The notes: a model not told the origin generated them from the letters alone. Positions 1-64,000 are shown, counted from the stretch's first letter. The stretch is DNA of 64,000 nt from an uncultured delta proteobacterium (GCA_963828255.1 CAWHDZ010000023.1:23090-87089), one strand, 5' to 3'. Numbers and translations are program-made.

Positions 1-279
1 GCCGTCGCGGAAGGGGAGCGCCTCGGCGCGGGCCCGGACGAGGAGCGCGCCGGGCGAGCGGCGCCGGGCCCGGGCCAGGCTCTGGGAGCAGGGGTCCACC
101 CCGACGGCGAGGGTCCCCGGCGGGAGGAGCGGCAGGTTGCGCCCGGTGCCGCATCCCAGGTCGAGGGTGCGGCCGCGGGCCCCCCCGGCGAGCCAGCGGC
201 GCCAGGGGCCGAGCCCGAGCCTCTCGAGGATCGCCATCGCGCCGTCGTACAGCCAGGGGATCTGCTCGGCGCCGCGCAT
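1..279 (-). CDS. Class I SAM-dependent methyltransferase (3' end runs off the window)
   Basis: Manual translation from ATG 279: MRGAEQIPWLYDG...RTLDLGCGTGRNL...VGVDPC...ARAEALPFRDG. Contains motif I (DLGCGTG) and the AEALPF motif. Confidence 0.85.
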   Translation of the reverse strand, partial: MRGAEQIPWLYDGAMAILERLGLGPWRRWLAGGARGRTLDLGCGTGRNLPLLPPGTLAVGVDPCSQSLARARRRSPGALLVRARAEALPFRDG

Positions 280-288
280 GGAGGACTC

Positions 289-2163
289 CTAGTCCAGGTA
301 GCCCTTGGCCTGCAGGGAGAAGAGGTGGGCGTACCGACCGCCCCGCTCGACGAGCTCCCGGTGGCTTCCCAGCTCCTCGACGCGGCCGCCGTGCAGGACG
401 GCGATGCGGTCGGCGATGCGGACGGTGGAGAAGCGGTGGGAGATGACGATGGCGGTCCGCCCCGCGGCCAGCTCGCGGAACCGCACGAAGAGCTCGTGCT
501 CCGACTCGGCGTCGATGCTGGCCGTGGGCTCGTCGAGCACCAGGATCTCGGCGTCGCGCATGAAGGCCCGGGCCACCGCGAGCTTCTGCCACTGCCCGGC
601 CGAGATCTCGTGCCCCCTCTCGAACCAGCCGCCGAGCACGGTGTCGAGCCCGGACGGTAGGGAGTCCACCAGCGCCCCGGCGCCGGCGCGCCGGGCCGCC
701 TCGGCGATGCGGGGGCGATCCCCCACGTGGGCGGGATTCCCGAAGCCGATGTTCTCGGCGGCCGTGAACTGGTAGCGGACGAAGTCCTGGAAGACGGCCC
801 CGATGCGGGAGCGGAGGTCGTGCGGGTCGAGGTCGCGCAGGTCCACGCCGCCGTAGGTGATCCGCCCCTCGGTGGGGTCGTAGAGGCGCAGGAGCAGCTT
901 CACCAGGGTGCTCTTGCCGGCGCCGTTCTCGCCGACGAGCCCCAGGGTCTCCCCCGGCTCGAGCCGGAGGCTCACGTTCCGCAGGGCCCACTCCGGGCGG
1001 GACGGGTAGCGGAAGGAGACGTCCTCGAAGGCGATGGGGAGCGGCGCGCCGCGCGGTACGGTGGCCGGCGGATCGACCCGCGCCGCCTCGCCCGAGGTCG
1101 GGATGGCCAGGAAGGCGAAGAGGTTCGACATGTAGAGCGCGTCCTCGTACATGGCGCCCACCGCCGACAGGATCCCCTGGAAGGCCGACTGCCCCTGCCG
1201 GAAGACCACCAGGTAGAGGGTCATGTCGCCGAGCGAGATCTCGCCCCGGGCGGCCCGGTCGGCCACCAGGAGGTACATCCCGTAGAAGGCGCCCAGCGCC
1301 AGGATCCCGAAGGCGGTCCCGGCGAAGAGCCGCCGGACCGCGAGCCTGCGGTCCTCGGCGTAGAACTTGGAGAAGAGGTCCCGGTAGCGCCCCAGCACGA
1401 GCGGCCCCAGGTCGAAGAGCTTCACCTCCTTCACGTGGGAGTCGCGCGTGAGGATCCACTCGAGGTAGTTGAGGCGCCGCCCCTCCGGGGCGCGCCAGGT
1501 GTTCACCCGGAACGACTCGGCGGAGAGGCGGGCCTCGGCCACGAAGGCCGGGATCGAGGCGGACAGGATGACGAGCACGCTCCAGGGGGAGAGGCGCCAG
1601 AGGAGGGCGGAGAGGGCGGCCAGCGTCACCGCCGCCTGCCCCACCCCGAAGGCCTGCATGACGAGCGACAGGGGGCGCGAGGAGGCCTCGCGCCGGGCGT
1701 TCTGCATCTTGTCGTAGACGTCGGCGTCCTCGAAGTGGCGCAGCTCGAGCGAGAGGGCCTTCTCGAGGATCCGGACGTTGATGCGGTTGCCGAGGTGGGT
1801 CCGGAGGAGCTCGCGGAGGAGCCCGAGCAGGCGCCCCAGCACGAGCGTCGCCGCGAGCAGGGCCAGCTCCACGAGCACCAGCCGGGCCACCCGGTCCCGG
1901 TCCCCGGAGGCGCCGGTGCGGGCCGCCTCCACCACGCCGTCGATGATGAGCTTGCCGACCCAGGCCACCGGGGCGGGGAGGAGCGCCGCCACCCCGGTGA
2001 GCGCCGCGATGGCGAGCGTGCTGCGCCGATCGGCCTCCCAGACCAGCCGGAAGGTGCCCGGGACCTGCCCGAAGACGCCGGCGGCCGCGGCCAGCCGGCC
2101 GCGGAGGTCGGTCGGGCCGGTGGGGTCGGTACCGGGGGACCTCGGGCGACGGGCGGGGGGCAA
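289..2163 (-). CDS. ABC transporter, fused permease/ATP-binding exporter
   Basis: N-terminal TM helices; Walker A GENGAGKS, signature ISAGQWQ, Walker B ILVLDE, H-loop ISH. Confidence 0.92.
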   Translation of the reverse strand: MPPARRPRSPGTDPTGPTDLRGRLAAAAGVFGQVPGTFRLVWEADRRSTLAIAALTGVAALLPAPVAWVGKLIIDGVVEAARTGASGDRDRVARLVLVELALLAATLVLGRLLGLLRELLRTHLGNRINVRILEKALSLELRHFEDADVYDKMQNARREASSRPLSLVMQAFGVGQAAVTLAALSALLWRLSPWSVLVILSASIPAFVAEARLSAESFRVNTWRAPEGRRLNYLEWILTRDSHVKEVKLFDLGPLVLGRYRDLFSKFYAEDRRLAVRRLFAGTAFGILALGAFYGMYLLVADRAARGEISLGDMTLYLVVFRQGQSAFQGILSAVGAMYEDALYMSNLFAFLAIPTSGEAARVDPPATVPRGAPLPIAFEDVSFRYPSRPEWALRNVSLRLEPGETLGLVGENGAGKSTLVKLLLRLYDPTEGRITYGGVDLRDLDPHDLRSRIGAVFQDFVRYQFTAAENIGFGNPAHVGDRPRIAEAARRAGAGALVDSLPSGLDTVLGGWFERGHEISAGQWQKLAVARAFMRDAEILVLDEPTASIDAESEHELFVRFRELAAGRTAIVISHRFSTVRIADRIAVLHGGRVEELGSHRELVERGGRYAHLFSLQAKGYLD

Positions 2164-2215
2164 GGTTGTAGGCTAGATAGCGCCTTCAGTTTTTCGCCGC
2201 CACGTCGTACATGGG

Positions 2216-4297
2216 TTGCCGATGAACCTTCCCGAGCCGAAGAGCGACGCCACCGCATCCACGCCCGCCTCGGATTGGTCCATCGAGCGGGCCATCCAGT
2301 ACTACAACATGGCCGGGTGGGGAGCCGGCTTCTTCTCGGTGAACGAGAAGGGGCACATGGTGGTGAACCCGCACGGGCCCGGCGGCCCGACCATCGACCT
2401 CATGGACGTGGTCGAGGACATCCAGGAGCGCGGCCTGGGATTCCCGGTGAACGTCCGGTTCATGGACGTGCTGCGCTCCCGGGTGCGCTTCCTCAACGAG
2501 ACCTTCGCCAAGGCGGTGGCCGAGCTGGGCTACGGGGGCGGCTACTACGGCGTCTACCCGATCAAGGTGAACCAGATGCGCGAGGTGGTCGAGGAGATCC
2601 TCGACGCCGGCGCGCCGTACCACTACGGCCTGGAGGCCGGCTCCAAGGCCGAGCTCATGGTCGTGCTGGGCTACAACGCCGACCCGGACGCACTCACCAT
2701 CTGCAACGGGTACAAGGACGAGGAGTACATGCGGCTCGCCCTGCTGGGGCGAAAGCTCGGGCGCAAGGTGGTGGTGGTCATCGAGAAGCTCTCCGAGCTG
2801 CCGGCGCTGCTCAAGGCCGCCGAGGAGGTCGGCGTCGAGCCCTGGATCGGGCTGCGCTCCAAGCTCTCCACCCGCGGCACCGGCAAGTGGGAGTCGTCGT
2901 CCGGCGACTTCGCCAAGTTCGGGCTCACCACCCCGGAGATGATCGAGGCGGTCCGCATCCTGGAGGCCACCGGCAAGAAGCACCTCTGCAAGCTCTTCCA
3001 CTTCCACGTGGGCAGCCAGCTCACCGAGATCCGCGTGGTCAAGGACGCGGTGAACGAGGGGGCGCGGCTCTACGCCAAGCTCCGCAAGATGGGGCTCGGC
3101 ATCGAGTACTTCGACGTGGGGGGCGGGCTGGGGGTGGACTACGTCGGCTCGCGCACACCGGAGTACGCCTCCTCGATGAACTACACGCTCGAGGAGTACG
3201 CCGCGGACGTCATCTACAACGTGCAGCGCATCTGCGCGAACGAGGGTGTCCCCGAGCCGCACATCGTCAGCGAGTCGGGGCGCGCCATCACCGCCCACCA
3301 CTCCTGCATCATCATGAACGTCTTCGGGAGCATCGAGATCGGCTCCCGCGCCGAGATCACCGCCGCCTCCGTGGTGCAGCCCGGGGAGCACAAGGTGGTG
3401 CGCGAGATGCGCGAGATCGTCGCGTCGCTCTCGCCGCGCAACCGCGCCGAGGTCTACCACGACGCCGTGGCCAAGAAGGAGGAGGCCCTGCAGATGTTCA
3501 AGCTGGGCATCCTGGGGCTGGAGGAGCGGGCCACCGTGGAGTCGCTCTTCTGGAAGCTGGCCCGCACCCTGGTGGCCCTGAACCGCGGGAAGAAGCGGCT
3601 GCCGCGCGACACGCGCGATCTGGGCGACAAGATCGCCGACCAGTACATGGCCAACTTCTCGCTCTTCCAGAGCGCACCCGATCACTGGGCCTTCGACCAG
3701 CTCTTCCCCATCGTGCCCCTGCATCGGCTCGCCGAGGCCCCCACGCAGGACTGCACCATCGTGGACATCACCTGCGACTCGGACGGGAAGATCGACCGGT
3801 TCATCGAGGGGGAGGGCGTGGACGAGACCCTCTCGCTGCACGCGCTCGAGCCGGGCAAGCCCTACTTCCTCGGCATGTTCATGAACGGCGCCTACCAGGA
3901 CGTCATGGGCGACATGCACAACCTGTTCGGCCGGGTGAACGAGGTCCACGTCTACGTGGACGACGACGACCCGGAGGACTTCTACCTGGGGGAGATCATC
4001 CGCGGCGACCACGTGGACAAGGTGCTGCAGTCCCTCCTCTACGAGCCCGCCGACCTGGTGCGGCGGGTGAAGACCGCCCTCGACGTCCGCATGAAGGACG
4101 GCAGCATCCGGCCCAAGGAGGGGGTGGGGCTCTCCCAGTTCTACGAGGGCGTGATGCGGGGATACACCTACCTGCACGGGATGCAGGTGGAGGCCGGCCC
4201 CACCGGCCCCGCCGACGGCGTGGCCGCCGCCGCGCCTCCCGCCGACCCGGCCGACCCGCCGGCGCCGGAGGCCGACGCAGGGATCCCGATCGGCTAG
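2216..4297 (+). CDS. speA: Biosynthetic arginine decarboxylase
   Basis: PLP-lysine motif VYPIKVNQ, plus GLEAGSKAEL, CNGYKD, HFHVGSQ, DVGGGLGVDY, DITCDSDG and GAYQDVMGDMHNLFG. Confidence 0.96.
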   Translation: MPMNLPEPKSDATASTPASDWSIERAIQYYNMAGWGAGFFSVNEKGHMVVNPHGPGGPTIDLMDVVEDIQERGLGFPVNVRFMDVLRSRVRFLNETFAKAVAELGYGGGYYGVYPIKVNQMREVVEEILDAGAPYHYGLEAGSKAELMVVLGYNADPDALTICNGYKDEEYMRLALLGRKLGRKVVVVIEKLSELPALLKAAEEVGVEPWIGLRSKLSTRGTGKWESSSGDFAKFGLTTPEMIEAVRILEATGKKHLCKLFHFHVGSQLTEIRVVKDAVNEGARLYAKLRKMGLGIEYFDVGGGLGVDYVGSRTPEYASSMNYTLEEYAADVIYNVQRICANEGVPEPHIVSESGRAITAHHSCIIMNVFGSIEIGSRAEITAASVVQPGEHKVVREMREIVASLSPRNRAEVYHDAVAKKEEALQMFKLGILGLEERATVESLFWKLARTLVALNRGKKRLPRDTRDLGDKIADQYMANFSLFQSAPDHWAFDQLFPIVPLHRLAEAPTQDCTIVDITCDSDGKIDRFIEGEGVDETLSLHALEPGKPYFLGMFMNGAYQDVMGDMHNLFGRVNEVHVYVDDDDPEDFYLGEIIRGDHVDKVLQSLLYEPADLVRRVKTALDVRMKDGSIRPKEGVGLSQFYEGVMRGYTYLHGMQVEAGPTGPADGVAAAAPPADPADPPAPEADAGIPIG

Positions 4298-5646
4298 CTT
4301 CCCGCGCCCTCCGCCGCGGCTCCCTTGCCGCTCTCTCCGCTTCGGTCGAGCGATAGCTTGAACAGGACCGGGCCGACAAGCTGGTTGAGGGCCACCGCGG
4401 CCACCGCCAGCGCCCCGAACTCCGCTCCGAAGGCGGGGAATTGCCCTTGCATCTGCGAGGCGATTCCCAGCGCGATTCCCGCCTGGGAGACCAGGCCGGC
4501 CCAGCCCCAGGCACGCAACTCGGGGGGATCGCCGGCGATCCGGGCGGTGACCCGCGCCCCGACCACGGCGGTGGCCAAGCGAACCGCGAAGAAGAGCAGG
4601 GCAGCTAGCCAGAGGGTCCCGAGCAGGCCGAGATCGAGGTTGGCACCGGCGGTGGCGAAGAAGATCACGTAAACCACCTCGCCGGTTTGCTCCACGGCGT
4701 GAAGCAGCCTGTCTCCCTGCCGCGAGAAGTTCTGGACCACGAAGCCCGCGGTGAGGAAGGTCAGCAGCCACTCGAAGCGCAGGTAGGCGATGGCGTCCAC
4801 CACCACGAGCCCGAGCAGCAGGAGCACGAGCAGCACCTGCCGGCCCACGAAGCGCAGGTAGGCGACGAGCAGGAGCCCCAGGGTGGTCCCGATGGCGATG
4901 CTCCCCAGGAGTTCGTGTCCGAGATCGCCGAAGGCGGCCAGGGAGAGCGTGGCGCCCGGCTCGAGCAGGGGCCGCACGGCGGTCATGACCAGCGCGAGCA
5001 GCACCACCACCACGACGTCGGAGGTCATCACGAATCCGACGGTGAAGTCGGTGAGGCGCCCCGCCGGACGGGTCTGGCTCAGGATGCCCATCACCGCCGA
5101 CGGGCTGCGGGTGATGGAGACGACGCCCCAGAGGAGGGCCACCGCGAACACCGCAGGGAGCTCCATCCCCCATGTGAACGGGAGGAGGTCGCGGGCCAGG
5201 ACGAATGTGGCGGGGATCACCAGGAGTGCGAGACCGTTCTGGATCACCGTGGCCGCGACCAGGCTCCGGAAGCCGCGCCGCAAGGCCTCGAGCCGGAGCT
5301 CGGCGCCGCCCGCCAGCGCGATGAGGGAGAGCGCGAGGGAGTTGACGATCGAGAGGTCGGCCACCGCCTCGTGTCCGACGGCGTGGAGCACGTGCGGCCC
5401 GGCCACGATCCCGGCCAGGAGGAAGCCGGTCAGGTGCGGGAGCCGGAGCAGCTCGAGGAGGCTCGCGGCCAGGGTGCCGGCCAGCAGCAAGAAGCCGATG
5501 GCGGCCAGGTAGCGCCCGGTCCGCTGCCACTCGCCGGTGAGTGAGCCGGCCAGGCGGTCCACCCCCAGCATGAGCGCGAAGAGCCCCAGCAGGGCCCCGA
5601 GTTCGAGGAGCCGGGTCAGGGGGCCCTTGCGATCCGGCGCGCTCAC
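4294..5646 (-). CDS. Cation:proton antiporter (CPA) family membrane protein
   Basis: GTG start overlaps the upstream stop (GTGA). Multiple TM helices; LPHLTGFLLAGIVAGP, FFATAGANLD and GLVSQAGIALG motifs. Confidence 0.8.
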   Translation of the reverse strand: MSAPDRKGPLTRLLELGALLGLFALMLGVDRLAGSLTGEWQRTGRYLAAIGFLLLAGTLAASLLELLRLPHLTGFLLAGIVAGPHVLHAVGHEAVADLSIVNSLALSLIALAGGAELRLEALRRGFRSLVAATVIQNGLALLVIPATFVLARDLLPFTWGMELPAVFAVALLWGVVSITRSPSAVMGILSQTRPAGRLTDFTVGFVMTSDVVVVVLLALVMTAVRPLLEPGATLSLAAFGDLGHELLGSIAIGTTLGLLLVAYLRFVGRQVLLVLLLLGLVVVDAIAYLRFEWLLTFLTAGFVVQNFSRQGDRLLHAVEQTGEVVYVIFFATAGANLDLGLLGTLWLAALLFFAVRLATAVVGARVTARIAGDPPELRAWGWAGLVSQAGIALGIASQMQGQFPAFGAEFGALAVAAVALNQLVGPVLFKLSLDRSGESGKGAAAEGAGS

Positions 5647-6827
5647 GCCGGGACCTCCCCGGCGCGGCGCAAGGCCCGGCGTAGCGCCGGCGGCCCGAGG
5701 AACTCCCCGGCGACGGCCGCGGCCACGGCGGTCGTGAGCACCACGTCTCCCACCGATCCGGGGTAGCGGAGAGTCACTGACAGTGCAATGGCGATCCCCA
5801 GCGGTCCGGTGGAGAAGAAGGCCAGGGAGACCCCGGCCCCGCCCCGGCGCGTCACCGGGTCCACCGCCGCGACCACCGCCGCCGCGAGCAGCGCCGTCCC
5901 CAGCCGGGCCAGCAGGGCCGCGCCCACGATCCAGAGGGCCGGGCCGGTGACCATGCCCGTCCGGGCGCCGGCCAGGAAGAGCGCGGGGATGATCACCGCT
6001 CCCTCGACCCCGCCCGCCAGCGCGCGCGCCCGTGCCCGCAGGGGCGAGGCGATGGCCAGGAGGAGGCCCAGGGAGAACCCGGTCGCCAGCACCGACAGGT
6101 CGAGCCGCTCGGCGAGCCCGGTGGCGAGCAGGCTGAATCCGAAGAGGAGCGACCAGAAGGTCACGGGCCGGAGCGCGCGTCCCAGCAGCCCGGCGAAGGC
6201 CAGCCCGAGGACGCCCCCCAGGACGATGCCGCCGCCGGGGAGGGCGATCACGCCCCGCGAGGTGTCGAGCGACAGGAGAAGGCTCATGGCGGCGATGGGG
6301 ACGAGCTCGTCGGAGCGTGTGATCCCGGCCACCCGCTCGATCAGGGGCCCCCCCGCGCCCAGCCGCTCGGCGGCCCAGCGGGCCACGTGGCGCGAGGTGT
6401 CGGCCAGGGACGCGGCGATGCAGACCGCGATGGTCATGCGATGCTCCGGGGCCGGAAAGAGGGCCCCGGCCGAGGGGATCCGCTCGAGGACGAGGAGGAC
6501 CGCGCCGCCGACCCCGGCGAGGGAGAGGAGCCCCACCAGCACCCCCAGGGACACGTCGCCCGCACCGATGCGCCGCTCCCCGTCCACGCCCAGGGTGAGT
6601 CCGACGAGGAGCGCGATCCAGCCGGTGGCGAGCAGCGCCAGAGGGGCAAAGCGGGCCACCTCGGAGCCGCCGACGAGCCCCAGCGCGGAGGGGCCGGCGA
6701 CGAGGCCGGCCAGCAGCCACTCGGACCCGGACGGCAGGCCCCGGCCGCGCAGCCCGCGCCCTCCCATCAGGAAACCGCCCACGTAGGCGACGAGGAGCAG
6801 GACGAACAGCGACTGCAGGGTGCTCAC
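5643..6827 (-). CDS. CPA-like multi-pass membrane protein (paralogous partner of the adjacent antiporter)
   Basis: GTG start VSTLQSLFVLL coupled to the upstream stop; LPSGSEWLLAGLVAGPSALG motif; about 12 hydrophobic segments. Confidence 0.7.
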   Translation of the reverse strand: MSTLQSLFVLLLVAYVGGFLMGGRGLRGRGLPSGSEWLLAGLVAGPSALGLVGGSEVARFAPLALLATGWIALLVGLTLGVDGERRIGAGDVSLGVLVGLLSLAGVGGAVLLVLERIPSAGALFPAPEHRMTIAVCIAASLADTSRHVARWAAERLGAGGPLIERVAGITRSDELVPIAAMSLLLSLDTSRGVIALPGGGIVLGGVLGLAFAGLLGRALRPVTFWSLLFGFSLLATGLAERLDLSVLATGFSLGLLLAIASPLRARARALAGGVEGAVIIPALFLAGARTGMVTGPALWIVGAALLARLGTALLAAAVVAAVDPVTRRGGAGVSLAFFSTGPLGIAIALSVTLRYPGSVGDVVLTTAVAAAVAGEFLGPPALRRALRRAGEVPA

Positions 6828-8272
6828 GCCGCCCCCACCGCTCCAGGACCGGGACGGCCCAGCTTCACCCCCTCGGCGCGCAGCGCGGAGGAGACGCGCA
6901 CGGCCAGGTCGGCTCCGGGGCCGGCCACGCGGTAGACCGCCCCGGTGGCGTCGAGGCTCACCAGATCGGCCGCGGTGCCCGGGCCGCCGGTGCGAATCAG
7001 GATCTCCCGGACCAGCGCCTGGTCCTCGGAGGAGTCCACCGAGAGCTCGAAGCGGGCCGCGGAGGCGAGACCGGGGAGGCGGGTGGGCAGGATCAAGGTG
7101 GCCAGGTGGGGGACGAGCACCCGCCGGCCCGACGCGTCCTCGACCTCGACGTCGAGGAGCCCGACCGCGCGCACGATCCCCGCCGTGGCGCCAATCTCGG
7201 CGACGTGGCCGGTGCGGTAGACCCTCCCCAGGAGGCGCGGCAACCCGGCGGCCACGCTGGCCAGCACGGGCGCCGCCGCCAGCCCCACGGCCAGCAGGGC
7301 GGCGTTCCCCAGGTTCGCGAGCATGCCCTCGTCGCTCCCGGTGAGGACCGGCGCGGCGAAGACGGCAGCCACGATGACGAGGGCGATGCGCAGGAGCTGC
7401 CCGACGGGCACGGCCAGCTCGGCCGGCATCCAGCGGAGATGGGTCTCCCCGGCCGCCACGCTCCCGAAGAAGAGCCGGACCGCGCGCAGGCCGAGCACGA
7501 GGAGCGCGCCGGCCACGATGGCCGCGATGGTGGCCGGGATGGCGCCGCCCACCCGGGCCAGCGTGTTCGCGGCCGGTCCGAGGACCACCTTGCCGAGGTG
7601 GACCCCGGCGCCTCGGGTGAAGGGGAAGAGGGAGAGGGCGAAGACGATCCATGCGTAGGCGATGACGATCTGGAGCACCACGCGCCCCACCCGCACGCCC
7701 ACGGCGAGCGCCCCGGCCACCCCCTCCGGGCTCACCAGCTCGACGCCGCGCAGCCGGAGCGCCGGGGCGCGCCGCCTGCGCTCCCGGATCGTCGCCTCCA
7801 CGCCCCGGTCGAGGTCGCCGACCTTGCGGAGGAGCAGGAAGGCAACCAGTCCCGAGAGGACGAGGAGGGAGAAGTGGAAGACCACCTCGGCGATGCGCGC
7901 CCTCCGCCGCTCGACACGCAGCGCCCGGTCCACGTCGGCGGCGGCGGAGCGGGAGAGCTCCTCTATCCCCGGGAGCCCGGCGGCGGCGACGTCCTCGGGA
8001 CCGAGCTCGAGGACCACCACCTCGCCGACGCGGATCGACGCCGAGTCGCCCTGCAGCTCGACCACCGCGCCGCCGGTGGGGCCCGCCTCCATGGCGTCGG
8101 CGAGGGCCTTGCTCGCCGCGCTGGCGCGGGGCGCCACCTCGACGCCGCCGCGCGGCGCACGGAGGGTGAGAACCGGGGCGTCCCGCAGGGTCACGTCGGC
8201 GCCGGCCGGGGCAGGGGGCGGAGCGGCCTCGGCGAGCACCGGCAGCAGGGCGAGGAGGAGCGCCACGATCAC
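6824..8272 (-). CDS. Mechanosensitive ion channel (MscS-like) with periplasmic N-terminal domain
   Basis: Signal peptide VIVALLLALLPVLAEA; TM helices followed by YRTGHVAEIG..AGIVRAVGLL..VLVPH, which resembles the MscS beta domain. Start position approximate. Confidence 0.75.
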   Translation of the reverse strand: MIVALLLALLPVLAEAAPPPAPAGADVTLRDAPVLTLRAPRGGVEVAPRASAASKALADAMEAGPTGGAVVELQGDSASIRVGEVVVLELGPEDVAAAGLPGIEELSRSAAADVDRALRVERRRARIAEVVFHFSLLVLSGLVAFLLLRKVGDLDRGVEATIRERRRRAPALRLRGVELVSPEGVAGALAVGVRVGRVVLQIVIAYAWIVFALSLFPFTRGAGVHLGKVVLGPAANTLARVGGAIPATIAAIVAGALLVLGLRAVRLFFGSVAAGETHLRWMPAELAVPVGQLLRIALVIVAAVFAAPVLTGSDEGMLANLGNAALLAVGLAAAPVLASVAAGLPRLLGRVYRTGHVAEIGATAGIVRAVGLLDVEVEDASGRRVLVPHLATLILPTRLPGLASAARFELSVDSSEDQALVREILIRTGGPGTAADLVSLDATGAVYRVAGPGADLAVRVSSALRAEGVKLGRPGPGAVGAA

Positions 8273-8378
8273 CGGCCCAGACTCACGGAGGGGCGTGCCC
8301 ACGGTCAAGGGCAATCGCTCGCCGCAATGGCGGTTGGTGCGACCCGCCCCCCGGGTTAGATTCACGTCCGGAGACCGG

Positions 8379-9200
8379 ATGACCCTCTCGACCCTGCTTG
8401 CAGCCCTCGCCCTCGCCGCCGACCCGGTGGCCTTCGTCGCCGTCGCCCCCGGCTATCCCGGAACGACCACCGAGGCCCAGGCGTCCATGGACGCCTTCGC
8501 GGTGGCGCTGGCCGCCCAGTCGGGGCTGCCGGCGGGGTCGATCACCGCCGCCTACTTCGAGAAGGACCGCGCGGGAGCGGAGCGGTTGCAGAAGCCAGAC
8601 GCGGCGCTGGGCATGGTCTCTCTCCCGTTCTTCCTGAAGGAAGGGGAGGCGCTGCACCTCGAGCCCCGGCTCGCCGCCGCCCAGAAGGGGACCGGGGCGA
8701 CCGAGGTCTGGGCGCTGGTTGCGAAGAAGGGGCGGGTGACCGGTCCGGCCTCGCTCGACGGCTGGCAGGTCAGCTCCGTCGCGGGCTACGCCCCGGCCTT
8801 CGTCACCGCCACGGCCCTGGCCGGGTGGGGGCGGATGCCACCGAGCGTCAAGGTCGTGCAGTCGGGACAGGTGCTCTCGTCCCTCCGCAAGGCGGTCGCC
8901 GGCGAGAACGTCGCGGTCCTCCTCGACGGCGCACAGGCGGCGGCCCTGCCAACGCTCCCCTTCGCCGCCGAGCTCGAGGTGGTGGCCCGGTCCGCGCCGC
9001 TGCCCACCGGAGTTGTGGTGACGGTGTCGAAGCGGCTCACGCCCGATCGCTGGAAGGCGCTGGAGAAGGGGCTGCGGCAGCTGGGAGATCGCCCGGAGGG
9101 AGCGGCCGCTCTGGAGGCCATCCGGCTGCAGGGATTCGTGCCGCTCGACACCGCTCCCCTGGCCGCCGCTCGCAAGGCGTACGCGGCCGCGGCGAAGTGA
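8379..9200 (+). CDS. Periplasmic substrate-binding protein, PhnD/phosphonate-binding-like fold
   Basis: Signal peptide MTLSTLLAALALAA; C-terminal ELEVVARSAPLP..VV..GFVPLD pattern typical of PhnD-like substrate-binding proteins. Confidence 0.6.
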   Translation: MTLSTLLAALALAADPVAFVAVAPGYPGTTTEAQASMDAFAVALAAQSGLPAGSITAAYFEKDRAGAERLQKPDAALGMVSLPFFLKEGEALHLEPRLAAAQKGTGATEVWALVAKKGRVTGPASLDGWQVSSVAGYAPAFVTATALAGWGRMPPSVKVVQSGQVLSSLRKAVAGENVAVLLDGAQAAALPTLPFAAELEVVARSAPLPTGVVVTVSKRLTPDRWKALEKGLRQLGDRPEGAAALEAIRLQGFVPLDTAPLAAARKAYAAAAK

Positions 9201-9991
9201 TCCGCGCCGCCCGCATTGGCTGGCTCGCCGTCCTGCTCGGGGCCGGTTGCGCCTCGGCGCTGAAGGAGCCGCCGCCCATCGCGACCCTGCAACGGGAGCC
9301 GACCGGGACCGTCCCGGCGAACGCCCTGCTCCAGGAGGCGGCCGAGGAGTACGCGAAGCGCCCCGACCCGGCCGCGGTCCGGCGCGCGGAGGGGCTCTGC
9401 CTCGCCGCCGCGCAGGCCGACGAATCGATGGCCACGGGGCTGGTGTGCGCCATCCAGGCCAAGTCCTGGCTCGCCGACCGGGAGCGGGACGTGAAGGTCC
9501 GCACCGACCTCGCGGTGAGCGCCGTCCAGGCGGGGCAGTGGTGCCTGCGGCGCGAGCCCACCTCCGTCTCCTGCAAGTTCTGGCTGGCCGTCGCCCTCGG
9601 GCTGCAGGCCAGGGACCGGCCGACCACGGTGGAGGACGGTCTCAAGCGGATGGTCCAGCTCCTGCGGGAGGCGGCCATCGAGGCGCCGCTCTTCGAGGAG
9701 GCCGGGCCGGAGCGGGTGCTGGCGATCCTGCTCGTCCGGGCTCCGGGGTGGCCCATCGGCCCGGGGGACGACGAGGAGGCGCTGGTCCACGCCCGCAAGG
9801 CCGTCGAGCTGCGCCCCGGGTACCCCCCGAACCAGCTGGCGCTCGGCCAGGTGCTTCTCAAGAACGGTCAGAAGGCACAGGGGCGGGCGGCGCTGCTCCG
9901 CGCCGTGGAGCTCGCCGGTGGGCCCCCGTGGTCGGGCGATCCCGACGTGGCGACCTGGGTGGCGGACGCGCAGGCCCTGCTCTCCCGGTGA
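9197..9991 (+). CDS. TPR-like lipoprotein (TAtT/BstC-like)
   Basis: GTG start coupled to the upstream stop; lipobox LGAGC; helical repeats; RVLAILLVRAPGWPIGPGD motif. Confidence 0.65.
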   Translation: MIRAARIGWLAVLLGAGCASALKEPPPIATLQREPTGTVPANALLQEAAEEYAKRPDPAAVRRAEGLCLAAAQADESMATGLVCAIQAKSWLADRERDVKVRTDLAVSAVQAGQWCLRREPTSVSCKFWLAVALGLQARDRPTTVEDGLKRMVQLLREAAIEAPLFEEAGPERVLAILLVRAPGWPIGPGDDEEALVHARKAVELRPGYPPNQLALGQVLLKNGQKAQGRAALLRAVELAGGPPWSGDPDVATWVADAQALLSR

Positions 9992-10002
9992 AGGCGGAAG
10001 AC

Positions 10003-12213
10003 ATGTCGACGAGCCAGACCCACACCACCTTCTGCCGGATCTGCGAGTCGCTCTGCGGGCTCGAGGTCGAGGTCGACCAGGGACGGGTGGTGAAGATCCG
10101 CGCCGACGACGCGCACGTCGCCACCCGCGGCTTCTCCTGCCCGAAGGGGCTGCGCCAGCAGGAGATCTACTCCTCGCCGGACCGGCTGCTGGCTCCCGAG
10201 AAGCGCACCGGGGATGGATGGGAGCGGGTGGGCTGGGATCGCGCGCTCGGGGAGATCGGGGCCAAGGTCCGCTCCCTGCGGGCGGCGCACGGCCCGGACA
10301 GCATCGCCATGTACGTGGGGACGGCGGCCGGGTTCGGCGTGCTCCACCCGGTCTTCGCGCAGGGGTTCATGACCGGGATCGGCTCCCGCTCCATGTACTC
10401 GTCGTCCACGCAGGACTGCTCCAACAAGTTCGCCGTGGCCCGCGAGGTCTACGGCTTCCCCTTCACCCAGCCCTTCCCGGATCTGGAGCGGACCCGCTGC
10501 CTCGTCATCGTGGGGGCGAACCCGGTCATCTCGAAGTGGAGCTTCCTCCAGGTCCCCAACCCGGCCCGGGCCCTCCAGGCCATCGAGGAGCGGGGCGGGC
10601 GGGTCTTCGTGGTGGATCCGCGCCGGACCGAGACGGCGCGGGCAGCCGGTGAGCACGTCTTCATCCGCCCCGACACCGACGTCTTCTTCTACCTCTCCTT
10701 TCTGCGGGAGCTGCTGGCCGCCGGCGTCGACGAGGGGCGGGTCGCGCGCTTCGCCCGGGGGCTCGACGCGGTGCGGGAGCTGTGCGCGCCCTGGAGCCCG
10801 GAGCGCACCGCCGAGGTCACCCGCATCCCTCCGGAGAAGCTGCGGGAGATGGTGGCGGCCTTCCGGTCGGCCGACGGCGCGGCGCTCTACTCCTCGACCG
10901 GCGTCAACATGGGGTCGAACGGGTCGCTGGCCTTCTGGCTTCAGGAGGTGGCGAACTGCGTCTCGGGCAACCTCGACCGGCCCGGCGGCACGCTGGTGGG
11001 CAACGGGGTCATCGACTTCGCCGCGTTCGGGAAGAGGACCGGGACCTTGCTGCGGACCGATCGCTCCCGGATCGGCGATTTCCTCTCCGTGAACGATGCC
11101 TTTCCCGGAGGCGTCCTGGCCGACGAGATCCTCACCCCCGGCGACCGGCAGGTCCGGGCCCTCTTCGTCACCGGGGGCAACCCGCTCATCACCATGGCCA
11201 ACGCCGGGAGGCTGCGCGACGCCTTCCGGAAGCTCGAGCTCCTCGTCACCCTCGACCTCTTCAAGAACGAGACCGGGTCGATCGCCCACTACGTGCTCCC
11301 CTGCACCTCCCCGCTGGAGCGCCCCGACCTGCCCTTCATCTTCCCGCTCATGCTCGGGCTTCAGGAGAGGCCGTATCTCCAGGCCACCGATGCGCTGCTG
11401 GCGCCGCCGGGCGACGTCCGGGACGAGGCCTCCATCTACCTGGACCTCTGCCGGGAGAGCGGCGTCTCGCTCTTCGGGTCCCGCGTCGCGCAGGGGGTCC
11501 TGCAGGCCATGAAGCGGCTCTCGCCTCGCCCCGGGACGCAGCCGGCCCTCCCGCAGAAGCTCCTGCTCTCGGCGATCCTGCGGGCCACGAAGCAGGGTTC
11601 GTTCGGCGCGCTGCTCCGCGAGCGGCACGGGAGGCTCCGCGAGCCCAACCGGGGCGGGGATTTCCTGGGCGCGCGCGTGGTCACCGACGACCGGCTCGTG
11701 GACCTGGCCCCCGCGAGGCTCCTCGAGCAGGCGCGCAAGCTCGGCGACGACTTCGAGCGGGAGCGGGGGCGCCGCGACGTGCTCAAGCTCATCTCGCGGC
11801 GGGCCGTGACGACGCACAACTCCTGGACCCACAACATCGCGCCCTTCGCGGCCCCGGGGACGAACCTGCTCTACGTCCACCCGGAGGACGCGGCCCGGAT
11901 CGGGGTCGCCGACGGAGCACTCGCCGACGTCTCCACCCGGGTGGCCACCGTGCGGCTCCCGGTCAAGTACCTCCCCGACCTCATGCCCGGCACCGTGGCG
12001 CTCCCCCATGGGTGGGGGCACCAGCACGCCGAGGGACTCTCCATCGCTTCCAGGACAACGGGCGTCAACGTGAACCTGCTCGCCGCGGACGGCCCCGACG
12101 GGATCGAGCGGATGAGCGGAATGGCGCACCTGACCGGATTTCCCGTGGAGGTGCGGCCGGCTGCGGGCCCGCTCGACCCCCGGAGCTGGTCCGGCATCCC
12201 CGCGCCCCGGTGA
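10003..12213 (+). CDS. Molybdopterin-dependent oxidoreductase (bis-MGD family)
   Basis: N-terminal 4Fe-4S motif CRICESLCG...CPKG; GANPVIS, VVDPRRTETA, ALFVTGGNP; C-terminal molydop-binding domain (VHPEDAARIG, VALPHGWG). Confidence 0.92.
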   Translation: MSTSQTHTTFCRICESLCGLEVEVDQGRVVKIRADDAHVATRGFSCPKGLRQQEIYSSPDRLLAPEKRTGDGWERVGWDRALGEIGAKVRSLRAAHGPDSIAMYVGTAAGFGVLHPVFAQGFMTGIGSRSMYSSSTQDCSNKFAVAREVYGFPFTQPFPDLERTRCLVIVGANPVISKWSFLQVPNPARALQAIEERGGRVFVVDPRRTETARAAGEHVFIRPDTDVFFYLSFLRELLAAGVDEGRVARFARGLDAVRELCAPWSPERTAEVTRIPPEKLREMVAAFRSADGAALYSSTGVNMGSNGSLAFWLQEVANCVSGNLDRPGGTLVGNGVIDFAAFGKRTGTLLRTDRSRIGDFLSVNDAFPGGVLADEILTPGDRQVRALFVTGGNPLITMANAGRLRDAFRKLELLVTLDLFKNETGSIAHYVLPCTSPLERPDLPFIFPLMLGLQERPYLQATDALLAPPGDVRDEASIYLDLCRESGVSLFGSRVAQGVLQAMKRLSPRPGTQPALPQKLLLSAILRATKQGSFGALLRERHGRLREPNRGGDFLGARVVTDDRLVDLAPARLLEQARKLGDDFERERGRRDVLKLISRRAVTTHNSWTHNIAPFAAPGTNLLYVHPEDAARIGVADGALADVSTRVATVRLPVKYLPDLMPGTVALPHGWGHQHAEGLSIASRTTGVNVNLLAADGPDGIERMSGMAHLTGFPVEVRPAAGPLDPRSWSGIPAPR

Positions 12214-12394
12214 CTCCTGGATATCCCGCATACCCGACGGGGTCCTCCGGCATCCGTTTGTGACGCGGCGTGACATTGTGGGTGTGCGGCGCAAATTTGG
12301 AGGCGTTTCCCGGCATGTGGGATATACGGAGGGTTCAGATTCCCGCTCGAAGAGGCGGCCTGAAGCCGCTTTCCATGGGAAGGAGAGCCATCCG

Positions 12395-13402
12395 ATGAAG
12401 AGGATTCTTTGCGTTGTCGCGGCCGCGGCTGTCGGCCTCACTGCGGGTACGGTTCAGGCGCAGGGCTTCACGCCCGACCCGAAGATGAACTACCAGGTCC
12501 TGGCCTTGCGCGCCGTCGAGACCGGAAGACTGGAGGGGGTCGTGGCCTCGGTCGATCCGGCCAGCCGCAAGGTCGACATCAAGGGGCCGAGCGGCAGGGT
12601 TCGGACCATCAAGGCCGCCAAGAACATCCAGGGACTCGAGAAGATCAACGTCCAGGACGCGATCGTCGCCGAAACCTACCAGTCGGCCACGTTCCTGGTG
12701 GCGAAGAAGGGCGAGACCCTCATGGCGCCGGAGGTGGTGAGCGCCTTCCAGACTGCGTCCCGTCCCAATGAGGTCATCGAGGCCGGCGAGGTCATTGCCG
12801 AGGGGACCGCCACGGTGGCCGCGATCGACAAGACCGCGCAGGTCATCACGTTCACCGGCCCCGCGGGTCGCAGCTTCCCGATCAGGGTGGAGAACCCCGT
12901 CCTGCTCAGCGGCATCTCGGTCGGCCAGACCGTCGACTACCGCCTCCTCGAGCAGGTCGCCTTCGACGTGAAGGTGACGCCGAAGCCGGCCCCGGCGCCG
13001 CCCCCGCCGCCGCCCGCGCACGCCAAGGTCGAGGGCAAGAAGATCGTCATCGACGACGTGATCTTCTTCGACACCAACAAGGACACCATCCAGGCCAAGT
13101 CCTACGACATCCTGACGGACGTGGCGACCATCATGAAGGCCAACCCGAACTTCAACGTCCGGGTCGAGGGGCACGCCTCCAAGGATCCGAAGTCGGCGGC
13201 CCGCGGCAAGGCCGGCGCCGACTTCAACCTGAGGCTCTCGGACCTCCGCGCCAAGGCCGTCAAGGCCTACCTGGTGGAGAAGGGCATCGCCCCCGAGCGG
13301 CTCGAGGCAGTGGGCTTCGGCTGGAACCAGCCCATCGCGCCGAACGACACGAAGGAGGGGCGCTACAAGAACCAGCGCGTCGACTTCGTGATCACGAACT
13401 AG
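12395..13402 (+). CDS. OmpA-family peptidoglycan-binding protein with N-terminal beta repeats
   Basis: RBS AAGGAG; signal peptide; Pro-rich linker; C-terminal IFFDTN..VRVEGH..NLRLSDLRAKAV..GFG..PIAPN..NQRVDF. Confidence 0.9.
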   Translation: MKRILCVVAAAAVGLTAGTVQAQGFTPDPKMNYQVLALRAVETGRLEGVVASVDPASRKVDIKGPSGRVRTIKAAKNIQGLEKINVQDAIVAETYQSATFLVAKKGETLMAPEVVSAFQTASRPNEVIEAGEVIAEGTATVAAIDKTAQVITFTGPAGRSFPIRVENPVLLSGISVGQTVDYRLLEQVAFDVKVTPKPAPAPPPPPPAHAKVEGKKIVIDDVIFFDTNKDTIQAKSYDILTDVATIMKANPNFNVRVEGHASKDPKSAARGKAGADFNLRLSDLRAKAVKAYLVEKGIAPERLEAVGFGWNQPIAPNDTKEGRYKNQRVDFVITN

Positions 13403-13516
13403 CAGGCTGTTGACGTGTGGAACCCGTCGGCCCTGGTCGACCCGTTCGCGGGTCTCGGCCGGGGCCGATGTGTTTCTGACCGCTCCTGCGTCCGGGCCGT
13501 CGCGCGGGCCGGATGC

Positions 13517-14545
13517 TCAGCGGCGGTAGGACCAGCCGACGGACACCGTGAGGCGGTAGTCGCTCCTCGACGCGGTCTCGTCGGGCGGTCGGGTGTCGAA
13601 GGTGTACATGAGGTTCATCCCCACGTTGAAGTCCGAGAAGACCTCGTACTTCACCCTGCCGGTTGCCGTTCCGCGTACGCGCCCGAGGTCGTTCAGGACC
13701 GGCAGGATGGACAGCTCGATCTCGGTGTCGAGCTCGGGGCTGGCGTAGCGGAAGGCCCGCCAGGTGGCGTCGAAGTAGCCGGCGACGGCGACGTCCGAGT
13801 CGACCCCCGAATACTGCTCCCATGCCACGGTGAGCCCCGCGGCCAGCCAGAGCTCCATGAAGCTGTTCCGGATCGCCGCGTAGGCCATGTCGGCGCCGGT
13901 GGAAAGTCGCAAGTTGAGGCCGAGCTCGGCGTTCTGGTCGAGACCGCCGAGCAGGCTGACCCGCCAGGGCTTGAAGTAGTAGCTCCCGGTGAGCGCCAGC
14001 GAGTTGTCGGTGGTCGCCGCCACCTGCTCGCTGCCCTGGACGTAGGTGGTGAAGGTCGCGGACGTCCCGAACATCTCCCCCCGGTAATCGAAACCGCCGC
14101 CTGCCGAGAGGGTCAGGGCCTTGTTCGCCTTGGCGAGGGAGAAGCCCAGATCCGCGTTGGCGCGAACCCGGTTCCAGAACCCGGCGTCGACGGGCGTGAT
14201 TGACACGACCTCGCTCAGGCGCACGGACCGGGTCCCGACCAGGAGCTCGCCGTCCCCGCCGGCGTAGAGCGGGCCGAAGTAGGTGGTTCCGGACGAGAAC
14301 TCGACCGCGAACGCGTACGTGCTCTCGATCTGCGTCACCCGAAGCCACTCGATGGAGACCCTTCCCATGTCGTCGGTGCGGAGGCCCAGGCGGCCGAGCG
14401 ACATCTGGAGGATCTCGCCCGGGACGCGGAGGCCGCCGCGGAGCGTGACGACGTCGGTTCGTTCGCGGGCCTCGGCCCGCGAGGCCAGCAGGAGCAGCCC
14501 CAGACAGGCCACCCCGATCGGGACGGTGATTGCTCTGCGTGACAT
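13517..14545 (-). CDS. DUF481-like outer-membrane beta-barrel protein
   Basis: Signal peptide; DVVTLRGG..GEI N-terminal domain; alternating beta strands; ends VSVGWSYRR. Confidence 0.7.
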   Translation of the reverse strand: MSRRAITVPIGVACLGLLLLASRAEARERTDVVTLRGGLRVPGEILQMSLGRLGLRTDDMGRVSIEWLRVTQIESTYAFAVEFSSGTTYFGPLYAGGDGELLVGTRSVRLSEVVSITPVDAGFWNRVRANADLGFSLAKANKALTLSAGGGFDYRGEMFGTSATFTTYVQGSEQVAATTDNSLALTGSYYFKPWRVSLLGGLDQNAELGLNLRLSTGADMAYAAIRNSFMELWLAAGLTVAWEQYSGVDSDVAVAGYFDATWRAFRYASPELDTEIELSILPVLNDLGRVRGTATGRVKYEVFSDFNVGMNLMYTFDTRPPDETASRSDYRLTVSVGWSYRR

Positions 14546-14643
14546 GGCGGGAAGGCACACTAGCAGCGGGGCACCCCCAGATCCAATGGCGCCAACGTAC
14601 GGTTGCACGGTAAGATTCGTGGCTCGAAAAGGGAGGAATACAC

Positions 14644-15021
14644 GTGTCCAATTTCTGGGATCTGGTCTGGCTCATCTTCTCGTCGTTCATCTTCATCTCG
14701 TACCTCATCATCCTCTTCCAGATCGTGGTCGACCTCTTCCGCGACCCGGATCTCGGAGGGGGGTCGAGGGCCATCTGGATCATCGGGCTCATCTTCCTGC
14801 CCGTCTTCACGGCCATCGTGTACGTGCTCAGCCGCGGGAGGAGCATGTCGGAGCGGCAGCGCGCCAGCGTGCAGAAGGCCCGGTCGGAGACGGAGAACTA
14901 CATCCGGGAGGTGGCCGGAAAGTCGCCGGCGGACCAGATCGCGACCGCCAAGTCACTGCTCGACGCCGGGACCATCACCCAGGATGAGTACGCGAAGCTG
15001 AAGGCCAAGGCGCTCGCCTAG
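14644..15021 (+). CDS. PLDc_N-like TM hairpin + SHOCT domain protein
   Basis: RBS GGAGGA; DLFRD..AIWII..FLP TM region; C-terminal AKSLLDAGTITQDEYAKLK (SHOCT). Confidence 0.85.
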   Translation: MSNFWDLVWLIFSSFIFISYLIILFQIVVDLFRDPDLGGGSRAIWIIGLIFLPVFTAIVYVLSRGRSMSERQRASVQKARSETENYIREVAGKSPADQIATAKSLLDAGTITQDEYAKLKAKALA

Positions 15022-15034
15022 GGAGGATGGCGGG

Positions 15035-16506
15035 ATGACGGCCGGGCTGGTTCGGTGGTCGAAGCGCGCGGGGATCCTGGCGGTCGTCGTCGTCGTCACC
15101 CTCTTCGTTGGGCGCGTCGTCGAGACGCAGCGCGGGCCGCCGCTCCGCGTGTGGCACACCTACGTGCCGGAGGAGCTGACCGTCGACGAGATGGAGCGGA
15201 GCGACTGGGCCGGGTACGTCAAGGCCGAGGCGGCCCTCTTCGAACGCCTCGGCGCCGAGTTGAAGAGCGGCCTCGAGGAGGAGGACCGGATCCCGGGCAA
15301 CCGCTACTTTTACGGGAGCCCCATCTACCCGCCCCGGTTCCAGCAGGACTGGAACCGGTCCTACGTGCTCGAACCCGACGGTCCGCCCCTCGGCGCGGTC
15401 GTCTTCCTGCACGGGCTCACCGACTCGCCCTACAGCCTGCGTCACATCGCCCGGCTGTATCGTGCGGCGGGCTGGGTCTCGATCGCCCCCCGCCTCCCGG
15501 CCCACGGCACCGTTCCCGCCGCGCTGTCCACGGTGGAATGGGAGGAGTGGCACGCGGCGACCCGGCTCGCCGTCCGGGAGGCCCGGAGACGTGCCGGCCC
15601 CTCGACCCCGCTGCACATCGTGGGGTTCTCGAACGGGGGTGCGCTGGCGATGATGTACGCGCTCGACGCGCTCGGGGACAAGGCCCTGCCGCGGCCGGAT
15701 CGCCTGGTCCTCATCTCCCCCATGATCGGCGTGACCAGCTTCGCCCGCTTCGCCGGGGTGGCCGGGATGCCCGCCATGCTGCCGCGCTTCGCCAAGGCGG
15801 CCTGGCTCTCCAACATGCCGGAGTTCAACCCGTTCAAGTACAACTCGTTCCCGGTGAACGGCGCAACCCAGTCCCACCGGCTGACGCAGGTGCTCCAGGG
15901 CCGGATCGCCCGCTACGAGCGCGAGGGGCGTCTCGAGGAGATCGCCCCATCCTCACCTTCCAGTCGGTCCTCGACTACACCGTCCACACCAGGGCCATCA
16001 TCGAGGCGCTCTACGCCCACCTGCCCAGGAACGGGAGCGAGCTCGTCCTCTTCGACCTCAACCGGGCGGCGCTGTTCAGCCCGTTGCTCCGGAGCTCGAT
16101 GGAAACACTCGTGGAGCGCATGCTCCCAGATCCGCCGCGGAATTACCGGACCACCATCATCACGAACGGCCCGGAAGACCGGGAGGAGGTCGCGCGGGTC
16201 ATCGAGGCCGGCCAGACCACCGCGACCGTCCGGCCGCTCGGGCTCTACTACCCCCAGGACGTCTTCTCCCTCTCGCACGTGGCCTTGCCGTTCCCGCCCG
16301 GCGACGCGCTCTACGGGCTCCAGCCCGACGGGACGGAGGACTACGGGATCGCGCTCGGCGCCATGGCGGGCCGCGGGGAGCGCGGGGCCCTCGTCGTGAG
16401 CCTGGACGCCTTGCTGCGGGTGTCGTCGAACCCGTTCTTCGCCTACGTCATCGAGCGCATCGACGAGGGAATCGCCCCGCGGCGACCGGACTCCGCGGCG
16501 CGGTGA
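15035..16506 (+). CDS. Alpha/beta hydrolase, frameshifted near 15948
   Basis: VFLHGLTDSP and GFSNGG nucleophile motif in the first frame. Coding continues in another frame (PILTFQSVLD...SLSHVALPF) after a short C-run, consistent with a 1-base deletion. Confidence 0.8.
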
Positions 16507-16537
16507 TCTGGCTCGGATCTCGCCCGGGCGCGGCGGT

Positions 16538-18253
16538 TCACTTCGCCTCGCCGGACGGGGTCTGCCCGAGCCAGGCGTGGGCCGCGGCGGCGGCCTGGTT
16601 CACCGATGCGCCGAGCTGCTCGGTGGCGAGGAAGACGTTCTCCTCGCCGATGATCTGGAGGGTGCCGGTCCGGGCCAGCTGTTCCCGGGCGGCGGGATCG
16701 ATGCCGACCAGCATGAGCCTGCCCCCGCGCCCCTGCAGGGCCCGGGCGTAGCGCTGCAGGACGGCGATGAACGTGCTCCCTAGGTCGGTCTTCCCGCGAA
16801 GGGCCAGGGCCACGACGGCGCGTGAGGAGCCCTCCACGGAAGGCAGCAGGTCCCCGACGTTCTTCGCGGCGGCGAAGAAGAGGCTGCCGTTGACGATCAG
16901 AACGGTCAACTGGTTGCTGGGAGCCTGGCGCGGAGCGGGCCGGATCTCGGGCATCCCTCCGGGAACGAGCACGATCTCGCTGACCTCGGCCCGCTTCGAC
17001 TCGCGGGTGACGTGAAGGAGCATGGTGACGGCCACCCCGAGGAGCACCGCGAAGTGCAGGGGCAGGAAGAGGGTGGCGAGGAACGTGACCGACATCGCCG
17101 CAGCGGGCGCCCACCCCGTCTTCCACGCCGTCAGGGCCGGCTCGATCCGCAGTCCCTGGAAGCCGGCCACGATGAGGAGCGCCGCCAGGGCGGGCATGGG
17201 AACCATCTCGGCCAGCGGGGCGGCCAGGAGCACGATGACGGCGACTGCGATGCCACCGAAGACGTTGGTCCAGCGGGACCGGGCGCCGGCGCCGAGGATG
17301 AGGGCGGTGCCGGAGATGGATCCGCCCGCCGGGAGGCCGCCGACGAGCCCGGTGGCGATGTTGGCGGCTCCCTGGCCGAGGAAGTCGCGCGAGACGTCCG
17401 GGAACCGTCCATCCGGGTTGATGTACGCCTGGCTGACCCCTGCGCCCTGGACGAGCCCGATGATGGCCACCGACAGGGCCGGGAGCAGCATGGTGAGGAG
17501 CATCGCGGGCTCGGGCAGGGAGAGCTCAGGGAGGCTGCGCGGGATGCTCGAGACGTCGCGCACGATCCGGACGGCGCTCCAGCCCTGCCCGGGGTCGAGG
17601 GCCGGGAGCGAGAGCAAGGCCAGGAGGCCGGTGGCGAGCGCGATGGCGAGGACGAAGGCGAACTTGCTCAACCGGGATCGCAGCAGGAGGACGATCGCGC
17701 CCAGGGCCAACCCGCCGATGACGGTGGTCCGGACGTCGACCCGGTGGAGGCGCAGAAGGAGGTCGAGGGCGCGGGCCACGGCGTTGGGGAACGCGCTCCG
17801 GTAACCGGTCAGCTCCCCGAGCTGGCCCAGGATGATGAGCACCGCCACGCCGTTCAGGAACCCGGTCATGACCGGGTCGGAGACGAAGCGCAGGATCGAG
17901 CCGGTCTTGAGCACGCCGGCGAGCAACTGGATCACGCCGACCAGGAGGACGAGCGCCGCCAATGCCGCGAGGCGATCGCCGGGGGCGATGTCCGCAAGCT
18001 CCGCTCCCGCCGCCACCGCCGTCGCCGCGGTGGTGGAGACGTTCATGAACACCGAGCCGGTGGTCACCGCGGCCACCGGGACCGCGACCATCAGGGTGAA
18101 GATGCCCATCACTGGGTTCACGGTGGCGAGGAGGGCATGGCCCATGGCCTGCGGCACCGCGACGACCGCGAAGGTGAGGCCGGCCACCAGGTCCGCCTTC
18201 AGATCCGCTCGGGCGGGGGCGAGCGACTGGACCTTCCGGAGGAACGAGGGCAT
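16538..18253 (-). CDS. SulP family anion (sulfate) permease with STAS domain
   Basis: DLVAGLTFAVVAVPQAMG, FVSDPVMTGFLNG, GQGAANI motifs; C-terminal STAS (NGSLFFAAA). Confidence 0.92.
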   Translation of the reverse strand: MPSFLRKVQSLAPARADLKADLVAGLTFAVVAVPQAMGHALLATVNPVMGIFTLMVAVPVAAVTTGSVFMNVSTTAATAVAAGAELADIAPGDRLAALAALVLLVGVIQLLAGVLKTGSILRFVSDPVMTGFLNGVAVLIILGQLGELTGYRSAFPNAVARALDLLLRLHRVDVRTTVIGGLALGAIVLLLRSRLSKFAFVLAIALATGLLALLSLPALDPGQGWSAVRIVRDVSSIPRSLPELSLPEPAMLLTMLLPALSVAIIGLVQGAGVSQAYINPDGRFPDVSRDFLGQGAANIATGLVGGLPAGGSISGTALILGAGARSRWTNVFGGIAVAVIVLLAAPLAEMVPMPALAALLIVAGFQGLRIEPALTAWKTGWAPAAAMSVTFLATLFLPLHFAVLLGVAVTMLLHVTRESKRAEVSEIVLVPGGMPEIRPAPRQAPSNQLTVLIVNGSLFFAAAKNVGDLLPSVEGSSRAVVALALRGKTDLGSTFIAVLQRYARALQGRGGRLMLVGIDPAAREQLARTGTLQIIGEENVFLATEQLGASVNQAAAAAHAWLGQTPSGEAK

Positions 18254-19614
18254 CAGGCTCTCCTGTCGCCGTGGCAGAACTTGAACTTGCGCCCGCCACC
18301 ACAGGGGCAGGGCTGGTAGGGATCGCGCTGGGCGTCCTCCCCGGCCACCCACGCCATCACCTCGGCCGGCGCCTTCCGGCTCCGGAGCAGGTTCGCCATC
18401 ACCTGCATCGCAGGGCGCGTGTGCTGGAAGAAGGCCTCCAGCCCGGCGCACATGTAGTTGTGGCCCGGCTCGCCGTCGGCGGAGGTCGCGAAGCGATCCT
18501 TGGGGCATCCCCCGTTGCAGAGGAAGCGAACCTCGCAGCGCTGGCATTGCGCGGTGAGCCGGTCACGCTTGTCGTCGCCGAACCGGCGCAGCTTGGGCGA
18601 GGCCACGAGCTCGACGAGCGGGGTCTCGTGGATGTTGCCGAGTTCCTGGCCGGGCTCGACGAAGTGGTCGCAGGTGTAGAGGTCTCCGTTGTGCTCCAGC
18701 GCCGGGCCGTAGCCGCAGGTGGGGGCGTGGATGCACAGGAGGTGACGTCCGAAATGGGCCTCGAGGGTGACGTCGAAGAGCTGCACGTAGACGCTCCCCA
18801 CGTCGCGACGGACCCACTCCTCGAAGACGTCGACGAGGAAGCGGCCGTACTCCGCGCCGCCCACCGAGCGGCCGGTGACGAGTGCGCCGGTCTGCGTGTA
18901 GAGGGGGCGCTTCCCGCGGCCGGGCCGGTCGCTCCAGCCCTCGTTGGCGGCGCCGAGGGTCTCCTCGGTGGCGCGCTCGACGATGGGGATGAACTGGATC
19001 CACTGTGCCGAGAGCTCGTCCCGGAAGAAGCGGTAGACCTTCCGGCCATGCTCCTGGTTCGCGGCGTTGACCGTGCAGAGGACGTTGAAGGGGACGTCAT
19101 GGGCGCGCAGGCGGCGCCAGCCCTCCAGGACGCGGTCGAAGGTGCCCTGGCCGCGCCGATCGAGCCGGTAGGCGTCGTGCAGCTCGCGCGGTCCGTCCAC
19201 GCTCAAGCCCACGAGGAAGTCGTGCTTCTTGAAGAAGGCGCACCATTCGTCGTCGAGGAGGATCCCGTTGGTCTGGAAGGTCTGCCGGACGACCTGTCCC
19301 GGCCGGCGGTGCTTCTCGACCAGCTCGACCGCGCGGGCGAAGAAGGGGAGCCCCATGAGCGTCGGCTCTCCCCCCTGCCAGGCCACCGTCACCTCGGGTG
19401 TCCGGTGGGCCTCCAGCAGCTGGCGGATGTAGGCCTCGAGGGTGGCCTCGGACATCCGCTGCTTGTCGCCGGGATAGAGCGCATCCTTGGACAGGAAGAA
19501 GCAGTAGGTGCAGTCGATGTTGCAGGTGGACCCGCTCGGCTTGGCCAGGAGGTGGAACGCCGGCGGCGAGAGCGCCGACGGGATCTGGACCGGTGCGGCG
19601 GGCTCGACGGACAT
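18253..19614 (-). CDS. Anaerobic sulfatase-maturating radical SAM enzyme (anSME) with SPASM and SEC-C motif
   Basis: CNIDCTYC radical SAM motif, WQGGEPTL, GDLYTCDHFV, C..C....C.GGCP SPASM; C-terminal PCPCGGGRKFKFCHG. Confidence 0.95.
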   Translation of the reverse strand: MSVEPAAPVQIPSALSPPAFHLLAKPSGSTCNIDCTYCFFLSKDALYPGDKQRMSEATLEAYIRQLLEAHRTPEVTVAWQGGEPTLMGLPFFARAVELVEKHRRPGQVVRQTFQTNGILLDDEWCAFFKKHDFLVGLSVDGPRELHDAYRLDRRGQGTFDRVLEGWRRLRAHDVPFNVLCTVNAANQEHGRKVYRFFRDELSAQWIQFIPIVERATEETLGAANEGWSDRPGRGKRPLYTQTGALVTGRSVGGAEYGRFLVDVFEEWVRRDVGSVYVQLFDVTLEAHFGRHLLCIHAPTCGYGPALEHNGDLYTCDHFVEPGQELGNIHETPLVELVASPKLRRFGDDKRDRLTAQCQRCEVRFLCNGGCPKDRFATSADGEPGHNYMCAGLEAFFQHTRPAMQVMANLLRSRKAPAEVMAWVAGEDAQRDPYQPCPCGGGRKFKFCHGDRRA

Positions 19615-19697
19615 GCGCGGGGCCTCGAGGGAACGACGCGACGACCGGACCGGAGTCCGGCCGCCGCGCCAGTGTTTTCACGGACCGCGAAGGCGGC

Positions 19698-21191
19698 TCA
19701 GTGGCTCGCGCCGCCGCCCGCTTCCTCCAGCTTGGCCATCAGCGAGTCCAGGTTGAACGACGCCGGCTTCTGGCGCGGCGGGAACTTCTTGAAGTTCTCC
19801 ACCTGCTGGGCCACGACCGCCTGCATCGCGTAGATCAGGTAGGCGTGGGAGATCATCCAGTCGTAGTAGGTGTTCGAGTTCTCGTCGGCCCTCTCGAACG
19901 GGTCGCGCCGGAGGTTGAACATCTTCGGGATCCGCAGCGGCACGAAGGGCTCCACCCAGCACTGCAGCTGCTTGGCCCGCTGCTCCAGGAACACTCCCTT
20001 CCAGTCGCCCCACCGGATCGCCATGATGTCCCCGTCGTCGCTGATGTAGAAGAACGACTGCCTGGGGCTCTCCTTCGCCTCTCCGGTCAGGTACGGCAGC
20101 ATGTTGAAGCCGTCGAGGTGGACCTTGTAGGTCCTGTCGCCGATCTTGTGCCCCTCGAGCAGCTTCTCCTTGATGTTCGGCTCTCCCGCGGCGGCCAGGA
20201 AGGTCGGCAGCCAGTCCTGGTGGCTGACGATGCCGTTCACCACCGAGCCCGCCTTGATCTTCCCCGGCCAGCGAAGGAAGCACGGGACCCGCCATCCACC
20301 TTCCCAGTTGGTGTTCTTCTCGGATCGGAAGGGCGTGATGCCGGCGTCCGGCCAGGTGTTGTAGTGGACGCCGTTGTCGGTCGAGTACATCACGATGGTG
20401 TTCTCGGCGATCCCGAGCTCATCGAGCTTGTTCAGCATCCGGCCGATGTTCTCGTCGTGCGCGACCATCACGTCGTTGTAGTCCCCCTGGCCGCTCTTGC
20501 CCTTGTGCTTCTCGGCGCAGTGGGTCCGGAAGTGCATCGCCGTGGTGTTGTACCAGAGGAAGAAGGGCTTCTCGGCCTTGTGCTGCTGGTCGATGAACCG
20601 CAGAGCGTGCTCGGTCACCTCCTCGTCGACCGTCTCCATCCGCTTCTTCGTCAGCGGTCCGGTGTCCTCGATCTTCTGGCCACCCTTGCCGTCCGCCCAG
20701 CAGTGGAGGACGCCCCGCGGTCCGAACTTCTTCTTGAACTCGGGATTCTTCGGGTAGTCCGGGTCCTCGGGCTCCTCCTCCGCGTTGAGGTGGTAGAGGT
20801 TGCCGAAGAACTCGTCGAATCCGTGCATCGTCGGCAGGAACTCGTCCTTGTCGCCGAGGTGGTTCTTGCCGAACTGGCCGGTCGCGTAGCCGAGCGGCTT
20901 CAGGAGTTCGGCGATGGTCGGGTCCTCCTTCTGGAGCCCCGAGTCGGCGCCGGGCATTCCCACCTTGGTCAGCCCGGTGCGGAGGGGGTTCTGGCCGGTG
21001 ATGAAGGCGGAGCGCCCCGCGGTGCAGCTCTGCTGGGCGTAGTAGTCGGTGAAGGCCACGCCCTCGTTGCCCACGCGATCGATGTTGGGCGTCCGGTAGC
21101 CCATCTGCCCCCGGTTGTTGTAGCTGATGTTCCACCAGCCCACGTCGTCGCCCCAGAGAACGAGGATGTTTGGCTTGCCTGTCTTGGCCAT
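19698..21191 (-). CDS. Arylsulfatase family protein (no signal peptide)
   Basis: KPNILVLWGDD; formylglycine motif SCTAGRSAFITG; GYATGQFGKNHLG; STDNG. Confidence 0.93.
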   Translation of the reverse strand: MAKTGKPNILVLWGDDVGWWNISYNNRGQMGYRTPNIDRVGNEGVAFTDYYAQQSCTAGRSAFITGQNPLRTGLTKVGMPGADSGLQKEDPTIAELLKPLGYATGQFGKNHLGDKDEFLPTMHGFDEFFGNLYHLNAEEEPEDPDYPKNPEFKKKFGPRGVLHCWADGKGGQKIEDTGPLTKKRMETVDEEVTEHALRFIDQQHKAEKPFFLWYNTTAMHFRTHCAEKHKGKSGQGDYNDVMVAHDENIGRMLNKLDELGIAENTIVMYSTDNGVHYNTWPDAGITPFRSEKNTNWEGGWRVPCFLRWPGKIKAGSVVNGIVSHQDWLPTFLAAAGEPNIKEKLLEGHKIGDRTYKVHLDGFNMLPYLTGEAKESPRQSFFYISDDGDIMAIRWGDWKGVFLEQRAKQLQCWVEPFVPLRIPKMFNLRRDPFERADENSNTYYDWMISHAYLIYAMQAVVAQQVENFKKFPPRQKPASFNLDSLMAKLEEAGGGASH

Positions 21192-21246
21192 CGATCGGTT
21201 CCTTTCCGTCTTCGTTGGTCACCGCGCTTCGTCGCTGCTTCCGCTG

Positions 21247-22071
21247 CTAGAAGAACATGCTCCTCGGGAGGAGGAGGGTGGCGGTCAGCCGGACCGACCA
21301 GCTCGGGCCCAGGTCGGGCCGGATCGCGTGGTAGTAGGCCTGGCCGGTGAGGTTGAAGGGAAGGGGGCCGATCCATACGATGCGCCCGCCGCCGGCGCCG
21401 AACGGGACGTCCCACCTCTGCGAGGAGGGCGCCTCCCAGTTCGCGGTGATGATCGGACCCGTCGTCAGGTACCAGCCGCTCTGGAAGTTGTAGTTCACGA
21501 AGTACTGGAGCAGGAAGGTGTTCGCCTTGGCCCCCGCGACCGACCAGATATTGTTCACGAGCGCGCCGACCACCCAGGGACCGGGCATGGCCACGACCAC
21601 GGCGGAGGGTCCGAGCCCCCACGTGGACTGGGACCCGAGCAGGGGCGAGGTCGCGGTCGGGAAGGTGGCCACTGGACCGGCGCCCCAGATCACCGCCCCG
21701 GGGCGGGCGGGAGACAGGAAGGCGGTGGCCGTCAGGTTTCCGAGCCCCGTCGTGCTCCCGTCGCCCGTGAAGTTGGGCATGGTCACGATGGGCAGGATCG
21801 TCCGGGAGATGAGGTTCAGGTCCGGGGTGAGGTGGAACGGGACGACCGGCTGGATGTTGAGGACGTTCGCGACCTCCTTCTGCGGGCCGACGCCGAAGAG
21901 GATGATGTTCTGGAAGGGGACGCTGATCAGATCGGAGACCGGGTTCTGGGCCGCGGTGGCCAGTTCCTCGTCGGTCGGGTTCGGCGGGAGGATCGGGTCG
22001 CCGGCGCGGGCGGTCGCGGTAGCGAGCACTGCGGCGAGCATGGCGCCTATCCGTCGTCCCTTTGCACGCAT
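21247..22071 (-). CDS. Putative outer-membrane beta-barrel/transporter of the type often found next to sulfatases
   Basis: Signal-like N-terminus; AQNPVSDLISVPFQ, NIQPVVPF, WGAGPVATFPTAT; ends in F. Start is 22071 or 22041. Confidence 0.7.
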   Translation of the reverse strand: MRAKGRRIGAMLAAVLATATARAGDPILPPNPTDEELATAAQNPVSDLISVPFQNIILFGVGPQKEVANVLNIQPVVPFHLTPDLNLISRTILPIVTMPNFTGDGSTTGLGNLTATAFLSPARPGAVIWGAGPVATFPTATSPLLGSQSTWGLGPSAVVVAMPGPWVVGALVNNIWSVAGAKANTFLLQYFVNYNFQSGWYLTTGPIITANWEAPSSQRWDVPFGAGGGRIVWIGPLPFNLTGQAYYHAIRPDLGPSWSVRLTATLLLPRSMFF

Positions 22072-22240
22072 CGATGCCCCCATCCCACGGGTCCCCGAAC
22101 GATTTCGAAGGAACACGGGAAGGCTAGTGCGGCACGTCCGGGGAGTCCAGGGATTATCAAGCCAACCGCGGCGCGGCGGGCGCGTCCCCACCCCGGTACT
22201 CGACCGCCGGACGGGCATCGCCTATGTAGGGAGGGTGTCC

Positions 22241-23014
22241 ATGATGCCGAAGCGAACCTGGATGATCGGTGGGCTGGCCGTCGTGGCGGTCGCAGCGGCG
22301 TTCCTGCTTCCGGCGATGCCCCAGCCGCCCGCCTACCACGACTTCGCCGACTCCCGGTCCATGCTCGGGGTGGCCAACTTCCTCGACGTGACCTCCAATG
22401 CAGCATTCCTGCTGGTGGGGGTGGCGGGCATGGTGGTTGCGTTCCTCCCGCGCACCCGGCTCGCCACGGGCTCGGAGCGGCTCCTTTACGCCGTCTTCTT
22501 CGCCGGGATGGTGCTGACCGCGGGAGGGTCGGCCTACTATCACCTGGCCCCGGACAACGAGACGCTGTTCTGGGATCGGCTGCCCATGACCATCTCGTTC
22601 ATGGCGCTGGTGGCCGCGCAGGTCGCCGAACGCATCAGCCTGAGGGCCGGGGTGATCCTGCTCGCTCCCATGCTGCTCGTTGGCGTGGGCTCGGTCGTCT
22701 ACTGGCGCGAGACGGAGAGGGCGGGCGCCGGAAACGTGACCCCCTACGGCATCCTCCAGGCCTTCTCCGTCCTGGTCATGCTGGTGATGGCGATGCTCCC
22801 GTCGCGATACACGCGCGGAAACGATGTCTACAAGATCTTCGCCGCCTACGTGGCGGCGAAGATCCTGGAAGCGCTCGACTGGCAGATCCTGGACGCGACC
22901 GGGGTCAGCGGCCACACCTTGAAACATTTCGCTGCGGCCCTGGCCGGGTACTTCGTCCTGAGGATGATCGCGCTGCGGAGCCCGGTGGAGCCCCCACTCA
23001 GAGCGCGGCGATGA
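22241..23014 (+). CDS. Alkaline ceramidase/CREST-superfamily membrane protein
   Basis: YHDFAD.R, SNAAFL, GSAYYHL.PDN..LFWDRLPM and SGHTLKH motifs; about 7 TM helices. Confidence 0.85.
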   Translation: MMPKRTWMIGGLAVVAVAAAFLLPAMPQPPAYHDFADSRSMLGVANFLDVTSNAAFLLVGVAGMVVAFLPRTRLATGSERLLYAVFFAGMVLTAGGSAYYHLAPDNETLFWDRLPMTISFMALVAAQVAERISLRAGVILLAPMLLVGVGSVVYWRETERAGAGNVTPYGILQAFSVLVMLVMAMLPSRYTRGNDVYKIFAAYVAAKILEALDWQILDATGVSGHTLKHFAAALAGYFVLRMIALRSPVEPPLRARR

Positions 23015-23579
23015 CGGCCAGCATCCACTGGGGCGACGGTGCGGCCAGCGGGTCGGCGGCCGAACCGGTGAACCGGAAGTTGGTGGCCCCGCCCGCCTGG
23101 TTGACCTGGCGCCAGTTGCCGTCCGCGTCACGGGTGGCGTTGAAGCTGCGCTGGCCGGCTTGCGCGTCGATGGACGTCCTGGTCGCGATGATCCGCACAC
23201 GGGCTCCGGCGGCCGTCCCCTGGACGGAGAGGCGTTCGGCCTCGCGGGCCACGGTCAGGGTCACTCCGGCGCCCGAGATTCGCGTGGGGGTGACCTGGAG
23301 CCGGACGGACTGGCCGGAGAGCCTCCCGGCCCAGCGGCCGTCGCTCGCGAGTGTCAGGTTGGTGTTGGGGCCGCGCACCCGCGTCGCATCGTAGGACGCG
23401 GAGAGGCGGATCCGGATCTCGCCTGCCGGCACGTATTCGGGCTCCGCGGCCTGCGGGGCCGGAGCGGCCTTCGGCGCCGCCACGGCGGCGGCGTCGGGCT
23501 TCGCCGCTGGGGTCTGTGCGGTCACGGGCAGCGCCGATATCGCAAGTGCGAGGGCGAGGAACGAACGGGTCGGATTCAT
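22998..23579 (-). CDS. Secreted beta-rich hypothetical protein (paralogue of 29421-29993)
   Basis: RBS AAGGAGA; signal peptide; Ala/Pro linker; visible similarity to 29421-29993. Confidence 0.75.
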   Translation of the reverse strand: MNPTRSFLALALAISALPVTAQTPAAKPDAAAVAAPKAAPAPQAAEPEYVPAGEIRIRLSASYDATRVRGPNTNLTLASDGRWAGRLSGQSVRLQVTPTRISGAGVTLTVAREAERLSVQGTAAGARVRIIATRTSIDAQAGQRSFNATRDADGNWRQVNQAGGATNFRFTGSAADPLAAPSPQWMLAVIAAL

Positions 23580-23697
23580 GGAGATCTCCTTGCTCGTCAG
23601 GTCGGGTGTCGTGATTCCCTTCGGCATTCCAGGTTGGTCAAGACACGTCTGGTTATATATTGTGCCCTCGGCAACACCACCCACGAAGGGAAGAAAA

Positions 23698-24331
23698 ATG
23701 AACCGCCTCGTCCGAATCGCCACTCTCGCCTGCGCGCTCGCCGTCGCCTCCCCCGCGAGCGCCCAGTTCACCTTCACGCAGCCGGGCCAGCAGCCCCAGC
23801 CGGTTCAGCAACTCCAGGTCTGGAACAACGTCGCCCGCGTGAACCTGGGCGTCAGCTTCTACAACTCGAGCTACTGGAACTGCTTCTACTGGGGCTGGAC
23901 GGTCAGTCTGCAGCGGGGGCTCCTGGGCGAGCTACATCCCCTTCACGGTCGGTCCGCAGATCGACCTCAACCTGCAGGGGATGAACAACATCAGCGTCGG
24001 GTTCAACGTGCTGATGGGAACCGTCTCGGGCCAGCTCCCCACCGGGCAGAACGCCTCGGCGAACGCGACCGTCTGGCAGCCGACCCTCGACTACGTCGCC
24101 AAGTTCGGGCCGTCCACGCAGGACACGGTGGGCCGGTTCCGCATCGGCGGCGGCATGTACTTCGGCCCCAACGGCACGTACGGCGGGGCCTTCCGCATCG
24201 GCGGCGGCGCCTCCTTCCTGAACGCGAACCGGCTCGGCATCGGCCTGGACCTCGTGCTGGAGGCTGGCAGCTACGAGGGCTACTGGATCGGCGGCCTCCA
24301 GCTGCTGGCCTCACCCGAGTTCCATTTCTGA
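23698..24331 (+). CDS. Small outer-membrane beta-barrel protein, frameshifted near 23900
   Basis: Signal peptide MNRLVRIATLACALAVASPASAQ; continues in another frame (SVCSGGSWASYIPFTVGPQIDLNL...) to a C-terminal PEFHF. Confidence 0.7.
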
Positions 24332-24347
24332 TCTGGCTCGAGCCGTG

Positions 24348-24388
24348 AAGCACGGAGCCGGTCCTGACGGGGCCGGCTCCTTGCTTTT
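24348..24388. terminator. Probable bidirectional intrinsic terminator
   Basis: AAGCAcGGAGCCGGTCC / GGGCCGGCTCCtTGCTTTT hairpin between convergent genes. Confidence 0.7.
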
Positions 24389-24414
24389 CCGGGCTCGCCA
24401 ACCGCGGGATGGCT

Positions 24415-26837
24415 TCAGCGTCGGCCGCCCGCTCCACCGCCTGCCGGAGCGGCTCGCGCCGGCTGGGGTGCGGCTCGCTGGGCTGGGGTGCGGGTCTCGC
24501 TGGCTGGGGGGCTGCGCGCTGGGGTGCGCTTCGCTGGCGGGCCGCCGCATCCTGGCCAAGGCCGGCCGGTGCCGACCCGCCCCGGTTCTGCCCCGGGGGT
24601 GGCGCCTGGCGGGTCGGCTGACCGGTCGGCTGCCGGTTCGGCTGGCCGGTCGGCTGGCCGGGGGCCGGTCGGGGCGTCTGCCCCTGGTTCTGCCCCGGGC
24701 TCTGCGGCTGTGGCCGCCCACCCGTCCCTGGCGCGGGAGTGGGCGTGGGACGCTGCGGCTCCCATCCCTGCCGGGTGTTCCGGTCCCAGTTGCCCCGGTC
24801 GTTCTGGCGGTAGACGTTGCCGGACCGGTCGGCGAACACGTTGTTGGGCCGGTCCACCGGCTGCGGCGTCGGCCGTGGGGCCTGCGCCACCGGGCGCTCG
24901 GCGTTGCGCGGGCGATTCTGGGCCTGGTTGTAGATGTTGCTCCCGGGGCGCTGGCCCTGCGGGACGCCGGGGCGGGCTCCGGCGGCAGGCGGCCGGGCCA
25001 CCGGGGCCTGGGGCCTCGGGGGCGGCGGGCGGGAGACGGGCGGGGGCCGGGCGCCGGGCGGCGGACGACGAACCGGAGGGGGGGGAGGGCGGAAGCCCGG
25101 AGGCGGCCGGTGCCAGCCGTGCCGCGACGGCGGGACGATGAACACCGGACGGTACACGACCGGCCCCCACCATCCCGGCGGTCGCGGGCGGGGGCCCCAC
25201 GCGGGGTGGAAGTGGATCCCGACCGTGAAGAACGGCGTCGCCGGGCTGACCACGAACCCGAATCCCGTCCAGGGGTTGTAGACCACGCGGACGCCGAAGG
25301 TGGTGGGGCGCGCGAAGAAGACGGTGGGGCCGATCCAGGGGCGGTAGACGAATCCGGTGCCGAAGACGACCACGCCGCGGTGGCGGTACACGCCCACGAA
25401 ACCGGGAGTGTGCCCCACGAACACGACCTGGGGCGTCGACCGGTACACGTATACGTAACGCGTGTGGTAGATGTGGACCGTCGGCGGGACCTGGTCGATG
25501 TGTGGGGGGCGCTGGTCGGCCACCACGAACGGCCCTTCCGCGGCGGGCGCCGTGTACCAGACCCCCTGATCGCACGCCCAGTAACGGCCCGCGTCGAGGA
25601 CCACCGCGTCGGGCGTGTTGATGGCGTACGACAGTTCGGTTCCCTCGATCTTCTGGAACTGGGGCGGTCCGTCGTACGCGGCCTGGAACTGCTGGTCCCT
25701 GCGAACCTCGGCGGTCTGCGGGATGAGCGAGTTGGCGACCGCCTCCGCGGCCTCCTCCGTGCCGGCCACGAAGGTGCGCACGTCGCCGATGTCCGACTCG
25801 GGCGGGATGTCGCCGAAGGGGCCGGGGAGCTCATCGGGGGGCACGTTCACCCAGGGTCCGTCGAGGGACGGGGCCCTGAACCACCGCCCGGAGGCCAGCA
25901 CGTAGGTCTCGCCCGACTGCACGTCGACGAGCACGTGACTCTCGGTGTTGGCCACGTAGAGGAGGTAGGCTTCCTCCCCCACCGGCCGGTACTGCGGAGC
26001 GCCCTCGAACACGAAGAGCTCGGTGGGCTCGGTGGCCACCACGATCCGGGGAGGCGAGGACGGCTCGAGCACGGCCTTCTCGGCCGCCTGCTCCTCCGGA
26101 TTCCCCTCCAGCTCGATGGGCGGCGGGGGATTCCGGGCGAAGAAGGCGCTCACCGCCGGTGACGGCGCGGCCACCGGGGCGTACGGACCCGTGGCGGCGG
26201 GGGCCGCGTACCAGAACTTCCCGCCCGACAGGTAGTAGGTCCGGGTGGCCGGATCGAACAGCACCAGCATGGGCGTGTTGACCACGCGCCGCAGGTCGGT
26301 CGAGTCGACCGGTCGCTCGATCGGGGCGCCGTCGATGACGAGCAGGACCGCCGGCTCCTGGGAGAAGACCATCCGCGGCGGCGTGAAGTCGAGCGCCTCC
26401 GACGTCTGGATCTCCTGCTCGTTGACGGCGATGCTCGCCTCCAGCTCGAGGACCGAGAGGTGCAGGTCCCAGGTGGGGATCTCCCTCTCGAGGAGGGCCC
26501 GGCCCTGCTGTTCCTGCTCCTTGCTCATGTTGGCGAAGCGGACCCGCTGGACCTTCACATCCTGGAGGCCGACGTCCCCGGCGACCTTGTCGATGGAGAC
26601 CCGGGCCTCCACCCAGACGACGCCGAAGGCAGGAGGCCGGCCGTTCGGCGTCCAGGCGACGGCCGCCCGCGCGGCCAGCTGGTCACCCTTGAAGCTCTCG
26701 ATCTGGGGCTGGAAGATCTCGACGGAGCCGTTCGCCACCCCGATGACGCGCGGCCAGGCGGTGGACGGAGCCGCCGGGGACTGGGCGAAGGCTGCTCCGG
26801 CGGCGAGGACGGCCAGGGCGATGGACAGGCGTTTCAT
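24415..26837 (-). CDS. Large secreted protein with beta-repeat core and Pro/Arg/Gln low-complexity tail; probable frameshift near 24480
   Basis: Signal peptide MKRLSIALAVLAAGAAFAQ; repeated Y.L.SGRWF.APS..GPW modules. The tail continues naturally in a shifted frame (AAPQPARAAPAGGGAGGRR*) and stops just before the terminator. Confidence 0.75.
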
Positions 26838-26970
26838 GGGGCACCCGGAGGCTGGCGAGGACGGGGGGTGAGCTGGATCGGGCCACAATCTAACGTGGGC
26901 ATCCGCTGGAGGGCACCAGGAATCGTCCCGAGGTGTGCGACGACGCCCGAGATGGTTAGAATCAGCCCCG

Positions 26971-27960
26971 ATGGGACAGTGCTCCGGGACGCTCCTCGCC
27001 ATCCTCCTCGTGCTCGCCTCACCGGCTCCGGTCCGGGCGCAGGCGGAACCGGCCCACGTCCCGTCGGCGGCGGACGGACCGGTGAGCCATCGAGCCCTCG
27101 CCGGGCACCTGTTCGTTCCCTCCCACCTCGTGCAGGACCCCTTCTCGTACACCGCCGTGGGGCTGTTCTGGGGCGTGGGAGGCGGCGAGGCCATCGGGCC
27201 CACCCTGGACCTCGGGCCCCCGCCGCGTATCGATTTCGAGAACACCCGGTCCTACGGCGTCAACGGGCTCGGGATCGGCATGAACCTCGAGGCGAGGATC
27301 CTGGAGTGGATCTCGGTCCACGCCTCGGCCGATGCCCAGGCCTACCTGGGGACCGGCAACCGCTCCCTCCTCGTCGTCGGCACGAGCGCCCAGCTCACCG
27401 GGCTGCTCGGCCTGAAGGGAAGCCTGCGGATCGGGGAACACGTGCGCCTGGCGGCGATCCTCGACGCGCAGTACGGTCCCGTGTTCACCGCGCTCGTCGT
27501 GCAGGGGCTCATCGACGCCGTGAACAGCGGCCAGATCTCGCTCGACCAGTTCTACCAGGAGAGGAGGGCGCTCACGTGGATTCCCGCCCTCGCCGGCGCG
27601 TTCGCCCCGTTCCCGTTCGTCGGCGTCACCATGAACGTCCGGCTCCTCTTCCCCGACGGGTCCGGAAACGCCCAGTTCGCCTCGAGCGGGATCGCCTTCG
27701 CCGGCATGGTCGACCTGGACCTCCGGCCCCTCACGCCGTTCCTGCCCCTCGGGCTGAGCGGCGTCTATTCCGTCCTCTCGCCCCTCGGCGGAGCGCTGGC
27801 CACGACGCAGAACTTCGGTCTCGGCGTCTACTACACGGGCGTCCCCGAGCTCGCGGCCGGGATCGAGATCGACTGGTGGCTGGGGCGGCTCGCCAGCCAG
27901 CAGGTGGCCAGTTTCACGTCGGCGTGGGTCAACCTCCGCTACTATTGGAACGGAAAATGA
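26971..27960 (+). CDS. Exported hypothetical protein, probable outer-membrane beta-barrel
   Basis: Signal peptide; amphipathic strands; ends AWVNLRYYWNGK. Confidence 0.7.
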   Translation: MGQCSGTLLAILLVLASPAPVRAQAEPAHVPSAADGPVSHRALAGHLFVPSHLVQDPFSYTAVGLFWGVGGGEAIGPTLDLGPPPRIDFENTRSYGVNGLGIGMNLEARILEWISVHASADAQAYLGTGNRSLLVVGTSAQLTGLLGLKGSLRIGEHVRLAAILDAQYGPVFTALVVQGLIDAVNSGQISLDQFYQERRALTWIPALAGAFAPFPFVGVTMNVRLLFPDGSGNAQFASSGIAFAGMVDLDLRPLTPFLPLGLSGVYSVLSPLGGALATTQNFGLGVYYTGVPELAAGIEIDWWLGRLASQQVASFTSAWVNLRYYWNGK

Positions 27961-28412
27961 AATACGACGACCTAGGCGCCAGCGAGAAGATGGCCTCGCT
28001 GCGGACGAGCCTCTCCGTTCAGCGCACCCGCATGGCGGCCGAGCGCACCCTCATGGCCACCCTGCGCACGTCCCTCTCGCTCATCGGCTTCGGGTTCACG
28101 ATCTTCTCCTTCTTCCAGGGGATCGCGAGCAGCAGCCAGGTCGTGAGTGGCGTCTTCCCGCCCCGGGCTCCGGCGCGATTCGGGCTGGCCCTCGTCTTCA
28201 TCGGCGTCCTCGTCCTCCTCCTCGGCACCCTCTATCACTACCGGTACATGGTGCAGCTGCGCCGCCAGCGGGCCGAGTTCATCGAGTGCGGATACCTGCC
28301 GGGCACGAGTGCCTTCCCCTTTTCCATGTCGCTCCTCACCTCCTTCCTGCTCCTGCTGGTGGGGCTGGCGGCAATCCTGAGCATCATGCTCCGGGTGGGC
28401 CCGTTCAGCTGA
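27957..28412 (+). CDS. DUF202/YidH family membrane protein
   Basis: RTRMAAERTLMATLRTSLSLIGFGFTI motif; 3 TM helices; ATGA coupling with the upstream gene. Confidence 0.88.
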   Translation: MKYDDLGASEKMASLRTSLSVQRTRMAAERTLMATLRTSLSLIGFGFTIFSFFQGIASSSQVVSGVFPPRAPARFGLALVFIGVLVLLLGTLYHYRYMVQLRRQRAEFIECGYLPGTSAFPFSMSLLTSFLLLLVGLAAILSIMLRVGPFS

Positions 28413-28467
28413 CGGCGCCGAAGCCCCGAGCACCAACGGAACCCGGATCACCCCCCGGAGATCGATC

Positions 28468-29344
28468 GTGGATCCTGCCACCATCCTGAAGCTCGTCCTG
28501 GTCCTCGGCGTCGTGCTGCTCGTGCTGGCGATCGGCCTCCGGGCCCGGCCGGACGATTCGCTGCTGCTCCTTCGCCGCCCGGACCTCGGCGTCCCGGCCC
28601 TGGCCACGATGTTCGTCCTGCAGCCGGCCTTCGTGCTCCTCGTCGTCTGGCTGCTCGATCTCCGGCAGGGGGTGGGCGCCGCGTTGCTGGGATTCGCGGT
28701 CGCGCCGGTGCTGCCTCCCTGGGCCAAGAAGGGGTACGCGCTGGGCGCCGCCTCCGGCTACGTCATCGGCCTCGAGGTCATGGCGACGGCCGCCTCGATC
28801 GTCGTCATTCCCGTCATGATCTGGATCGTGAACGGCGTGTTCGGAGTGCAGACCGCCGTGGACCCCTGGTCGGTCGAGCTGATGCTGCTCGTCACCATCG
28901 GCCTTCCGCTGGCGGTCGGGATGGGCCTCGGGAGGCTCCGGCCGGCGTCCGCCCCGCGCCTCGCCTTCCTCGCCGACCGGGTCGGCAGCGTGGTCCTCCT
29001 CCTCGGCGGGGTCGTCCTGCTCGTGGCCAGGTGGAGGGACATCTTCGCCGTCACCGGCCGGGGAACGATCGTCGTCAGCCTGGTGATCATCGGGTTCGGC
29101 TTGCTGGCGGGGCACCTCCTCGGAGGGCCCGACCGCGGCAAGCGCGGTGCGCTCGCGTCGGCGAACGTGTCGCGCCATCCTGGGGTGGCGCTCCTCCTCG
29201 GCTCGAGCCGCCTTTCCGGAGCACGTTCCGGCGGTGACCGGCGCCGTGCTGATCTACCTCATCGCCAGCATGGTCGCGCCCATTCCCTACGAGCGCTGGC
29301 TCAAGCGGACGGCGGCCGTTGGCGACCCGAAGGCCGCCGCGTAG
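28468..29344 (+). CDS. Bile acid:sodium symporter (BASS)-like transporter, frameshifted near 29205
   Basis: Multiple TMs; LLGGPD...ALA.A..SRHPGVAL motif; final helix (AAFPEHVPAVTGAVLIYL) lies in another frame. Confidence 0.75.
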
Positions 29345-29420
29345 CGCTCCGGCCGGTTCCTCCGGGGGGCGGCCGTTTTCGTCCGTGCTACCATCGCGAT
29401 CCAACGATCGGAGGCATTCC

Positions 29421-29993
29421 GTGGCCCGTTTCCTCGCTCTCCTCGCCGCCCTCGCTCTCGCCGCGCCCGAGTCCGGGCTCGCCGAGGATGCCCCTTCGGC
29501 GCCCCCCGCCGCTCCGGCCGCCGCGGAGAAGGCGGCCGCCGCCCCCACCCAGACCGTCGAGATCATGGTGGGAGAGGTGGGGACCCTCCCGTACAACCGG
29601 ACTGCCTCCTACGGCCCGGGGCGGGTCCGCGGTCCCAAGGTGAACCTCACGGACAATGGAAACGGGGAGTGGAAGGGCAACATCAAGGACCTGGACGGCG
29701 TCTTCAAGGTCACCGAGAACCGCATCTCCGGCGGCAACCTGAACATGGTGATGGATCGGGACGGCGAGGAGTGGACATGCCAGGGAACGGTGGAGGGCAA
29801 GCGGGTTCGCATCGTGCTCTCGCCCGACGGGCTCGTGGCTCGCTACGACAACCGGTTCTACGACCTGAAGCGCGTGGCCCCCGACCTCTGGGCCACCCCC
29901 TCCGGCGGACCGGCCATCCGCGTGAAGGGAGACGCGGCGGGGAAGAGCCCGTACTACCCTCAGTTCATCTTCGCCCTGCTCGCCGTGCTCTGA
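29421..29993 (+). CDS. Secreted beta-rich hypothetical protein (paralogue of 22998-23579)
   Basis: RBS GGAGG, GTG start, signal peptide, Ala/Pro linker. Confidence 0.75.
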   Translation: MARFLALLAALALAAPESGLAEDAPSAPPAAPAAAEKAAAAPTQTVEIMVGEVGTLPYNRTASYGPGRVRGPKVNLTDNGNGEWKGNIKDLDGVFKVTENRISGGNLNMVMDRDGEEWTCQGTVEGKRVRIVLSPDGLVARYDNRFYDLKRVAPDLWATPSGGPAIRVKGDAAGKSPYYPQFIFALLAVL

Positions 29994-30170
29994 CGCCGTT
30001 CATCGGTCCTTCTCGATGAGGTCCAGCATCGCTCCCTCGGACGCGTGCATGACCCTGCCGACGTCCTCGAACACCCGGTACGCCCCCGACCTCCATGGCC
30101 AGCTCGAGCCGGGCGATGTCGGCGCCATGGGGGAGAATTCGCACTCACCGGCGACGAGCGCGTCAAGGGA

Positions 30171-30266
30171 CGGCGGGACAGGGGAATCGGACCCCCCAGG
30201 AGCGCCTCTCGGCACCCCTCACCGGTTTTGAAGACCGGGCCCGGCACCAGCCTGGGACGTCCCGCC
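30171..30266 (-). tRNA. selC: tRNA-Sec (anticodon UCA)
   Basis: 8-bp acceptor stem GGCGGGAC/GTCCCGCC with G discriminator; anticodon arm CCGGT-CTTCAAA-ACCGG; 9-bp variable arm with GAGA loop; 5-bp T-stem. CCA is not encoded. Confidence 0.93.
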
Positions 30267-30273
30267 GCCGACC

Positions 30274-30302
30274 GGTGTATCGGCCCGACGGGGCCGGGTC
30301 AA
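30274..30302 (-). promoter_or_regulatory. Sigma70-type promoter for selC
   Basis: Minus strand TTGACC-N17-TACACC, ending 7 nt before the first tRNA base. Confidence 0.6.
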
Positions 30303-31885
30303 GGCGTCGAGGCGCCCCACGGTGCGAGGCGCAGCGCCGCGGCCTCGTGCGGCATGACCCGGCGCAGCACGCGGAAGTACTGCATGGGGGAGTAGAAGAC
30401 GAAGTTGGAGGCCCGGCTCGTGTACACGCAGGCGTAGTCCTCGATCTGCTCGCCGATGCGGGAGTTCTCGCTCCCCTCCTTGAAGGTGAGCCCCCAGTAG
30501 GGGTTGTAGCCGCTCTCGATGCTGGCCTGCAGCCCGGCCACGCGGCCGTTGGCGTCGCGCAGCGCGGCGCGGAGCGACTCGAGCTCCCGCTTCAGCCGCA
30601 CGCGCTCGGCTTCCATCGTGGGGCGGGACGGGTCCCCAGCGTTCAGCCGATCGAGCCGCCGCTCCACGGCGTTCAGCGCCGCCCGGTGCGCGGCCGACTC
30701 GTCGTCGACCCTGAGTCGAAGCTCCTCCAGCCCGGCCACCTCCTCCAGGTCGGCGCGGTGCTGGTCGAGCCAGTCGATCTCCCGCTCCAGTTCCTCGATG
30801 ACGAGGCAGGTGCGCCACTGCGAGCTCTTCTTCGAGCGCAGGATGTCGCCGTAGATGTGGTCGCCGACGTAGAGGACGCGATCCCCCCGGCCCCGAGCAG
30901 CTTCTCCAGCTCTCCCCGGTTCCCGCCCGCGTAGGTGCGGCCGCGCTCGAGGACCCGGACCTCCCCGGGGATCGGCGCCCCCGCCTCGTCGAGCTCGACG
31001 AAGGGGGAGCTCGAGGAGAAGAAGCCGGGCTTCCCCGAGGCCGTCATCACCGCGTCGAAGTAGTTGCGCCAGCTCGGGTACTCGGGGAGCACGCCGTCGA
31101 GCACGTGGCGCATCACCGCCTCGGTGTAGTCGAGGTGGGAGTTGGTGAGCAGGAAGAGCCTCTTCCCCGCGGACCGCAGCTTGTGGAGCGCCGGCCCCAG
31201 CTCCGGGTCGCGGACGATGAAGCGGGCCAGGTCGGCCTTCACGCGGGTCTTCAGGGTCCCGTCGGCGTGGATCTGATCCATCGACTCGCGGATGTCGGTG
31301 AAGAGCCGGTCGTAGTCGACCTTCTTCCCGGCCGCCTCCTCGAGGTCGATGACCTGCGCGAAGAGCGCGGCCTCGGGGAGTGCGAAGAGGGTGTCGATCC
31401 AGGCGAAGCGGGGCGTCGAGAAGGCGACCCGCTCGTCCCGGTAGAGCCGGTAGCGCTCCTCCTTCGGCACGGCGGCGAGGCCGTGGTAGGCCCGGCCGAC
31501 GTGGTTGTGCCGGTCCATCTTGCAGATGTTCCCGGTGAGCTTGTCCACGACGAGGCCGCGGATGACGAAGGCCGACAGGTAGCGGAGCTCGCGCAGCCGC
31601 TCCGGCCAGCCGCGCCGCTCGACCATCCGCTCGACGGTCATGTCGTAGGCCAGCTCCTCGAGCTGGAGCAGGTGGTAGATGGCCAGCGTGTAGTCCATGT
31701 CGAAGCCGACCACCTCGATCTTGTCCAGCCGGAGGTTCCGGTTGACGAAGATCTGGCGCGAGGCAGGGACGTCCCGGCCTCCGGCCCGCGGGCCGTCCAG
31801 GATGGTCCGGACCACCGGGTCGAGGTAGGCGGCGCTCAGCGCCGGGCAGGGGCTCGTTTCCGGCCAGATCTTCGCGTCCGGGCAT
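30299..31885 (-). CDS. HAD-IG family cytosolic 5'-nucleotidase, frameshifted near 30885 (start uncertain)
   Basis: IFVNRNLRL..VGFDMDYTL (motif I), FLLTNS and KPGFF; VLYVGDHIYGDI (motif IV) follows in another frame after a G-run. Start is ATG 31885 (requires a second shift) or GTG 31815. Confidence 0.85.
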   Translation of the reverse strand: MPGREDLAGNEPLPGAERRLPRPGGPDHPGRPAGRRPGRPCLAPDLRQPEPPAGQDRGGRLRHGLHAGHLPPAPARGAGLRHDRRADGRAARLAGAAARAPLPVGLRHPRPRRGQAHREHLQDGPAQPRRPGLPRPRRRAEGGALPALPGRAGRLLDAPLRLDRHPLRTPRGRALRAGHRPRGGGREEGRLRPALHRHPRVDGSDPRRRDPEDPREGRPGPLHRPRPGAGAGAPQAAVRGEEALPAHQLPPRLHRGGDAPRARRRAPRVPELAQLLRRGDDGLGEARLLLLELPLRRARRGGGADPRGGPGPRARPHLRGREPGRAGEAARGRGDRVLYVGDHIYGDILRSKKSSQWRTCLVIEELEREIDWLDQHRADLEEVAGLEELRLRVDDESAAHRAALNAVERRLDRLNAGDPSRPTMEAERVRLKRELESLRAALRDANGRVAGLQASIESGYNPYWGLTFKEGSENSRIGEQIEDYACVYTSRASNFVFYSPMQYFRVLRRVMPHEAAALRLAPWGASTP

Positions 31886-31943
31886 CCGAGGGAAGTAGCA
31901 CGGGGGTGGCCCCGGGGCGGAGGATCCTTGCGCGCCGTCGGGG

Positions 31944-32213
31944 GTGTGGCAGGCTCCGAGGGTGCCGGTTTCCACGCGATCCCCGCGCCCCCCGGGGCGC
32001 CGCCGCAAGCTCGGTCCCAGCGTGGGCGAGCTGGTCGAGCGGCTCGTCGCGCTCGAGGAGCGTCTGACCCGCGTCGAGGAGGGCAAGGCGCCCCCGGGCG
32101 ACGGGCGGAGCGCCTCGAAGCCGGTGGCGCGCCCCCCGCACCGCTGCATCGGGTGCGGGCTGCCCCTGCGGAAGCAGGCCGGGCGCTGCCGGTGGTGCGG
32201 ACGGCCGCTGTGA
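31944..32213 (+). CDS. Small coiled-coil + zinc-ribbon protein
   Basis: ELVERLVALEERLTRVE followed by CIGC...CRWC; stop is coupled to the next gene. Start uncertain. Confidence 0.6.
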   Translation: MWQAPRVPVSTRSPRPPGRRRKLGPSVGELVERLVALEERLTRVEEGKAPPGDGRSASKPVARPPHRCIGCGLPLRKQAGRCRWCGRPL

Positions 32214-33475
32214 TCCCGCTGGATCTCGGCCCGGTCGTCGCCCATACCCTGGCGAACGGCCTGCGCGTCCGCGTGCTCCCCGACCGGCTCGTCCCGGCGG
32301 TGAGCTACTACACCTTCTTCGGGGTGGGCTCCCGCAACGAGCGCCCCGGCATCACCGGGATCAGCCACCTCTTCGAGCACATGATGTTCAACGGCTCGGA
32401 GCGGTACGGACCGAAGGAGTTCGACCGGGTCCTCGAGGCCCACGGCGGCGCCTCCAACGCCTACACCTCCAACGACGTCACCGCCTACCACGACGACTTC
32501 GCGACCGACGCGCTCCCGGTGGTGATCGATCTGGAGAGCGATCGGATGCGGGCGCTTCGCATCACGGTGGAGGCGCTCGACCAGGAGCGCTCGGTCGTCA
32601 TGGAGGAGCGGCGGCTGCGGACCGAGAACTCCCACTTCGGCCTGCTCGAGGAGCAGCTCGAGTCGCTGGTCTTCCAGGCCCACCCGTACCGCTGGCCGGT
32701 CATCGGCTGGATGGACGACATCGCGCGCATCGGGCGCGAGGACTGCCTCGCGTTCTTCCGGACCTACTACGCGCCGGGGAACGCCTCGATCTACGTTTGC
32801 GGCGACGTGGACCCGGACGATCTGCTGCGCCGGATCGAGGCGGCCTACGGCCCGATTCCCGCCGGTCCCCCGGTTCCGTCCCCGATCGGCGGGGAGCCGC
32901 CCCAGCGCGGGGAGCGGCGGGCGAGCATCCGCCACCCTGCGCACGCCTCGGCGATGCTGGCCGGCTTCCGTGGGCCCGCCGCGCGGGACCCGGACACCGC
33001 GGTGCTCGACGTCCTCCAGGCCTGCCTGGCCTCGGGGGAGGGCTCCCGGCTGCGCCGGAGCCTCGTCCAGGACCAGGAGGTGGCGGTCTCGGTCGGCGTG
33101 GGGTTCACCTGGCGCGCCGACCCGGGAGTGTTCCTGGTGTCGATGGAGCTCGCGCCGGGCGCCTCGCAGCGCAAGGCCGAGGGCGCCCTCTGGGCGGAGA
33201 TCGACCGGGTCGCCTCGCGCGGGGTGGCGGAGCGCGAGCTGTCCCGGGCCCGGGCCCTGCTCCGCAGCAGCACGCTTCACGAGTTCTCCACCCGCAACGG
33301 GGTGGCCCACGCGCTCGGGCAGGCCGAGGCGCTGCTCGGCGACTGGCGCGAGGCGGGGAAGTCCCTGGAGCGGTACCAGGCCGTCACGCGGGAGGACGTC
33401 CGGCGGGCGGCCCGGGAGTGGCTCGCGCCGGCGCACCGGAACGTGGTCTGGCTCGACCCGCAGGACGTGTCGTGA
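32210..33475 (+). CDS. M16 family zinc peptidase, catalytic subunit
   Basis: HLFEH (HxxEH) motif, NAYTS, HPYRWPVIG. Confidence 0.93.
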   Translation: MIPLDLGPVVAHTLANGLRVRVLPDRLVPAVSYYTFFGVGSRNERPGITGISHLFEHMMFNGSERYGPKEFDRVLEAHGGASNAYTSNDVTAYHDDFATDALPVVIDLESDRMRALRITVEALDQERSVVMEERRLRTENSHFGLLEEQLESLVFQAHPYRWPVIGWMDDIARIGREDCLAFFRTYYAPGNASIYVCGDVDPDDLLRRIEAAYGPIPAGPPVPSPIGGEPPQRGERRASIRHPAHASAMLAGFRGPAARDPDTAVLDVLQACLASGEGSRLRRSLVQDQEVAVSVGVGFTWRADPGVFLVSMELAPGASQRKAEGALWAEIDRVASRGVAERELSRARALLRSSTLHEFSTRNGVAHALGQAEALLGDWREAGKSLERYQAVTREDVRRAAREWLAPAHRNVVWLDPQDVS

Positions 33476-34788
33476 CCGGCGTCGTCCTGCCCGAGATGCG
33501 CGAGGCGCGGCTCGGTAGCGGCCTGCGCGTGGTGGTGGCGCGTCGTCCAGGCGTCCCGCTGGCCGCCGCACGCCTCGCGGTCCGGGCGGGCTCCGCGCTC
33601 GATCCAGAAGGCGCCTTCGGCCTCGCCCATCTCGTCGCCATCTCGGCGCGGCGCGGCGCCGGTCGCCGGAGCGGCCGGGCCATCGACGACCTCGTCGAGT
33701 CGCTCGGCGCGAACCTGGCCGGGGGGGCCGAGGAGGACGCCTCGGTCCACGGGCTGTCGGCGCCGGTCGAGGTCCTCCCGCGCCTGCTGGAGGTCCTGGC
33801 GGCGGTGGTCGCACGGCCGACCTTCCCCCTTGCCGAGTTCGAGAGGCTCCGGCGCAGCGAGCGGGCCGAGCTGGCCCACGACGCCGACGAGGCCGCCACC
33901 GTCGCCGACCGCGCGCTCCTCGAGGCGGTCTACGCCGGCCATCCCTACGGCCATCCGGTGGAAGGGCGTGGCCAGGACCTGGGCAAGATCCGGCGCAGGG
34001 ACGCGGAGGCGTTCCACGGGTGCTGGTTCGGACCCGGGTCGGCGCTGCTGGTGGTCTCCGGACCGGTCGATCCCGGCGCCACGGTCGAGGAGGCCGAGCG
34101 ACGCCTGGGGGCCTGGAAGCCGGCGCCGGCCACCCCCGACGAGATCGGCGCCGCCATTCGCCGTCCGCGACGGGTGGTGGTCGTGGACAAGCCGGACGCG
34201 TCGCAGGTGCAGATCCGCATCGGCGGGGTGGCCATCCCGCGCCGGAGCCCCGATTACTTTCCCGCGCTGGTCGGCAACACGGTCCTCGGCGGCGGCTTCA
34301 CCTCCCGTCTCGTCGAGGCCATCCGGGTGAACCGCGGCCTCACCTACGGGGTGCGCTCCCGATTCGGCGTGGGGCGTTCCACCGGCATCTTCGCCGTCTC
34401 CAGCTTCACCAAGAACGAGACCGCGGGCGAGCTCGTCGAGGTGGCGCTCGAGGAGATGGCCCGCTTCGCGGCGTCCGGCCCCACCGGGGAGGAGATCACC
34501 CGGGGTTCGAGCTACCTGGCGGGACTCTTCCCGCTCTCGCTCGAGACCCACGACCAGTGGGCCGACCGGATCGTCGACGCCTGGATCTACGGCTACGAGG
34601 TGGACGAGGTCCGCGGGTACCAGGAGCGCATCCGGGCGGTCACGCCGGAGCAGGCGCAGGCGGCCACGGCGCGCCACCTCCCCATCGACGACGGCGTGGT
34701 CCTCGCGGTGGGGCCGGCGGGTCCGCTGGAGAAGCAGCTGGCCCGCTTCGGACCGGTCGAGGTCTGGCCGGTCCGGCGGGTCATGTGA
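33472..34788 (+). CDS. M16 family peptidase, non-catalytic subunit
   Basis: Lacks HxxEH; has HPYGHP and LGGGFTSRL..IR..RGLTY (R/Y pair). Confidence 0.9.
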   Translation: MTGVVLPEMREARLGSGLRVVVARRPGVPLAAARLAVRAGSALDPEGAFGLAHLVAISARRGAGRRSGRAIDDLVESLGANLAGGAEEDASVHGLSAPVEVLPRLLEVLAAVVARPTFPLAEFERLRRSERAELAHDADEAATVADRALLEAVYAGHPYGHPVEGRGQDLGKIRRRDAEAFHGCWFGPGSALLVVSGPVDPGATVEEAERRLGAWKPAPATPDEIGAAIRRPRRVVVVDKPDASQVQIRIGGVAIPRRSPDYFPALVGNTVLGGGFTSRLVEAIRVNRGLTYGVRSRFGVGRSTGIFAVSSFTKNETAGELVEVALEEMARFAASGPTGEEITRGSSYLAGLFPLSLETHDQWADRIVDAWIYGYEVDEVRGYQERIRAVTPEQAQAATARHLPIDDGVVLAVGPAGPLEKQLARFGPVEVWPVRRVM

Positions 34789-35468
34789 ACCTCCCGGTCC
34801 TGCTCGAGGACCCGCACCTCGTCGCGGTGGCCAAGCCGCCGGGGAGCATCGTCGTCCCGGGGCGGGGCGCGCCGGAGCGGACCGTCCGCGAGGAGGCCGA
34901 GGCGATCCTGGGGCCGCTCTGGGTGGTCCACCGGCTCGACCGCGGCACGAGCGGCGTGCTGCTCCTGGCCCGCAGCGCCGACGTCCACCGCAGTCTCTGC
35001 ACCCTCTTCGAGCGGCACCAGGTCTCGAAGCGCTACCTGGCCCTCGTCCGGGGAGCGGTGACCGGCGACCTGCGCGTGGACGTCCCGGTCGCTCCAGGCC
35101 GCAAGGGGAGGATGCGGGCCGGGGAGGGGCTTCCAGGGGCGCGCCCCTCGACGACCTTCGTCCGCCCGGTGCTCTCCTTCGGCGCCGCCGCCACCCTGGT
35201 GGAGGCATACCCGGCCTCGGGCCGGACCCACCAGGTGCGCGTCCACCTCGCCCACACCGGACACCCCCTGCTCGTGGACCCGGACTACGGGGAGCCCGCG
35301 CCGTGGCGCGCGCCAGGCGGGAGCGCCGCGCTCGACCGGACGCCGCTCCACGCCGCCTCGCTCGAGTTCCTCCACCCGGTCACGGGCCAGCCGACCCGCG
35401 TGGACGCGCCGCTGCCAGCCGACATGCAGTCGGCGATCGAGGCCCTTCAGGCGTCGAAGAGCGGCTGA
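34785..35468 (+). CDS. RluA family pseudouridine synthase
   Basis: KPPG, VHRLDRGTSG, GRTHQVRVHL and LHA motifs. Confidence 0.92.
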   Translation: MNLPVLLEDPHLVAVAKPPGSIVVPGRGAPERTVREEAEAILGPLWVVHRLDRGTSGVLLLARSADVHRSLCTLFERHQVSKRYLALVRGAVTGDLRVDVPVAPGRKGRMRAGEGLPGARPSTTFVRPVLSFGAAATLVEAYPASGRTHQVRVHLAHTGHPLLVDPDYGEPAPWRAPGGSAALDRTPLHAASLEFLHPVTGQPTRVDAPLPADMQSAIEALQASKSG

Positions 35469-36625
35469 CCTCGCTCGAAGGTCCGGATGGCGAAGGCGCA
35501 GACCACCAGCGCCAGGACCAGGGACGACCCGGTGGCGAGGAGCGCCTGGGACTGGACCAGCGGCGTCCCGCGCACCAGCTCGTTCACGATCATCTGCTGG
35601 CCCAGGAAGGGCACCGCGTAGAGCCAGGCGGGCGGACGCGCCGACTGGAAGGCCAGCGCCATGCCGGGCAGCGAGGGGACCAGCATGAGCAGGGAGAGCG
35701 ACGTCTGCGCGGCGCGGAAGGTGCGGGCCCGGGCGGCGAAGATCACCATCAGCGCGGCGGCCACCAGCACGATGGGAAGGCAGAGCAGGAAGGTGGTGAG
35801 GAGCATCCCCGGGTCGAGCTGGACCGAGAAGCCGATGCGGGTGGACGGGACCGCAAGCGGGACGATGCCGAAGCCGATCAGGGTCTCCGCAAGGGTGGCC
35901 ATCCCGAAGAACCCGGAGGCGCAGATCTTGGCGAGGACCAGCGAGGAGCGCGGGACGGGAGCGGCGAAGAGCGGCTCGAGCGACTGGCGCTCCCGTTCAC
36001 CCGCAGTGACATCGATGGCGATGGGCATCCCGCCGGTGAACATGGCCATGACCAGGAAGAAGGGGATGGTTGCGAGGAGCATGGCGGCGCGGCTGGCCGG
36101 GGTGGAGACGTCCTCCCGCTCGACGGCGAGCGGCTCGATCACCCCGGGGTGGATGCCCCGGACGATGAGCCGCTGCGCGGCCACCTGCTGCGACCAGGCC
36201 GCGAGCAGCCGCTCGGCCGTGGCGGCGGCCGGCCGCGCCTGGTGGCGGGATTCGTCGAGGATGAGCCGGACCGGTGCGGGCTGGCCGGCGCGGAGCTTCT
36301 CGCCGAAATCGGGCGGGATGACGATGACCACCGGCACGTCGCCCCGGCGCACCGCCTCGACCGGGTCGGCGGGGGCGTCCACCACCCGCGCCCCCTGCTC
36401 CAGCAGCGCGACCAGGTTCGGCGCGTTCTCGCGCCCGGCCACCGGGATGGCGACCCCCTTCTCGTCGGCCTGCCGGGACGAGTCGGAGACCAGGTAGAGC
36501 ATGACGATGACCAGGATGGGGCCCAGCACCGGGAAGAAGAGGGCGGTGACGAGCGCCTTGCGATCGCGAACGCCCTCGCGGAGCTCCTTGGCGAGGACGA
36601 CCCAGAACGAGGAGAGCCAGCTCAC
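35447..36625 (-). CDS. ABC-2 permease, NatB-like
   Basis: KELREGVRDRK and AIDVTAGERERQSLEPL motifs. Confidence 0.88.
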   Translation of the reverse strand: MSWLSSFWVVLAKELREGVRDRKALVTALFFPVLGPILVIVMLYLVSDSSRQADEKGVAIPVAGRENAPNLVALLEQGARVVDAPADPVEAVRRGDVPVVIVIPPDFGEKLRAGQPAPVRLILDESRHQARPAAATAERLLAAWSQQVAAQRLIVRGIHPGVIEPLAVEREDVSTPASRAAMLLATIPFFLVMAMFTGGMPIAIDVTAGERERQSLEPLFAAPVPRSSLVLAKICASGFFGMATLAETLIGFGIVPLAVPSTRIGFSVQLDPGMLLTTFLLCLPIVLVAAALMVIFAARARTFRAAQTSLSLLMLVPSLPGMALAFQSARPPAWLYAVPFLGQQMIVNELVRGTPLVQSQALLATGSSLVLALVVCAFAIRTFERGQPLFDA

Positions 36626-37353
36626 GCGAGACCCTCCTCGGAGCCGATGGCCGCCACGAAGGCGTCCTCCAGGCTCTCCTTCCCGGTCTGCCGGCGGAGG
36701 TCGTCGGGGGTTCCCTCCGCCACCACCGCCCCGCGGGCGATCACCACCACCCGGTCGCAGAGTGCCGAGACCTCCTGCATGACGTGGGACGAGAAGAGGA
36801 TGCAGCGCCCCTGGTCGCGCAGCTGCCGGAGCAGCGTCCGGACCTGCCGGGTGGCGGCCACGTCGAGGCCGTTGGTGGGCTCGTCGAGGACCACGTTGCG
36901 CGGGTCGTGGACCAGGGATTGGGCCAGCGCCACCTTCACCCGCTGTCCCTGCGAGAAGCCCTCGGTCCTCCGGTCGGCGATGTCCTCCATTCCGAGGGCG
37001 GCCACGAGCTCGTCGGCGCGCGCCCGCAGCGCCTCCCCGGAGAGTCCGTGCATCCGGCCGAAGTAGAGGATGTGCTCGCGCGCAGTGAGCCGGGTGTAGA
37101 GCCCCTGCGCGTGCGGGAAGACGCCGAGCCGCCTCTGGGCCCCGAGCCGATCGGTCGACAGGTCGATCCCGTCCACCGAGGCCACGCCCGCGTCGGGGCG
37201 GAGCACGCCATAGACGATGCGCAGCGCCGTGGTCTTGCCCGCGCCGTTGGGGCCGAGGAGGCCGGTGACCTGCCCGTCGGGGACCTCGAAGGAGATGCCG
37301 CCGAGTGCGCGGACGTCACCGAAGGATTTGGAGACCGCGTCGAGGCGGATCAC
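36622..37353 (-). CDS. ABC transporter ATP-binding protein, NatA-like
   Basis: GPNGAGKT, FSQGQ, LDEPTNGLD, SSHVMQEV. Confidence 0.9.
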   Translation of the reverse strand: MIRLDAVSKSFGDVRALGGISFEVPDGQVTGLLGPNGAGKTTALRIVYGVLRPDAGVASVDGIDLSTDRLGAQRRLGVFPHAQGLYTRLTAREHILYFGRMHGLSGEALRARADELVAALGMEDIADRRTEGFSQGQRVKVALAQSLVHDPRNVVLDEPTNGLDVAATRQVRTLLRQLRDQGRCILFSSHVMQEVSALCDRVVVIARGAVVAEGTPDDLRRQTGKESLEDAFVAAIGSEEGLA

Positions 37354-38809
37354 GGAGATCCTCCCTGGAGGTCGAGGAAGATGGGGGAGGGGCGCAGCCG
37401 GTCCAGGCAGGAGACGTCGAGCCCGTCGGCGCTGCCCTGTTTCACGAACTCGGCGACGATGCGGGGGATGCAACCCCGGGCGAAGACGCCGTGCCCCTGC
37501 CCGGGGACGGTGATGCGCCGGGAGGCGGGGAGAGTGGCCGCGGCCAGGTCGGCCCAGCGGGGCGGGGTGACCGGGTCGGCCTCGCCGGAGAGCAGGAGCG
37601 CCGGGACCTCCATGCGCGGCGCCTCGTGGAACGCGGGGTCGAGCGGCGCGCGCGGCCACTCGGCGCACAGGCCACGGAAGGCCTCCCGGGCGCCGTTGCC
37701 GAGGAACGTGGGTGCCGCGCCGGGGGCCGGATTGGCGTAGAGGGGGACGTCCTCCGAGCAGAGCACCGAGAGCTGCAGCGGCCGGGACATGCCGGCCTGG
37801 ATGTCGGTGACCGCCAGGATGCCCTGTGCGGCGAGCGGGGCGAGGTCGCCCTGCCGGGCCTGGCGGATGAGGGGGGGAGGAGGGCGGTGGTCTCCGGGGC
37901 GTAGAGGAAGGCGAGCGCCACTTGCCGGAGCGCGTCGCCGTCCACCGTGAGGTCGATCGGCTCGCCGGTGACCGGGTGGCGGGCCCGGACCTTCTCCGGC
38001 TTCGCGTCGAGGCGGACGATGAGGTCCCGGAAGTCCTTCTCGAGGTCGGGGTAGCGCTCCCGGCAGGCGGGCTCGTCGGCGCAGCGGGCGAAGAGGCGCC
38101 AGAGGGCCGCCTCCGAGTCCACGTCGAAGTCGGCGCCCACGATCATCTGGAAGGGGACGACCCCGTCGAGGACCATGGTGCGAACCCGGTCCGGGTGGGC
38201 CCGGGCGTAGGCGAGCGCCGCCCGGGTGCCGTAGCTGAATCCGACCAGGTTCAGCCTCTCGTAGCCGAGCGCGGCGCGCACGGCGTCGAGGTCCCGCACG
38301 TGGTCGCCGGTGCCGTACCGGGTGAGATCCACGGGGAGCGAGCGTGCGCACTGCCCGGCGACCCGGCCGGCCTCGGCGGGGAGGAGCTCGACGTCCCGGT
38401 CGGCCCTCCCGATCTTCGGGCAGGAGAGGAGGCCAGAGCCGCCCGTGCCCCGCTGGTCCACGAGGACGATGTCCCGCTCGCGGTGGAGCCGGTCGAAGGC
38501 GGCGGCGATGCGCGGGTAGACCTCGGTGATGGACTGCCCGGGGCCGCCGGCCAGGACGAAGACCGGGTCGGGCTTCGAGGACGGGTTCTCGGAGGGGAGG
38601 ACGGCCACGCGCAGCGTGATCTTCCTGCCCTCCGGCTTGCCCGGGTCCTCCGGGACGTCGAGGGTCCCGCAGCGCGCCGGGATGCGGACCGCGGCGATCG
38701 GGTGGGCGAGCTGGCAGGCGGCGAGGACGATGCCCTTGCCGGGGGGCGCTGCGGAGGCTGGGCCTCCGGCGAGCAGCACCAGTGCGGCCAGTGCGGCGCG
38801 TCGGTTCAT
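37350..38809 (-). CDS. Secreted alpha/beta hydrolase (S33/TAP-like peptidase), frameshifted near 37872
   Basis: Signal peptide, LAGGPG, DQRGTG, GFSYG; catalytic D (ADPVTP) and H (GQGHG) are in a second frame after a C-run. Confidence 0.85.
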
Positions 38810-39507
38810 GGCGGCCTCGGTGGTGCGCCCTCGGGCGCGGTCTCGCCCAGCTCCGCGGCGAGTACGGACACGAGAGGGGATTCGGGGGAGCGGGAGCGGA
38901 GGAGGGCGAGCAGCTCGCGCGCCTCGTCGGGCCTCTCGTTCCTCCGGAGGAAGCGGGCCTTCTCGACGAGCTTCGCCGAGGCCACGTCGCCAGGCAGCGT
39001 CGTCACCCGGTCGGTGAGGATCCAGGTGCTCGCCCCGGGGCCGGCGTCCACCTCGGTGAAGAGGTCCTTGGTCTTCCGGATGAAGAGGAGCGTGCCCGGG
39101 TCGAGCTTGCGGCGCGCGTTGGCCGCGAGGAGGTCGGGGCGGTCGAAGGCCCAGGCCACCGCCAGCACGGTTCCCTCCTGGACCTGGGAGGCGGGGAGGA
39201 GGGAGGCGCTCTTCATCCAGCCCTCCGCGCCGTCCGATGCGCGGACCCGTGACCAGTCGTCCCGCCCCTCGAGGAGCGTGACGCGCTCCCCGCGGTGTAG
39301 GGTTGCGATCTTCACCCTGGCCTGCTCGGTGGGCTCGCGCCGGAGGGTGGCGAGTACCGTGACGAAGCGGGACGCCGGGTCGGCCGGTGGCTCGGCCACT
39401 GCGCCGCCGGTGGGGAGGTCGAGCTTGCCCGGGCGGCCGTCGCGGCTGCAGGCAGGGAGGAGTGACGCAAGCGCTGCGGCGACGAGGATCGTTCTCCAGG
39501 GGGGCAT
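38806..39507 (-). CDS. SH3b-domain lipoprotein
   Basis: Lipobox LLPAC; TLHRGERVTLLE..DWSRVR..DG.EGW SH3 pattern. Confidence 0.75.
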   Translation of the reverse strand: MPPWRTILVAAALASLLPACSRDGRPGKLDLPTGGAVAEPPADPASRFVTVLATLRREPTEQARVKIATLHRGERVTLLEGRDDWSRVRASDGAEGWMKSASLLPASQVQEGTVLAVAWAFDRPDLLAANARRKLDPGTLLFIRKTKDLFTEVDAGPGASTWILTDRVTTLPGDVASAKLVEKARFLRRNERPDEARELLALLRSRSPESPLVSVLAAELGETAPEGAPPRPP

Positions 39508-39509
39508 CG

Positions 39510-39899
39510 TCACCGCTTCCCGTGGACGAGGGTCTTCACCCCGGTCCGGAAGGTCACCTCGACCTTGCCGGGCGCCTTCACCGCGGAGACGAATCCCCGG
39601 CCGAACGTGGCGTGGTCGAGGACGTCGCCGGCCGCGAGGAGGACCGTGGGGGCGTAGCGGCGTGGCTCGCCGGTCTGGCCGGCCAGCATCTCGTCGAAGG
39701 AGACGGCGGGGGCGCGCTTGACGGTGCGCCCGGCCGTGCTCCTCGCCGCGGTCGAGGCGCCGCGGAAGCGGTGCACGTTCCGGCAGGTGTTGCACTCGAC
39801 CTTCACCGGGACGGCGCCGACCATGGCGATCACCGTGTGTGCGAGGAGCAACTGGCACCTCGTGCAGAACGCATCCACCTCGCCCCCGACGCTTGCCAT
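39510..39899 (-). CDS. Zinc-ribbon + Tudor-like small protein
   Basis: CTRC..H..CNTC..H, then GDVLDHATFGRGFV..KVEVTF..GVKTLVH. Confidence 0.75.
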   Translation of the reverse strand: MASVGGEVDAFCTRCQLLLAHTVIAMVGAVPVKVECNTCRNVHRFRGASTAARSTAGRTVKRAPAVSFDEMLAGQTGEPRRYAPTVLLAAGDVLDHATFGRGFVSAVKAPGKVEVTFRTGVKTLVHGKR

Positions 39900-40001
39900 G
39901 TGGCGGCGGAGTATAGCCGCAAGGGATGCAGGGCGCAGGGCGTCGTTCGATGCTAGTGTGCGGGCTTCGCGCGAGGGCCGGGGACGGCCGGGGGAGGAGG
40001 C

Positions 40002-40751
40002 GTGGGGCGCATCCGGGCGGTCTTCGAGGACTTCGGCGGGCAGGTGCTCTTCGCCGGCGAAACCCTGGCCTGGGCCGTCCGCCCCCCGTTCCGCCTCGAG
40101 CTGCTCCTCCACCAGGCCGCCGCCATCGGGGTGGGGTCCACCTTCATCGTCGCCGTGACCGGCCTCTTCTCCGGGATGGTCCTGGCGCTCCAGGGCAACT
40201 ACGCCATGCGGCAGTTCGGCGCCGAGGGCTACGTGGGCGGCTTCGTGGCCATCAGCCTGGTGCGCGAGCTGGGGCCGGTCTTCACGGCACTCATGGTCAC
40301 CGGGCGGTCGGGCAGCGCCATCACCACCGAGCTCGGGACCATGCGGGTCACCGAGCAGATCGACGCCATGGAGTCGATGGCGGTGAACCCCGTCCACTAC
40401 CTGGTCGTCCCCCGCGTGGTGGCGGCGACGCTCATGATGCCCGTCCTGTCGGTGGTCTTCACCGCCATGGGGTACCTGGGCGGCTACCTCATCGGCGTCT
40501 ACGTCTCGCTCATCCCGCCCGGCCCCTTCCTCGACCACACCAAGTCGATGCTCGACATCCCGGACATGACCCACGGCCTCTCCAAGGCCGTCATGTTCGG
40601 GGCGGTGGTCTCCCTCATCGCCACCTACCGGGGCTACAGCGCCGCGGGGGGCGCCCGGGGCGTGGGGGACGCCACCACCCAGGCGGTGGTCTGGAGCTCG
40701 GTCGCCATCCTGGTCGTGGACTACCTGCTCACCTTCATCTCCATCGGCTGA
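40002..40751 (+). CDS. mlaE: MlaE family lipid ABC permease
   Basis: RELGPVFTALMVTGRSGSAITTELGTMRVTEQIDAM motif. Confidence 0.93.
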   Translation: MGRIRAVFEDFGGQVLFAGETLAWAVRPPFRLELLLHQAAAIGVGSTFIVAVTGLFSGMVLALQGNYAMRQFGAEGYVGGFVAISLVRELGPVFTALMVTGRSGSAITTELGTMRVTEQIDAMESMAVNPVHYLVVPRVVAATLMMPVLSVVFTAMGYLGGYLIGVYVSLIPPGPFLDHTKSMLDIPDMTHGLSKAVMFGAVVSLIATYRGYSAAGGARGVGDATTQAVVWSSVAILVVDYLLTFISIG

Positions 40752-40755
40752 CCGC

Positions 40756-41502
40756 GTGGCGATGATCCGGATCAGCGGCCTCTCCAAGGCCTTCGGCGAC
40801 AAGGAGGTCCTCCGGGGGGTGAGCCTCGATGTCGAGGAGGGCACCACCTTCGTGGTCCTGGGGGCGTCGGGGTCGGGCAAGACGGTGCTCCTGAAGCACG
40901 TCATCGGGCTTCTCAGGCCGGACGCCGGCTCGGTCCACGTGGACGGGATGGAGATCTCGGCCCTCTCCGGGCGCGCGCTCACCGAGGCGCGGCGGGTCTT
41001 CGGGATGGTCTTCCAGGGGTCGGCCCTCTTCGACTCGATGACCGTTTTCGACAACGTGGCCTTCCCGGTGCGGGAGCGGGAGCGGAGGATTCCCCACGAC
41101 GAGCTGCTGGCCCGGGTCATCGAGAGCCTCCGGGTCGTGGACCTGGGGGAGGACGTGCTCGACCAGTGGCCGTCCCAGCTCTCCGGGGGCATGCGAAAGC
41201 GGGTTTCCCTGGCGCGGGCGCTGGTGGCCAATCCGAAGATCGTCCTCTACGACGAGCCCACCACCGGCCTCGACCCCATCACCACCAACTCGGTGGACTC
41301 GATGATCGACCAGGCCAAGCAACGGCGCGGCGTGACCAGCATGGTCATCTCCCACGACATCGCCAGCGCATTCCGTGTGGCCGATCGGCTGGCCGTGCTC
41401 TACGATGGCCGCATCGCCGCCCAGGGGACGCCGGAGGAGGTCCGGCGGAGCGACGACCCCTACGTGCAGCGCTTCCTCTCCCTCTGGTTCGAGAAGCAGT
41501 GA
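40756..41502 (+). CDS. mlaF: MlaF family ATP-binding protein
   Basis: GASGSGKT, FQGSALFDS, LSGGMRKRV, YDEPTTGLDP. Confidence 0.93.
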   Translation: MAMIRISGLSKAFGDKEVLRGVSLDVEEGTTFVVLGASGSGKTVLLKHVIGLLRPDAGSVHVDGMEISALSGRALTEARRVFGMVFQGSALFDSMTVFDNVAFPVRERERRIPHDELLARVIESLRVVDLGEDVLDQWPSQLSGGMRKRVSLARALVANPKIVLYDEPTTGLDPITTNSVDSMIDQAKQRRGVTSMVISHDIASAFRVADRLAVLYDGRIAAQGTPEEVRRSDDPYVQRFLSLWFEKQ

Positions 41503-41518
41503 CCCGCGACCGACGACC

Positions 41519-43093
41519 ATGCCCGCCGCCTCGAACACGCCCACGCTGAACCGCGCCCTCGCCGTGGGGCTGCTCGTCGCCATCGCCGGCAGCGTCTTCC
41601 TGGTGGCGTTCACCTTCTTCCGCAAGGGGGGGCTGGCGGCCCGCGACAGCTACGCGATCACGGCGGTCTTCGACGACGTGACCGGCCTCTCCTGGAAGAG
41701 CCGGGTCCAGGTGGCCGGGATCCAGGTCGGCGAGGTCACCGGGATCGAGCTCTCCGGGGAGCGGGCCCGGGTGATCATCCGGGTGAAGAACGACATCCCG
41801 CTGCGGGCCAACGCCTGCCTGACCAAGCGCTTCCCGTCGGCGCTGCTTCCCGACGCGCTGCTCGAGGCCAGCCTGGGATCCGCTCCCGCGCCGCTGCTCC
41901 GCGACCTTCCGGAGGCGGAGCGGCAGATCACCTGCGTCCGCGAGGCGGCCAACGTCGCCAAGCTCATGGAGTCGCTCTCCAAGATCGCCGGGGACATCCA
42001 GGTCGTGTCGGCCGACCTGGCGAAGACGGTCGGGGGCACCCAGGGAAGCGTGCGGGAGATCATCGAGAACCTGACCCACGTCACCCGATCGGTCGATCGG
42101 CTGCTCGACGAGAACACCGGAAAGGTGGCGAGCATCCTCGACAACACCGAGGCCCTGACCGGCGAGCTTCGGGCCGTGGCGGCCCAGGACGCCGGCCGGT
42201 ACTCGTCCATCGCCAGGAACGTCGACGAGGCCAGCCAGCGGCTGAACCGCATCCTGGCCTCGGTGGAGGACATCGTCGGCCCGAGCCAGACTCCCGAGCT
42301 GAAGGAGTCGGTGCAGGGCGCGCGGCAGGCCCTCCTGAAGCTCAACAAGACCCTGGACGACGTGCAGTCGGTCACCTCCAAGGTGGCGGCAGGGCAGGGC
42401 GTGGCAGGGAAGCTGCTCGTGGACGAGCAACTCGGCGAGAAGGTCGGCATGGCAGCCGAGAGCCTCTCCGACTACGTGAACCGCATCTCGGCCTGGCAGC
42501 TCTACGTGAACATCCGCTCGGAGTACCTGATCAACTACGGGGGCACGAGGGCCTACTTCGGCGTCACGCTGATGCCCAAGCCGGACAAGTTCTACATCCT
42601 CGAGCTGATGACCGACCCGCGCGGCTACAACTCGGTGATCACCGAGACGGCCACCACGCTCAACGAGGCGACCGGGTCCTCGGTCACCACGACGACCGTC
42701 CGTTCCATCAACGAGCAGCGGCTCGCCATCTCGGCGATGTTCGGCAAGCGCTGGGGAGACCTGATCGGGCGCGTGGGGCTCATCGAGAGCTCCGGCGGCA
42801 TCGGCGTGGACTACCTGCTCTTCCAGGACCGCCTGAAGCTGTCCCTCAACATCTACGGGTGGACGCGTCCCACGGTGGACACCTTCCCGCGAACCAAGCT
42901 CTGGTTCGACTGGCGCTTCATCCCCAACGTCTACCTCACCGGTGGGATGGAGAACCTCCTGAACGCCTACAACTACGGGTCGGGGCGCGACTACTTCATC
43001 GGCGCGGGCGTCTACTTCAACGATCAGGACCTGCGCGCGCTCCTCGTGGGAGGCGGCGGTGCGGCGGCGGGGGCCGCCGCCGCGGCGAAGTAG
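41519..43093 (+). CDS. mlaD: MlaD/MCE protein with long helical region and C-terminal beta-rich domain
   Basis: N-terminal TM; F.DVTGL...SRVQVAGIQVGEV MCE motif; helical middle section; beta-strand C-terminus. Confidence 0.88.
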   Translation: MPAASNTPTLNRALAVGLLVAIAGSVFLVAFTFFRKGGLAARDSYAITAVFDDVTGLSWKSRVQVAGIQVGEVTGIELSGERARVIIRVKNDIPLRANACLTKRFPSALLPDALLEASLGSAPAPLLRDLPEAERQITCVREAANVAKLMESLSKIAGDIQVVSADLAKTVGGTQGSVREIIENLTHVTRSVDRLLDENTGKVASILDNTEALTGELRAVAAQDAGRYSSIARNVDEASQRLNRILASVEDIVGPSQTPELKESVQGARQALLKLNKTLDDVQSVTSKVAAGQGVAGKLLVDEQLGEKVGMAAESLSDYVNRISAWQLYVNIRSEYLINYGGTRAYFGVTLMPKPDKFYILELMTDPRGYNSVITETATTLNEATGSSVTTTTVRSINEQRLAISAMFGKRWGDLIGRVGLIESSGGIGVDYLLFQDRLKLSLNIYGWTRPTVDTFPRTKLWFDWRFIPNVYLTGGMENLLNAYNYGSGRDYFIGAGVYFNDQDLRALLVGGGGAAAGAAAAAK

Positions 43094-43117
43094 GACGCCC
43101 TTGCGGGCGGGGGGAAG

Positions 43118-44411
43118 CTACCTCCCGATGGCGTACTGCAGCTGGGCCCAGGCAGAGGCGAGGTCGAAGGCTGCCTTGACCTCCTGGGCCTGCGCAGAGG
43201 TGTAGGAGGTCTGCGAGATGGTCACGTCGATGATGGTGCCGATCCCGGCCTGGTAGCGCCCCTCGGCGAGCTCGAGGTTCTCCTTCGCCTGGGTCACAAG
43301 CGTCCGGGCCACGGTGCGGCGGGCCCTGGCCTCCTTGACCGTGGTCACCGCCTGCTCGACGTCGGTGCGAACCTGAAGGAGCAGGAGGTCGCGGGAAGCG
43401 GTCGTGGAGGCCAGCACGCCCGACTGCACGTCCACCCTCCCCATGTCGGCGCCACCGTTCAGGAACGGCCAGGTGATGGTTCCGAGGATGTTCCAGGAGT
43501 TCGAGTCGGAGGCGGGGAGCCCTCCGGCGACGGGATAGCGCGAGTTGTTCCAGAGGTAGCTCGCACTCGCCCCGAGGATGGGATACCAGGCCGATCTCGC
43601 GGCCGAGAGGTTCTGGTCGGCGGCCGAGATCTGGAGCTCGGAGGCCTTGAGAATCGGGGCGGGATGCCGTCGCCTCGGCCATGAGGCGCGGGACGTCGAG
43701 GTCGGTGTCCTGGGGCACCGTGGGCAGGAGCAGCGTGCGCTTCGACACGTCCTGGCCGACGGCCTGCGACAGCGCGATGCGGGTGAGCAGCACCCCGTCG
43801 TGCGCGGTGATCTGCGAGATGAGCGACTGCTGCAGGTTCACGTCGGCGGTGGTCACGTCGAAGCGGGGGCGCGTGCCCACCTCGAACTGGCCGCGGGCGA
43901 GATCGAGCTGCCGCTGGTTCGACGCCACCGTCTGGTCGGCGACGGCCACGAGCGCCTCGGTGGCGAGCACGGTGTAGTAGGCGGTCCGGACATTCAGCTC
44001 CACCGCGTTCCAGGCGGCGTCCACGCCGGCCCGGGCCGCGCGCTCCTGGTCACGGGCGGCCAGGTAGGCCCCCAGCGTCCGTCCGAAGTCCCAGAGCGTC
44101 TGGTTGAGCGTGATGGTCGCGTTGTAGGTGTCGTAGAGCGCCGACGACGGACGTGCGCCGAGACTGCTGGCCGTCCACCCGGCCTTGGCCCCCGCCGATC
44201 CGCCGGGGAGGAAGCCGGATCGGGCGATCCCCACCTGCCCCCGGGCCTGCATGACCGACGCCTGTGCCTGGGCCAGCTGGGGATTGGCCCGCGCCAGATC
44301 CAGCGCCTGCTCGAGCGCGAGCGGGGCGGTCGACGAAGCCTCCGCCTGGGCCGTCGCCGGGGTCGCGGCCTCGGCGGCCGCCACGGCGAGTGCGAGGAAC
44401 AGCGCGTTCAT
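43118..44411 (-). CDS. TolC family outer-membrane efflux protein, frameshifted near 43652
   Basis: Signal peptide; LEQALDLARANP, QTLWDFG. Removing one base restores SRPDLKASE...WPFLNGG...RYQAGIGTIIDV. Confidence 0.85.
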
Positions 44412-45637
44412 TCGAACCTCAGGGCGGTGATGGGGTCGAGCCGGGAGGCCTTGTGGGCCGGGTAGAGGCCGAACACCACCCCCACGAGCCCGCTGAAGGC
44501 CACTGCGATGGCGATGACGTCCGCCCGGTACATGACCTCCCAGCCAAAGCTCGTGGCGAGGCGCCAGGCGCCGAAGACGCCGAGCGCGACACCGATGAGG
44601 CCACCGGTGATGGCCAGGGCGAGCGCCTCCACCAGGAACTGGAGCCGGATGTCGGCGGGCTTGGCGCCCACCGCCATGCGAAGGCCGATCTCCCTGGTCC
44701 GCTCGGTGACCGACACCAGCATGATGTTCATGATGCCGATCCCGCCCACCAGCAGCGAGACGGCGGCGATGGCGGCGAGGAGGGTGGTGAGCGTGCGCGT
44801 CCCTTCCTGGCGGGCGCTGGCGATCTCCGACAGGTTCCGGATGGAGAAGTCGTCCTCGGCCCCGAGGGGAAGGCGATGGCGGTCGCGGAGCAGGGCGCGG
44901 ATCTGGCTCTCTGCGCGTGCGGTGGTGTCGGCGCTGGTAGCACTCACCGCGACGCTGCCCTCGATGAAGTTCTTGAGGCCGCCCTTGATCTTCTGCTGGA
45001 AGGTGGAGACCGGGACGACGACGATATCGTCGTAGTCCTGCCCCCACTGCGACTGCCCCTTCTTGGCGAGCACGCCGACCACCGTGAAGGGGATGCTCTT
45101 GATGCGGATGGGTTGGCCGGTGGGATTCGCGTTCTCTCCGAAGAGCTTGTTGGAGACGGTCTGGCCGATGACCGCCACCTTGGTTCCCCCCTCCACGTCG
45201 GCGTGGGTGAGAAGGTTGCCGATCGCCGCGGGCCAGGTGCGGATCTGGAAGTACTCGGGGGACGTGCCCAGGATCTGCGTTCCCCAGTTCTGGTCCTCCG
45301 ACATGACCTGGGCGTTGGCCCGTAGCTGGGCCGCGGCCGCCCGTGCGGTGGGGATCTCGGTCTGGATCGCCAGGAGGTCGTCCCAGGTGAGGGTGGGCAT
45401 GGATCCGAAGCCGCCCATAGCGCCGCCGACCGAGCTCGTGCCGGGGAGGACGATGAGCATGTTCGATCCCATGGCCGCGAAGGTGGCCTCGACGCGGGCC
45501 TTGGCGCCGTCGCCGATGGCCACCATGGCGATGACCGCCGAGACCCCGATGACCACGCCCAGCGTGGTCAGGAAGGAGCGCATCTTGTTGCGGGTGAGGG
45601 CGCGGAGCGCCACCCGGAGTGTCTGGAGGGGATTCAC
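44408..45637 (-). CDS. MacB/FtsX-type ABC permease
   Basis: RSFLTTLGVVIGV and GGIGIMNIMLVSVTERTREIGLRMAVGA motifs. Confidence 0.93.
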   Translation of the reverse strand: MNPLQTLRVALRALTRNKMRSFLTTLGVVIGVSAVIAMVAIGDGAKARVEATFAAMGSNMLIVLPGTSSVGGAMGGFGSMPTLTWDDLLAIQTEIPTARAAAAQLRANAQVMSEDQNWGTQILGTSPEYFQIRTWPAAIGNLLTHADVEGGTKVAVIGQTVSNKLFGENANPTGQPIRIKSIPFTVVGVLAKKGQSQWGQDYDDIVVVPVSTFQQKIKGGLKNFIEGSVAVSATSADTTARAESQIRALLRDRHRLPLGAEDDFSIRNLSEIASARQEGTRTLTTLLAAIAAVSLLVGGIGIMNIMLVSVTERTREIGLRMAVGAKPADIRLQFLVEALALAITGGLIGVALGVFGAWRLATSFGWEVMYRADVIAIAVAFSGLVGVVFGLYPAHKASRLDPITALRFE

Positions 45638-46380
45638 GGTTGGTCCTCCTCGTCGCCCTCGGTCCAGGGCGGGACCACGGCGACCTTCGGTTCCTGCCGC
45701 TCGTCGGAGAGCACCCGCCCGTCCCGCATCTGGATGACGCGCGAGGCGTACCGGGAGATGTCGGGCTCGTGGGTCACGAGCACCACGGTGATGCCGCCCC
45801 GTCCCAGCTCCTGGAAGAGCTGCATCACCTCGACGCTTGTGCGCGAGTCGAGGTTGCCAGTGGGCTCGTCGGCCAGGATCACGCGCGGCTCGGTGACCAG
45901 CGCCCGGGCGATGGCGACGCGCTGCTGCTGGCCGCCGGACATCTGGTTGGGGTGGTGGTCGGCCCGGTTGCCGAGCCCGACCCGTTCGAGCGCGGCGGCC
46001 GCGCGGAGGCGGCGCTCCGCGCTGCCCGCGCCGGCGTAGAGCAGGGGAAGCTCGACGTTCTCCAGCGCCGAGGTCCGGGCCAGCAGGTTGAAGCTCTGGA
46101 AGACGAAGCCGATGGTGCGGTTGCGGACCTCGGCCAGGCGCTCGGTGGAGAGTGTGGAAACCGCCTCCCCCTCGAGCAGGTAGACGCCGCCGGTGGGGCG
46201 GTCGAGGAGGCCGACGATGTTCATGAGGGTGGACTTGCCGGATCCGGATGCCCCCATGATGGCGGTGAACTCCCCCTGCTCGATGGTGAGGGACACGCCG
46301 CGCAGGGCGTGAACCTCCACGTCCCCCATTCGGTAGACCTTGGCGACGTCCTTGAACTGGATGAGCGGCGGCGGGGACAT
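45634..46380 (-). CDS. MacB/LolD-type ABC ATP-binding protein
   Basis: GASGSGKS, GFVFQSFNL, SGGQQQRVAIARAL, ADEPTGNLD. Confidence 0.93.
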   Translation of the reverse strand: MSPPPLIQFKDVAKVYRMGDVEVHALRGVSLTIEQGEFTAIMGASGSGKSTLMNIVGLLDRPTGGVYLLEGEAVSTLSTERLAEVRNRTIGFVFQSFNLLARTSALENVELPLLYAGAGSAERRLRAAAALERVGLGNRADHHPNQMSGGQQQRVAIARALVTEPRVILADEPTGNLDSRTSVEVMQLFQELGRGGITVVLVTHEPDISRYASRVIQMRDGRVLSDERQEPKVAVVPPWTEGDEEDQP

Positions 46381-46390
46381 GGCGCTCGGG

Positions 46391-47647
46391 CTACAGTCCG
46401 CGGCGGAGGTTCTGGAGGTTGGGCGAGCCCGCGCCGAGCGCGTCGGTGATGACGAGGTCGCCCGCCGTCAGCTCTCCCTCGACCACCTCGGTGAAGGACC
46501 CGTCGGAGATGCCGGTCTTCACCTTCACCGGAGCGGGCTTGTCGCCGGTGAGGGTCCAGACCGTCCGACCGGACGCCTCGCCGGGACGGCCGCCGCCCGC
46601 CGGACCTGCAGCGCGAGCGCCGGTCGCCCCTCCCGCACCGGCAGCCCGCGCGCCGGCTGCTCCTCCATTGCCGTCCCCCAGCAGGGAGGGGGGCGGCCGG
46701 AAGCGCAGCGCCGCATTCGGCACCTTGAGCACGTCCTCCTTCTCGGCGTAGACGAAGGTCACATTGGCGGTCATGCCCGGCTTGAGCTTGAGGTCGGGGT
46801 TGTCCACGTCGATCACCGCGTCGTAGGTGACCACGTTCTGGACGGTCTGCGGGGCGTTGCGGACCTGGCGGATCTTCCCGCGGAAGGTCTCTCCCGGGTA
46901 GGCGTCCACGGTGAACGAGGCCGCCATCCCCGCCTTGAGGCGACCCACGTCGGCCTCGGCGACGTTGGTATCCACCTGCATCTTGGCGAGGTCCTCGGCG
47001 ATGACGAAGATGGTCGGGGCCGCGAGCGAGGCGGCCACGGTCTGGCCGACGTCCACGTTGCGGGAGATCACCGTCCCGTTCGTGGGCGAGACGATGTTGG
47101 TGTAGGCCAGGTTCACCTCGGCCGACTGCAGCGCGGCCCGGGTCTGGGCCACGTTGCCCTCGATCGCCGCCACCTGGGCGTCGGCGGCATCCGCGTTGGC
47201 CAGCGCCGTGTCGAGGTCGGCCTGGGCGTTGAGCTTTCGGGCGGCGAGCTCCTTCTGGCGCTCGGCCTGGCGGCGGGCGTCCACCGCCTGCACCTTGGCC
47301 TTGACCAGGTTTCCCTGCGCCGCAGCCAGGTTGGCCCGGGCCTGGTCCACCGAGGCCTGGAAGAGGGCGGGGTCGATCTTGGCGATGAGCTGCCCCTTCT
47401 TGACCGGGGAGTTCCAGTCGGCGTGGAGCGCCGCGATGCGCCCGGAGACCTGGCTGCCGACCTGGACCGTGACGATGGCCGAGAGCAGCCCGGAGGCCGT
47501 GACCTTGGCGACGACGCGCCCCTTCTCGACCTTGGCCGTCTCGAACTGGAGCTTCTGCTTCCCGTCTCCCGGGTTGAGGAGCCAGAAGGCGAGGGCGGCG
47601 ATCACGAGGACGACGGCCAGTGCGATGAAGACGCGACGCTTGGTCAT
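46391..47647 (-). CDS. MacA-like periplasmic adaptor (membrane fusion protein)
   Basis: VQVGSQVSGRI, I.SP..GTVISRNVDVGQTVAAS, LKPGMTANV. Confidence 0.92.
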   Translation of the reverse strand: MTKRRVFIALAVVLVIAALAFWLLNPGDGKQKLQFETAKVEKGRVVAKVTASGLLSAIVTVQVGSQVSGRIAALHADWNSPVKKGQLIAKIDPALFQASVDQARANLAAAQGNLVKAKVQAVDARRQAERQKELAARKLNAQADLDTALANADAADAQVAAIEGNVAQTRAALQSAEVNLAYTNIVSPTNGTVISRNVDVGQTVAASLAAPTIFVIAEDLAKMQVDTNVAEADVGRLKAGMAASFTVDAYPGETFRGKIRQVRNAPQTVQNVVTYDAVIDVDNPDLKLKPGMTANVTFVYAEKEDVLKVPNAALRFRPPPSLLGDGNGGAAGARAAGAGGATGARAAGPAGGGRPGEASGRTVWTLTGDKPAPVKVKTGISDGSFTEVVEGELTAGDLVITDALGAGSPNLQNLRRGL

Positions 47648-47694
47648 GGGGGCGGGATATTAAGCGCGCGGTGGGCGAGGGATGACAGAATCTG

Positions 47695-47711
47695 GTGAAG
47701 TTTCGTGAAGT
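47695..47711. promoter_or_regulatory. Direct repeat GTGAAGT-N3-GTGAAGT, candidate response-regulator site
   Basis: Two copies 10 bp apart in the divergent intergenic region, upstream of a minus-strand TAATAT -10-like hexamer near 47657-47662. Confidence 0.45.
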
Positions 47712-47756
47712 CGGCGGGCGTGCCAACCGCACCGGGGTCGGTATACTCCCCCCGCG

Positions 47757-48281
47757 ATGCGCCACTGGACGAAGGTAGGACTCCTCGTGCTGCTCGCCGG
47801 GGTGGGGGCCCTCTGGCTGGCCCCCGATCCCGGGCCGGGAGACTCCATGGTCGGGGAGCCGGCGCCACCGCTGGTCCTCCGGGACCTTTCGGGTCGTGAG
47901 ATCTCACTGGCATCGCTCCGGGGCCGGGCCGTGGCGCTCAACTTCTGGGCCACCTGGTGTCCACCCTGCAAGGAGGAGTTGCCCGCCTTCTCCGAGGCCT
48001 GGCGGGCGTCCCGGGGACGCTGCCTCGAGATCGTCGCCGTCACCGAGGAATCCTCCCTGGAGGACGCGGCCACCGAGGCGAGGCGGATGGAGGTGCCATT
48101 CCCGGTCGTGATGGACCCGGAGGGGGCCGTGGCCCGGGCGTTCCGGGTGACCGGCTACCCGCGCACCTACATCATCGACGCGGAGGGAAAGGTCCGGAAG
48201 ATCTTCACCGGGAAGGTGTCGCGCGAGCGGCTCGAGGCCGCGCTCGAGCCGCACGTCCCGGCCTCCTGCACGGGGGCCTGA
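47757..48281 (+). CDS. TlpA/ResA-like thiol-disulfide oxidoreductase
   Basis: N-terminal TM; NFWATWCPPC; cis-Pro motif GYPRT. Confidence 0.92.
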   Translation: MRHWTKVGLLVLLAGVGALWLAPDPGPGDSMVGEPAPPLVLRDLSGREISLASLRGRAVALNFWATWCPPCKEELPAFSEAWRASRGRCLEIVAVTEESSLEDAATEARRMEVPFPVVMDPEGAVARAFRVTGYPRTYIIDAEGKVRKIFTGKVSRERLEAALEPHVPASCTGA

Positions 48282-48484
48282 TGGCGACCCTCGGACGGCG
48301 CTGCCCCACCTGCGGCAATGTCCCCGCGCCCCGCACGGAGAACGGCGCCTGGCCTTTCTGCTCCGACCGCTGCCGCCTGGCCGACCTGGGGCGCTGGCTC
48401 GGGGAGTCCTACCGCATCCCCGGCGAGCGGATCGGGGACGGGGCGGCGACCCGGTCGGAAGGTGATGAGGAGGATCCCACGTGA
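48281..48484 (+). CDS. yacG: DNA gyrase inhibitor YacG
   Basis: CPTC...PFCSDRCRLADLGRWLGESYRIP. Confidence 0.92.
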   Translation: MATLGRRCPTCGNVPAPRTENGAWPFCSDRCRLADLGRWLGESYRIPGERIGDGAATRSEGDEEDPT

Positions 48485-49425
48485 AGAAGATCGTCTATGC
48501 GGTCCGGGCGTTGCCGGGCGGGGTTCCGCCCGAGGTGGCCACCCTCGTCGACCTCCGCGGAGGGGAGGGGCGCCCGCCGCCGCGCGAGCGCATCCACGCC
48601 GAGGGGGGAGAGGCCGAGGTCCTGGTGGTCACCTACCTCGACCGGGTGGACGACGCGCTGCTCGACGGGCTGCCCTCGGTCCGCCAGGTCAGTTCCTACG
48701 GCGTCGGGGTGAACCACGTGGACCTGCCCGCCATGGAGCGGCGCGGCGTCGTCGTCACCAACACCCCCGACGTCCTCACCGACGCCACCGCCGACATGGC
48801 GATGGCGCTGCTCCTCGCCGCCGCGCGGCGGGTCTGCGAGGGGGACCGGCTCATCCGGGCCGGGGGGTGGCGGGACGCCGGCCCGGAGTTCCTGCTCGGA
48901 CGCGAGGTCACCGGCAAGACCCTGGGGATCGTGGGTTTCGGGAGGATCGGGCAGGCCATGGCCCGGCGCGCCTCCGGGTTCGGGATGCGCATCCTCTATT
49001 CCGGCCCGCGCGATGCCGGGGTCCCCGGCGCGACCCGGACCGACCTCGACCTCCTCCTGGCCACGAGCGACTTCGTCTCCCTTCACTGCCCGCTCACCGA
49101 CGCCACCCGCGACCTCCTCTCGCGCGAGCGCATCGCCCGCATGAAGCCGGGCGCCATCCTGGTCAACACCTCCCGCGGACCGGTGGTGGACGAGGAGGCC
49201 CTGGCCGACGCCCTGGAGGACGGGCGGCTCTTCGCCGCCGGCCTCGACGTCTTCCGGGACGAGCCGCGGGTTCCCGACCGGCTGCGCGCCGCCGCGAACG
49301 CCGTCCTCACGCCCCACGTGGGTTCCGGGACCGTCGAGACCCGCACCGCCATGGCCCGTCTGGTGTGGGACGAGGTCCTGCGCCGCGCCACCGGACGACC
49401 ACCGGCCCACCGCGTCGTGGTATGA
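48481..49425 (+). CDS. D-2-hydroxyacid dehydrogenase (glyoxylate/hydroxypyruvate reductase-like)
   Basis: TNTPDVLT, GIVGFGRIG, NTSRG, GLDVF..EP, PHVGS. Confidence 0.92.
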   Translation: MKKIVYAVRALPGGVPPEVATLVDLRGGEGRPPPRERIHAEGGEAEVLVVTYLDRVDDALLDGLPSVRQVSSYGVGVNHVDLPAMERRGVVVTNTPDVLTDATADMAMALLLAAARRVCEGDRLIRAGGWRDAGPEFLLGREVTGKTLGIVGFGRIGQAMARRASGFGMRILYSGPRDAGVPGATRTDLDLLLATSDFVSLHCPLTDATRDLLSRERIARMKPGAILVNTSRGPVVDEEALADALEDGRLFAAGLDVFRDEPRVPDRLRAAANAVLTPHVGSGTVETRTAMARLVWDEVLRRATGRPPAHRVVV

Positions 49426-49432
49426 CGCGCCG

Positions 49433-50515
49433 GTGAAGCGCTTCCTCCAGATCGCGGGCGGCCTCGCCGTCTCCGGGCTCGCGCTCTGGCTCACGCTGCG
49501 TGGAAAGGACCTGGGGGCGATCTGGTCGGCCGTTCAGGGAGCCAACTACGTCTGGCTCGCGCCCTACGTGGGGATCCTGGGGCTCATCCACCTGACGCGC
49601 ACGGTGCGCTGGGGAATCCTGCTCGAGCCGGTGGCCAGGGTCCCGTTCTCGCGCCTCAACGCGGTGTCGGCGGTCGGCTTCATGGCGCTCATGATCCTGC
49701 CCTTCCGCATCGGCGAGTTCGCCCGGCCCTACCTGATCGCCGAGCGCCCCAGGATCCGGGTCTCGGCGACGCTCTCCAGCGTGGTGGTGGAGCGGGTCGC
49801 CGACGGGCTGTTCACCGCGCTCCTGCTGGTGCTCACCCTGCTCGCGGTTCCCGATGGCACGCCGGGGCTGCACCTGCTGCGCATGGCGGGGCTGGTGGTC
49901 TTCGCCGTCTTCGGCGCCCTCCTGGCCTTCCTCGTCGTCGCCTACCGCAACCGTGCGCTGGCGGTGCGTTTCACCCACCGTGTACTTGACCCGCTCTCCC
50001 CGCGGGTCGCCGAGCGGGCCTCGGCGATGATGGACGCCTTCATCCACGGGTTGCGGCTCGTGCCCTCCCGCTCCAAGGTGGCCGCCTTCTTCCTGCTCAC
50101 CGCCGGCTACTGGTGCCTGAACGCCTGGGGGATGAGCATCCTCGCCCGGGCCTTCGACCTGCGCCTCTCGCTCGTCCAGGCCTTCACCGTCCTCGGGGTG
50201 CTGGTGGTCGGGGTGATGATCCCGGCCGGGCCCGGGATGGTCGGGACCTTCCAGGCCGCCACGGTGCTCGGCGTCTCCCTCTTCGTGCCGAAGGAGGTCC
50301 TCGACACGCGGGGCACTGCCTACGCCAACGTGCTCTGGGCGGTGCAGCTGGCCTTCACCACCGCGCTCGGCCTCTTCTTCCTCTTCTCGCGGCACATCCG
50401 GGTGGCCCAGATCTTCTCCGCGCCGGCCGAGGTGGAGGAAGGGCTCGAGGAGGAGGAGAGGGAGTACGTGGCGGAGGGGGACGGGGCGCCACCGACCGGG
50501 GGCTCGTCGCGTTGA
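49433..50515 (+). CDS. Lysylphosphatidylglycerol synthase TM-domain (flippase-like) protein
   Basis: RW..LL, LPFRIGEFARP, VVERVADG and PAGPGMVGTF motifs. Confidence 0.85.
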   Translation: MKRFLQIAGGLAVSGLALWLTLRGKDLGAIWSAVQGANYVWLAPYVGILGLIHLTRTVRWGILLEPVARVPFSRLNAVSAVGFMALMILPFRIGEFARPYLIAERPRIRVSATLSSVVVERVADGLFTALLLVLTLLAVPDGTPGLHLLRMAGLVVFAVFGALLAFLVVAYRNRALAVRFTHRVLDPLSPRVAERASAMMDAFIHGLRLVPSRSKVAAFFLLTAGYWCLNAWGMSILARAFDLRLSLVQAFTVLGVLVVGVMIPAGPGMVGTFQAATVLGVSLFVPKEVLDTRGTAYANVLWAVQLAFTTALGLFFLFSRHIRVAQIFSAPAEVEEGLEEEEREYVAEGDGAPPTGGSSR

Positions 50516-50540
50516 CAGGGCGCGGGGATGGCCCTATAAG
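50512..50540 (+). promoter_or_regulatory. Sigma70 promoter of tRNA-Met
   Basis: TTGACA-N17-TATAAG followed by a GC-rich discriminator. Confidence 0.8.
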
Positions 50541-50560
50541 CGCGCACTTCGAGAGAAATC

Positions 50561-50637
50561 GGTGAGGTAGCTCAGTCGGCTAGAGCGAGGGTCTCATAAT
50601 CCCTAGGTCGGGAGTTCGATTCTCCCCCTCACCACCA
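50561..50637 (+). tRNA. tRNA with CAT anticodon, probably elongator tRNA-Met; integration site
   Basis: Acceptor GGTGAGG/CCTCACC, TAGCTCAG D-arm, CTCATAA loop, TTCGATT T-loop, encoded CCA. G1-C72 is paired, so it is not the initiator; Ile2 is not fully excluded. Confidence 0.93.
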
Positions 50638-50684
50638 GTAATTCCAGCAGGTTAGCAGCACAAATAGGCGAGCGCGCCGCAGGT

Positions 50685-50704
50685 CGGGTACAATACCGGG
50701 TACA
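50685..50704 (+). repeat. Left arm-type repeat pair CGGGTACA x2 (12-bp period)
   Basis: CGGGTACA at 50685 and 50697. Confidence 0.75.
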
Positions 50705-50743
50705 CCGACGCGCGCTGCTCCCTAACCGGGCTGGAGGCAAATC

Positions 50744-51922
50744 ATGGCGACGTTCGTGAAGGTGACGGGCAAGCGGGGCGTCCGCTGGATGGCGGTCGTC
50801 CGGAAGGCCGGCCGGAAGGCCAGGAAGAAGACCTTCGACCTGAAGGGGCAGGCGGTGACGTGGGCCCGGGGGGTCGAGGGGGATGCCGGATGGGCTCAGG
50901 CGCTCGGCACGCCGGGCGCGGGCATGACGCTCGCGGCGCTCGCGAAGCAGTACCAGGAGGCGGGGCTCGGCCGCGACCAGCGGGTCCAGTTCTGGGTCGA
51001 GCAGCTCGGGACGCGGAAGCTCCCCGACGTCCTGCCCGGCGACATCGAGGCCGCGCTCGACTACTACAGCAGCGGCAAGGCGGAGGTCTACGTCGGGCGG
51101 GGCAAGAGCCGGCCCCGGGTCAACGGCACGAAGCGGGGCCCCGCGTCCCGGAACCGGATGCGCTCCCAGCTCTCCAGCATCTTCCGCTGGGCCATGTCGA
51201 AGCAGCTCTTCAACACGAACCCCGTCGCCACGGTGGCGAAGGCGAAGGAGCCGAAGGGGCGCGTCCGCTTCCTCTCCGACGACGAGGCCGACCGGCTGCT
51301 CGCGTCCGCCCGGAAGTTCGTGGTCTCGCAGCGCGAGCGCCAGGAGGAGAAGGTCCGCCTCCGGATCGAGCGCCGCACGGCGCGTGGGCTTCCGGTGAAC
51401 GAGGACCGGCCCGTGAAGCCGCTGTGGGAGAAGCTGCCGCTCCTCGTGATGATGGCGCTCGCCACCGGGGCCCGCGCGAGCGAGCTGACCGAGAAGGTCC
51501 GCTGGGAGCGCATCGACTGGTCCGAGCGGAAGGTCCAGATCGACGACACGAAGAACACCGAGTCGCGCGTGCTCATCCTCCCGGTGGCAGTCATCAAGGA
51601 GATGATGAAGCACCGGCAGCCGACCGGGCTCGTCTTCGGCCGGCCCGAGGACCCGGAGAGCCCGTTCACGGTGAAGAAGCACTGGCTCGCGGCGGTGAAG
51701 GATGCCGGCATCGAGAACTTCCGGTTCCACGACTGCCGGCACACGGCGGCGAGCTGGATGATCAGCGCAGGGGAGGGGCTCTACCAGACCGGGCAGGTGC
51801 TCGGGCACAAGAGCCCGCAGTCCACGGCGCGCTACGCTCACCTCTCGGTGGAGGCGAAGAAGGCTGCCGTGGACCGCGTGATGACGTCGAAGCGGCTCGG
51901 CGGGAGCCCGGACTCGAAGTGA
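50744..51922 (+). CDS. int: Tyrosine recombinase/integrase
   Basis: RBS GGAGG; catalytic R (TGARASE), K (TKN), HxxR (FHDCRH), H (LGH) and Y (ARYAHL) all intact. Confidence 0.95.
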   Translation: MATFVKVTGKRGVRWMAVVRKAGRKARKKTFDLKGQAVTWARGVEGDAGWAQALGTPGAGMTLAALAKQYQEAGLGRDQRVQFWVEQLGTRKLPDVLPGDIEAALDYYSSGKAEVYVGRGKSRPRVNGTKRGPASRNRMRSQLSSIFRWAMSKQLFNTNPVATVAKAKEPKGRVRFLSDDEADRLLASARKFVVSQRERQEEKVRLRIERRTARGLPVNEDRPVKPLWEKLPLLVMMALATGARASELTEKVRWERIDWSERKVQIDDTKNTESRVLILPVAVIKEMMKHRQPTGLVFGRPEDPESPFTVKKHWLAAVKDAGIENFRFHDCRHTAASWMISAGEGLYQTGQVLGHKSPQSTARYAHLSVEAKKAAVDRVMTSKRLGGSPDSK

Positions 51923-52102
51923 TGGAGCTGCTGCCCGTCATCGCCGGGCCCTTGCGCTCGTGGGTGACGGTCCAGTAGTATCGCTGTCGAAACGGCTGGC
52001 ATCCTCATCTGCCTCGCGCGGAGCCCGCGACAGAAATCGGCCCCCTCACTGGCAACGAAGTAGCCTGAAAGACGGCAGCCAGTGGCAGTTCGAGGCCGGT
52101 CA

Positions 52103-52148
52103 GAGCCTCGACGACCCCAACCCGGGGACGTCGGGGCTCTTCGCATTT
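52103..52148 (+). terminator. Terminator-like hairpin in the leader of the xis/rep operon
   Basis: GAGCCTCGACG-A-CCCC / GGGG-A-CGTCGGGGCTC stem followed by TTCGCATTT (weak U-tract). Confidence 0.55.
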
Positions 52149-52186
52149 CAGGCCCCCGACGACCCCCATGCACTGCGGAGGTTGTC

Positions 52187-52429
52187 GTGAGCACTACCAG
52201 CACCCAGACAGGCGAGATCGTCGTCCAGGGCAAGCGCCTGATCGACTACGACCGCGCCGCCGCGATGCTCGGGCTGAAGCCGGCTTCACTCTCGACCGGC
52301 ATCTCGCGCGGGCAGTACGAGCTGACGCGCTACTTCGCGGGGCGGAGGCCCCGGTTCGACGTCGCGGAGATCGAGAAGCTCATCCTCTCGAAGTCCACGC
52401 CGGCCGGGCAGCGCAGGCGGAAGCACTAG
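52187..52429 (+). CDS. Excisionase/AlpA-like winged-HTH protein
   Basis: RBS GGAGG and GTG start; LIDYDRAAAMLGLKPASL...GRRPRFDVAEIEKLI pattern of HTH_17/Xis. Confidence 0.8.
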   Translation: MSTTSTQTGEIVVQGKRLIDYDRAAAMLGLKPASLSTGISRGQYELTRYFAGRRPRFDVAEIEKLILSKSTPAGQRRRKH

Positions 52430-52505
52430 GCGTCGCGCCGTGGCCGCTCACGTCGGCGGCCGGCCACCGCGCGTCACCTCGTCGCCGGCAGTGAAGGCAC
52501 TCGTC

Positions 52506-52811
52506 ATGTCGTTCCAGAATGTCCCCCGCGCAAGCGGGCCCGTCGTGGAGAAAGCCATCGTGCGGCCCACCGCGCCGCAACCGGCCCCGAAGAAGGTTCA
52601 CCCGTTCGCGAAGCTGGCCGAGTCGAGGGCCCGCGTGTCGTTCGCGATGAAGGCGGGCAGCACCATCACCGGCACCGTCGTCGAGTTCAACGCGAACCTC
52701 GTGCGGCTCGTGGAGGTCCGGGTGCGCCACCGCGACGAGCCGCCCCGGTCGGCAGCCTGGGTGCTCGTCGATTCCACGGCGGCAGCCTTCGTCGAGGAGG
52801 TGGCCCCGTGA
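52506..52811 (+). CDS. Putative Hfq/LSm-fold protein
   Basis: PFAKLAESRARVSFAMKAGSTITGTVVEFNANLVRL aligns by eye with the Hfq Sm1 motif. Start may be upstream (GTG 52440). Confidence 0.55.
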   Translation: MSFQNVPRASGPVVEKAIVRPTAPQPAPKKVHPFAKLAESRARVSFAMKAGSTITGTVVEFNANLVRLVEVRVRHRDEPPRSAAWVLVDSTAAAFVEEVAP

Positions 52812-53521
52812 GCGCGTTCATAAGGGTCGAAGGCAAGCTGATCCCGGTCGCGCAGGTGCGTGGCGTCGAGGAACGCTCGGGCGGGGCAGCCGTCCGCGTG
52901 CTGCACAGCGACGGCTACACCGAGGGGGAGTTCGCGGAGGTCGTCGAGACCATTCCGAACACCAACCCCAACCTCGTGCTCCTGGAGACCGTCGAGGAGC
53001 CGGATGGCACGACGTCGCTGGAGGAGTGGCCGGTCATCGCGTGGCGCGTCGAGCAGCTCACGGGTGGCCTCGCGGCGGGCGTCCTCGACTACGCCACCAC
53101 CGTGACCCCGATCACCGGACGGAGTCTCGGAGGCCACGACTTCGCGCTCCTCGACCGGAGAACGGGGCACGTCGTCCAGCACAGCAGCGCCCCGGACGGA
53201 GAGCGGTGGTTCCGGACCAGGGAGTCGTTCATCGGCTCGCTGGACGACGAGCAGGGCGCGCCCGGGGCCGTCCAGGTGAAGGCGGACGCGCCCGCGCCCC
53301 GGCCGGTGCTGGTGAGTCAGCAGCCGGCCCGCGACCTCGACCGGAAGTTCCATTCCGCCGCACAGCGGTGCCTGGAGGCAGGAGGCCCCGAGCTGGTTTC
53401 GCGGGTGCTCCGGAAGTTCCGGGTGGCGAAGGTGTCGGACGTCCCGCCCTCCGCCTACGAGACCGCGCGGACCGCGTTCGTCGTCGCCACGAAGAAGGCT
53501 GAGCGGAAGGGGGCGCGATGA
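52808..53521 (+). CDS. Hypothetical protein
   Basis: RBS GGAGG, GTGA coupling, high GC3. Confidence 0.75.
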   Translation: MSAFIRVEGKLIPVAQVRGVEERSGGAAVRVLHSDGYTEGEFAEVVETIPNTNPNLVLLETVEEPDGTTSLEEWPVIAWRVEQLTGGLAAGVLDYATTVTPITGRSLGGHDFALLDRRTGHVVQHSSAPDGERWFRTRESFIGSLDDEQGAPGAVQVKADAPAPRPVLVSQQPARDLDRKFHSAAQRCLEAGGPELVSRVLRKFRVAKVSDVPPSAYETARTAFVVATKKAERKGAR

Positions 53522-54022
53522 CCTCCCACCTCTACACGCGCGGTGAGCGAGGAGGAGATCCGGTTCCGCGTTCTCGCCGCCTCCGCCCCGCCTCCCGGCA
53601 CCGTCGCGGTCTTCTCCCGCCAGCTCGGGGGCCCACCGTTCGTCTACACGTCCCCGGTCGTGCAGCTCCTCACCATCGAGGTCTACGGCGAGGGGCAGAG
53701 CGTCATCCGCACCGAGCCCGTCTGCTTCGGTGACGACGAGGGCCCGGCCGGCGCGTGGCCGAACTATCTCGGCATGGCCCCGAGCGCGACTGAGGGCGAG
53801 CGCGTCTTCGTCGACATCGCGGCAGCGTGCATCTACGGGGCCCCGCTCGGGCGCTCGCGCGGCCCGTTCGAGAGCCGCTCGGAGCTGCTGGAGCGGACCA
53901 TGAGCGCGAAGGTCCCCTGGCGCATCCAGAAGTCCATCAAGTGCTGGAGGCGCGGCGACGCGAAGGGGGCGGAGCGCCTCTACGCGGAGCAGAACGCGAC
54001 CCCCGAGGAGACCGTGAACTGA
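53518..54022 (+). CDS. Hypothetical protein (ORF 53543-54022; coupled ATG 53518 is out of frame by one base)
   Basis: High-GC3 ORF; removing one C near 53526 would join the ATGA-coupled start to it. Confidence 0.65.
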
Positions 54023-54030
54023 AAAGAGGA

Positions 54031-54062
54031 GGCCCCGGCGCGCTCGTCTTCGCGCCGGGGCC
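54031..54062. terminator. Perfect 12-bp hairpin upstream of the rep gene
   Basis: GGCCCCGGCGCG-N8-CGCGCCGGGGCC with AAAAG nearby on both sides; could terminate minus-strand transcription. Confidence 0.5.
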
Positions 54063-54092
54063 AAAAGTTCACCTTCACTCAGAGAAGGCACC

Positions 54093-57000
54093 TTGGATTC
54101 TATCACCTTCCTCCGCCTGCCCGCATCCTCCTACTGGAACTCGGAGGAGAACCGCTACATCCACCTTCGCGGAAGGAAGCTCCTCGACCCGACGCTGACG
54201 AAGGTGATCTCGGGGCACGCGAAGGGGAAGCGGTTCATCCCGGTCGAGCGCCCCTACACGAGCGTCGAGGCACTCTCGATGATCGCGGAGGAGATCCAGG
54301 CGGGCGACTGCGGGCTCGTCCACGCGCGGGTGAGCGAGGCCGGCCGCGCCGTCCTGGCGAAGAAGGGATACGTCGAGGCCCGAGCGCGCCCGAAGATCAT
54401 CAAGCACTCGGGAAAGGTGCTGCCCGGCCACCTGGAGGACCAGCCGTCCCGGCTCCTCGCCATCGACTTCGACGGTGCCGAGCTGCCCTGGCCTTTCGAC
54501 CCGTTCGCGCCCGAGGAGTCGGTGCGCCAGCTCATCACCGCCGCAGGTCTCGACGGCGCGGCCGTGCTCTGGCAGCTCACCGCGAGCCAGCAGCCCCGTG
54601 CCGGGGCTCCCGTCCGGCTCCGGTTCTACTGCATCACCGACAAGGGCCTGCGCGCGCCACAGCGCACACGGCTCCTCTCCATCATCTCGCAGCGCATCAC
54701 CGAGAAGCTCGGGATCGACCCGAGGATCGACCCCGCCGTCGCCCGGCGCGTCCAGTTCATCTACATCGCGCCGCCCGAGATCGAGGGCGGGGTGGACCTC
54801 ATCCCGCGCCGGTTCGGCATCATCGAGGGCGGCGAGGTCGCCATCGACCTCGACCAGCTCAAGGGCCCGGCCGTGCCCGACCGCGCCGCACGCATCGCCG
54901 GCCGTGGTGGCGTGCGGCTCCGGGACATCCCCGAGGGGGAAGAGATCCTGGAGTACCTGCTCCCGAACGAGCAGGCCGCACTGCACCCCGGCATGGTGAA
55001 CGCTGCCTACCACCTGCGGAGGATGGAGCCGGCGGAGATGGTCGAGTCCATCTACGAGTACGTCGAGGGCATCATCGACTGGTCCGCCCCAAAGCCGCGC
55101 CGCACGAGCCGGGAGGAGCTGCGGAAGGAGGTCGAGGACATCGTCGGCTGGGCGGTCTCCTGCACCGACGAGCACATCGTCCGGGGCATCGAGCCTGCCT
55201 TCCCGGTGCAGGAGGTGGTCTCCCCCGCTGAAGCGGAGCTGGCGGCCGAGCGGGCCGTCCTGGGGGGCCTTCAGAAGCCCGGCCGCACCATCATCCGGCT
55301 GCCTGCCGGCGTGGGGAAGACCGAGCAGGTGCTTCGCGCGCTCGACCTCTTCGGCTACCGCGCCCACGCCTTCGTCCCCACCCACGCGCAGGCGGAGGAG
55401 ATGGCGACCCGCGCCCGGATGATGGGCATGACGGCGCAGGTGATGAAGGGGCGCGAGACCCTGAACGGTGCGATGGAACCGCTCTGCAAGAAGCTCCCGG
55501 CGATTCAGCACCTCCGGGAGCAGGGATTTCAGGCGGTCTCGCAGTACCTCTGCGAGAGCCCGACCAAGACGTCCATCCTGGAGTTCGTGGACGACGACGG
55601 CGAGGTCGTGGAGGAGGTCGTCGAGTCACGCAGCGGCGGCGGCGAGGTCTGCCCCTACGCGCAGGACTGCGATTACTTCACGCAGCACGAGACCGACGCG
55701 CAGCTCGTCGTCTTCCAGCACGCCCACCTCGCCATCCCCGAGAGCACGCTGGTGGCGCGGATGCGGAAGCCGGACGTCGTCGTCATCGACGAAGACCCGC
55801 TGAAGGCGCTCCACGTGAAGGGGAAGGTGCCGAAGGCCCGCCTGCCTGCCGCCCTCTCACCGCTCGCCGCCGGCATCACCGACGTGGAGTTCTACGACCT
55901 GGAGGCAGTGCGGGCTCTGCGGGACCGCGTGGACGGGGTGCGCCCCAGCATGGACGCGGCGCAGACGCTCGCCGCTGCGCAGCGGACGCGCCCCTCCGTG
56001 ACCCTCGCCGCCGAGATGGTCGCGACCTGCATCGAGCAGGGGCACGACGACCTGCCCGACGTGCGTGTCGGAGCCGGCGTCGTCGAGTTCTCCTTCGTGC
56101 GGAAGATCGCGAGGGCCGGGCGGCACACCATCCTGCTCGACGCCACGCTCCGCCCGACCATCGCGGATGCCTACTTCCCGAACGCGCGCATCGAAGAGGT
56201 GCGCCTCGACGACAACATCGACGGCTACGTCGTGGCTGACCGGACCTTCTCGAAGACCGCGATGAAGGAGGAGCGCGCCTACGTTGGCGTGGCCGACGAG
56301 CTGCCCGAGCAGCTCCGCCACCACAAGACGCTGGGCATCGTGACGAGCAAGGCCCACGCCGACCAGCTCGCAGCGTTCGACGTCCTGCACTACGGGGCAC
56401 TGCGCGGGTCGGACACGCTGCGCAAGTGCGACTTCGGGCTCGTGGTGGGCCGGATGCAGCCGCCGCTGGAGGAGGTCGTGGCGCTCGCCCGTGCGCTCTT
56501 CCCGGGCCGGCCGTTCCGCGACGCGCGCCTCGTCGAGCGCGCGGCCGGCTACCGGATGGCGGACGGCACGCGGAAGGGGGTCGTGGACCTCTACGCGACC
56601 TGCGAGGGCGGGGACGCGGAGCTGCTCGGGGAGGTCATGGGGACGCTTCGAGAGGACGAGCTGCTGCAAGGGCTCGGGCGGTTCCGCGCGGTGCGGAAGC
56701 CGTACCGGGTGCCGGTGATGATTCTCGGGAGGTTGCCCGTGGACGTGACGGTACGTGAAGTGCTGAAGGTCTCCGACGTGGAGGAGATGAACGTGATGCT
56801 CGCCGGCCTGAAGGCGGGGGACGTGTTCCCGCTCGTGCCCCGGCTGCTCGTCGCCGCAGGGGTCTTCAAGACCGAGAAGACGGCGGAACGGTGGCTCGGG
56901 CGGGGGAGGGGAGAGGCGAACGCGAGGAGGCTGGTGGAGCTGCTCGCGATACGCACTGAGAGTCCTATTTATGAGAGAGGCTCTAATGTGTATCGACCCG

Positions 57001-57533
57001 CAGATAACGCGCTGCGTCGTCCGGCTATCGACCCCCGGATTTCAGACGGGGATGGACGGGAGTCGACGAGAGCGGGTGAAGGGGTCGGGGGGACACCGAA
57101 TATCGACCCCTCGTGGCCTATGTATAGGAGTAGGGATGGGGGTCGATCCGTTTCTGGACCGGCCGCTCGCGCGACCAAGCCTCGAACCGGCCCCCCGGAC
57201 GCCCCTGGAACCGCCCCCCGGGCCGTCCTGCACCCCGTCCCGGAGCCGGGCGAGGCGCGGGTGGCGCTCGTGGCCTTCCGGCTCGACCATCACCACCGTC
57301 GCCTGCCGGCCGGGGTCCGCGCGCTCGCGCTCGTGAACGCAGTGGACCTCGCGGACGCGGACTACCAGCTCGGGAAGTTTCTGCGGAGAGTGAAGGTCCG
57401 CGACAAGGTCGCCGGCATCTGGTCCGCGCCCCCGGTGCTGCTCGCCGGGCCACCGGAAGACGACGACCCCGAACTCCCTGAGCGGCCCGAACCAGTACCC
57501 TCTTCCACGCATCGCCTTGTGAAATCAGTGTGA
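54093..57533 (+). CDS. Replication protein: primase(AEP)-like N-terminus + SF2-like helicase
   Basis: LLAIDFDG (DxD); Walker A LPAGVGKT; Walker B VVIDED; ILLDAT (motif III); LLQGLGRFR (motif VI); Cys cluster between the Walker motifs. TTG start with AGAAGG upstream. Confidence 0.75.
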   Translation: MDSITFLRLPASSYWNSEENRYIHLRGRKLLDPTLTKVISGHAKGKRFIPVERPYTSVEALSMIAEEIQAGDCGLVHARVSEAGRAVLAKKGYVEARARPKIIKHSGKVLPGHLEDQPSRLLAIDFDGAELPWPFDPFAPEESVRQLITAAGLDGAAVLWQLTASQQPRAGAPVRLRFYCITDKGLRAPQRTRLLSIISQRITEKLGIDPRIDPAVARRVQFIYIAPPEIEGGVDLIPRRFGIIEGGEVAIDLDQLKGPAVPDRAARIAGRGGVRLRDIPEGEEILEYLLPNEQAALHPGMVNAAYHLRRMEPAEMVESIYEYVEGIIDWSAPKPRRTSREELRKEVEDIVGWAVSCTDEHIVRGIEPAFPVQEVVSPAEAELAAERAVLGGLQKPGRTIIRLPAGVGKTEQVLRALDLFGYRAHAFVPTHAQAEEMATRARMMGMTAQVMKGRETLNGAMEPLCKKLPAIQHLREQGFQAVSQYLCESPTKTSILEFVDDDGEVVEEVVESRSGGGEVCPYAQDCDYFTQHETDAQLVVFQHAHLAIPESTLVARMRKPDVVVIDEDPLKALHVKGKVPKARLPAALSPLAAGITDVEFYDLEAVRALRDRVDGVRPSMDAAQTLAAAQRTRPSVTLAAEMVATCIEQGHDDLPDVRVGAGVVEFSFVRKIARAGRHTILLDATLRPTIADAYFPNARIEEVRLDDNIDGYVVADRTFSKTAMKEERAYVGVADELPEQLRHHKTLGIVTSKAHADQLAAFDVLHYGALRGSDTLRKCDFGLVVGRMQPPLEEVVALARALFPGRPFRDARLVERAAGYRMADGTRKGVVDLYATCEGGDAELLGEVMGTLREDELLQGLGRFRAVRKPYRVPVMILGRLPVDVTVREVLKVSDVEEMNVMLAGLKAGDVFPLVPRLLVAAGVFKTEKTAERWLGRGRGEANARRLVELLAIRTESPIYERGSNVYRPADNALRRPAIDPRISDGDGRESTRAGEGVGGTPNIDPSWPMYRSRDGGRSVSGPAARATKPRTGPPDAPGTAPRAVLHPVPEPGEARVALVAFRLDHHHRRLPAGVRALALVNAVDLADADYQLGKFLRRVKVRDKVAGIWSAPPVLLAGPPEDDDPELPERPEPVPSSTHRLVKSV
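56991..57147. repeat. Cluster of direct and inverted TATCGACCC repeats inside the rep gene (candidate origin)
   Basis: TATCGACCC at 56991, 57026 and 57101; inverted copies at 57138-57147 (GGGGGTCGAT), 57058-57067 and 57081-57088 (degenerate). Confidence 0.65.
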
Positions 57534-57597
57534 GCCGGGGTTTTAGAATCCCTGGACTCAACGTAAACTGTTGAAAGTGCTGAACGGAGGCTGAAAA

Positions 57598-58122
57598 ATG
57601 GATCTCTCGCGACTGAGCATGGCCGAGCTGGAGCGGCTCGTGGATGAGGAGCTGGCGGAGCTGAACCCGCGCCAGGGGAGCTACGCGCTGTTGCGCACCA
57701 CCGGGGTCATCCCCGCCACGGCAGCCCGGCTCGCCGGCTACTCGCTCTCGCAGAATCCGGATGCGCTGGAGAAGCGCACGCTGCGCGCTCGTGCCGCCTA
57801 CACGGAGAAGCTGAACCGCACGGCGGACATCAACGTCTACTGGCTGCGCACGAAGTTCCTGGCGCTCCACGACGACGCGATGGAGCACGGCGACCGTGGC
57901 ACGGCCCGCGCCTGCCTCACCGAGATCGGCAAGCTCGCGGCGCTCTACCCCGAGCAGCGCCTCCGCCTCCAGGTGGAGACCGCGCAGACATCACTCGCGG
58001 AAGTCACCGAGGAGGAGTGGGCACTCGCCTCGCGCCTCACCCACGAGGTTCGCCAGCAGCTCCCGCCGGCCACCGTGGACATCTCCCCCACCACCCAGGA
58101 GGAGGAAACCGATGCCGCGTAA
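57598..58122 (+). CDS. terS: Terminase small subunit-like protein
   Basis: RBS GGAGG; ATAARLAGYS HTH motif; C-terminal ARACLTEIGKLAALY resembles the TerS ALELLGK..G.F motif; upstream of TerL. Confidence 0.75.
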   Translation: MDLSRLSMAELERLVDEELAELNPRQGSYALLRTTGVIPATAARLAGYSLSQNPDALEKRTLRARAAYTEKLNRTADINVYWLRTKFLALHDDAMEHGDRGTARACLTEIGKLAALYPEQRLRLQVETAQTSLAEVTEEEWALASRLTHEVRQQLPPATVDISPTTQEEETDAA

Positions 58123-58582
58123 CCTCGTCATCAACCCCGACCAGCTCTACCTGCGCCGGCTCGCCGCCCGTGCGCTCGACCTCATGTACGCGAGCAACGG
58201 CATCGAGGGCATCGTCGTCCGCTTCGCCCCGGACGACCCCACGCAAGCGTTCCCGGGCACCGAGCCGGGCGAGTTCATCTTCAGCCCCGACTTCCGGAGC
58301 CGCTCCCCACGCACCGTCGCCCACGTCTTCCTGCTCGAAGGCACGCTGGCGCGCGTCCTCGTGCCGGTCATCGACGACGTCATCCGCTCGAACCACCTCC
58401 GCGAGTTCAACGCTCGCGAGCTGGGGTTCCGCCAGCAAGGCGAGCCCGACGTGGATGTCGAGGTGGACCTCGTCGATGTCATCGCGGAGGAGGGGGAGAT
58501 GCTCCGGACCCGGCCCCAGCGGGTGACGGAGCGGATGCGCCAGCCCGCCTTCAAGACCTTCCGCGCCTACAATGGAGACTGA
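58112..58582 (+). CDS. Hypothetical protein between terS and terL
   Basis: Strong RBS AGGAGG, high GC3. Confidence 0.75.
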   Translation: MPRNLVINPDQLYLRRLAARALDLMYASNGIEGIVVRFAPDDPTQAFPGTEPGEFIFSPDFRSRSPRTVAHVFLLEGTLARVLVPVIDDVIRSNHLREFNARELGFRQQGEPDVDVEVDLVDVIAEEGEMLRTRPQRVTERMRQPAFKTFRAYNGD

Positions 58583-58584
58583 CA

Positions 58585-60033
58585 GTGAACCGTGAACGAC
58601 TCTCCGCCGTCATCCGTGCCGCGCCCTGGGTGCCCCAGCCCGGGCCCCAACTCGAAGCCTTCACGAGCCCCGCCGACCAGCTCCTCTACGGGGGACAGGC
58701 CGGCGGCGGCAAAACATCCCTCGCCATCGGCCTCGCGCTCACCAAACACCGGAAGACCCTCTTCATCCGGCGCGAAGCCACCCAGCTCGTAGCCGTGGCC
58801 GACGAGATCGCGAACATCCTGGGCACACGCGACGGGTTCAACGGGACGCTCGGCATCTGGCGCTTGCCCGGCGGGCGCTCCATCCGGCTCGGAGGCATCC
58901 CGAACGCAGGCGACGAGACCAAGTTCCAGGGCGCGGACCACGACCTCAAGGTCTTCGACGAGGCGGCAAATCTAGAGGAGGGGAGCGTCCGCTTCCTCCT
59001 GGGCTGGCTCCGCTCGACAGACCGTTCCATCCGCTGCCGCGCGCTCTTCTGCTCGAACCCGCCCGCCTCCGCGTCCGGGGAATGGCTGATCCGCTGGTGG
59101 GCCCCCTGGCTCGACCCAGACTTCCCGACCCCCGCCTCGCCCGGCGAGCTGCGCTTCGTCGCGATGATCCCGGGGGAAGGGGAGCGGTGGGTGGACGGCC
59201 CCGAGCCCTTCACCGTCCGTGGAGAGACCATCCGGCCGCTCTCGCGGTCCTTTATCCCCGCGAAAGTCACTGACAACAGATTCCTGGGGGCTGACTACAT
59301 CCGCCAGCTCTCCGCCCTTCCGGAACCTCTCCGTAGCCAGCTCTTGCACGGGTCGTTTACTGCCGGAAGAAGTGACGATGAATGGCAGGTGTGTCCATCC
59401 GCCCACGTGAAAGCCGCGATGGACAGGTGGAAGCCGAGCGACACCCCAGGTGAAATCACCTCCCTCGGAGTGGATCCCTCGCGTGGTGGCGACGAAACGA
59501 TCATCGCCATTCGCAGATCGAACTGGCGCTTCGACCCCCTCATCGCCGTGCCGCCAGCCGTCGCCTCGACCGGCGGCGGGGTCACGAAGAAGATCCTGGA
59601 CGTCTGCGGCGACAGTGCCCCCGTTCACGTGGACCCAATCGGCGTGGGGGCGAGCGTGATCGACCACCTCGAAGCGTGGATTCACCGCCGATGCGTGCCT
59701 GTGAATTTCGCCTCACAGTCGAAGGAAGCCGACTTCACTGGCAATTTGAAATTCGTGAACCGTCGCGCGGAGTGCTGGTGGCGGATGCGGGAAATTCTCG
59801 AGCCCTCCCGCGCCATCAAGGTCGCGCTCCCCAGAGACCAGCGGCTCTTCGCGGACCTCTGCGCGCCCCGCTACAGGCTCACGAGCCGGGGCATCCAGAT
59901 CGAGGGCAAGGAGGAGATCATTCGGAGGCTCGGGAGGAGTCCCGACCGTGGCGATGCCGTAGTGCTGGCCTCGATTCGCACACCCATCATCCGCGACGTC
60001 CGCTTCACCACTCACCGTGCATGGGAGGGATGA
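58585..60033 (+). CDS. terL: Terminase large subunit
   Basis: PQPGPQ Q-motif; Walker A YGGQAGGGKT; Walker B VFDEA; motif III CSNP; RNase H-like nuclease acidic residues GVDPSRGGDET, VDPIGVG and SPDRGDA. Confidence 0.93.
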   Translation: MNRERLSAVIRAAPWVPQPGPQLEAFTSPADQLLYGGQAGGGKTSLAIGLALTKHRKTLFIRREATQLVAVADEIANILGTRDGFNGTLGIWRLPGGRSIRLGGIPNAGDETKFQGADHDLKVFDEAANLEEGSVRFLLGWLRSTDRSIRCRALFCSNPPASASGEWLIRWWAPWLDPDFPTPASPGELRFVAMIPGEGERWVDGPEPFTVRGETIRPLSRSFIPAKVTDNRFLGADYIRQLSALPEPLRSQLLHGSFTAGRSDDEWQVCPSAHVKAAMDRWKPSDTPGEITSLGVDPSRGGDETIIAIRRSNWRFDPLIAVPPAVASTGGGVTKKILDVCGDSAPVHVDPIGVGASVIDHLEAWIHRRCVPVNFASQSKEADFTGNLKFVNRRAECWWRMREILEPSRAIKVALPRDQRLFADLCAPRYRLTSRGIQIEGKEEIIRRLGRSPDRGDAVVLASIRTPIIRDVRFTTHRAWEG

Positions 60034-60230
60034 GCATGACCGATGACAAGAAGTCACCGCCCGAATTGAAGCCCGGCACCCGTGTCCCACCGAAGCCGCC
60101 GCCTTCCTGGAATGAGCACGTGCGCCGGATCGTGGAGCGCGATGCCCAAGGCGCGCAGGACTCCTTCGGCTTCCGCTCCTTCCGCGCCGATGGCTCCGTC
60201 GTCCCTCCACCCCGGCGCAAGGGGCGATGA
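60030..60230 (+). CDS. Small hypothetical protein
   Basis: RBS GGGAGG; ATGA overlap with the terL stop. Confidence 0.55.
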   Translation: MSMTDDKKSPPELKPGTRVPPKPPPSWNEHVRRIVERDAQGAQDSFGFRSFRADGSVVPPPRRKGR

Positions 60231-60455
60231 GTGAGCGTCATCTCCAACATCAAGGCACGCCCCGTCGTCCACGCGAGGCCCATCTCGGCTGAAGCTCAAC
60301 GCCTATTCGCCGCCGAGGCGTCCATCGCGGCGGCGTCCCAGGATCTCGTCCGGGCGAGGGAAGCTGTGGATGGGGACTACCGCCGCAAGCTGATGCAGGC
60401 GGAGCACCTCCTACAGCAGCTCCGCATCGCCATGCTCGACGAGGCCCACGGCTGA
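60231..60455 (+). CDS. Small helical hypothetical protein
   Basis: Abuts the previous stop; high GC3. Confidence 0.6.
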   Translation: MSVISNIKARPVVHARPISAEAQRLFAAEASIAAASQDLVRAREAVDGDYRRKLMQAEHLLQQLRIAMLDEAHG

Positions 60456-60458
60456 CCG

Positions 60459-60827
60459 ATGGGCGGCGAAGGCGCACGGCTCTGCTCGGGCCCGCCCCCG
60501 AGCGCCCCGCCGCCGGAGCTGGTGGCGCGTGCACTTCTCGATCTCCGCCTCCACGCCGACCACCCCGTCCTTCTCCACCTGCGCATCGTCGAGCCCCGCC
60601 TGTGGCTGCGCATGGAGCGGCTCCAGGCCCGGGACCAGTACCTCCAGTTCCGCCAGGACGGCTTCACCGTTGGCGAAACCTTGCGCATGGTCGCGAAGCG
60701 GTTCCAGCGCGACCAGCGCAGCATCCGCAGATGGGTCCTCGACCGGAAGAAAGTGGCAAGTCCAGCGAGAGGTGTCACCGCCGGTTGTGGTCTCGTCACA
60801 CCATGCACCGTGACCGAGACCGATTGA
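60459..60827 (+). CDS. Hypothetical protein with C-terminal HTH-like motif
   Basis: GFTVGETLRMVAKRFQRDQRSIRRWV fits an HTH pattern. Confidence 0.6.
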   Translation: MGGEGARLCSGPPPSAPPPELVARALLDLRLHADHPVLLHLRIVEPRLWLRMERLQARDQYLQFRQDGFTVGETLRMVAKRFQRDQRSIRRWVLDRKKVASPARGVTAGCGLVTPCTVTETD

Positions 60828-61120
60828 TGGGCGAGTTCGCCTCCCACAACCGGCACCGCAACCGTCAGCTCCGAAAGATCGCCGTCGAGGTTGTCGCGGA
60901 GGCCCGTACCTCCGGTCAGCCCATCACGAGCGTCGGCGCGCTCCTCGAATCCCGCATCGCTGGCGCGGAGATGGTGGACGGGCTGGCCGTGGAAGCCGAC
61001 GAGTTCCGCCGCTCCCTCCGCTCCCGGATCCGCGCCCGCCGCCGCCTCGCCGCTCTCCTCGTGGCATCCGCCGTCTGGTTCACCCTGCTCGGGCTCGCCT
61101 GGGCGCTTCTCCGAAAGTGA
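60827..61120 (+). CDS. Small protein with C-terminal TM helix
   Basis: TGATG coupling; LAALLVASAVWFTLLGLAWALL hydrophobic segment. Confidence 0.6.
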   Translation: MGEFASHNRHRNRQLRKIAVEVVAEARTSGQPITSVGALLESRIAGAEMVDGLAVEADEFRRSLRSRIRARRRLAALLVASAVWFTLLGLAWALLRK

Positions 61121-61128
61121 GGTCACGC

Positions 61129-61851
61129 ATGGCCCGAAGTCTCACGCGCAGTGACAGGAAGGATCTCGGAGCCGAGTTCGAGATGGTGGAGGAGATGCTC
61201 CCCGGTGCTCCGCCGCCCGACCCGCTCCCGCCGTCGCCCGAAGACGAGTTCGCCATCGTCGAACCCGCCCCCGCGCCGTCGCCTCCCCCGGCGCTGCCCA
61301 CCGAGCAGGAGATCGACGACCTGAAGGCTCTCCTCGCGAAGAAGCGCACCCGCAGGGGAGAGCTGGTCGATGAGCAGGCAGCGGTCGAGGACCGGCTGTC
61401 GCTCGTCGCGGAGCAGCTCGCCGTGGCGCAGCAGGAGGCGCGCCGCCGTCGTCACGACCAGCTCATCGAGCCATCCGAGGCGCGCGAGGGGGCAGCCCTG
61501 GAGGCCCGGGAAACCGTGAAGCGGCTGTACGAGGAGGAATCGGAGCTGCTCGACTCGAAATCCGCGTTCAGCCCCGCCGCCGACGACCTCGACCGGCAGA
61601 TCGTCCAGCTCGCCCGCCAAATCGACTCAGCGAAGGTGGCCCGGGTGAAGGAGAAGCTGGAGGCGGGCCGCGCCCACCGTTCCGATGTGCTGCTCCAGGC
61701 GATGAGCGAGGCGTTGGTGCTCTGGGAGTTGACCGGGGCCCTCGCGCCCGCACCATTGGACTTCGGCCCTTTGCTGAACATCACCATTGGTCACGACAAG
61801 TCGATCACTGAAGCCGCCCGACTGCTTCGGGCCCAGGAAGGACTGCTCTAG
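61129..61851 (+). CDS. Coiled-coil hypothetical protein
   Basis: RBS GAGGT; Pro-rich N-terminus followed by long heptad-rich helices. Confidence 0.75.
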   Translation: MARSLTRSDRKDLGAEFEMVEEMLPGAPPPDPLPPSPEDEFAIVEPAPAPSPPPALPTEQEIDDLKALLAKKRTRRGELVDEQAAVEDRLSLVAEQLAVAQQEARRRRHDQLIEPSEAREGAALEARETVKRLYEEESELLDSKSAFSPAADDLDRQIVQLARQIDSAKVARVKEKLEAGRAHRSDVLLQAMSEALVLWELTGALAPAPLDFGPLLNITIGHDKSITEAARLLRAQEGLL

Positions 61852-62349
61852 ATGACCCCCCGTGAACACGCCTTGAAGCTCGCTGCACAGTTCGGTCTCT
61901 CCCCGGAGGACACAGCCGACGTCGTCAGCCGCGCCGCGACCATGCAGAAGATGACGGTGGCCGAACTCCAGGCGGAGCAGCAGTCCATCATCGCCGCCCC
62001 CTTCGCCCCCGGCGCTCGCCGTGGCCCCGTTCATGCCGCGCTCAACGCGATGGCGACATTCGCCCTCGCCACGACCCGCGCCGAGAACCTCCCACCGGGG
62101 CCGGGCCGGGAGCAGGTGCTCGTTGGGGCCGGTCTCGCGCAGCCTTCCGATCCGGTGCCCGACAAGCGCAAGGTCGAGGTCTCGAAGTGGCACATCGACG
62201 TGAAGCGCGTGGACGAGCGCAGGGCTGCCCTGCGGAAGACCATCGACAACAGGACGCTACCTTCGGAAGTTCGGGCAGCGGCACGCGAGGAGATGGGGAA
62301 CCTCCGCACGCCCGCCCCGGCCCCTCCACCTCCCGTCATTCACGATTAG
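61852..62349 (+). CDS. Hypothetical protein
   Basis: Abuts the upstream stop; AGGA upstream; high GC3. Confidence 0.7.
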   Translation: MTPREHALKLAAQFGLSPEDTADVVSRAATMQKMTVAELQAEQQSIIAAPFAPGARRGPVHAALNAMATFALATTRAENLPPGPGREQVLVGAGLAQPSDPVPDKRKVEVSKWHIDVKRVDERRAALRKTIDNRTLPSEVRAAAREEMGNLRTPAPAPPPPVIHD

Positions 62350-62358
62350 CAAATAGAA

Positions 62359-62388
62359 GCGCCGCCAGCTTTGGCGAGCTGGCGGCGC
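62359..62388 (-). terminator. Perfect 12-bp hairpin with a T-rich tail on the minus strand
   Basis: GCGCCGCCAGCT-N6-AGCTGGCGGCGC preceded by AAATAGAA. Confidence 0.55.
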
Positions 62389-62442
62389 GACACCACGGAT
62401 GCTGAGACAGGGATAGCTCGCATCCTAGAGACCGAGGACGCG

Positions 62443-62676
62443 ATGCGCAATTCCATCGGCCCTGTCCCCAAGACCCGCGAGCAGCTCGCCGTCTACTTCG
62501 ACCAACGTGCCGCCCGCTTCGAGCAGCTCGGAGCTGTCCGCATAATGTACTTCTTCCTCGACCTCGCCGCAGACCTACGCTTCGGGCTCACCACACCGAA
62601 GGCGGCGAAGCAGAAGGCGGCGACGTGGATCGAGTACGCGGGGTGCTCCATTCCCGTCGAGGAGCGCCACCCGTGA
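62443..62676 (+). CDS. Small hypothetical protein
   Basis: RBS GAGGA and ATG; high GC3. Confidence 0.6.
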   Translation: MRNSIGPVPKTREQLAVYFDQRAARFEQLGAVRIMYFFLDLAADLRFGLTTPKAAKQKAATWIEYAGCSIPVEERHP

Positions 62677-62681
62677 CCGGG

Positions 62682-63014
62682 CTAGACGCGGTTGATGTGG
62701 GGGTTCTGGCCCGGGGCGTAGATGCGCGTGGTCCCGGTCAGCTCGATGTTCCACTCCCGAGCCGCGTCGATGTAGGGCGCGAGGAGTTCCTCTGTCTTGG
62801 TCATGCGGCATTGGCCCACGAGCTTCTCGAAAGCCCGAGCCGCCCACTTCTGGACCGGGGCGCGCACGGCGCGCCGGTAGAACGCGACCTGTTCGAGCAT
62901 GAACGGGTCCGCGTTGTAGTGCTCGCGAACGTAGGCATCCACCAGCTCCACGAACCCCTCCGCCATCTTCCTCCGGTCCCTCTCCGTGTCCTCCATGCGC
63001 GGAAGGGTAATCAC
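62682..63014 (-). CDS. Small hypothetical protein (only clear minus-strand gene of the element)
   Basis: Protein-like composition and high GC3; start uncertain. Confidence 0.6.
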   Translation of the reverse strand: MITLPRMEDTERDRRKMAEGFVELVDAYVREHYNADPFMLEQVAFYRRAVRAPVQKWAARAFEKLVGQCRMTKTEELLAPYIDAAREWNIELTGTTRIYAPGQNPHINRV

Positions 63015-63159
63015 CCGTTCCAGCTTTGCAACCCTCGCCCCCGGTGGGACAACCCCCCACGAACACCTTGTAGGCCCTGAATCGTGGGCCCCGCCGGGGG
63101 CGTTTCATCGTGTCTGCCAAGCGGCTTGACGGGATCGGCAGGCGACTTAGGTTGCCGGG

Positions 63160-63432
63160 ATGAAGCGCGTGACCAGGATCTACGTCGTGGACCGGAAGAC
63201 GGTGGAGACTGCCGCCCAGGCAGGCATCCACATCGACCCCCATGACCCTCACGCCATCGCGAAGCTGCGCCGCGAGGTCGCTCGGTTCCAGGCGGGGATC
63301 GAGAAGGGTCTCACGTGGCGCGCCGACCCCGAGACCCGTGGTGATCCCGACTGCGACCACGGGGACGATCCGAACCTTGGTGCCTGCTGTCGGTGCGGGA
63401 AGCTGCTCAATCAGCTCGCGCGCAAGCCGTAG
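63160..63432 (+). CDS. Small Cys-containing hypothetical protein, possibly leaderless
   Basis: TTGACG-N16-TAGGTT ends 6 nt before the ATG; CDH...CCRC cluster. Confidence 0.55.
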   Translation: MKRVTRIYVVDRKTVETAAQAGIHIDPHDPHAIAKLRREVARFQAGIEKGLTWRADPETRGDPDCDHGDDPNLGACCRCGKLLNQLARKP

Positions 63433-63468
63433 GGTGGGCGCGCAGACCCGCCTGCTACCGTCCCCGGC

Positions 63469-63666
63469 GTGAGCCATCGCCGTCGTCCCCTGCCACCCGT
63501 GGAGCCGCTCCACTGCCCCGGGAGCTGGCTCCCAGAGCCTCACCACCAGCCCGGCGAGCTGGTGGCCTGCGCCATCTGCGGCAAGCCCCTGGTGGTCGTC
63601 CCGCCGCCCGAGACCCACGACCCGTGGCCCGGCTCGACGGCGGCGCGGGTGGAGCCGCACGGGTAG
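63469..63666 (+). CDS. Possible small zinc-binding protein
   Basis: HCPGS...CAICG; short, weak RBS. Confidence 0.35.
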   Translation: MSHRRRPLPPVEPLHCPGSWLPEPHHQPGELVACAICGKPLVVVPPPETHDPWPGSTAARVEPHG

Positions 63667-63847
63667 TCCGCAGAGCGCGCCAGGAAGGGCAGGGGAGGGC
63701 GCTCGGCAGCCGGCGGGGCATCGGGGCGTCTGTGTGCTCCTGCGCGTCCTGGCGGGCCCAGGGATTCGTTCTGGCCCCCATCCCCGGGTCATGTTCGAGG
63801 TGTGCCCGGCTCGCCCTCGACCTAGGGATTATCGGTCCCTCCGAAAC

Positions 63848-63867
63848 CGGGTACAAAAGCGGGTACA
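63848..63867 (+). repeat. Right arm-type repeat pair CGGGTACA x2 (12-bp period)
   Basis: CGGGTACA at 63848 and 63860; same spacing and orientation as the pair at 50685. Confidence 0.75.
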
Positions 63868-64000
63868 GTCAGCCGCTAGATGTCACCAGTTCACGTCGGT
63901 TCGCGTCGAAGCTGGTCAAAGCATATCGAAGCGTGCTATCAACGGTTTCAGCGCGCTCCGTAGGGATCCTGCGGGGTTACTGAGAGTGCGGGCGGACGAC

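Follow-up and report, generated by a model that had tools for sequence, protein, structure and literature searches.

Two possible phage-satellite-like elements in tandem, one with a terminase and no detected head genes, beside a tRNA-Met gene of an uncultured delta proteobacterium

Results

The window analyzed here, a 64,000-nt stretch (C23:23090-87089) from a 4.3-Mb, 40-contig assembly of an uncultured delta proteobacterium, ends in a compact run of genes that starts at a tRNA-Met gene (Table 1). We refer to window positions 50.6 to ~63.8 kb as part A and to positions 1 to ~9130 of a second contig, C24, as part B. The integrase of part A begins 107 nt past the tRNA gene, giving the pairing of integrase and tRNA gene reported in the preliminary description of this DNA. 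Its statements that nearly all genes share one strand and that only int, Rep and TerL are longer than 250 aa likewise hold, the gene at 62682-63104 being the single minus-strand exception. The xis-like gene that it proposed is present as an open reading frame whose one match is to phrog_66 and for which Pfam returns nothing; its true start is probably internal to the called frame. Neither the 123-, 237- and 159-aa ORFs that follow nor the small ORFs past TerL match any family in Pfam, PHROG, NCBIfam or PADLOC, and the 140-aa minus-strand frame matches none in Pfam, PHROG or PADLOC. The ~97-aa ORF ends, by eye, in a hydrophobic helix. No cI/cro module was detected in part A.

Table 1. Features of part A and its tRNA border, in window coordinates.
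Feature	Position	Strand	Basis
tRNA-Met (CAT), left border of island	50561..50637	+	ARAGORN; Rfam RF00005, 70 bits
Paired heptamer GGGTACA-N5-GGGTACA	50686..50704	+	Motif search
Tyrosine integrase, 392 aa	50744..51922	+	PF00589 3.6e-22; phrog_1 1.5e-51
xis-like / HTH ORF	52082..52429	+	phrog_66 (excisionase and transcriptional regulator) 1.5e-5
Three ORFs (123, 237, 159 aa)	52440..54022	+	Coding supported by GC3 frame pattern
Rep, 1146 aa	54093..57533	+	ORF call, homolog alignment
TerS candidate, 174 aa (ORF174)	57598..58122	+	Position upstream of TerL; homologs; C-terminal motif
Conserved 156-aa ORF between TerS candidate and TerL	58112..58582	+	Homologs
TerL, 482 aa, full length	58585..60033	+	phrog_979 3e-30; phrog_2 3e-27
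Small ORFs past TerL (74, 122, ~97, 244, 165 aa)	60231..62349	+	ORF calls
12-pair GC-rich hairpin, terminator-like	62359..62388		Terminator scan
140-aa open frame, sole minus-strand ORF with coding GC3 pattern	62682..63104	-	GC3 0.85
90-aa ORF, Cys-rich C-terminus	63160..63432	+	GC3 0.84; no family match
12-nt direct copy of tRNA 3' end (CCTCACCACCAG)	63538..63549	+	tRNA-match search
Inverted partial copy of tRNA anticodon arm (previously an 'end repeat')	63820..63834	-	Repeat search
Paired GGGTACA motif, second copy, 133 nt ahead of contig end	63849..63867	+	Motif search

The large Rep/helicase of the preliminary description is a real ORF, and we predict that it is a replication protein fusing a primase-polymerase to an Fe-S SF2 (DinG/XPB-like) helicase. 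Rep has no Pfam, PHROG or NCBIfam match; a search of 1.84 billion representatives brings up 598 relatives (E<=1e-3), whose alignment with Rep has invariant columns comprising DxD, GxGKT, four Cys, DE and Q..R.R. It matches PADLOC typeIV_DinG at 1.8e-6, and its neighbors in the atlas carry Prim-Pol, RepB_primase or ResIII domains. Independently of how the island is read, these ~1100-aa proteins constitute a large uncharacterized group of predicted replication proteins without a Pfam domain.

Downstream of Rep lies a terminase block in which TerL is clear, as previously claimed, and TerS is probable. TerL shows 45-48% identity to its counterparts in BPP-1-like phages (podophages), in alignments covering 93-96% of its length, and 65-70% identity to metagenomic TerL proteins of 475-538 aa; it retains every invariant column of the TerL alignment (A1). 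ORF174 is probably the small terminase subunit: ORFs adjoining homologs of Rep or TerL on two further contigs share 64-67% identity with it, and a stretch of 18 aa at its C-terminus matches the corresponding end of the TerS at locus L106 (E 2e-5), which adjoins a TerL 66% identical to that of part A. ORF174 matches no family (hhalign probability <5%), and its all-helical, low-confidence fold model (pLDDT 65) has no structural match. The 156-aa ORF, also without a family match, shows 47% identity over 133 aa to ORFs immediately upstream of TerL in L106 and L107. With a full-length TerL, its invariant columns kept, and the C-terminal motif of ORF174, the terminase of part A looks functional as far as can be judged from its sequence.

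Genes of the Rep-TerS-TerL block turn up on three short metagenomic contigs only. A MAG contig of 9757 bp carries Rep, a TerS-like ORF and TerL (locus tags 1272, 1271 and 1269, respectively), and Rep and a TerS-like ORF occur together on a second contig of 8132 bp; two of the three contigs stop inside TerL or too early to tell, and the region past TerL is visible in none. Because BPP-1 also clusters primase, TerS and TerL, the conserved block does not separate a satellite from a phage.

What follows TerL in its relatives bears directly on the origin of part A. The closest TerL relatives lie on contigs of up to 35-44 kb, and of 96 TerL-homolog loci that extend 4 kb or more past the gene, 55 have a portal match. 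In L107 (TerL 66% identical), the closest relative with enough downstream DNA, a portal-like ORF starts ~130-220 nt past TerL. The part A terminase thus derives from ordinary phages, and part A could be a remnant of one.

No such gene is found here. Pfam and PHROG yield no structural match in part A except TerL, and the proteins of BPP-1, AP1 and DC33 likewise match none of its genes apart from TerL. A portal HMM, built from 65 portals adjoining TerL homologs and run on the island, gives negative scores only across six frames and reveals no portal fragment in any of them. The 244-aa ORF, the largest past TerL, has no phage match by tblastn; AF2 models it as a long hairpin of helices (pLDDT 70) that lacks the HK97 fold, and the model returns nothing at E<=0.001 from Foldseek against BFVD. 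By all of these approaches (Pfam, PHROG, BPP-1-like phage proteins, portal HMM and fold model) the 50.6-64.0 kb region carries no portal or HK97 signal, which bears out the earlier observation that no gene of the element resembles either. Across the 40 contigs, profiles PF05065, PF04860 and PF25209 together with BPP-1, AP1 and DC33 tblastn searches detect no portal or capsid beyond that of part B, PF04860 (portal) having 0 matches in the genome. The portal, major head and tail genes of a BPP-1-like prophage are absent, by tblastn, from the assembled island and all 40 contigs, and the bin contains no recognizable helper prophage.

These results frame an alternative that we regard as rather unlikely: part A could descend by deletion from a temperate phage of the BPP-1 clade, having kept the integrase, replication gene and terminase, lost the portal, capsid, tail and lysis genes, and ceased to function as a mobile element. 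The long contigs of its TerL relatives, their downstream portals and the shared BPP-1 order (primase...TerS-TerL) favor such a history, as do the lack of a clean att repeat at the bounds of part A and the restricted distribution of its genes, with TerL found in 0 of 400 other genomes of the phylum and Rep in 0 of 60 relatives searched. However, the large genes of part A are all intact with good coding signal, no fragment of a portal or capsid is left in any frame, and the 3.8 kb past TerL hold small intact-looking ORFs instead of debris. The int-Rep spacing of only ~2 kb, the undetected cI/cro module and the presence next door of another compact element, from a recurrent satellite-like family, also argue against a remnant.

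That neighbor lies on contig C24. Base 64000 of the window is the last base of contig C23 (87089 bp), so the right end of the island lay outside the view of the preliminary description. In the 4/4 same-genus relatives examined (G010, G013, G001, G004), in which the 77 nt of tRNA-Met are identical, chromosomal flank sets in 10-100 nt past the tRNA gene. In the present genome that flank is found in the same orientation from C24:9129-9155 onward, and the gene directly after tRNA-Met in all four relatives sits at C24:9155. C24:1-~9130 is thus also inserted DNA, the chromosome resuming at ~C24:9130-9155. Judged from this synteny, the flagged ~13 kb form the left portion of an island that sits beside tRNA-Met, spans at least 22.5 kb and is split over two contigs; no overlap joining C23 and C24 was found, an unassembled gap lying between them.

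Within C24:1-9100 lie a primase-helicase (PF13481 4.9e-28), a clear TerS (phrog_57 2.4e-21) and, spread over two frames, a capsid gene of HK97 type (PF25209 4.7e-21 and 6.4e-8; phrog_4523 5e-51), which is interrupted by a frame change and comprises the capsid domain only, without the protease part. The preliminary description had allowed that structural genes past position 64000 would count against a new TerS+TerL-only satellite type; the gene content that it listed stands, whereas at least 9.1 kb more insert, with TerS and this capsid gene, continues on C24. C24 begins within a small HTH ORF, xis-like by eye, at the point where B-type elements have int just upstream. No integrase was found for part B, that of part A being the only one assembled on the island, and an integrase belonging to part B would lie in the unassembled gap.

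Part B has self-contained relatives. In G010 an element of 9.5 kb, enclosed by a 31-nt direct repeat, sits at tRNA-Cys and encodes int, a primase-helicase (67% identical to that of part B over the matching 335 aa, the helicase half), TerS and a major head protein. None of its ORFs is as large as a TerL or a portal gene, and it is the sole element of the family with mapped ends. Two further B-type elements lie at tRNA-Arg and tRNA-SeC in G382.

The contig end at 64000, and the frequency with which bins lose prophage regions, could suggest a complete prophage, with part A as its left arm and its structural genes in the unassembled gap or in unbinned contigs. We consider this improbable: small ORFs over 3.8 kb, followed by an att-like site and by the paired motif, precede the contig end, part B follows on C24 directly against chromosomal flank, and the profile and tblastn searches of the 40 contigs detect no portal and no capsid except that of part B.

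The borders within the island are less distinct. The preliminary description had inferred a closed 13.2-kb element from matching end repeats about 13.2 kb apart, a conclusion resting on a repeat that is inverted, not direct, and on a window edge that is the contig end. The 15-nt match (50597-50611 versus 63820-63834; ~25/30 by eye when extended) is of a length reached in 0/300 Markov simulations. The longest direct tRNA match within the element, CCTCACCACCAG at 63538-63549, spans 12 nt, a chance-level length (>=12 nt in 40/300 simulations), and is a weak candidate for the right junction of part A. Nowhere in the assembly is the tRNA directly repeated over 14 nt or more, as its 3' part would be at the attR of a tRNA-integrated element, and no canonical attL/attR direct repeat was found for part A, part B or the whole island. 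Because the tRNA-like site at 63820 is inverted and no att direct repeat is present, we infer the right border of part A.

The paired GGGTACA motif occurs at just three sites in the 4.3-Mb assembly, 50686 (+), 63849 (+) and C24:9018-9035 (-, inverted), and the heptamers are likely integrase arm-type sites. The left and C24 copies are oriented toward each other, an arrangement possible for arm sites of a single integrase. Together with the single assembled integrase and the presence of TerS, TerL and a capsid protein across both parts, this would suit one composite element of ~23 kb or more, from tRNA-Met to ~9.1 kb on C24, which would be a satellite like the capsid-forming PICIs (cf-PICIs), or a decayed one, without a portal. 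We find such an origin unlikely, since a third copy of the motif stands between the two parts, xis-like ORFs, TerS genes and unrelated replication proteins are present two of each, and in G010 and G382 the B-type elements are free-standing and bring an integrase themselves. The BPP-1-clade TerL and the phrog_4523-type capsid gene moreover belong to different phage lineages, and the BPP-1, AP1 and DC33 capsid proteins have no tblastn match in this genome.

Discussion

Our leading reading, held tentatively, is that parts A and B are two phage-satellite-like elements in tandem, part A with a terminase and no capsid and part B with TerS and a capsid gene. The two parts would be separate units, and a discrete TerS+TerL-only element remains a reasonable reading of part A because the C24 portion matches a family of self-contained elements in relatives. 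Under this tandem arrangement, infection by a helper phage would lead to excision of part A by Int and Xis, and the excised DNA would be replicated by its own Rep. The TerS and TerL of part A would then load its DNA into procapsids and portals supplied by the helper, or partly by part B, and the packaged element would take the helper's tails.

Known satellites resemble each part incompletely. The cf-PICIs, whose definition comprises 11 core parts, among them a capsid with its protease, a portal, and a head-tail adaptor and connector (PMC10085698; PMC10690885), are like part A in being integrated and in having int, a small regulator, a replication gene and their own TerS and TerL (bioRxiv 10.1101/2022.09.08.507074; PMC10085698). 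Part A, with TerL clear and TerS probable, differs in having no capsid, protease, portal, adaptor or connector. Part B contributes a capsid gene only, its protease part missing, and neither Pfam nor PHROG finds a portal, head-tail adaptor or connector in either part. SatelliteFinder passages name TerL as a core component of cf-PICIs only, which also have capsid and portal (PMC10085698).

Classical PICIs and SaPIs span 9-15 kb, integrate at tRNA genes or att sites and carry int, a xis/AlpA-like ORF, a primase-helicase and their own TerS (PMC5052747). Part B, its missing integrase aside, follows this plan, as do its relatives in G010 and G382, each with a capsid-protein gene in addition. Part A has int, xis, Rep and TerS, with xis and TerS weakly supported, but it has TerL too, which classical PICIs do not, and its Rep comes from an undescribed family of ~1100 aa. 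Cos-type islands carry a capsid-protein homolog, Ccm. Among PHROG matches for the 27 ORFs of part A and 24 of part B, none is of P4 type (psu, sid, delta, alpha-type primase).

BPP-1-like temperate podophages (Rauchvirus; NC_005357) share with part A a TerL of 45% identity and the order primase, small genes, TerS, TerL, whereas in BPP-1 itself portal, protease, major head and tail genes, which the island lacks, lie within 1.4-9 kb past TerL. The Streptomyces satellites MulchRoom and MiniFlayer carry TerS and TerL as part A does; they also have portal, major capsid, scaffold and head-tail adaptor and are without key replication genes (PMC10690885). Part A is their reverse, having a replication gene and no head genes. 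The archaeal SRCE satellites of spindle viruses (bioRxiv 10.1101/2025.02.15.638363) offer a parallel in concept to part A, with its packaging ATPase alone, and to part B, with its capsid protein alone; they belong to an unrelated virus realm with unrelated proteins and hosts, and we claim no homology. No TerS+TerL-only satellite family turned up in a full-text literature search, which is not proof of absence.

A more ambitious proposal, to which we give little credence, is that parts A and B work together as two minimal satellites in tandem at a single tRNA gene, in effect the halves of a cf-PICI that move separately. Part A would give the TerS+TerL motor and part B the capsid protein and its own TerS, with portal and tail still needed from a helper; part A would then be the founding example of satellites with TerS and TerL only, and its replication would depend on a primase-polymerase/Fe-S-helicase fusion of an undescribed kind.

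A capsid-less new satellite type is an interesting and unproven idea. If part A is discrete and mobile, it would be a satellite bringing a whole terminase without head genes; the packaging motor alone could then serve as a hijacking module, and docking of a foreign TerL on a helper's portal would become testable. Should part A be a remnant instead, it would be unremarkable. Independently of this choice, compact tRNA-integrated elements encoding a primase-helicase, TerS and a capsid protein recur in this bacterial family.

Gene content of part A

Part A, the stretch from 50.6 to ~63.8 kb that begins at tRNA-Met, encodes an integrase (IntA), an excisionase-like protein, a large protein named Rep and a large terminase subunit (TerL) preceded by a candidate small subunit (TerS). 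From 50.6 to 64.0 kb the G+C content is ~69%, and coding frames are marked by GC3 values of 0.8-0.97. Across A, PADLOC yields no defence match besides a helicase-type match in Rep, and the tRNA is the sole match in Rfam. The GC-rich hairpin looks like a two-way terminator parting two transcription units of A.

Features of part A (window coordinates) and part B (contig C24)
Feature	Position	Strand	Length	Match or remark
tRNA-Met (CAT)	50561-50637
Paired heptamer	50686	+		between tRNA and int
Tyrosine integrase, IntA	50744-51922			PF00589 3.6e-22, phrog_1 1.5e-51; secure
Excisionase/regulator-like ORF	52082-52429			weak, phrog_66 1.5e-5
Three ORFs			123, 237, 159 aa	no match in Pfam, PHROGs, NCBIfam, PADLOC
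Rep	54093-57533		1146 aa	unmatched in Pfam, PHROGs, NCBIfam and PDB sequences
ORF174, TerS candidate	57598-58122		174 aa
ORF156	58112-58582		156 aa
TerL	58585-60033		482 aa	phrog_979 3e-30; secure
ORFs after TerL			74, 122, ~97, 244, 165 aa	no family match
GC-rich hairpin	62359-62388		12 pairs	between + strand ORF run and sole minus-strand ORF
Minus-strand ORF	62682-63104	-		no family match
ORF	after 62682-63104 ORF		90 aa	no family match
Paired heptamer	63849	+		133 nt before contig end
Small HTH ORF, 5'-cut	very start of C24			xis-like by eye; no family match
Primase-helicase of B	C24		777 aa	PF13481 4.9e-28; phrog_6012, phrog_16593
TerS of B	C24			phrog_57 2.4e-21
HK97-type capsid gene of B	C24			PF25209; phrog_4523 5e-51
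Paired heptamer	C24:9018-9035	-

Rep is a member of a large, undescribed family of ~1000-1200 aa proteins that carry no Pfam domain. A word-indexed search of 5.8 billion proteins returned one relative only, and an exhaustive search of 1.84 billion representatives returned 598 at E<=1e-3, those among the matches listed being mostly 900-1200 aa long. When 20 relatives were scanned against Pfam, 19 gave nothing and one a sub-threshold DEAD match. In a 40-sequence alignment D127, G406/K409 (GxGKT), cysteines 465, 487, 520 and 526, D566-E567 and Q859/R863/R865 are invariant and D125 nearly so, a pattern that we take to fit the DxD motif of an archaeo-eukaryotic primase and, after it, an SF2 helicase bearing an Fe-S insert. 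PADLOC typeIV_DinG matches residues 398-567 at 1.8e-6, the Rep profile weakly matches XPB/RAD25 motif I, and neighbouring atlas clusters include members with Prim-Pol, RepB_primase, ResIII or DEAD domains. These motifs point to a fusion of primase-polymerase and Fe-S SF2 helicase and, with the partial support from the tools, make the name Rep a reasonable one. As a single query Rep finds no relative in viral or genome contigs; a narrower alignment (A3) finds none in viral contigs, and a stricter first look found none in the genomes of 60 relatives.

A phage-like terminase without head genes

Judged by sequence, the nearest relatives of TerL belong to ordinary phages. Over 93-96% of its length the protein shares 45-48% identity with the TerL of the podophages Limnohabitans DC33, Acidovorax AP1 and Bordetella BPP-1; with metagenomic proteins of 475-538 aa the identity is 65-70%. 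All columns that are invariant in a 14-sequence alignment are conserved in it. Alignment scans reach best identities of 51% in genome contigs, 69% in metagenome contigs and 56% in viral contigs, and the loci that they recover share no other gene of A than homologs of TerS or ORF156 (L106, L107, L113 and L114). The preliminary description proposed a search for syntenic islands in other Myxococcota; among 400 further genomes from the phylum, none yielded a TerL homolog.

The gene called TerS-like in the preliminary description is either ORF156 or ORF174, and its identity as TerS is putative. Homologs of ORF156, 47% identical, lie directly upstream of TerL in L106 and L107; ORF156 itself gives no functional match, and the ORF at 57896-58582 gives no phage match by tblastn. 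ORF174 is the better candidate, for three reasons. First, homologs 64-67% identical to it occur on an 8132-bp contig with a Rep homolog and on a 9757-bp contig in which Rep, TerS-like and TerL homologs bear locus tags 1272, 1271 and 1269. Second, a TerS profile seeded with bbp26 of BPP-1 picks up its L113 homolog at E 8e-5. Finally, its last 18 residues match the C-terminus of the L106 TerS (10/18, E 2e-5), a protein that scores 1e-13 on the bbp26-seeded profile and adjoins a TerL 66% identical to that of A. ORF174 itself reaches only E 1.4 on the iterative BPP-1-seeded profile and probabilities of 4.4% and 0.2% with hhalign; Pfam is silent at E up to 10, the all-helical AF2 model (pLDDT 65) has no structural match, Foldseek against the PDB included, and the TerS-like alignment A4 retrieves nothing in viral contigs. 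The Rep-TerS-ORF156-TerL block is kept on at least two other contigs, both of which end in TerL or before, as does a third with an 87%-identical partial TerL (P0048).

That A lacks portal and capsid genes, as first described, was upheld by homology, portal HMM and structure-model checks of its ORFs. When all window ORFs were compared with BPP-1, AP1 and DC33 by tblastn, TerL alone matched. With a portal HMM trained on 65 portal ORFs that adjoin TerL homologs, bit scores were negative throughout on the six-frame translations of C23:73001-87089, from the contig that holds the window, and C24:1-9500. The 244-aa ORF, the only one near capsid size after TerL, was considered as a capsid and rejected: its AF2 model is a long helical hairpin (pLDDT 70) with only non-specific coiled coils among BFVD rows, and tblastn finds no phage match. 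A helper prophage is likewise not visible in the bin, where PF05065 and PF04860 have no matches and PF25209 matches B alone. PF03237 and PF03354 also have none, weak tests because both miss A's own TerL, and PF12236 is uninformative, matching nothing even in any control genome.

A rival reading takes A for what is left of a phage after deletion. A portal-like ORF begins ~130-220 nt after TerL in L107; of the 96 TerL-homolog loci with 4 kb or more of downstream DNA, 55 give a portal match; and primase, TerS and TerL come in this order in BPP-1 too. We regard such an origin as unlikely, though to be taken seriously.

The inserted DNA continues on a second contig

The window covers C23:23090-87089. 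Contig C23 is 87,089 bp long and its last base is window base 64000, so that features stop there because the assembly does (40 contigs, 4.31 Mb; marker-based completeness 99.2%, contamination 6.6%). No overlap of the C23 end with any contig end was found. The gene upstream of tRNA-Met is present in 12 of the 13 other genomes of the genus. We compared the DNA downstream of the tRNA in four of these relatives (G010, G013, G001 and G004): the tRNA is identical, and within 10-100 nt comes a homolog of C24:9129-9155 onward, in the same orientation, 79-92% identical and with synteny running on for at least 10 kb. C24:1-~9130, here called part B, is therefore also inserted DNA. By this comparison the island comprises at least 13.4 + 9.1 = 22.5 kb, plus the C23-C24 gap. 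The preliminary description took continuation of the element past 64000 with structural genes as evidence against a compact satellite; part B carries an HK97-type capsid gene. That structural genes belonging to A lie in the gap itself we consider improbable.

Contig numbering is uninformative about genome order at the next junction, since the three genomes of the genus that are syntenic with the C24 end lack any homolog of C25:1-3000 (locus L219). The start of C25 may be a further variable region that coincides with a contig break.

End repeats and att-like sites

The matching end repeats reported 13.2 kb apart correspond, by that spacing, to 50597-50611 and 63820-63834, which are reverse complements and so oriented wrongly for an attL/attR pair. 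This 15-nt inverted match, which by eye becomes ~25/30 if extension across the anticodon arm is allowed, is unlikely to be due to chance: 300 first-order Markov simulations produced no match of that length. Among direct matches to the tRNA, CCTCACCACCAG at 63538-63549 is the longest; matches of at least 12 nt arose in 40 of 300 simulations, and no direct copy of at least 14 nt occurs in any contig. Candidate att cores at C24:8968-9125, namely AATCCCTA and, by eye, CTCATAAT and CACCACCA, are all of chance size. A better marker than the tRNA repeats is the paired heptamer GGGTACA-N5-GGGTACA, which in relaxed form has exactly three sites in the 4.3-Mb assembly, all candidate integrase arm-type sites.

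Part B and the architecture of the island

Homologs of the B helicase, 60-69% identical, occur in six of 400 further genomes examined from the phylum, and all six belong to the same family. In G010 (L215) 31-nt direct repeats (30/31 identical) flank a 9.5-kb insert at tRNA-Cys that contains int, primase-helicase, TerS (phrog_83, 7.8e-34) and a major head protein (phrog_10, 4.8e-60), with no ORF big enough for TerL or portal. The relative G382 has two elements (L213 and L214) with primase-helicase, protease-capsid fusion and integrase, at tRNA-Arg and tRNA-SeC, TerS being detected in L213. The B capsid gene corresponds to the capsid half of protease-capsid fusions, with a frame change near 7720-7773. 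Members (L024, L213-L215) combine a primase-helicase with a capsid or protease-capsid gene and mostly int and TerS, without TerL or portal; copies share 60-69% identity in the helicase half, and TerS and capsid genes come from different PHROG families. The G010 and G382 elements therefore make B a member of a recurrent, self-contained, PICI-like family. Elements of this kind have an integrase of their own at one end, so that of B would most simply lie in the C23-C24 gap.

The simplest account of the island, which we favour tentatively, is a tandem array of satellite-like elements, an arrangement with precedent in the cited account of satellites (PMC10085698). A would extend from the tRNA to ~63.5-63.9 kb and B from there, across the gap, to ~9.1 kb on C24. 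That A and B instead form one composite element seems to us quite unlikely. Under the tandem reading A alone would be the compact element of the preliminary description, with int, xis, Rep, TerS and TerL and without head genes; that interpretation is in this respect partly supported, while the continuation of inserted DNA in C24 speaks against it. Of the underlying observations, the genes and the absence of visible head genes stand and the end repeat as attL/attR does not.

Comparison with described satellites

As far as the cited SatelliteFinder account goes, cf-PICIs alone among described satellites have TerL as a core component (PMC10085698), and these also require capsid, protease, portal and head-tail connectors (PMC10085698, PMC10690885), all of which A lacks. 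Classical PICIs are without TerL, which A has, and the Streptomyces satellites carry a terminase together with portal and capsid, unlike A. Searches of article full texts yielded no description of a TerS+TerL-only satellite. If A is real as delimited here, a complete terminase without head genes would be new among the satellites compared.

Other variable loci in the genome and its relatives

At C30:204739-206571 a small ORF and an xis-like HTH ORF precede a tyrosine integrase other than IntA, which extends to the end of the contig; the assembly seems to break here within a further integrated element. C30 was rejected as gap filler: it is a 206-kb chromosomal contig, and its integrase, 36% identical to IntA over 75 aa, reads toward the contig end. 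In the closest relative (G010:C106, L020, 1787-4237) ~2.5 kb of extra DNA separates the upstream gene from tRNA-Met, with 69-74% identity to sequences on other contigs of the source genome. The window also has a tRNA-SeC gene at 30171-30266 (minus strand), and in G382 a B-type element adjoins a tRNA-SeC.
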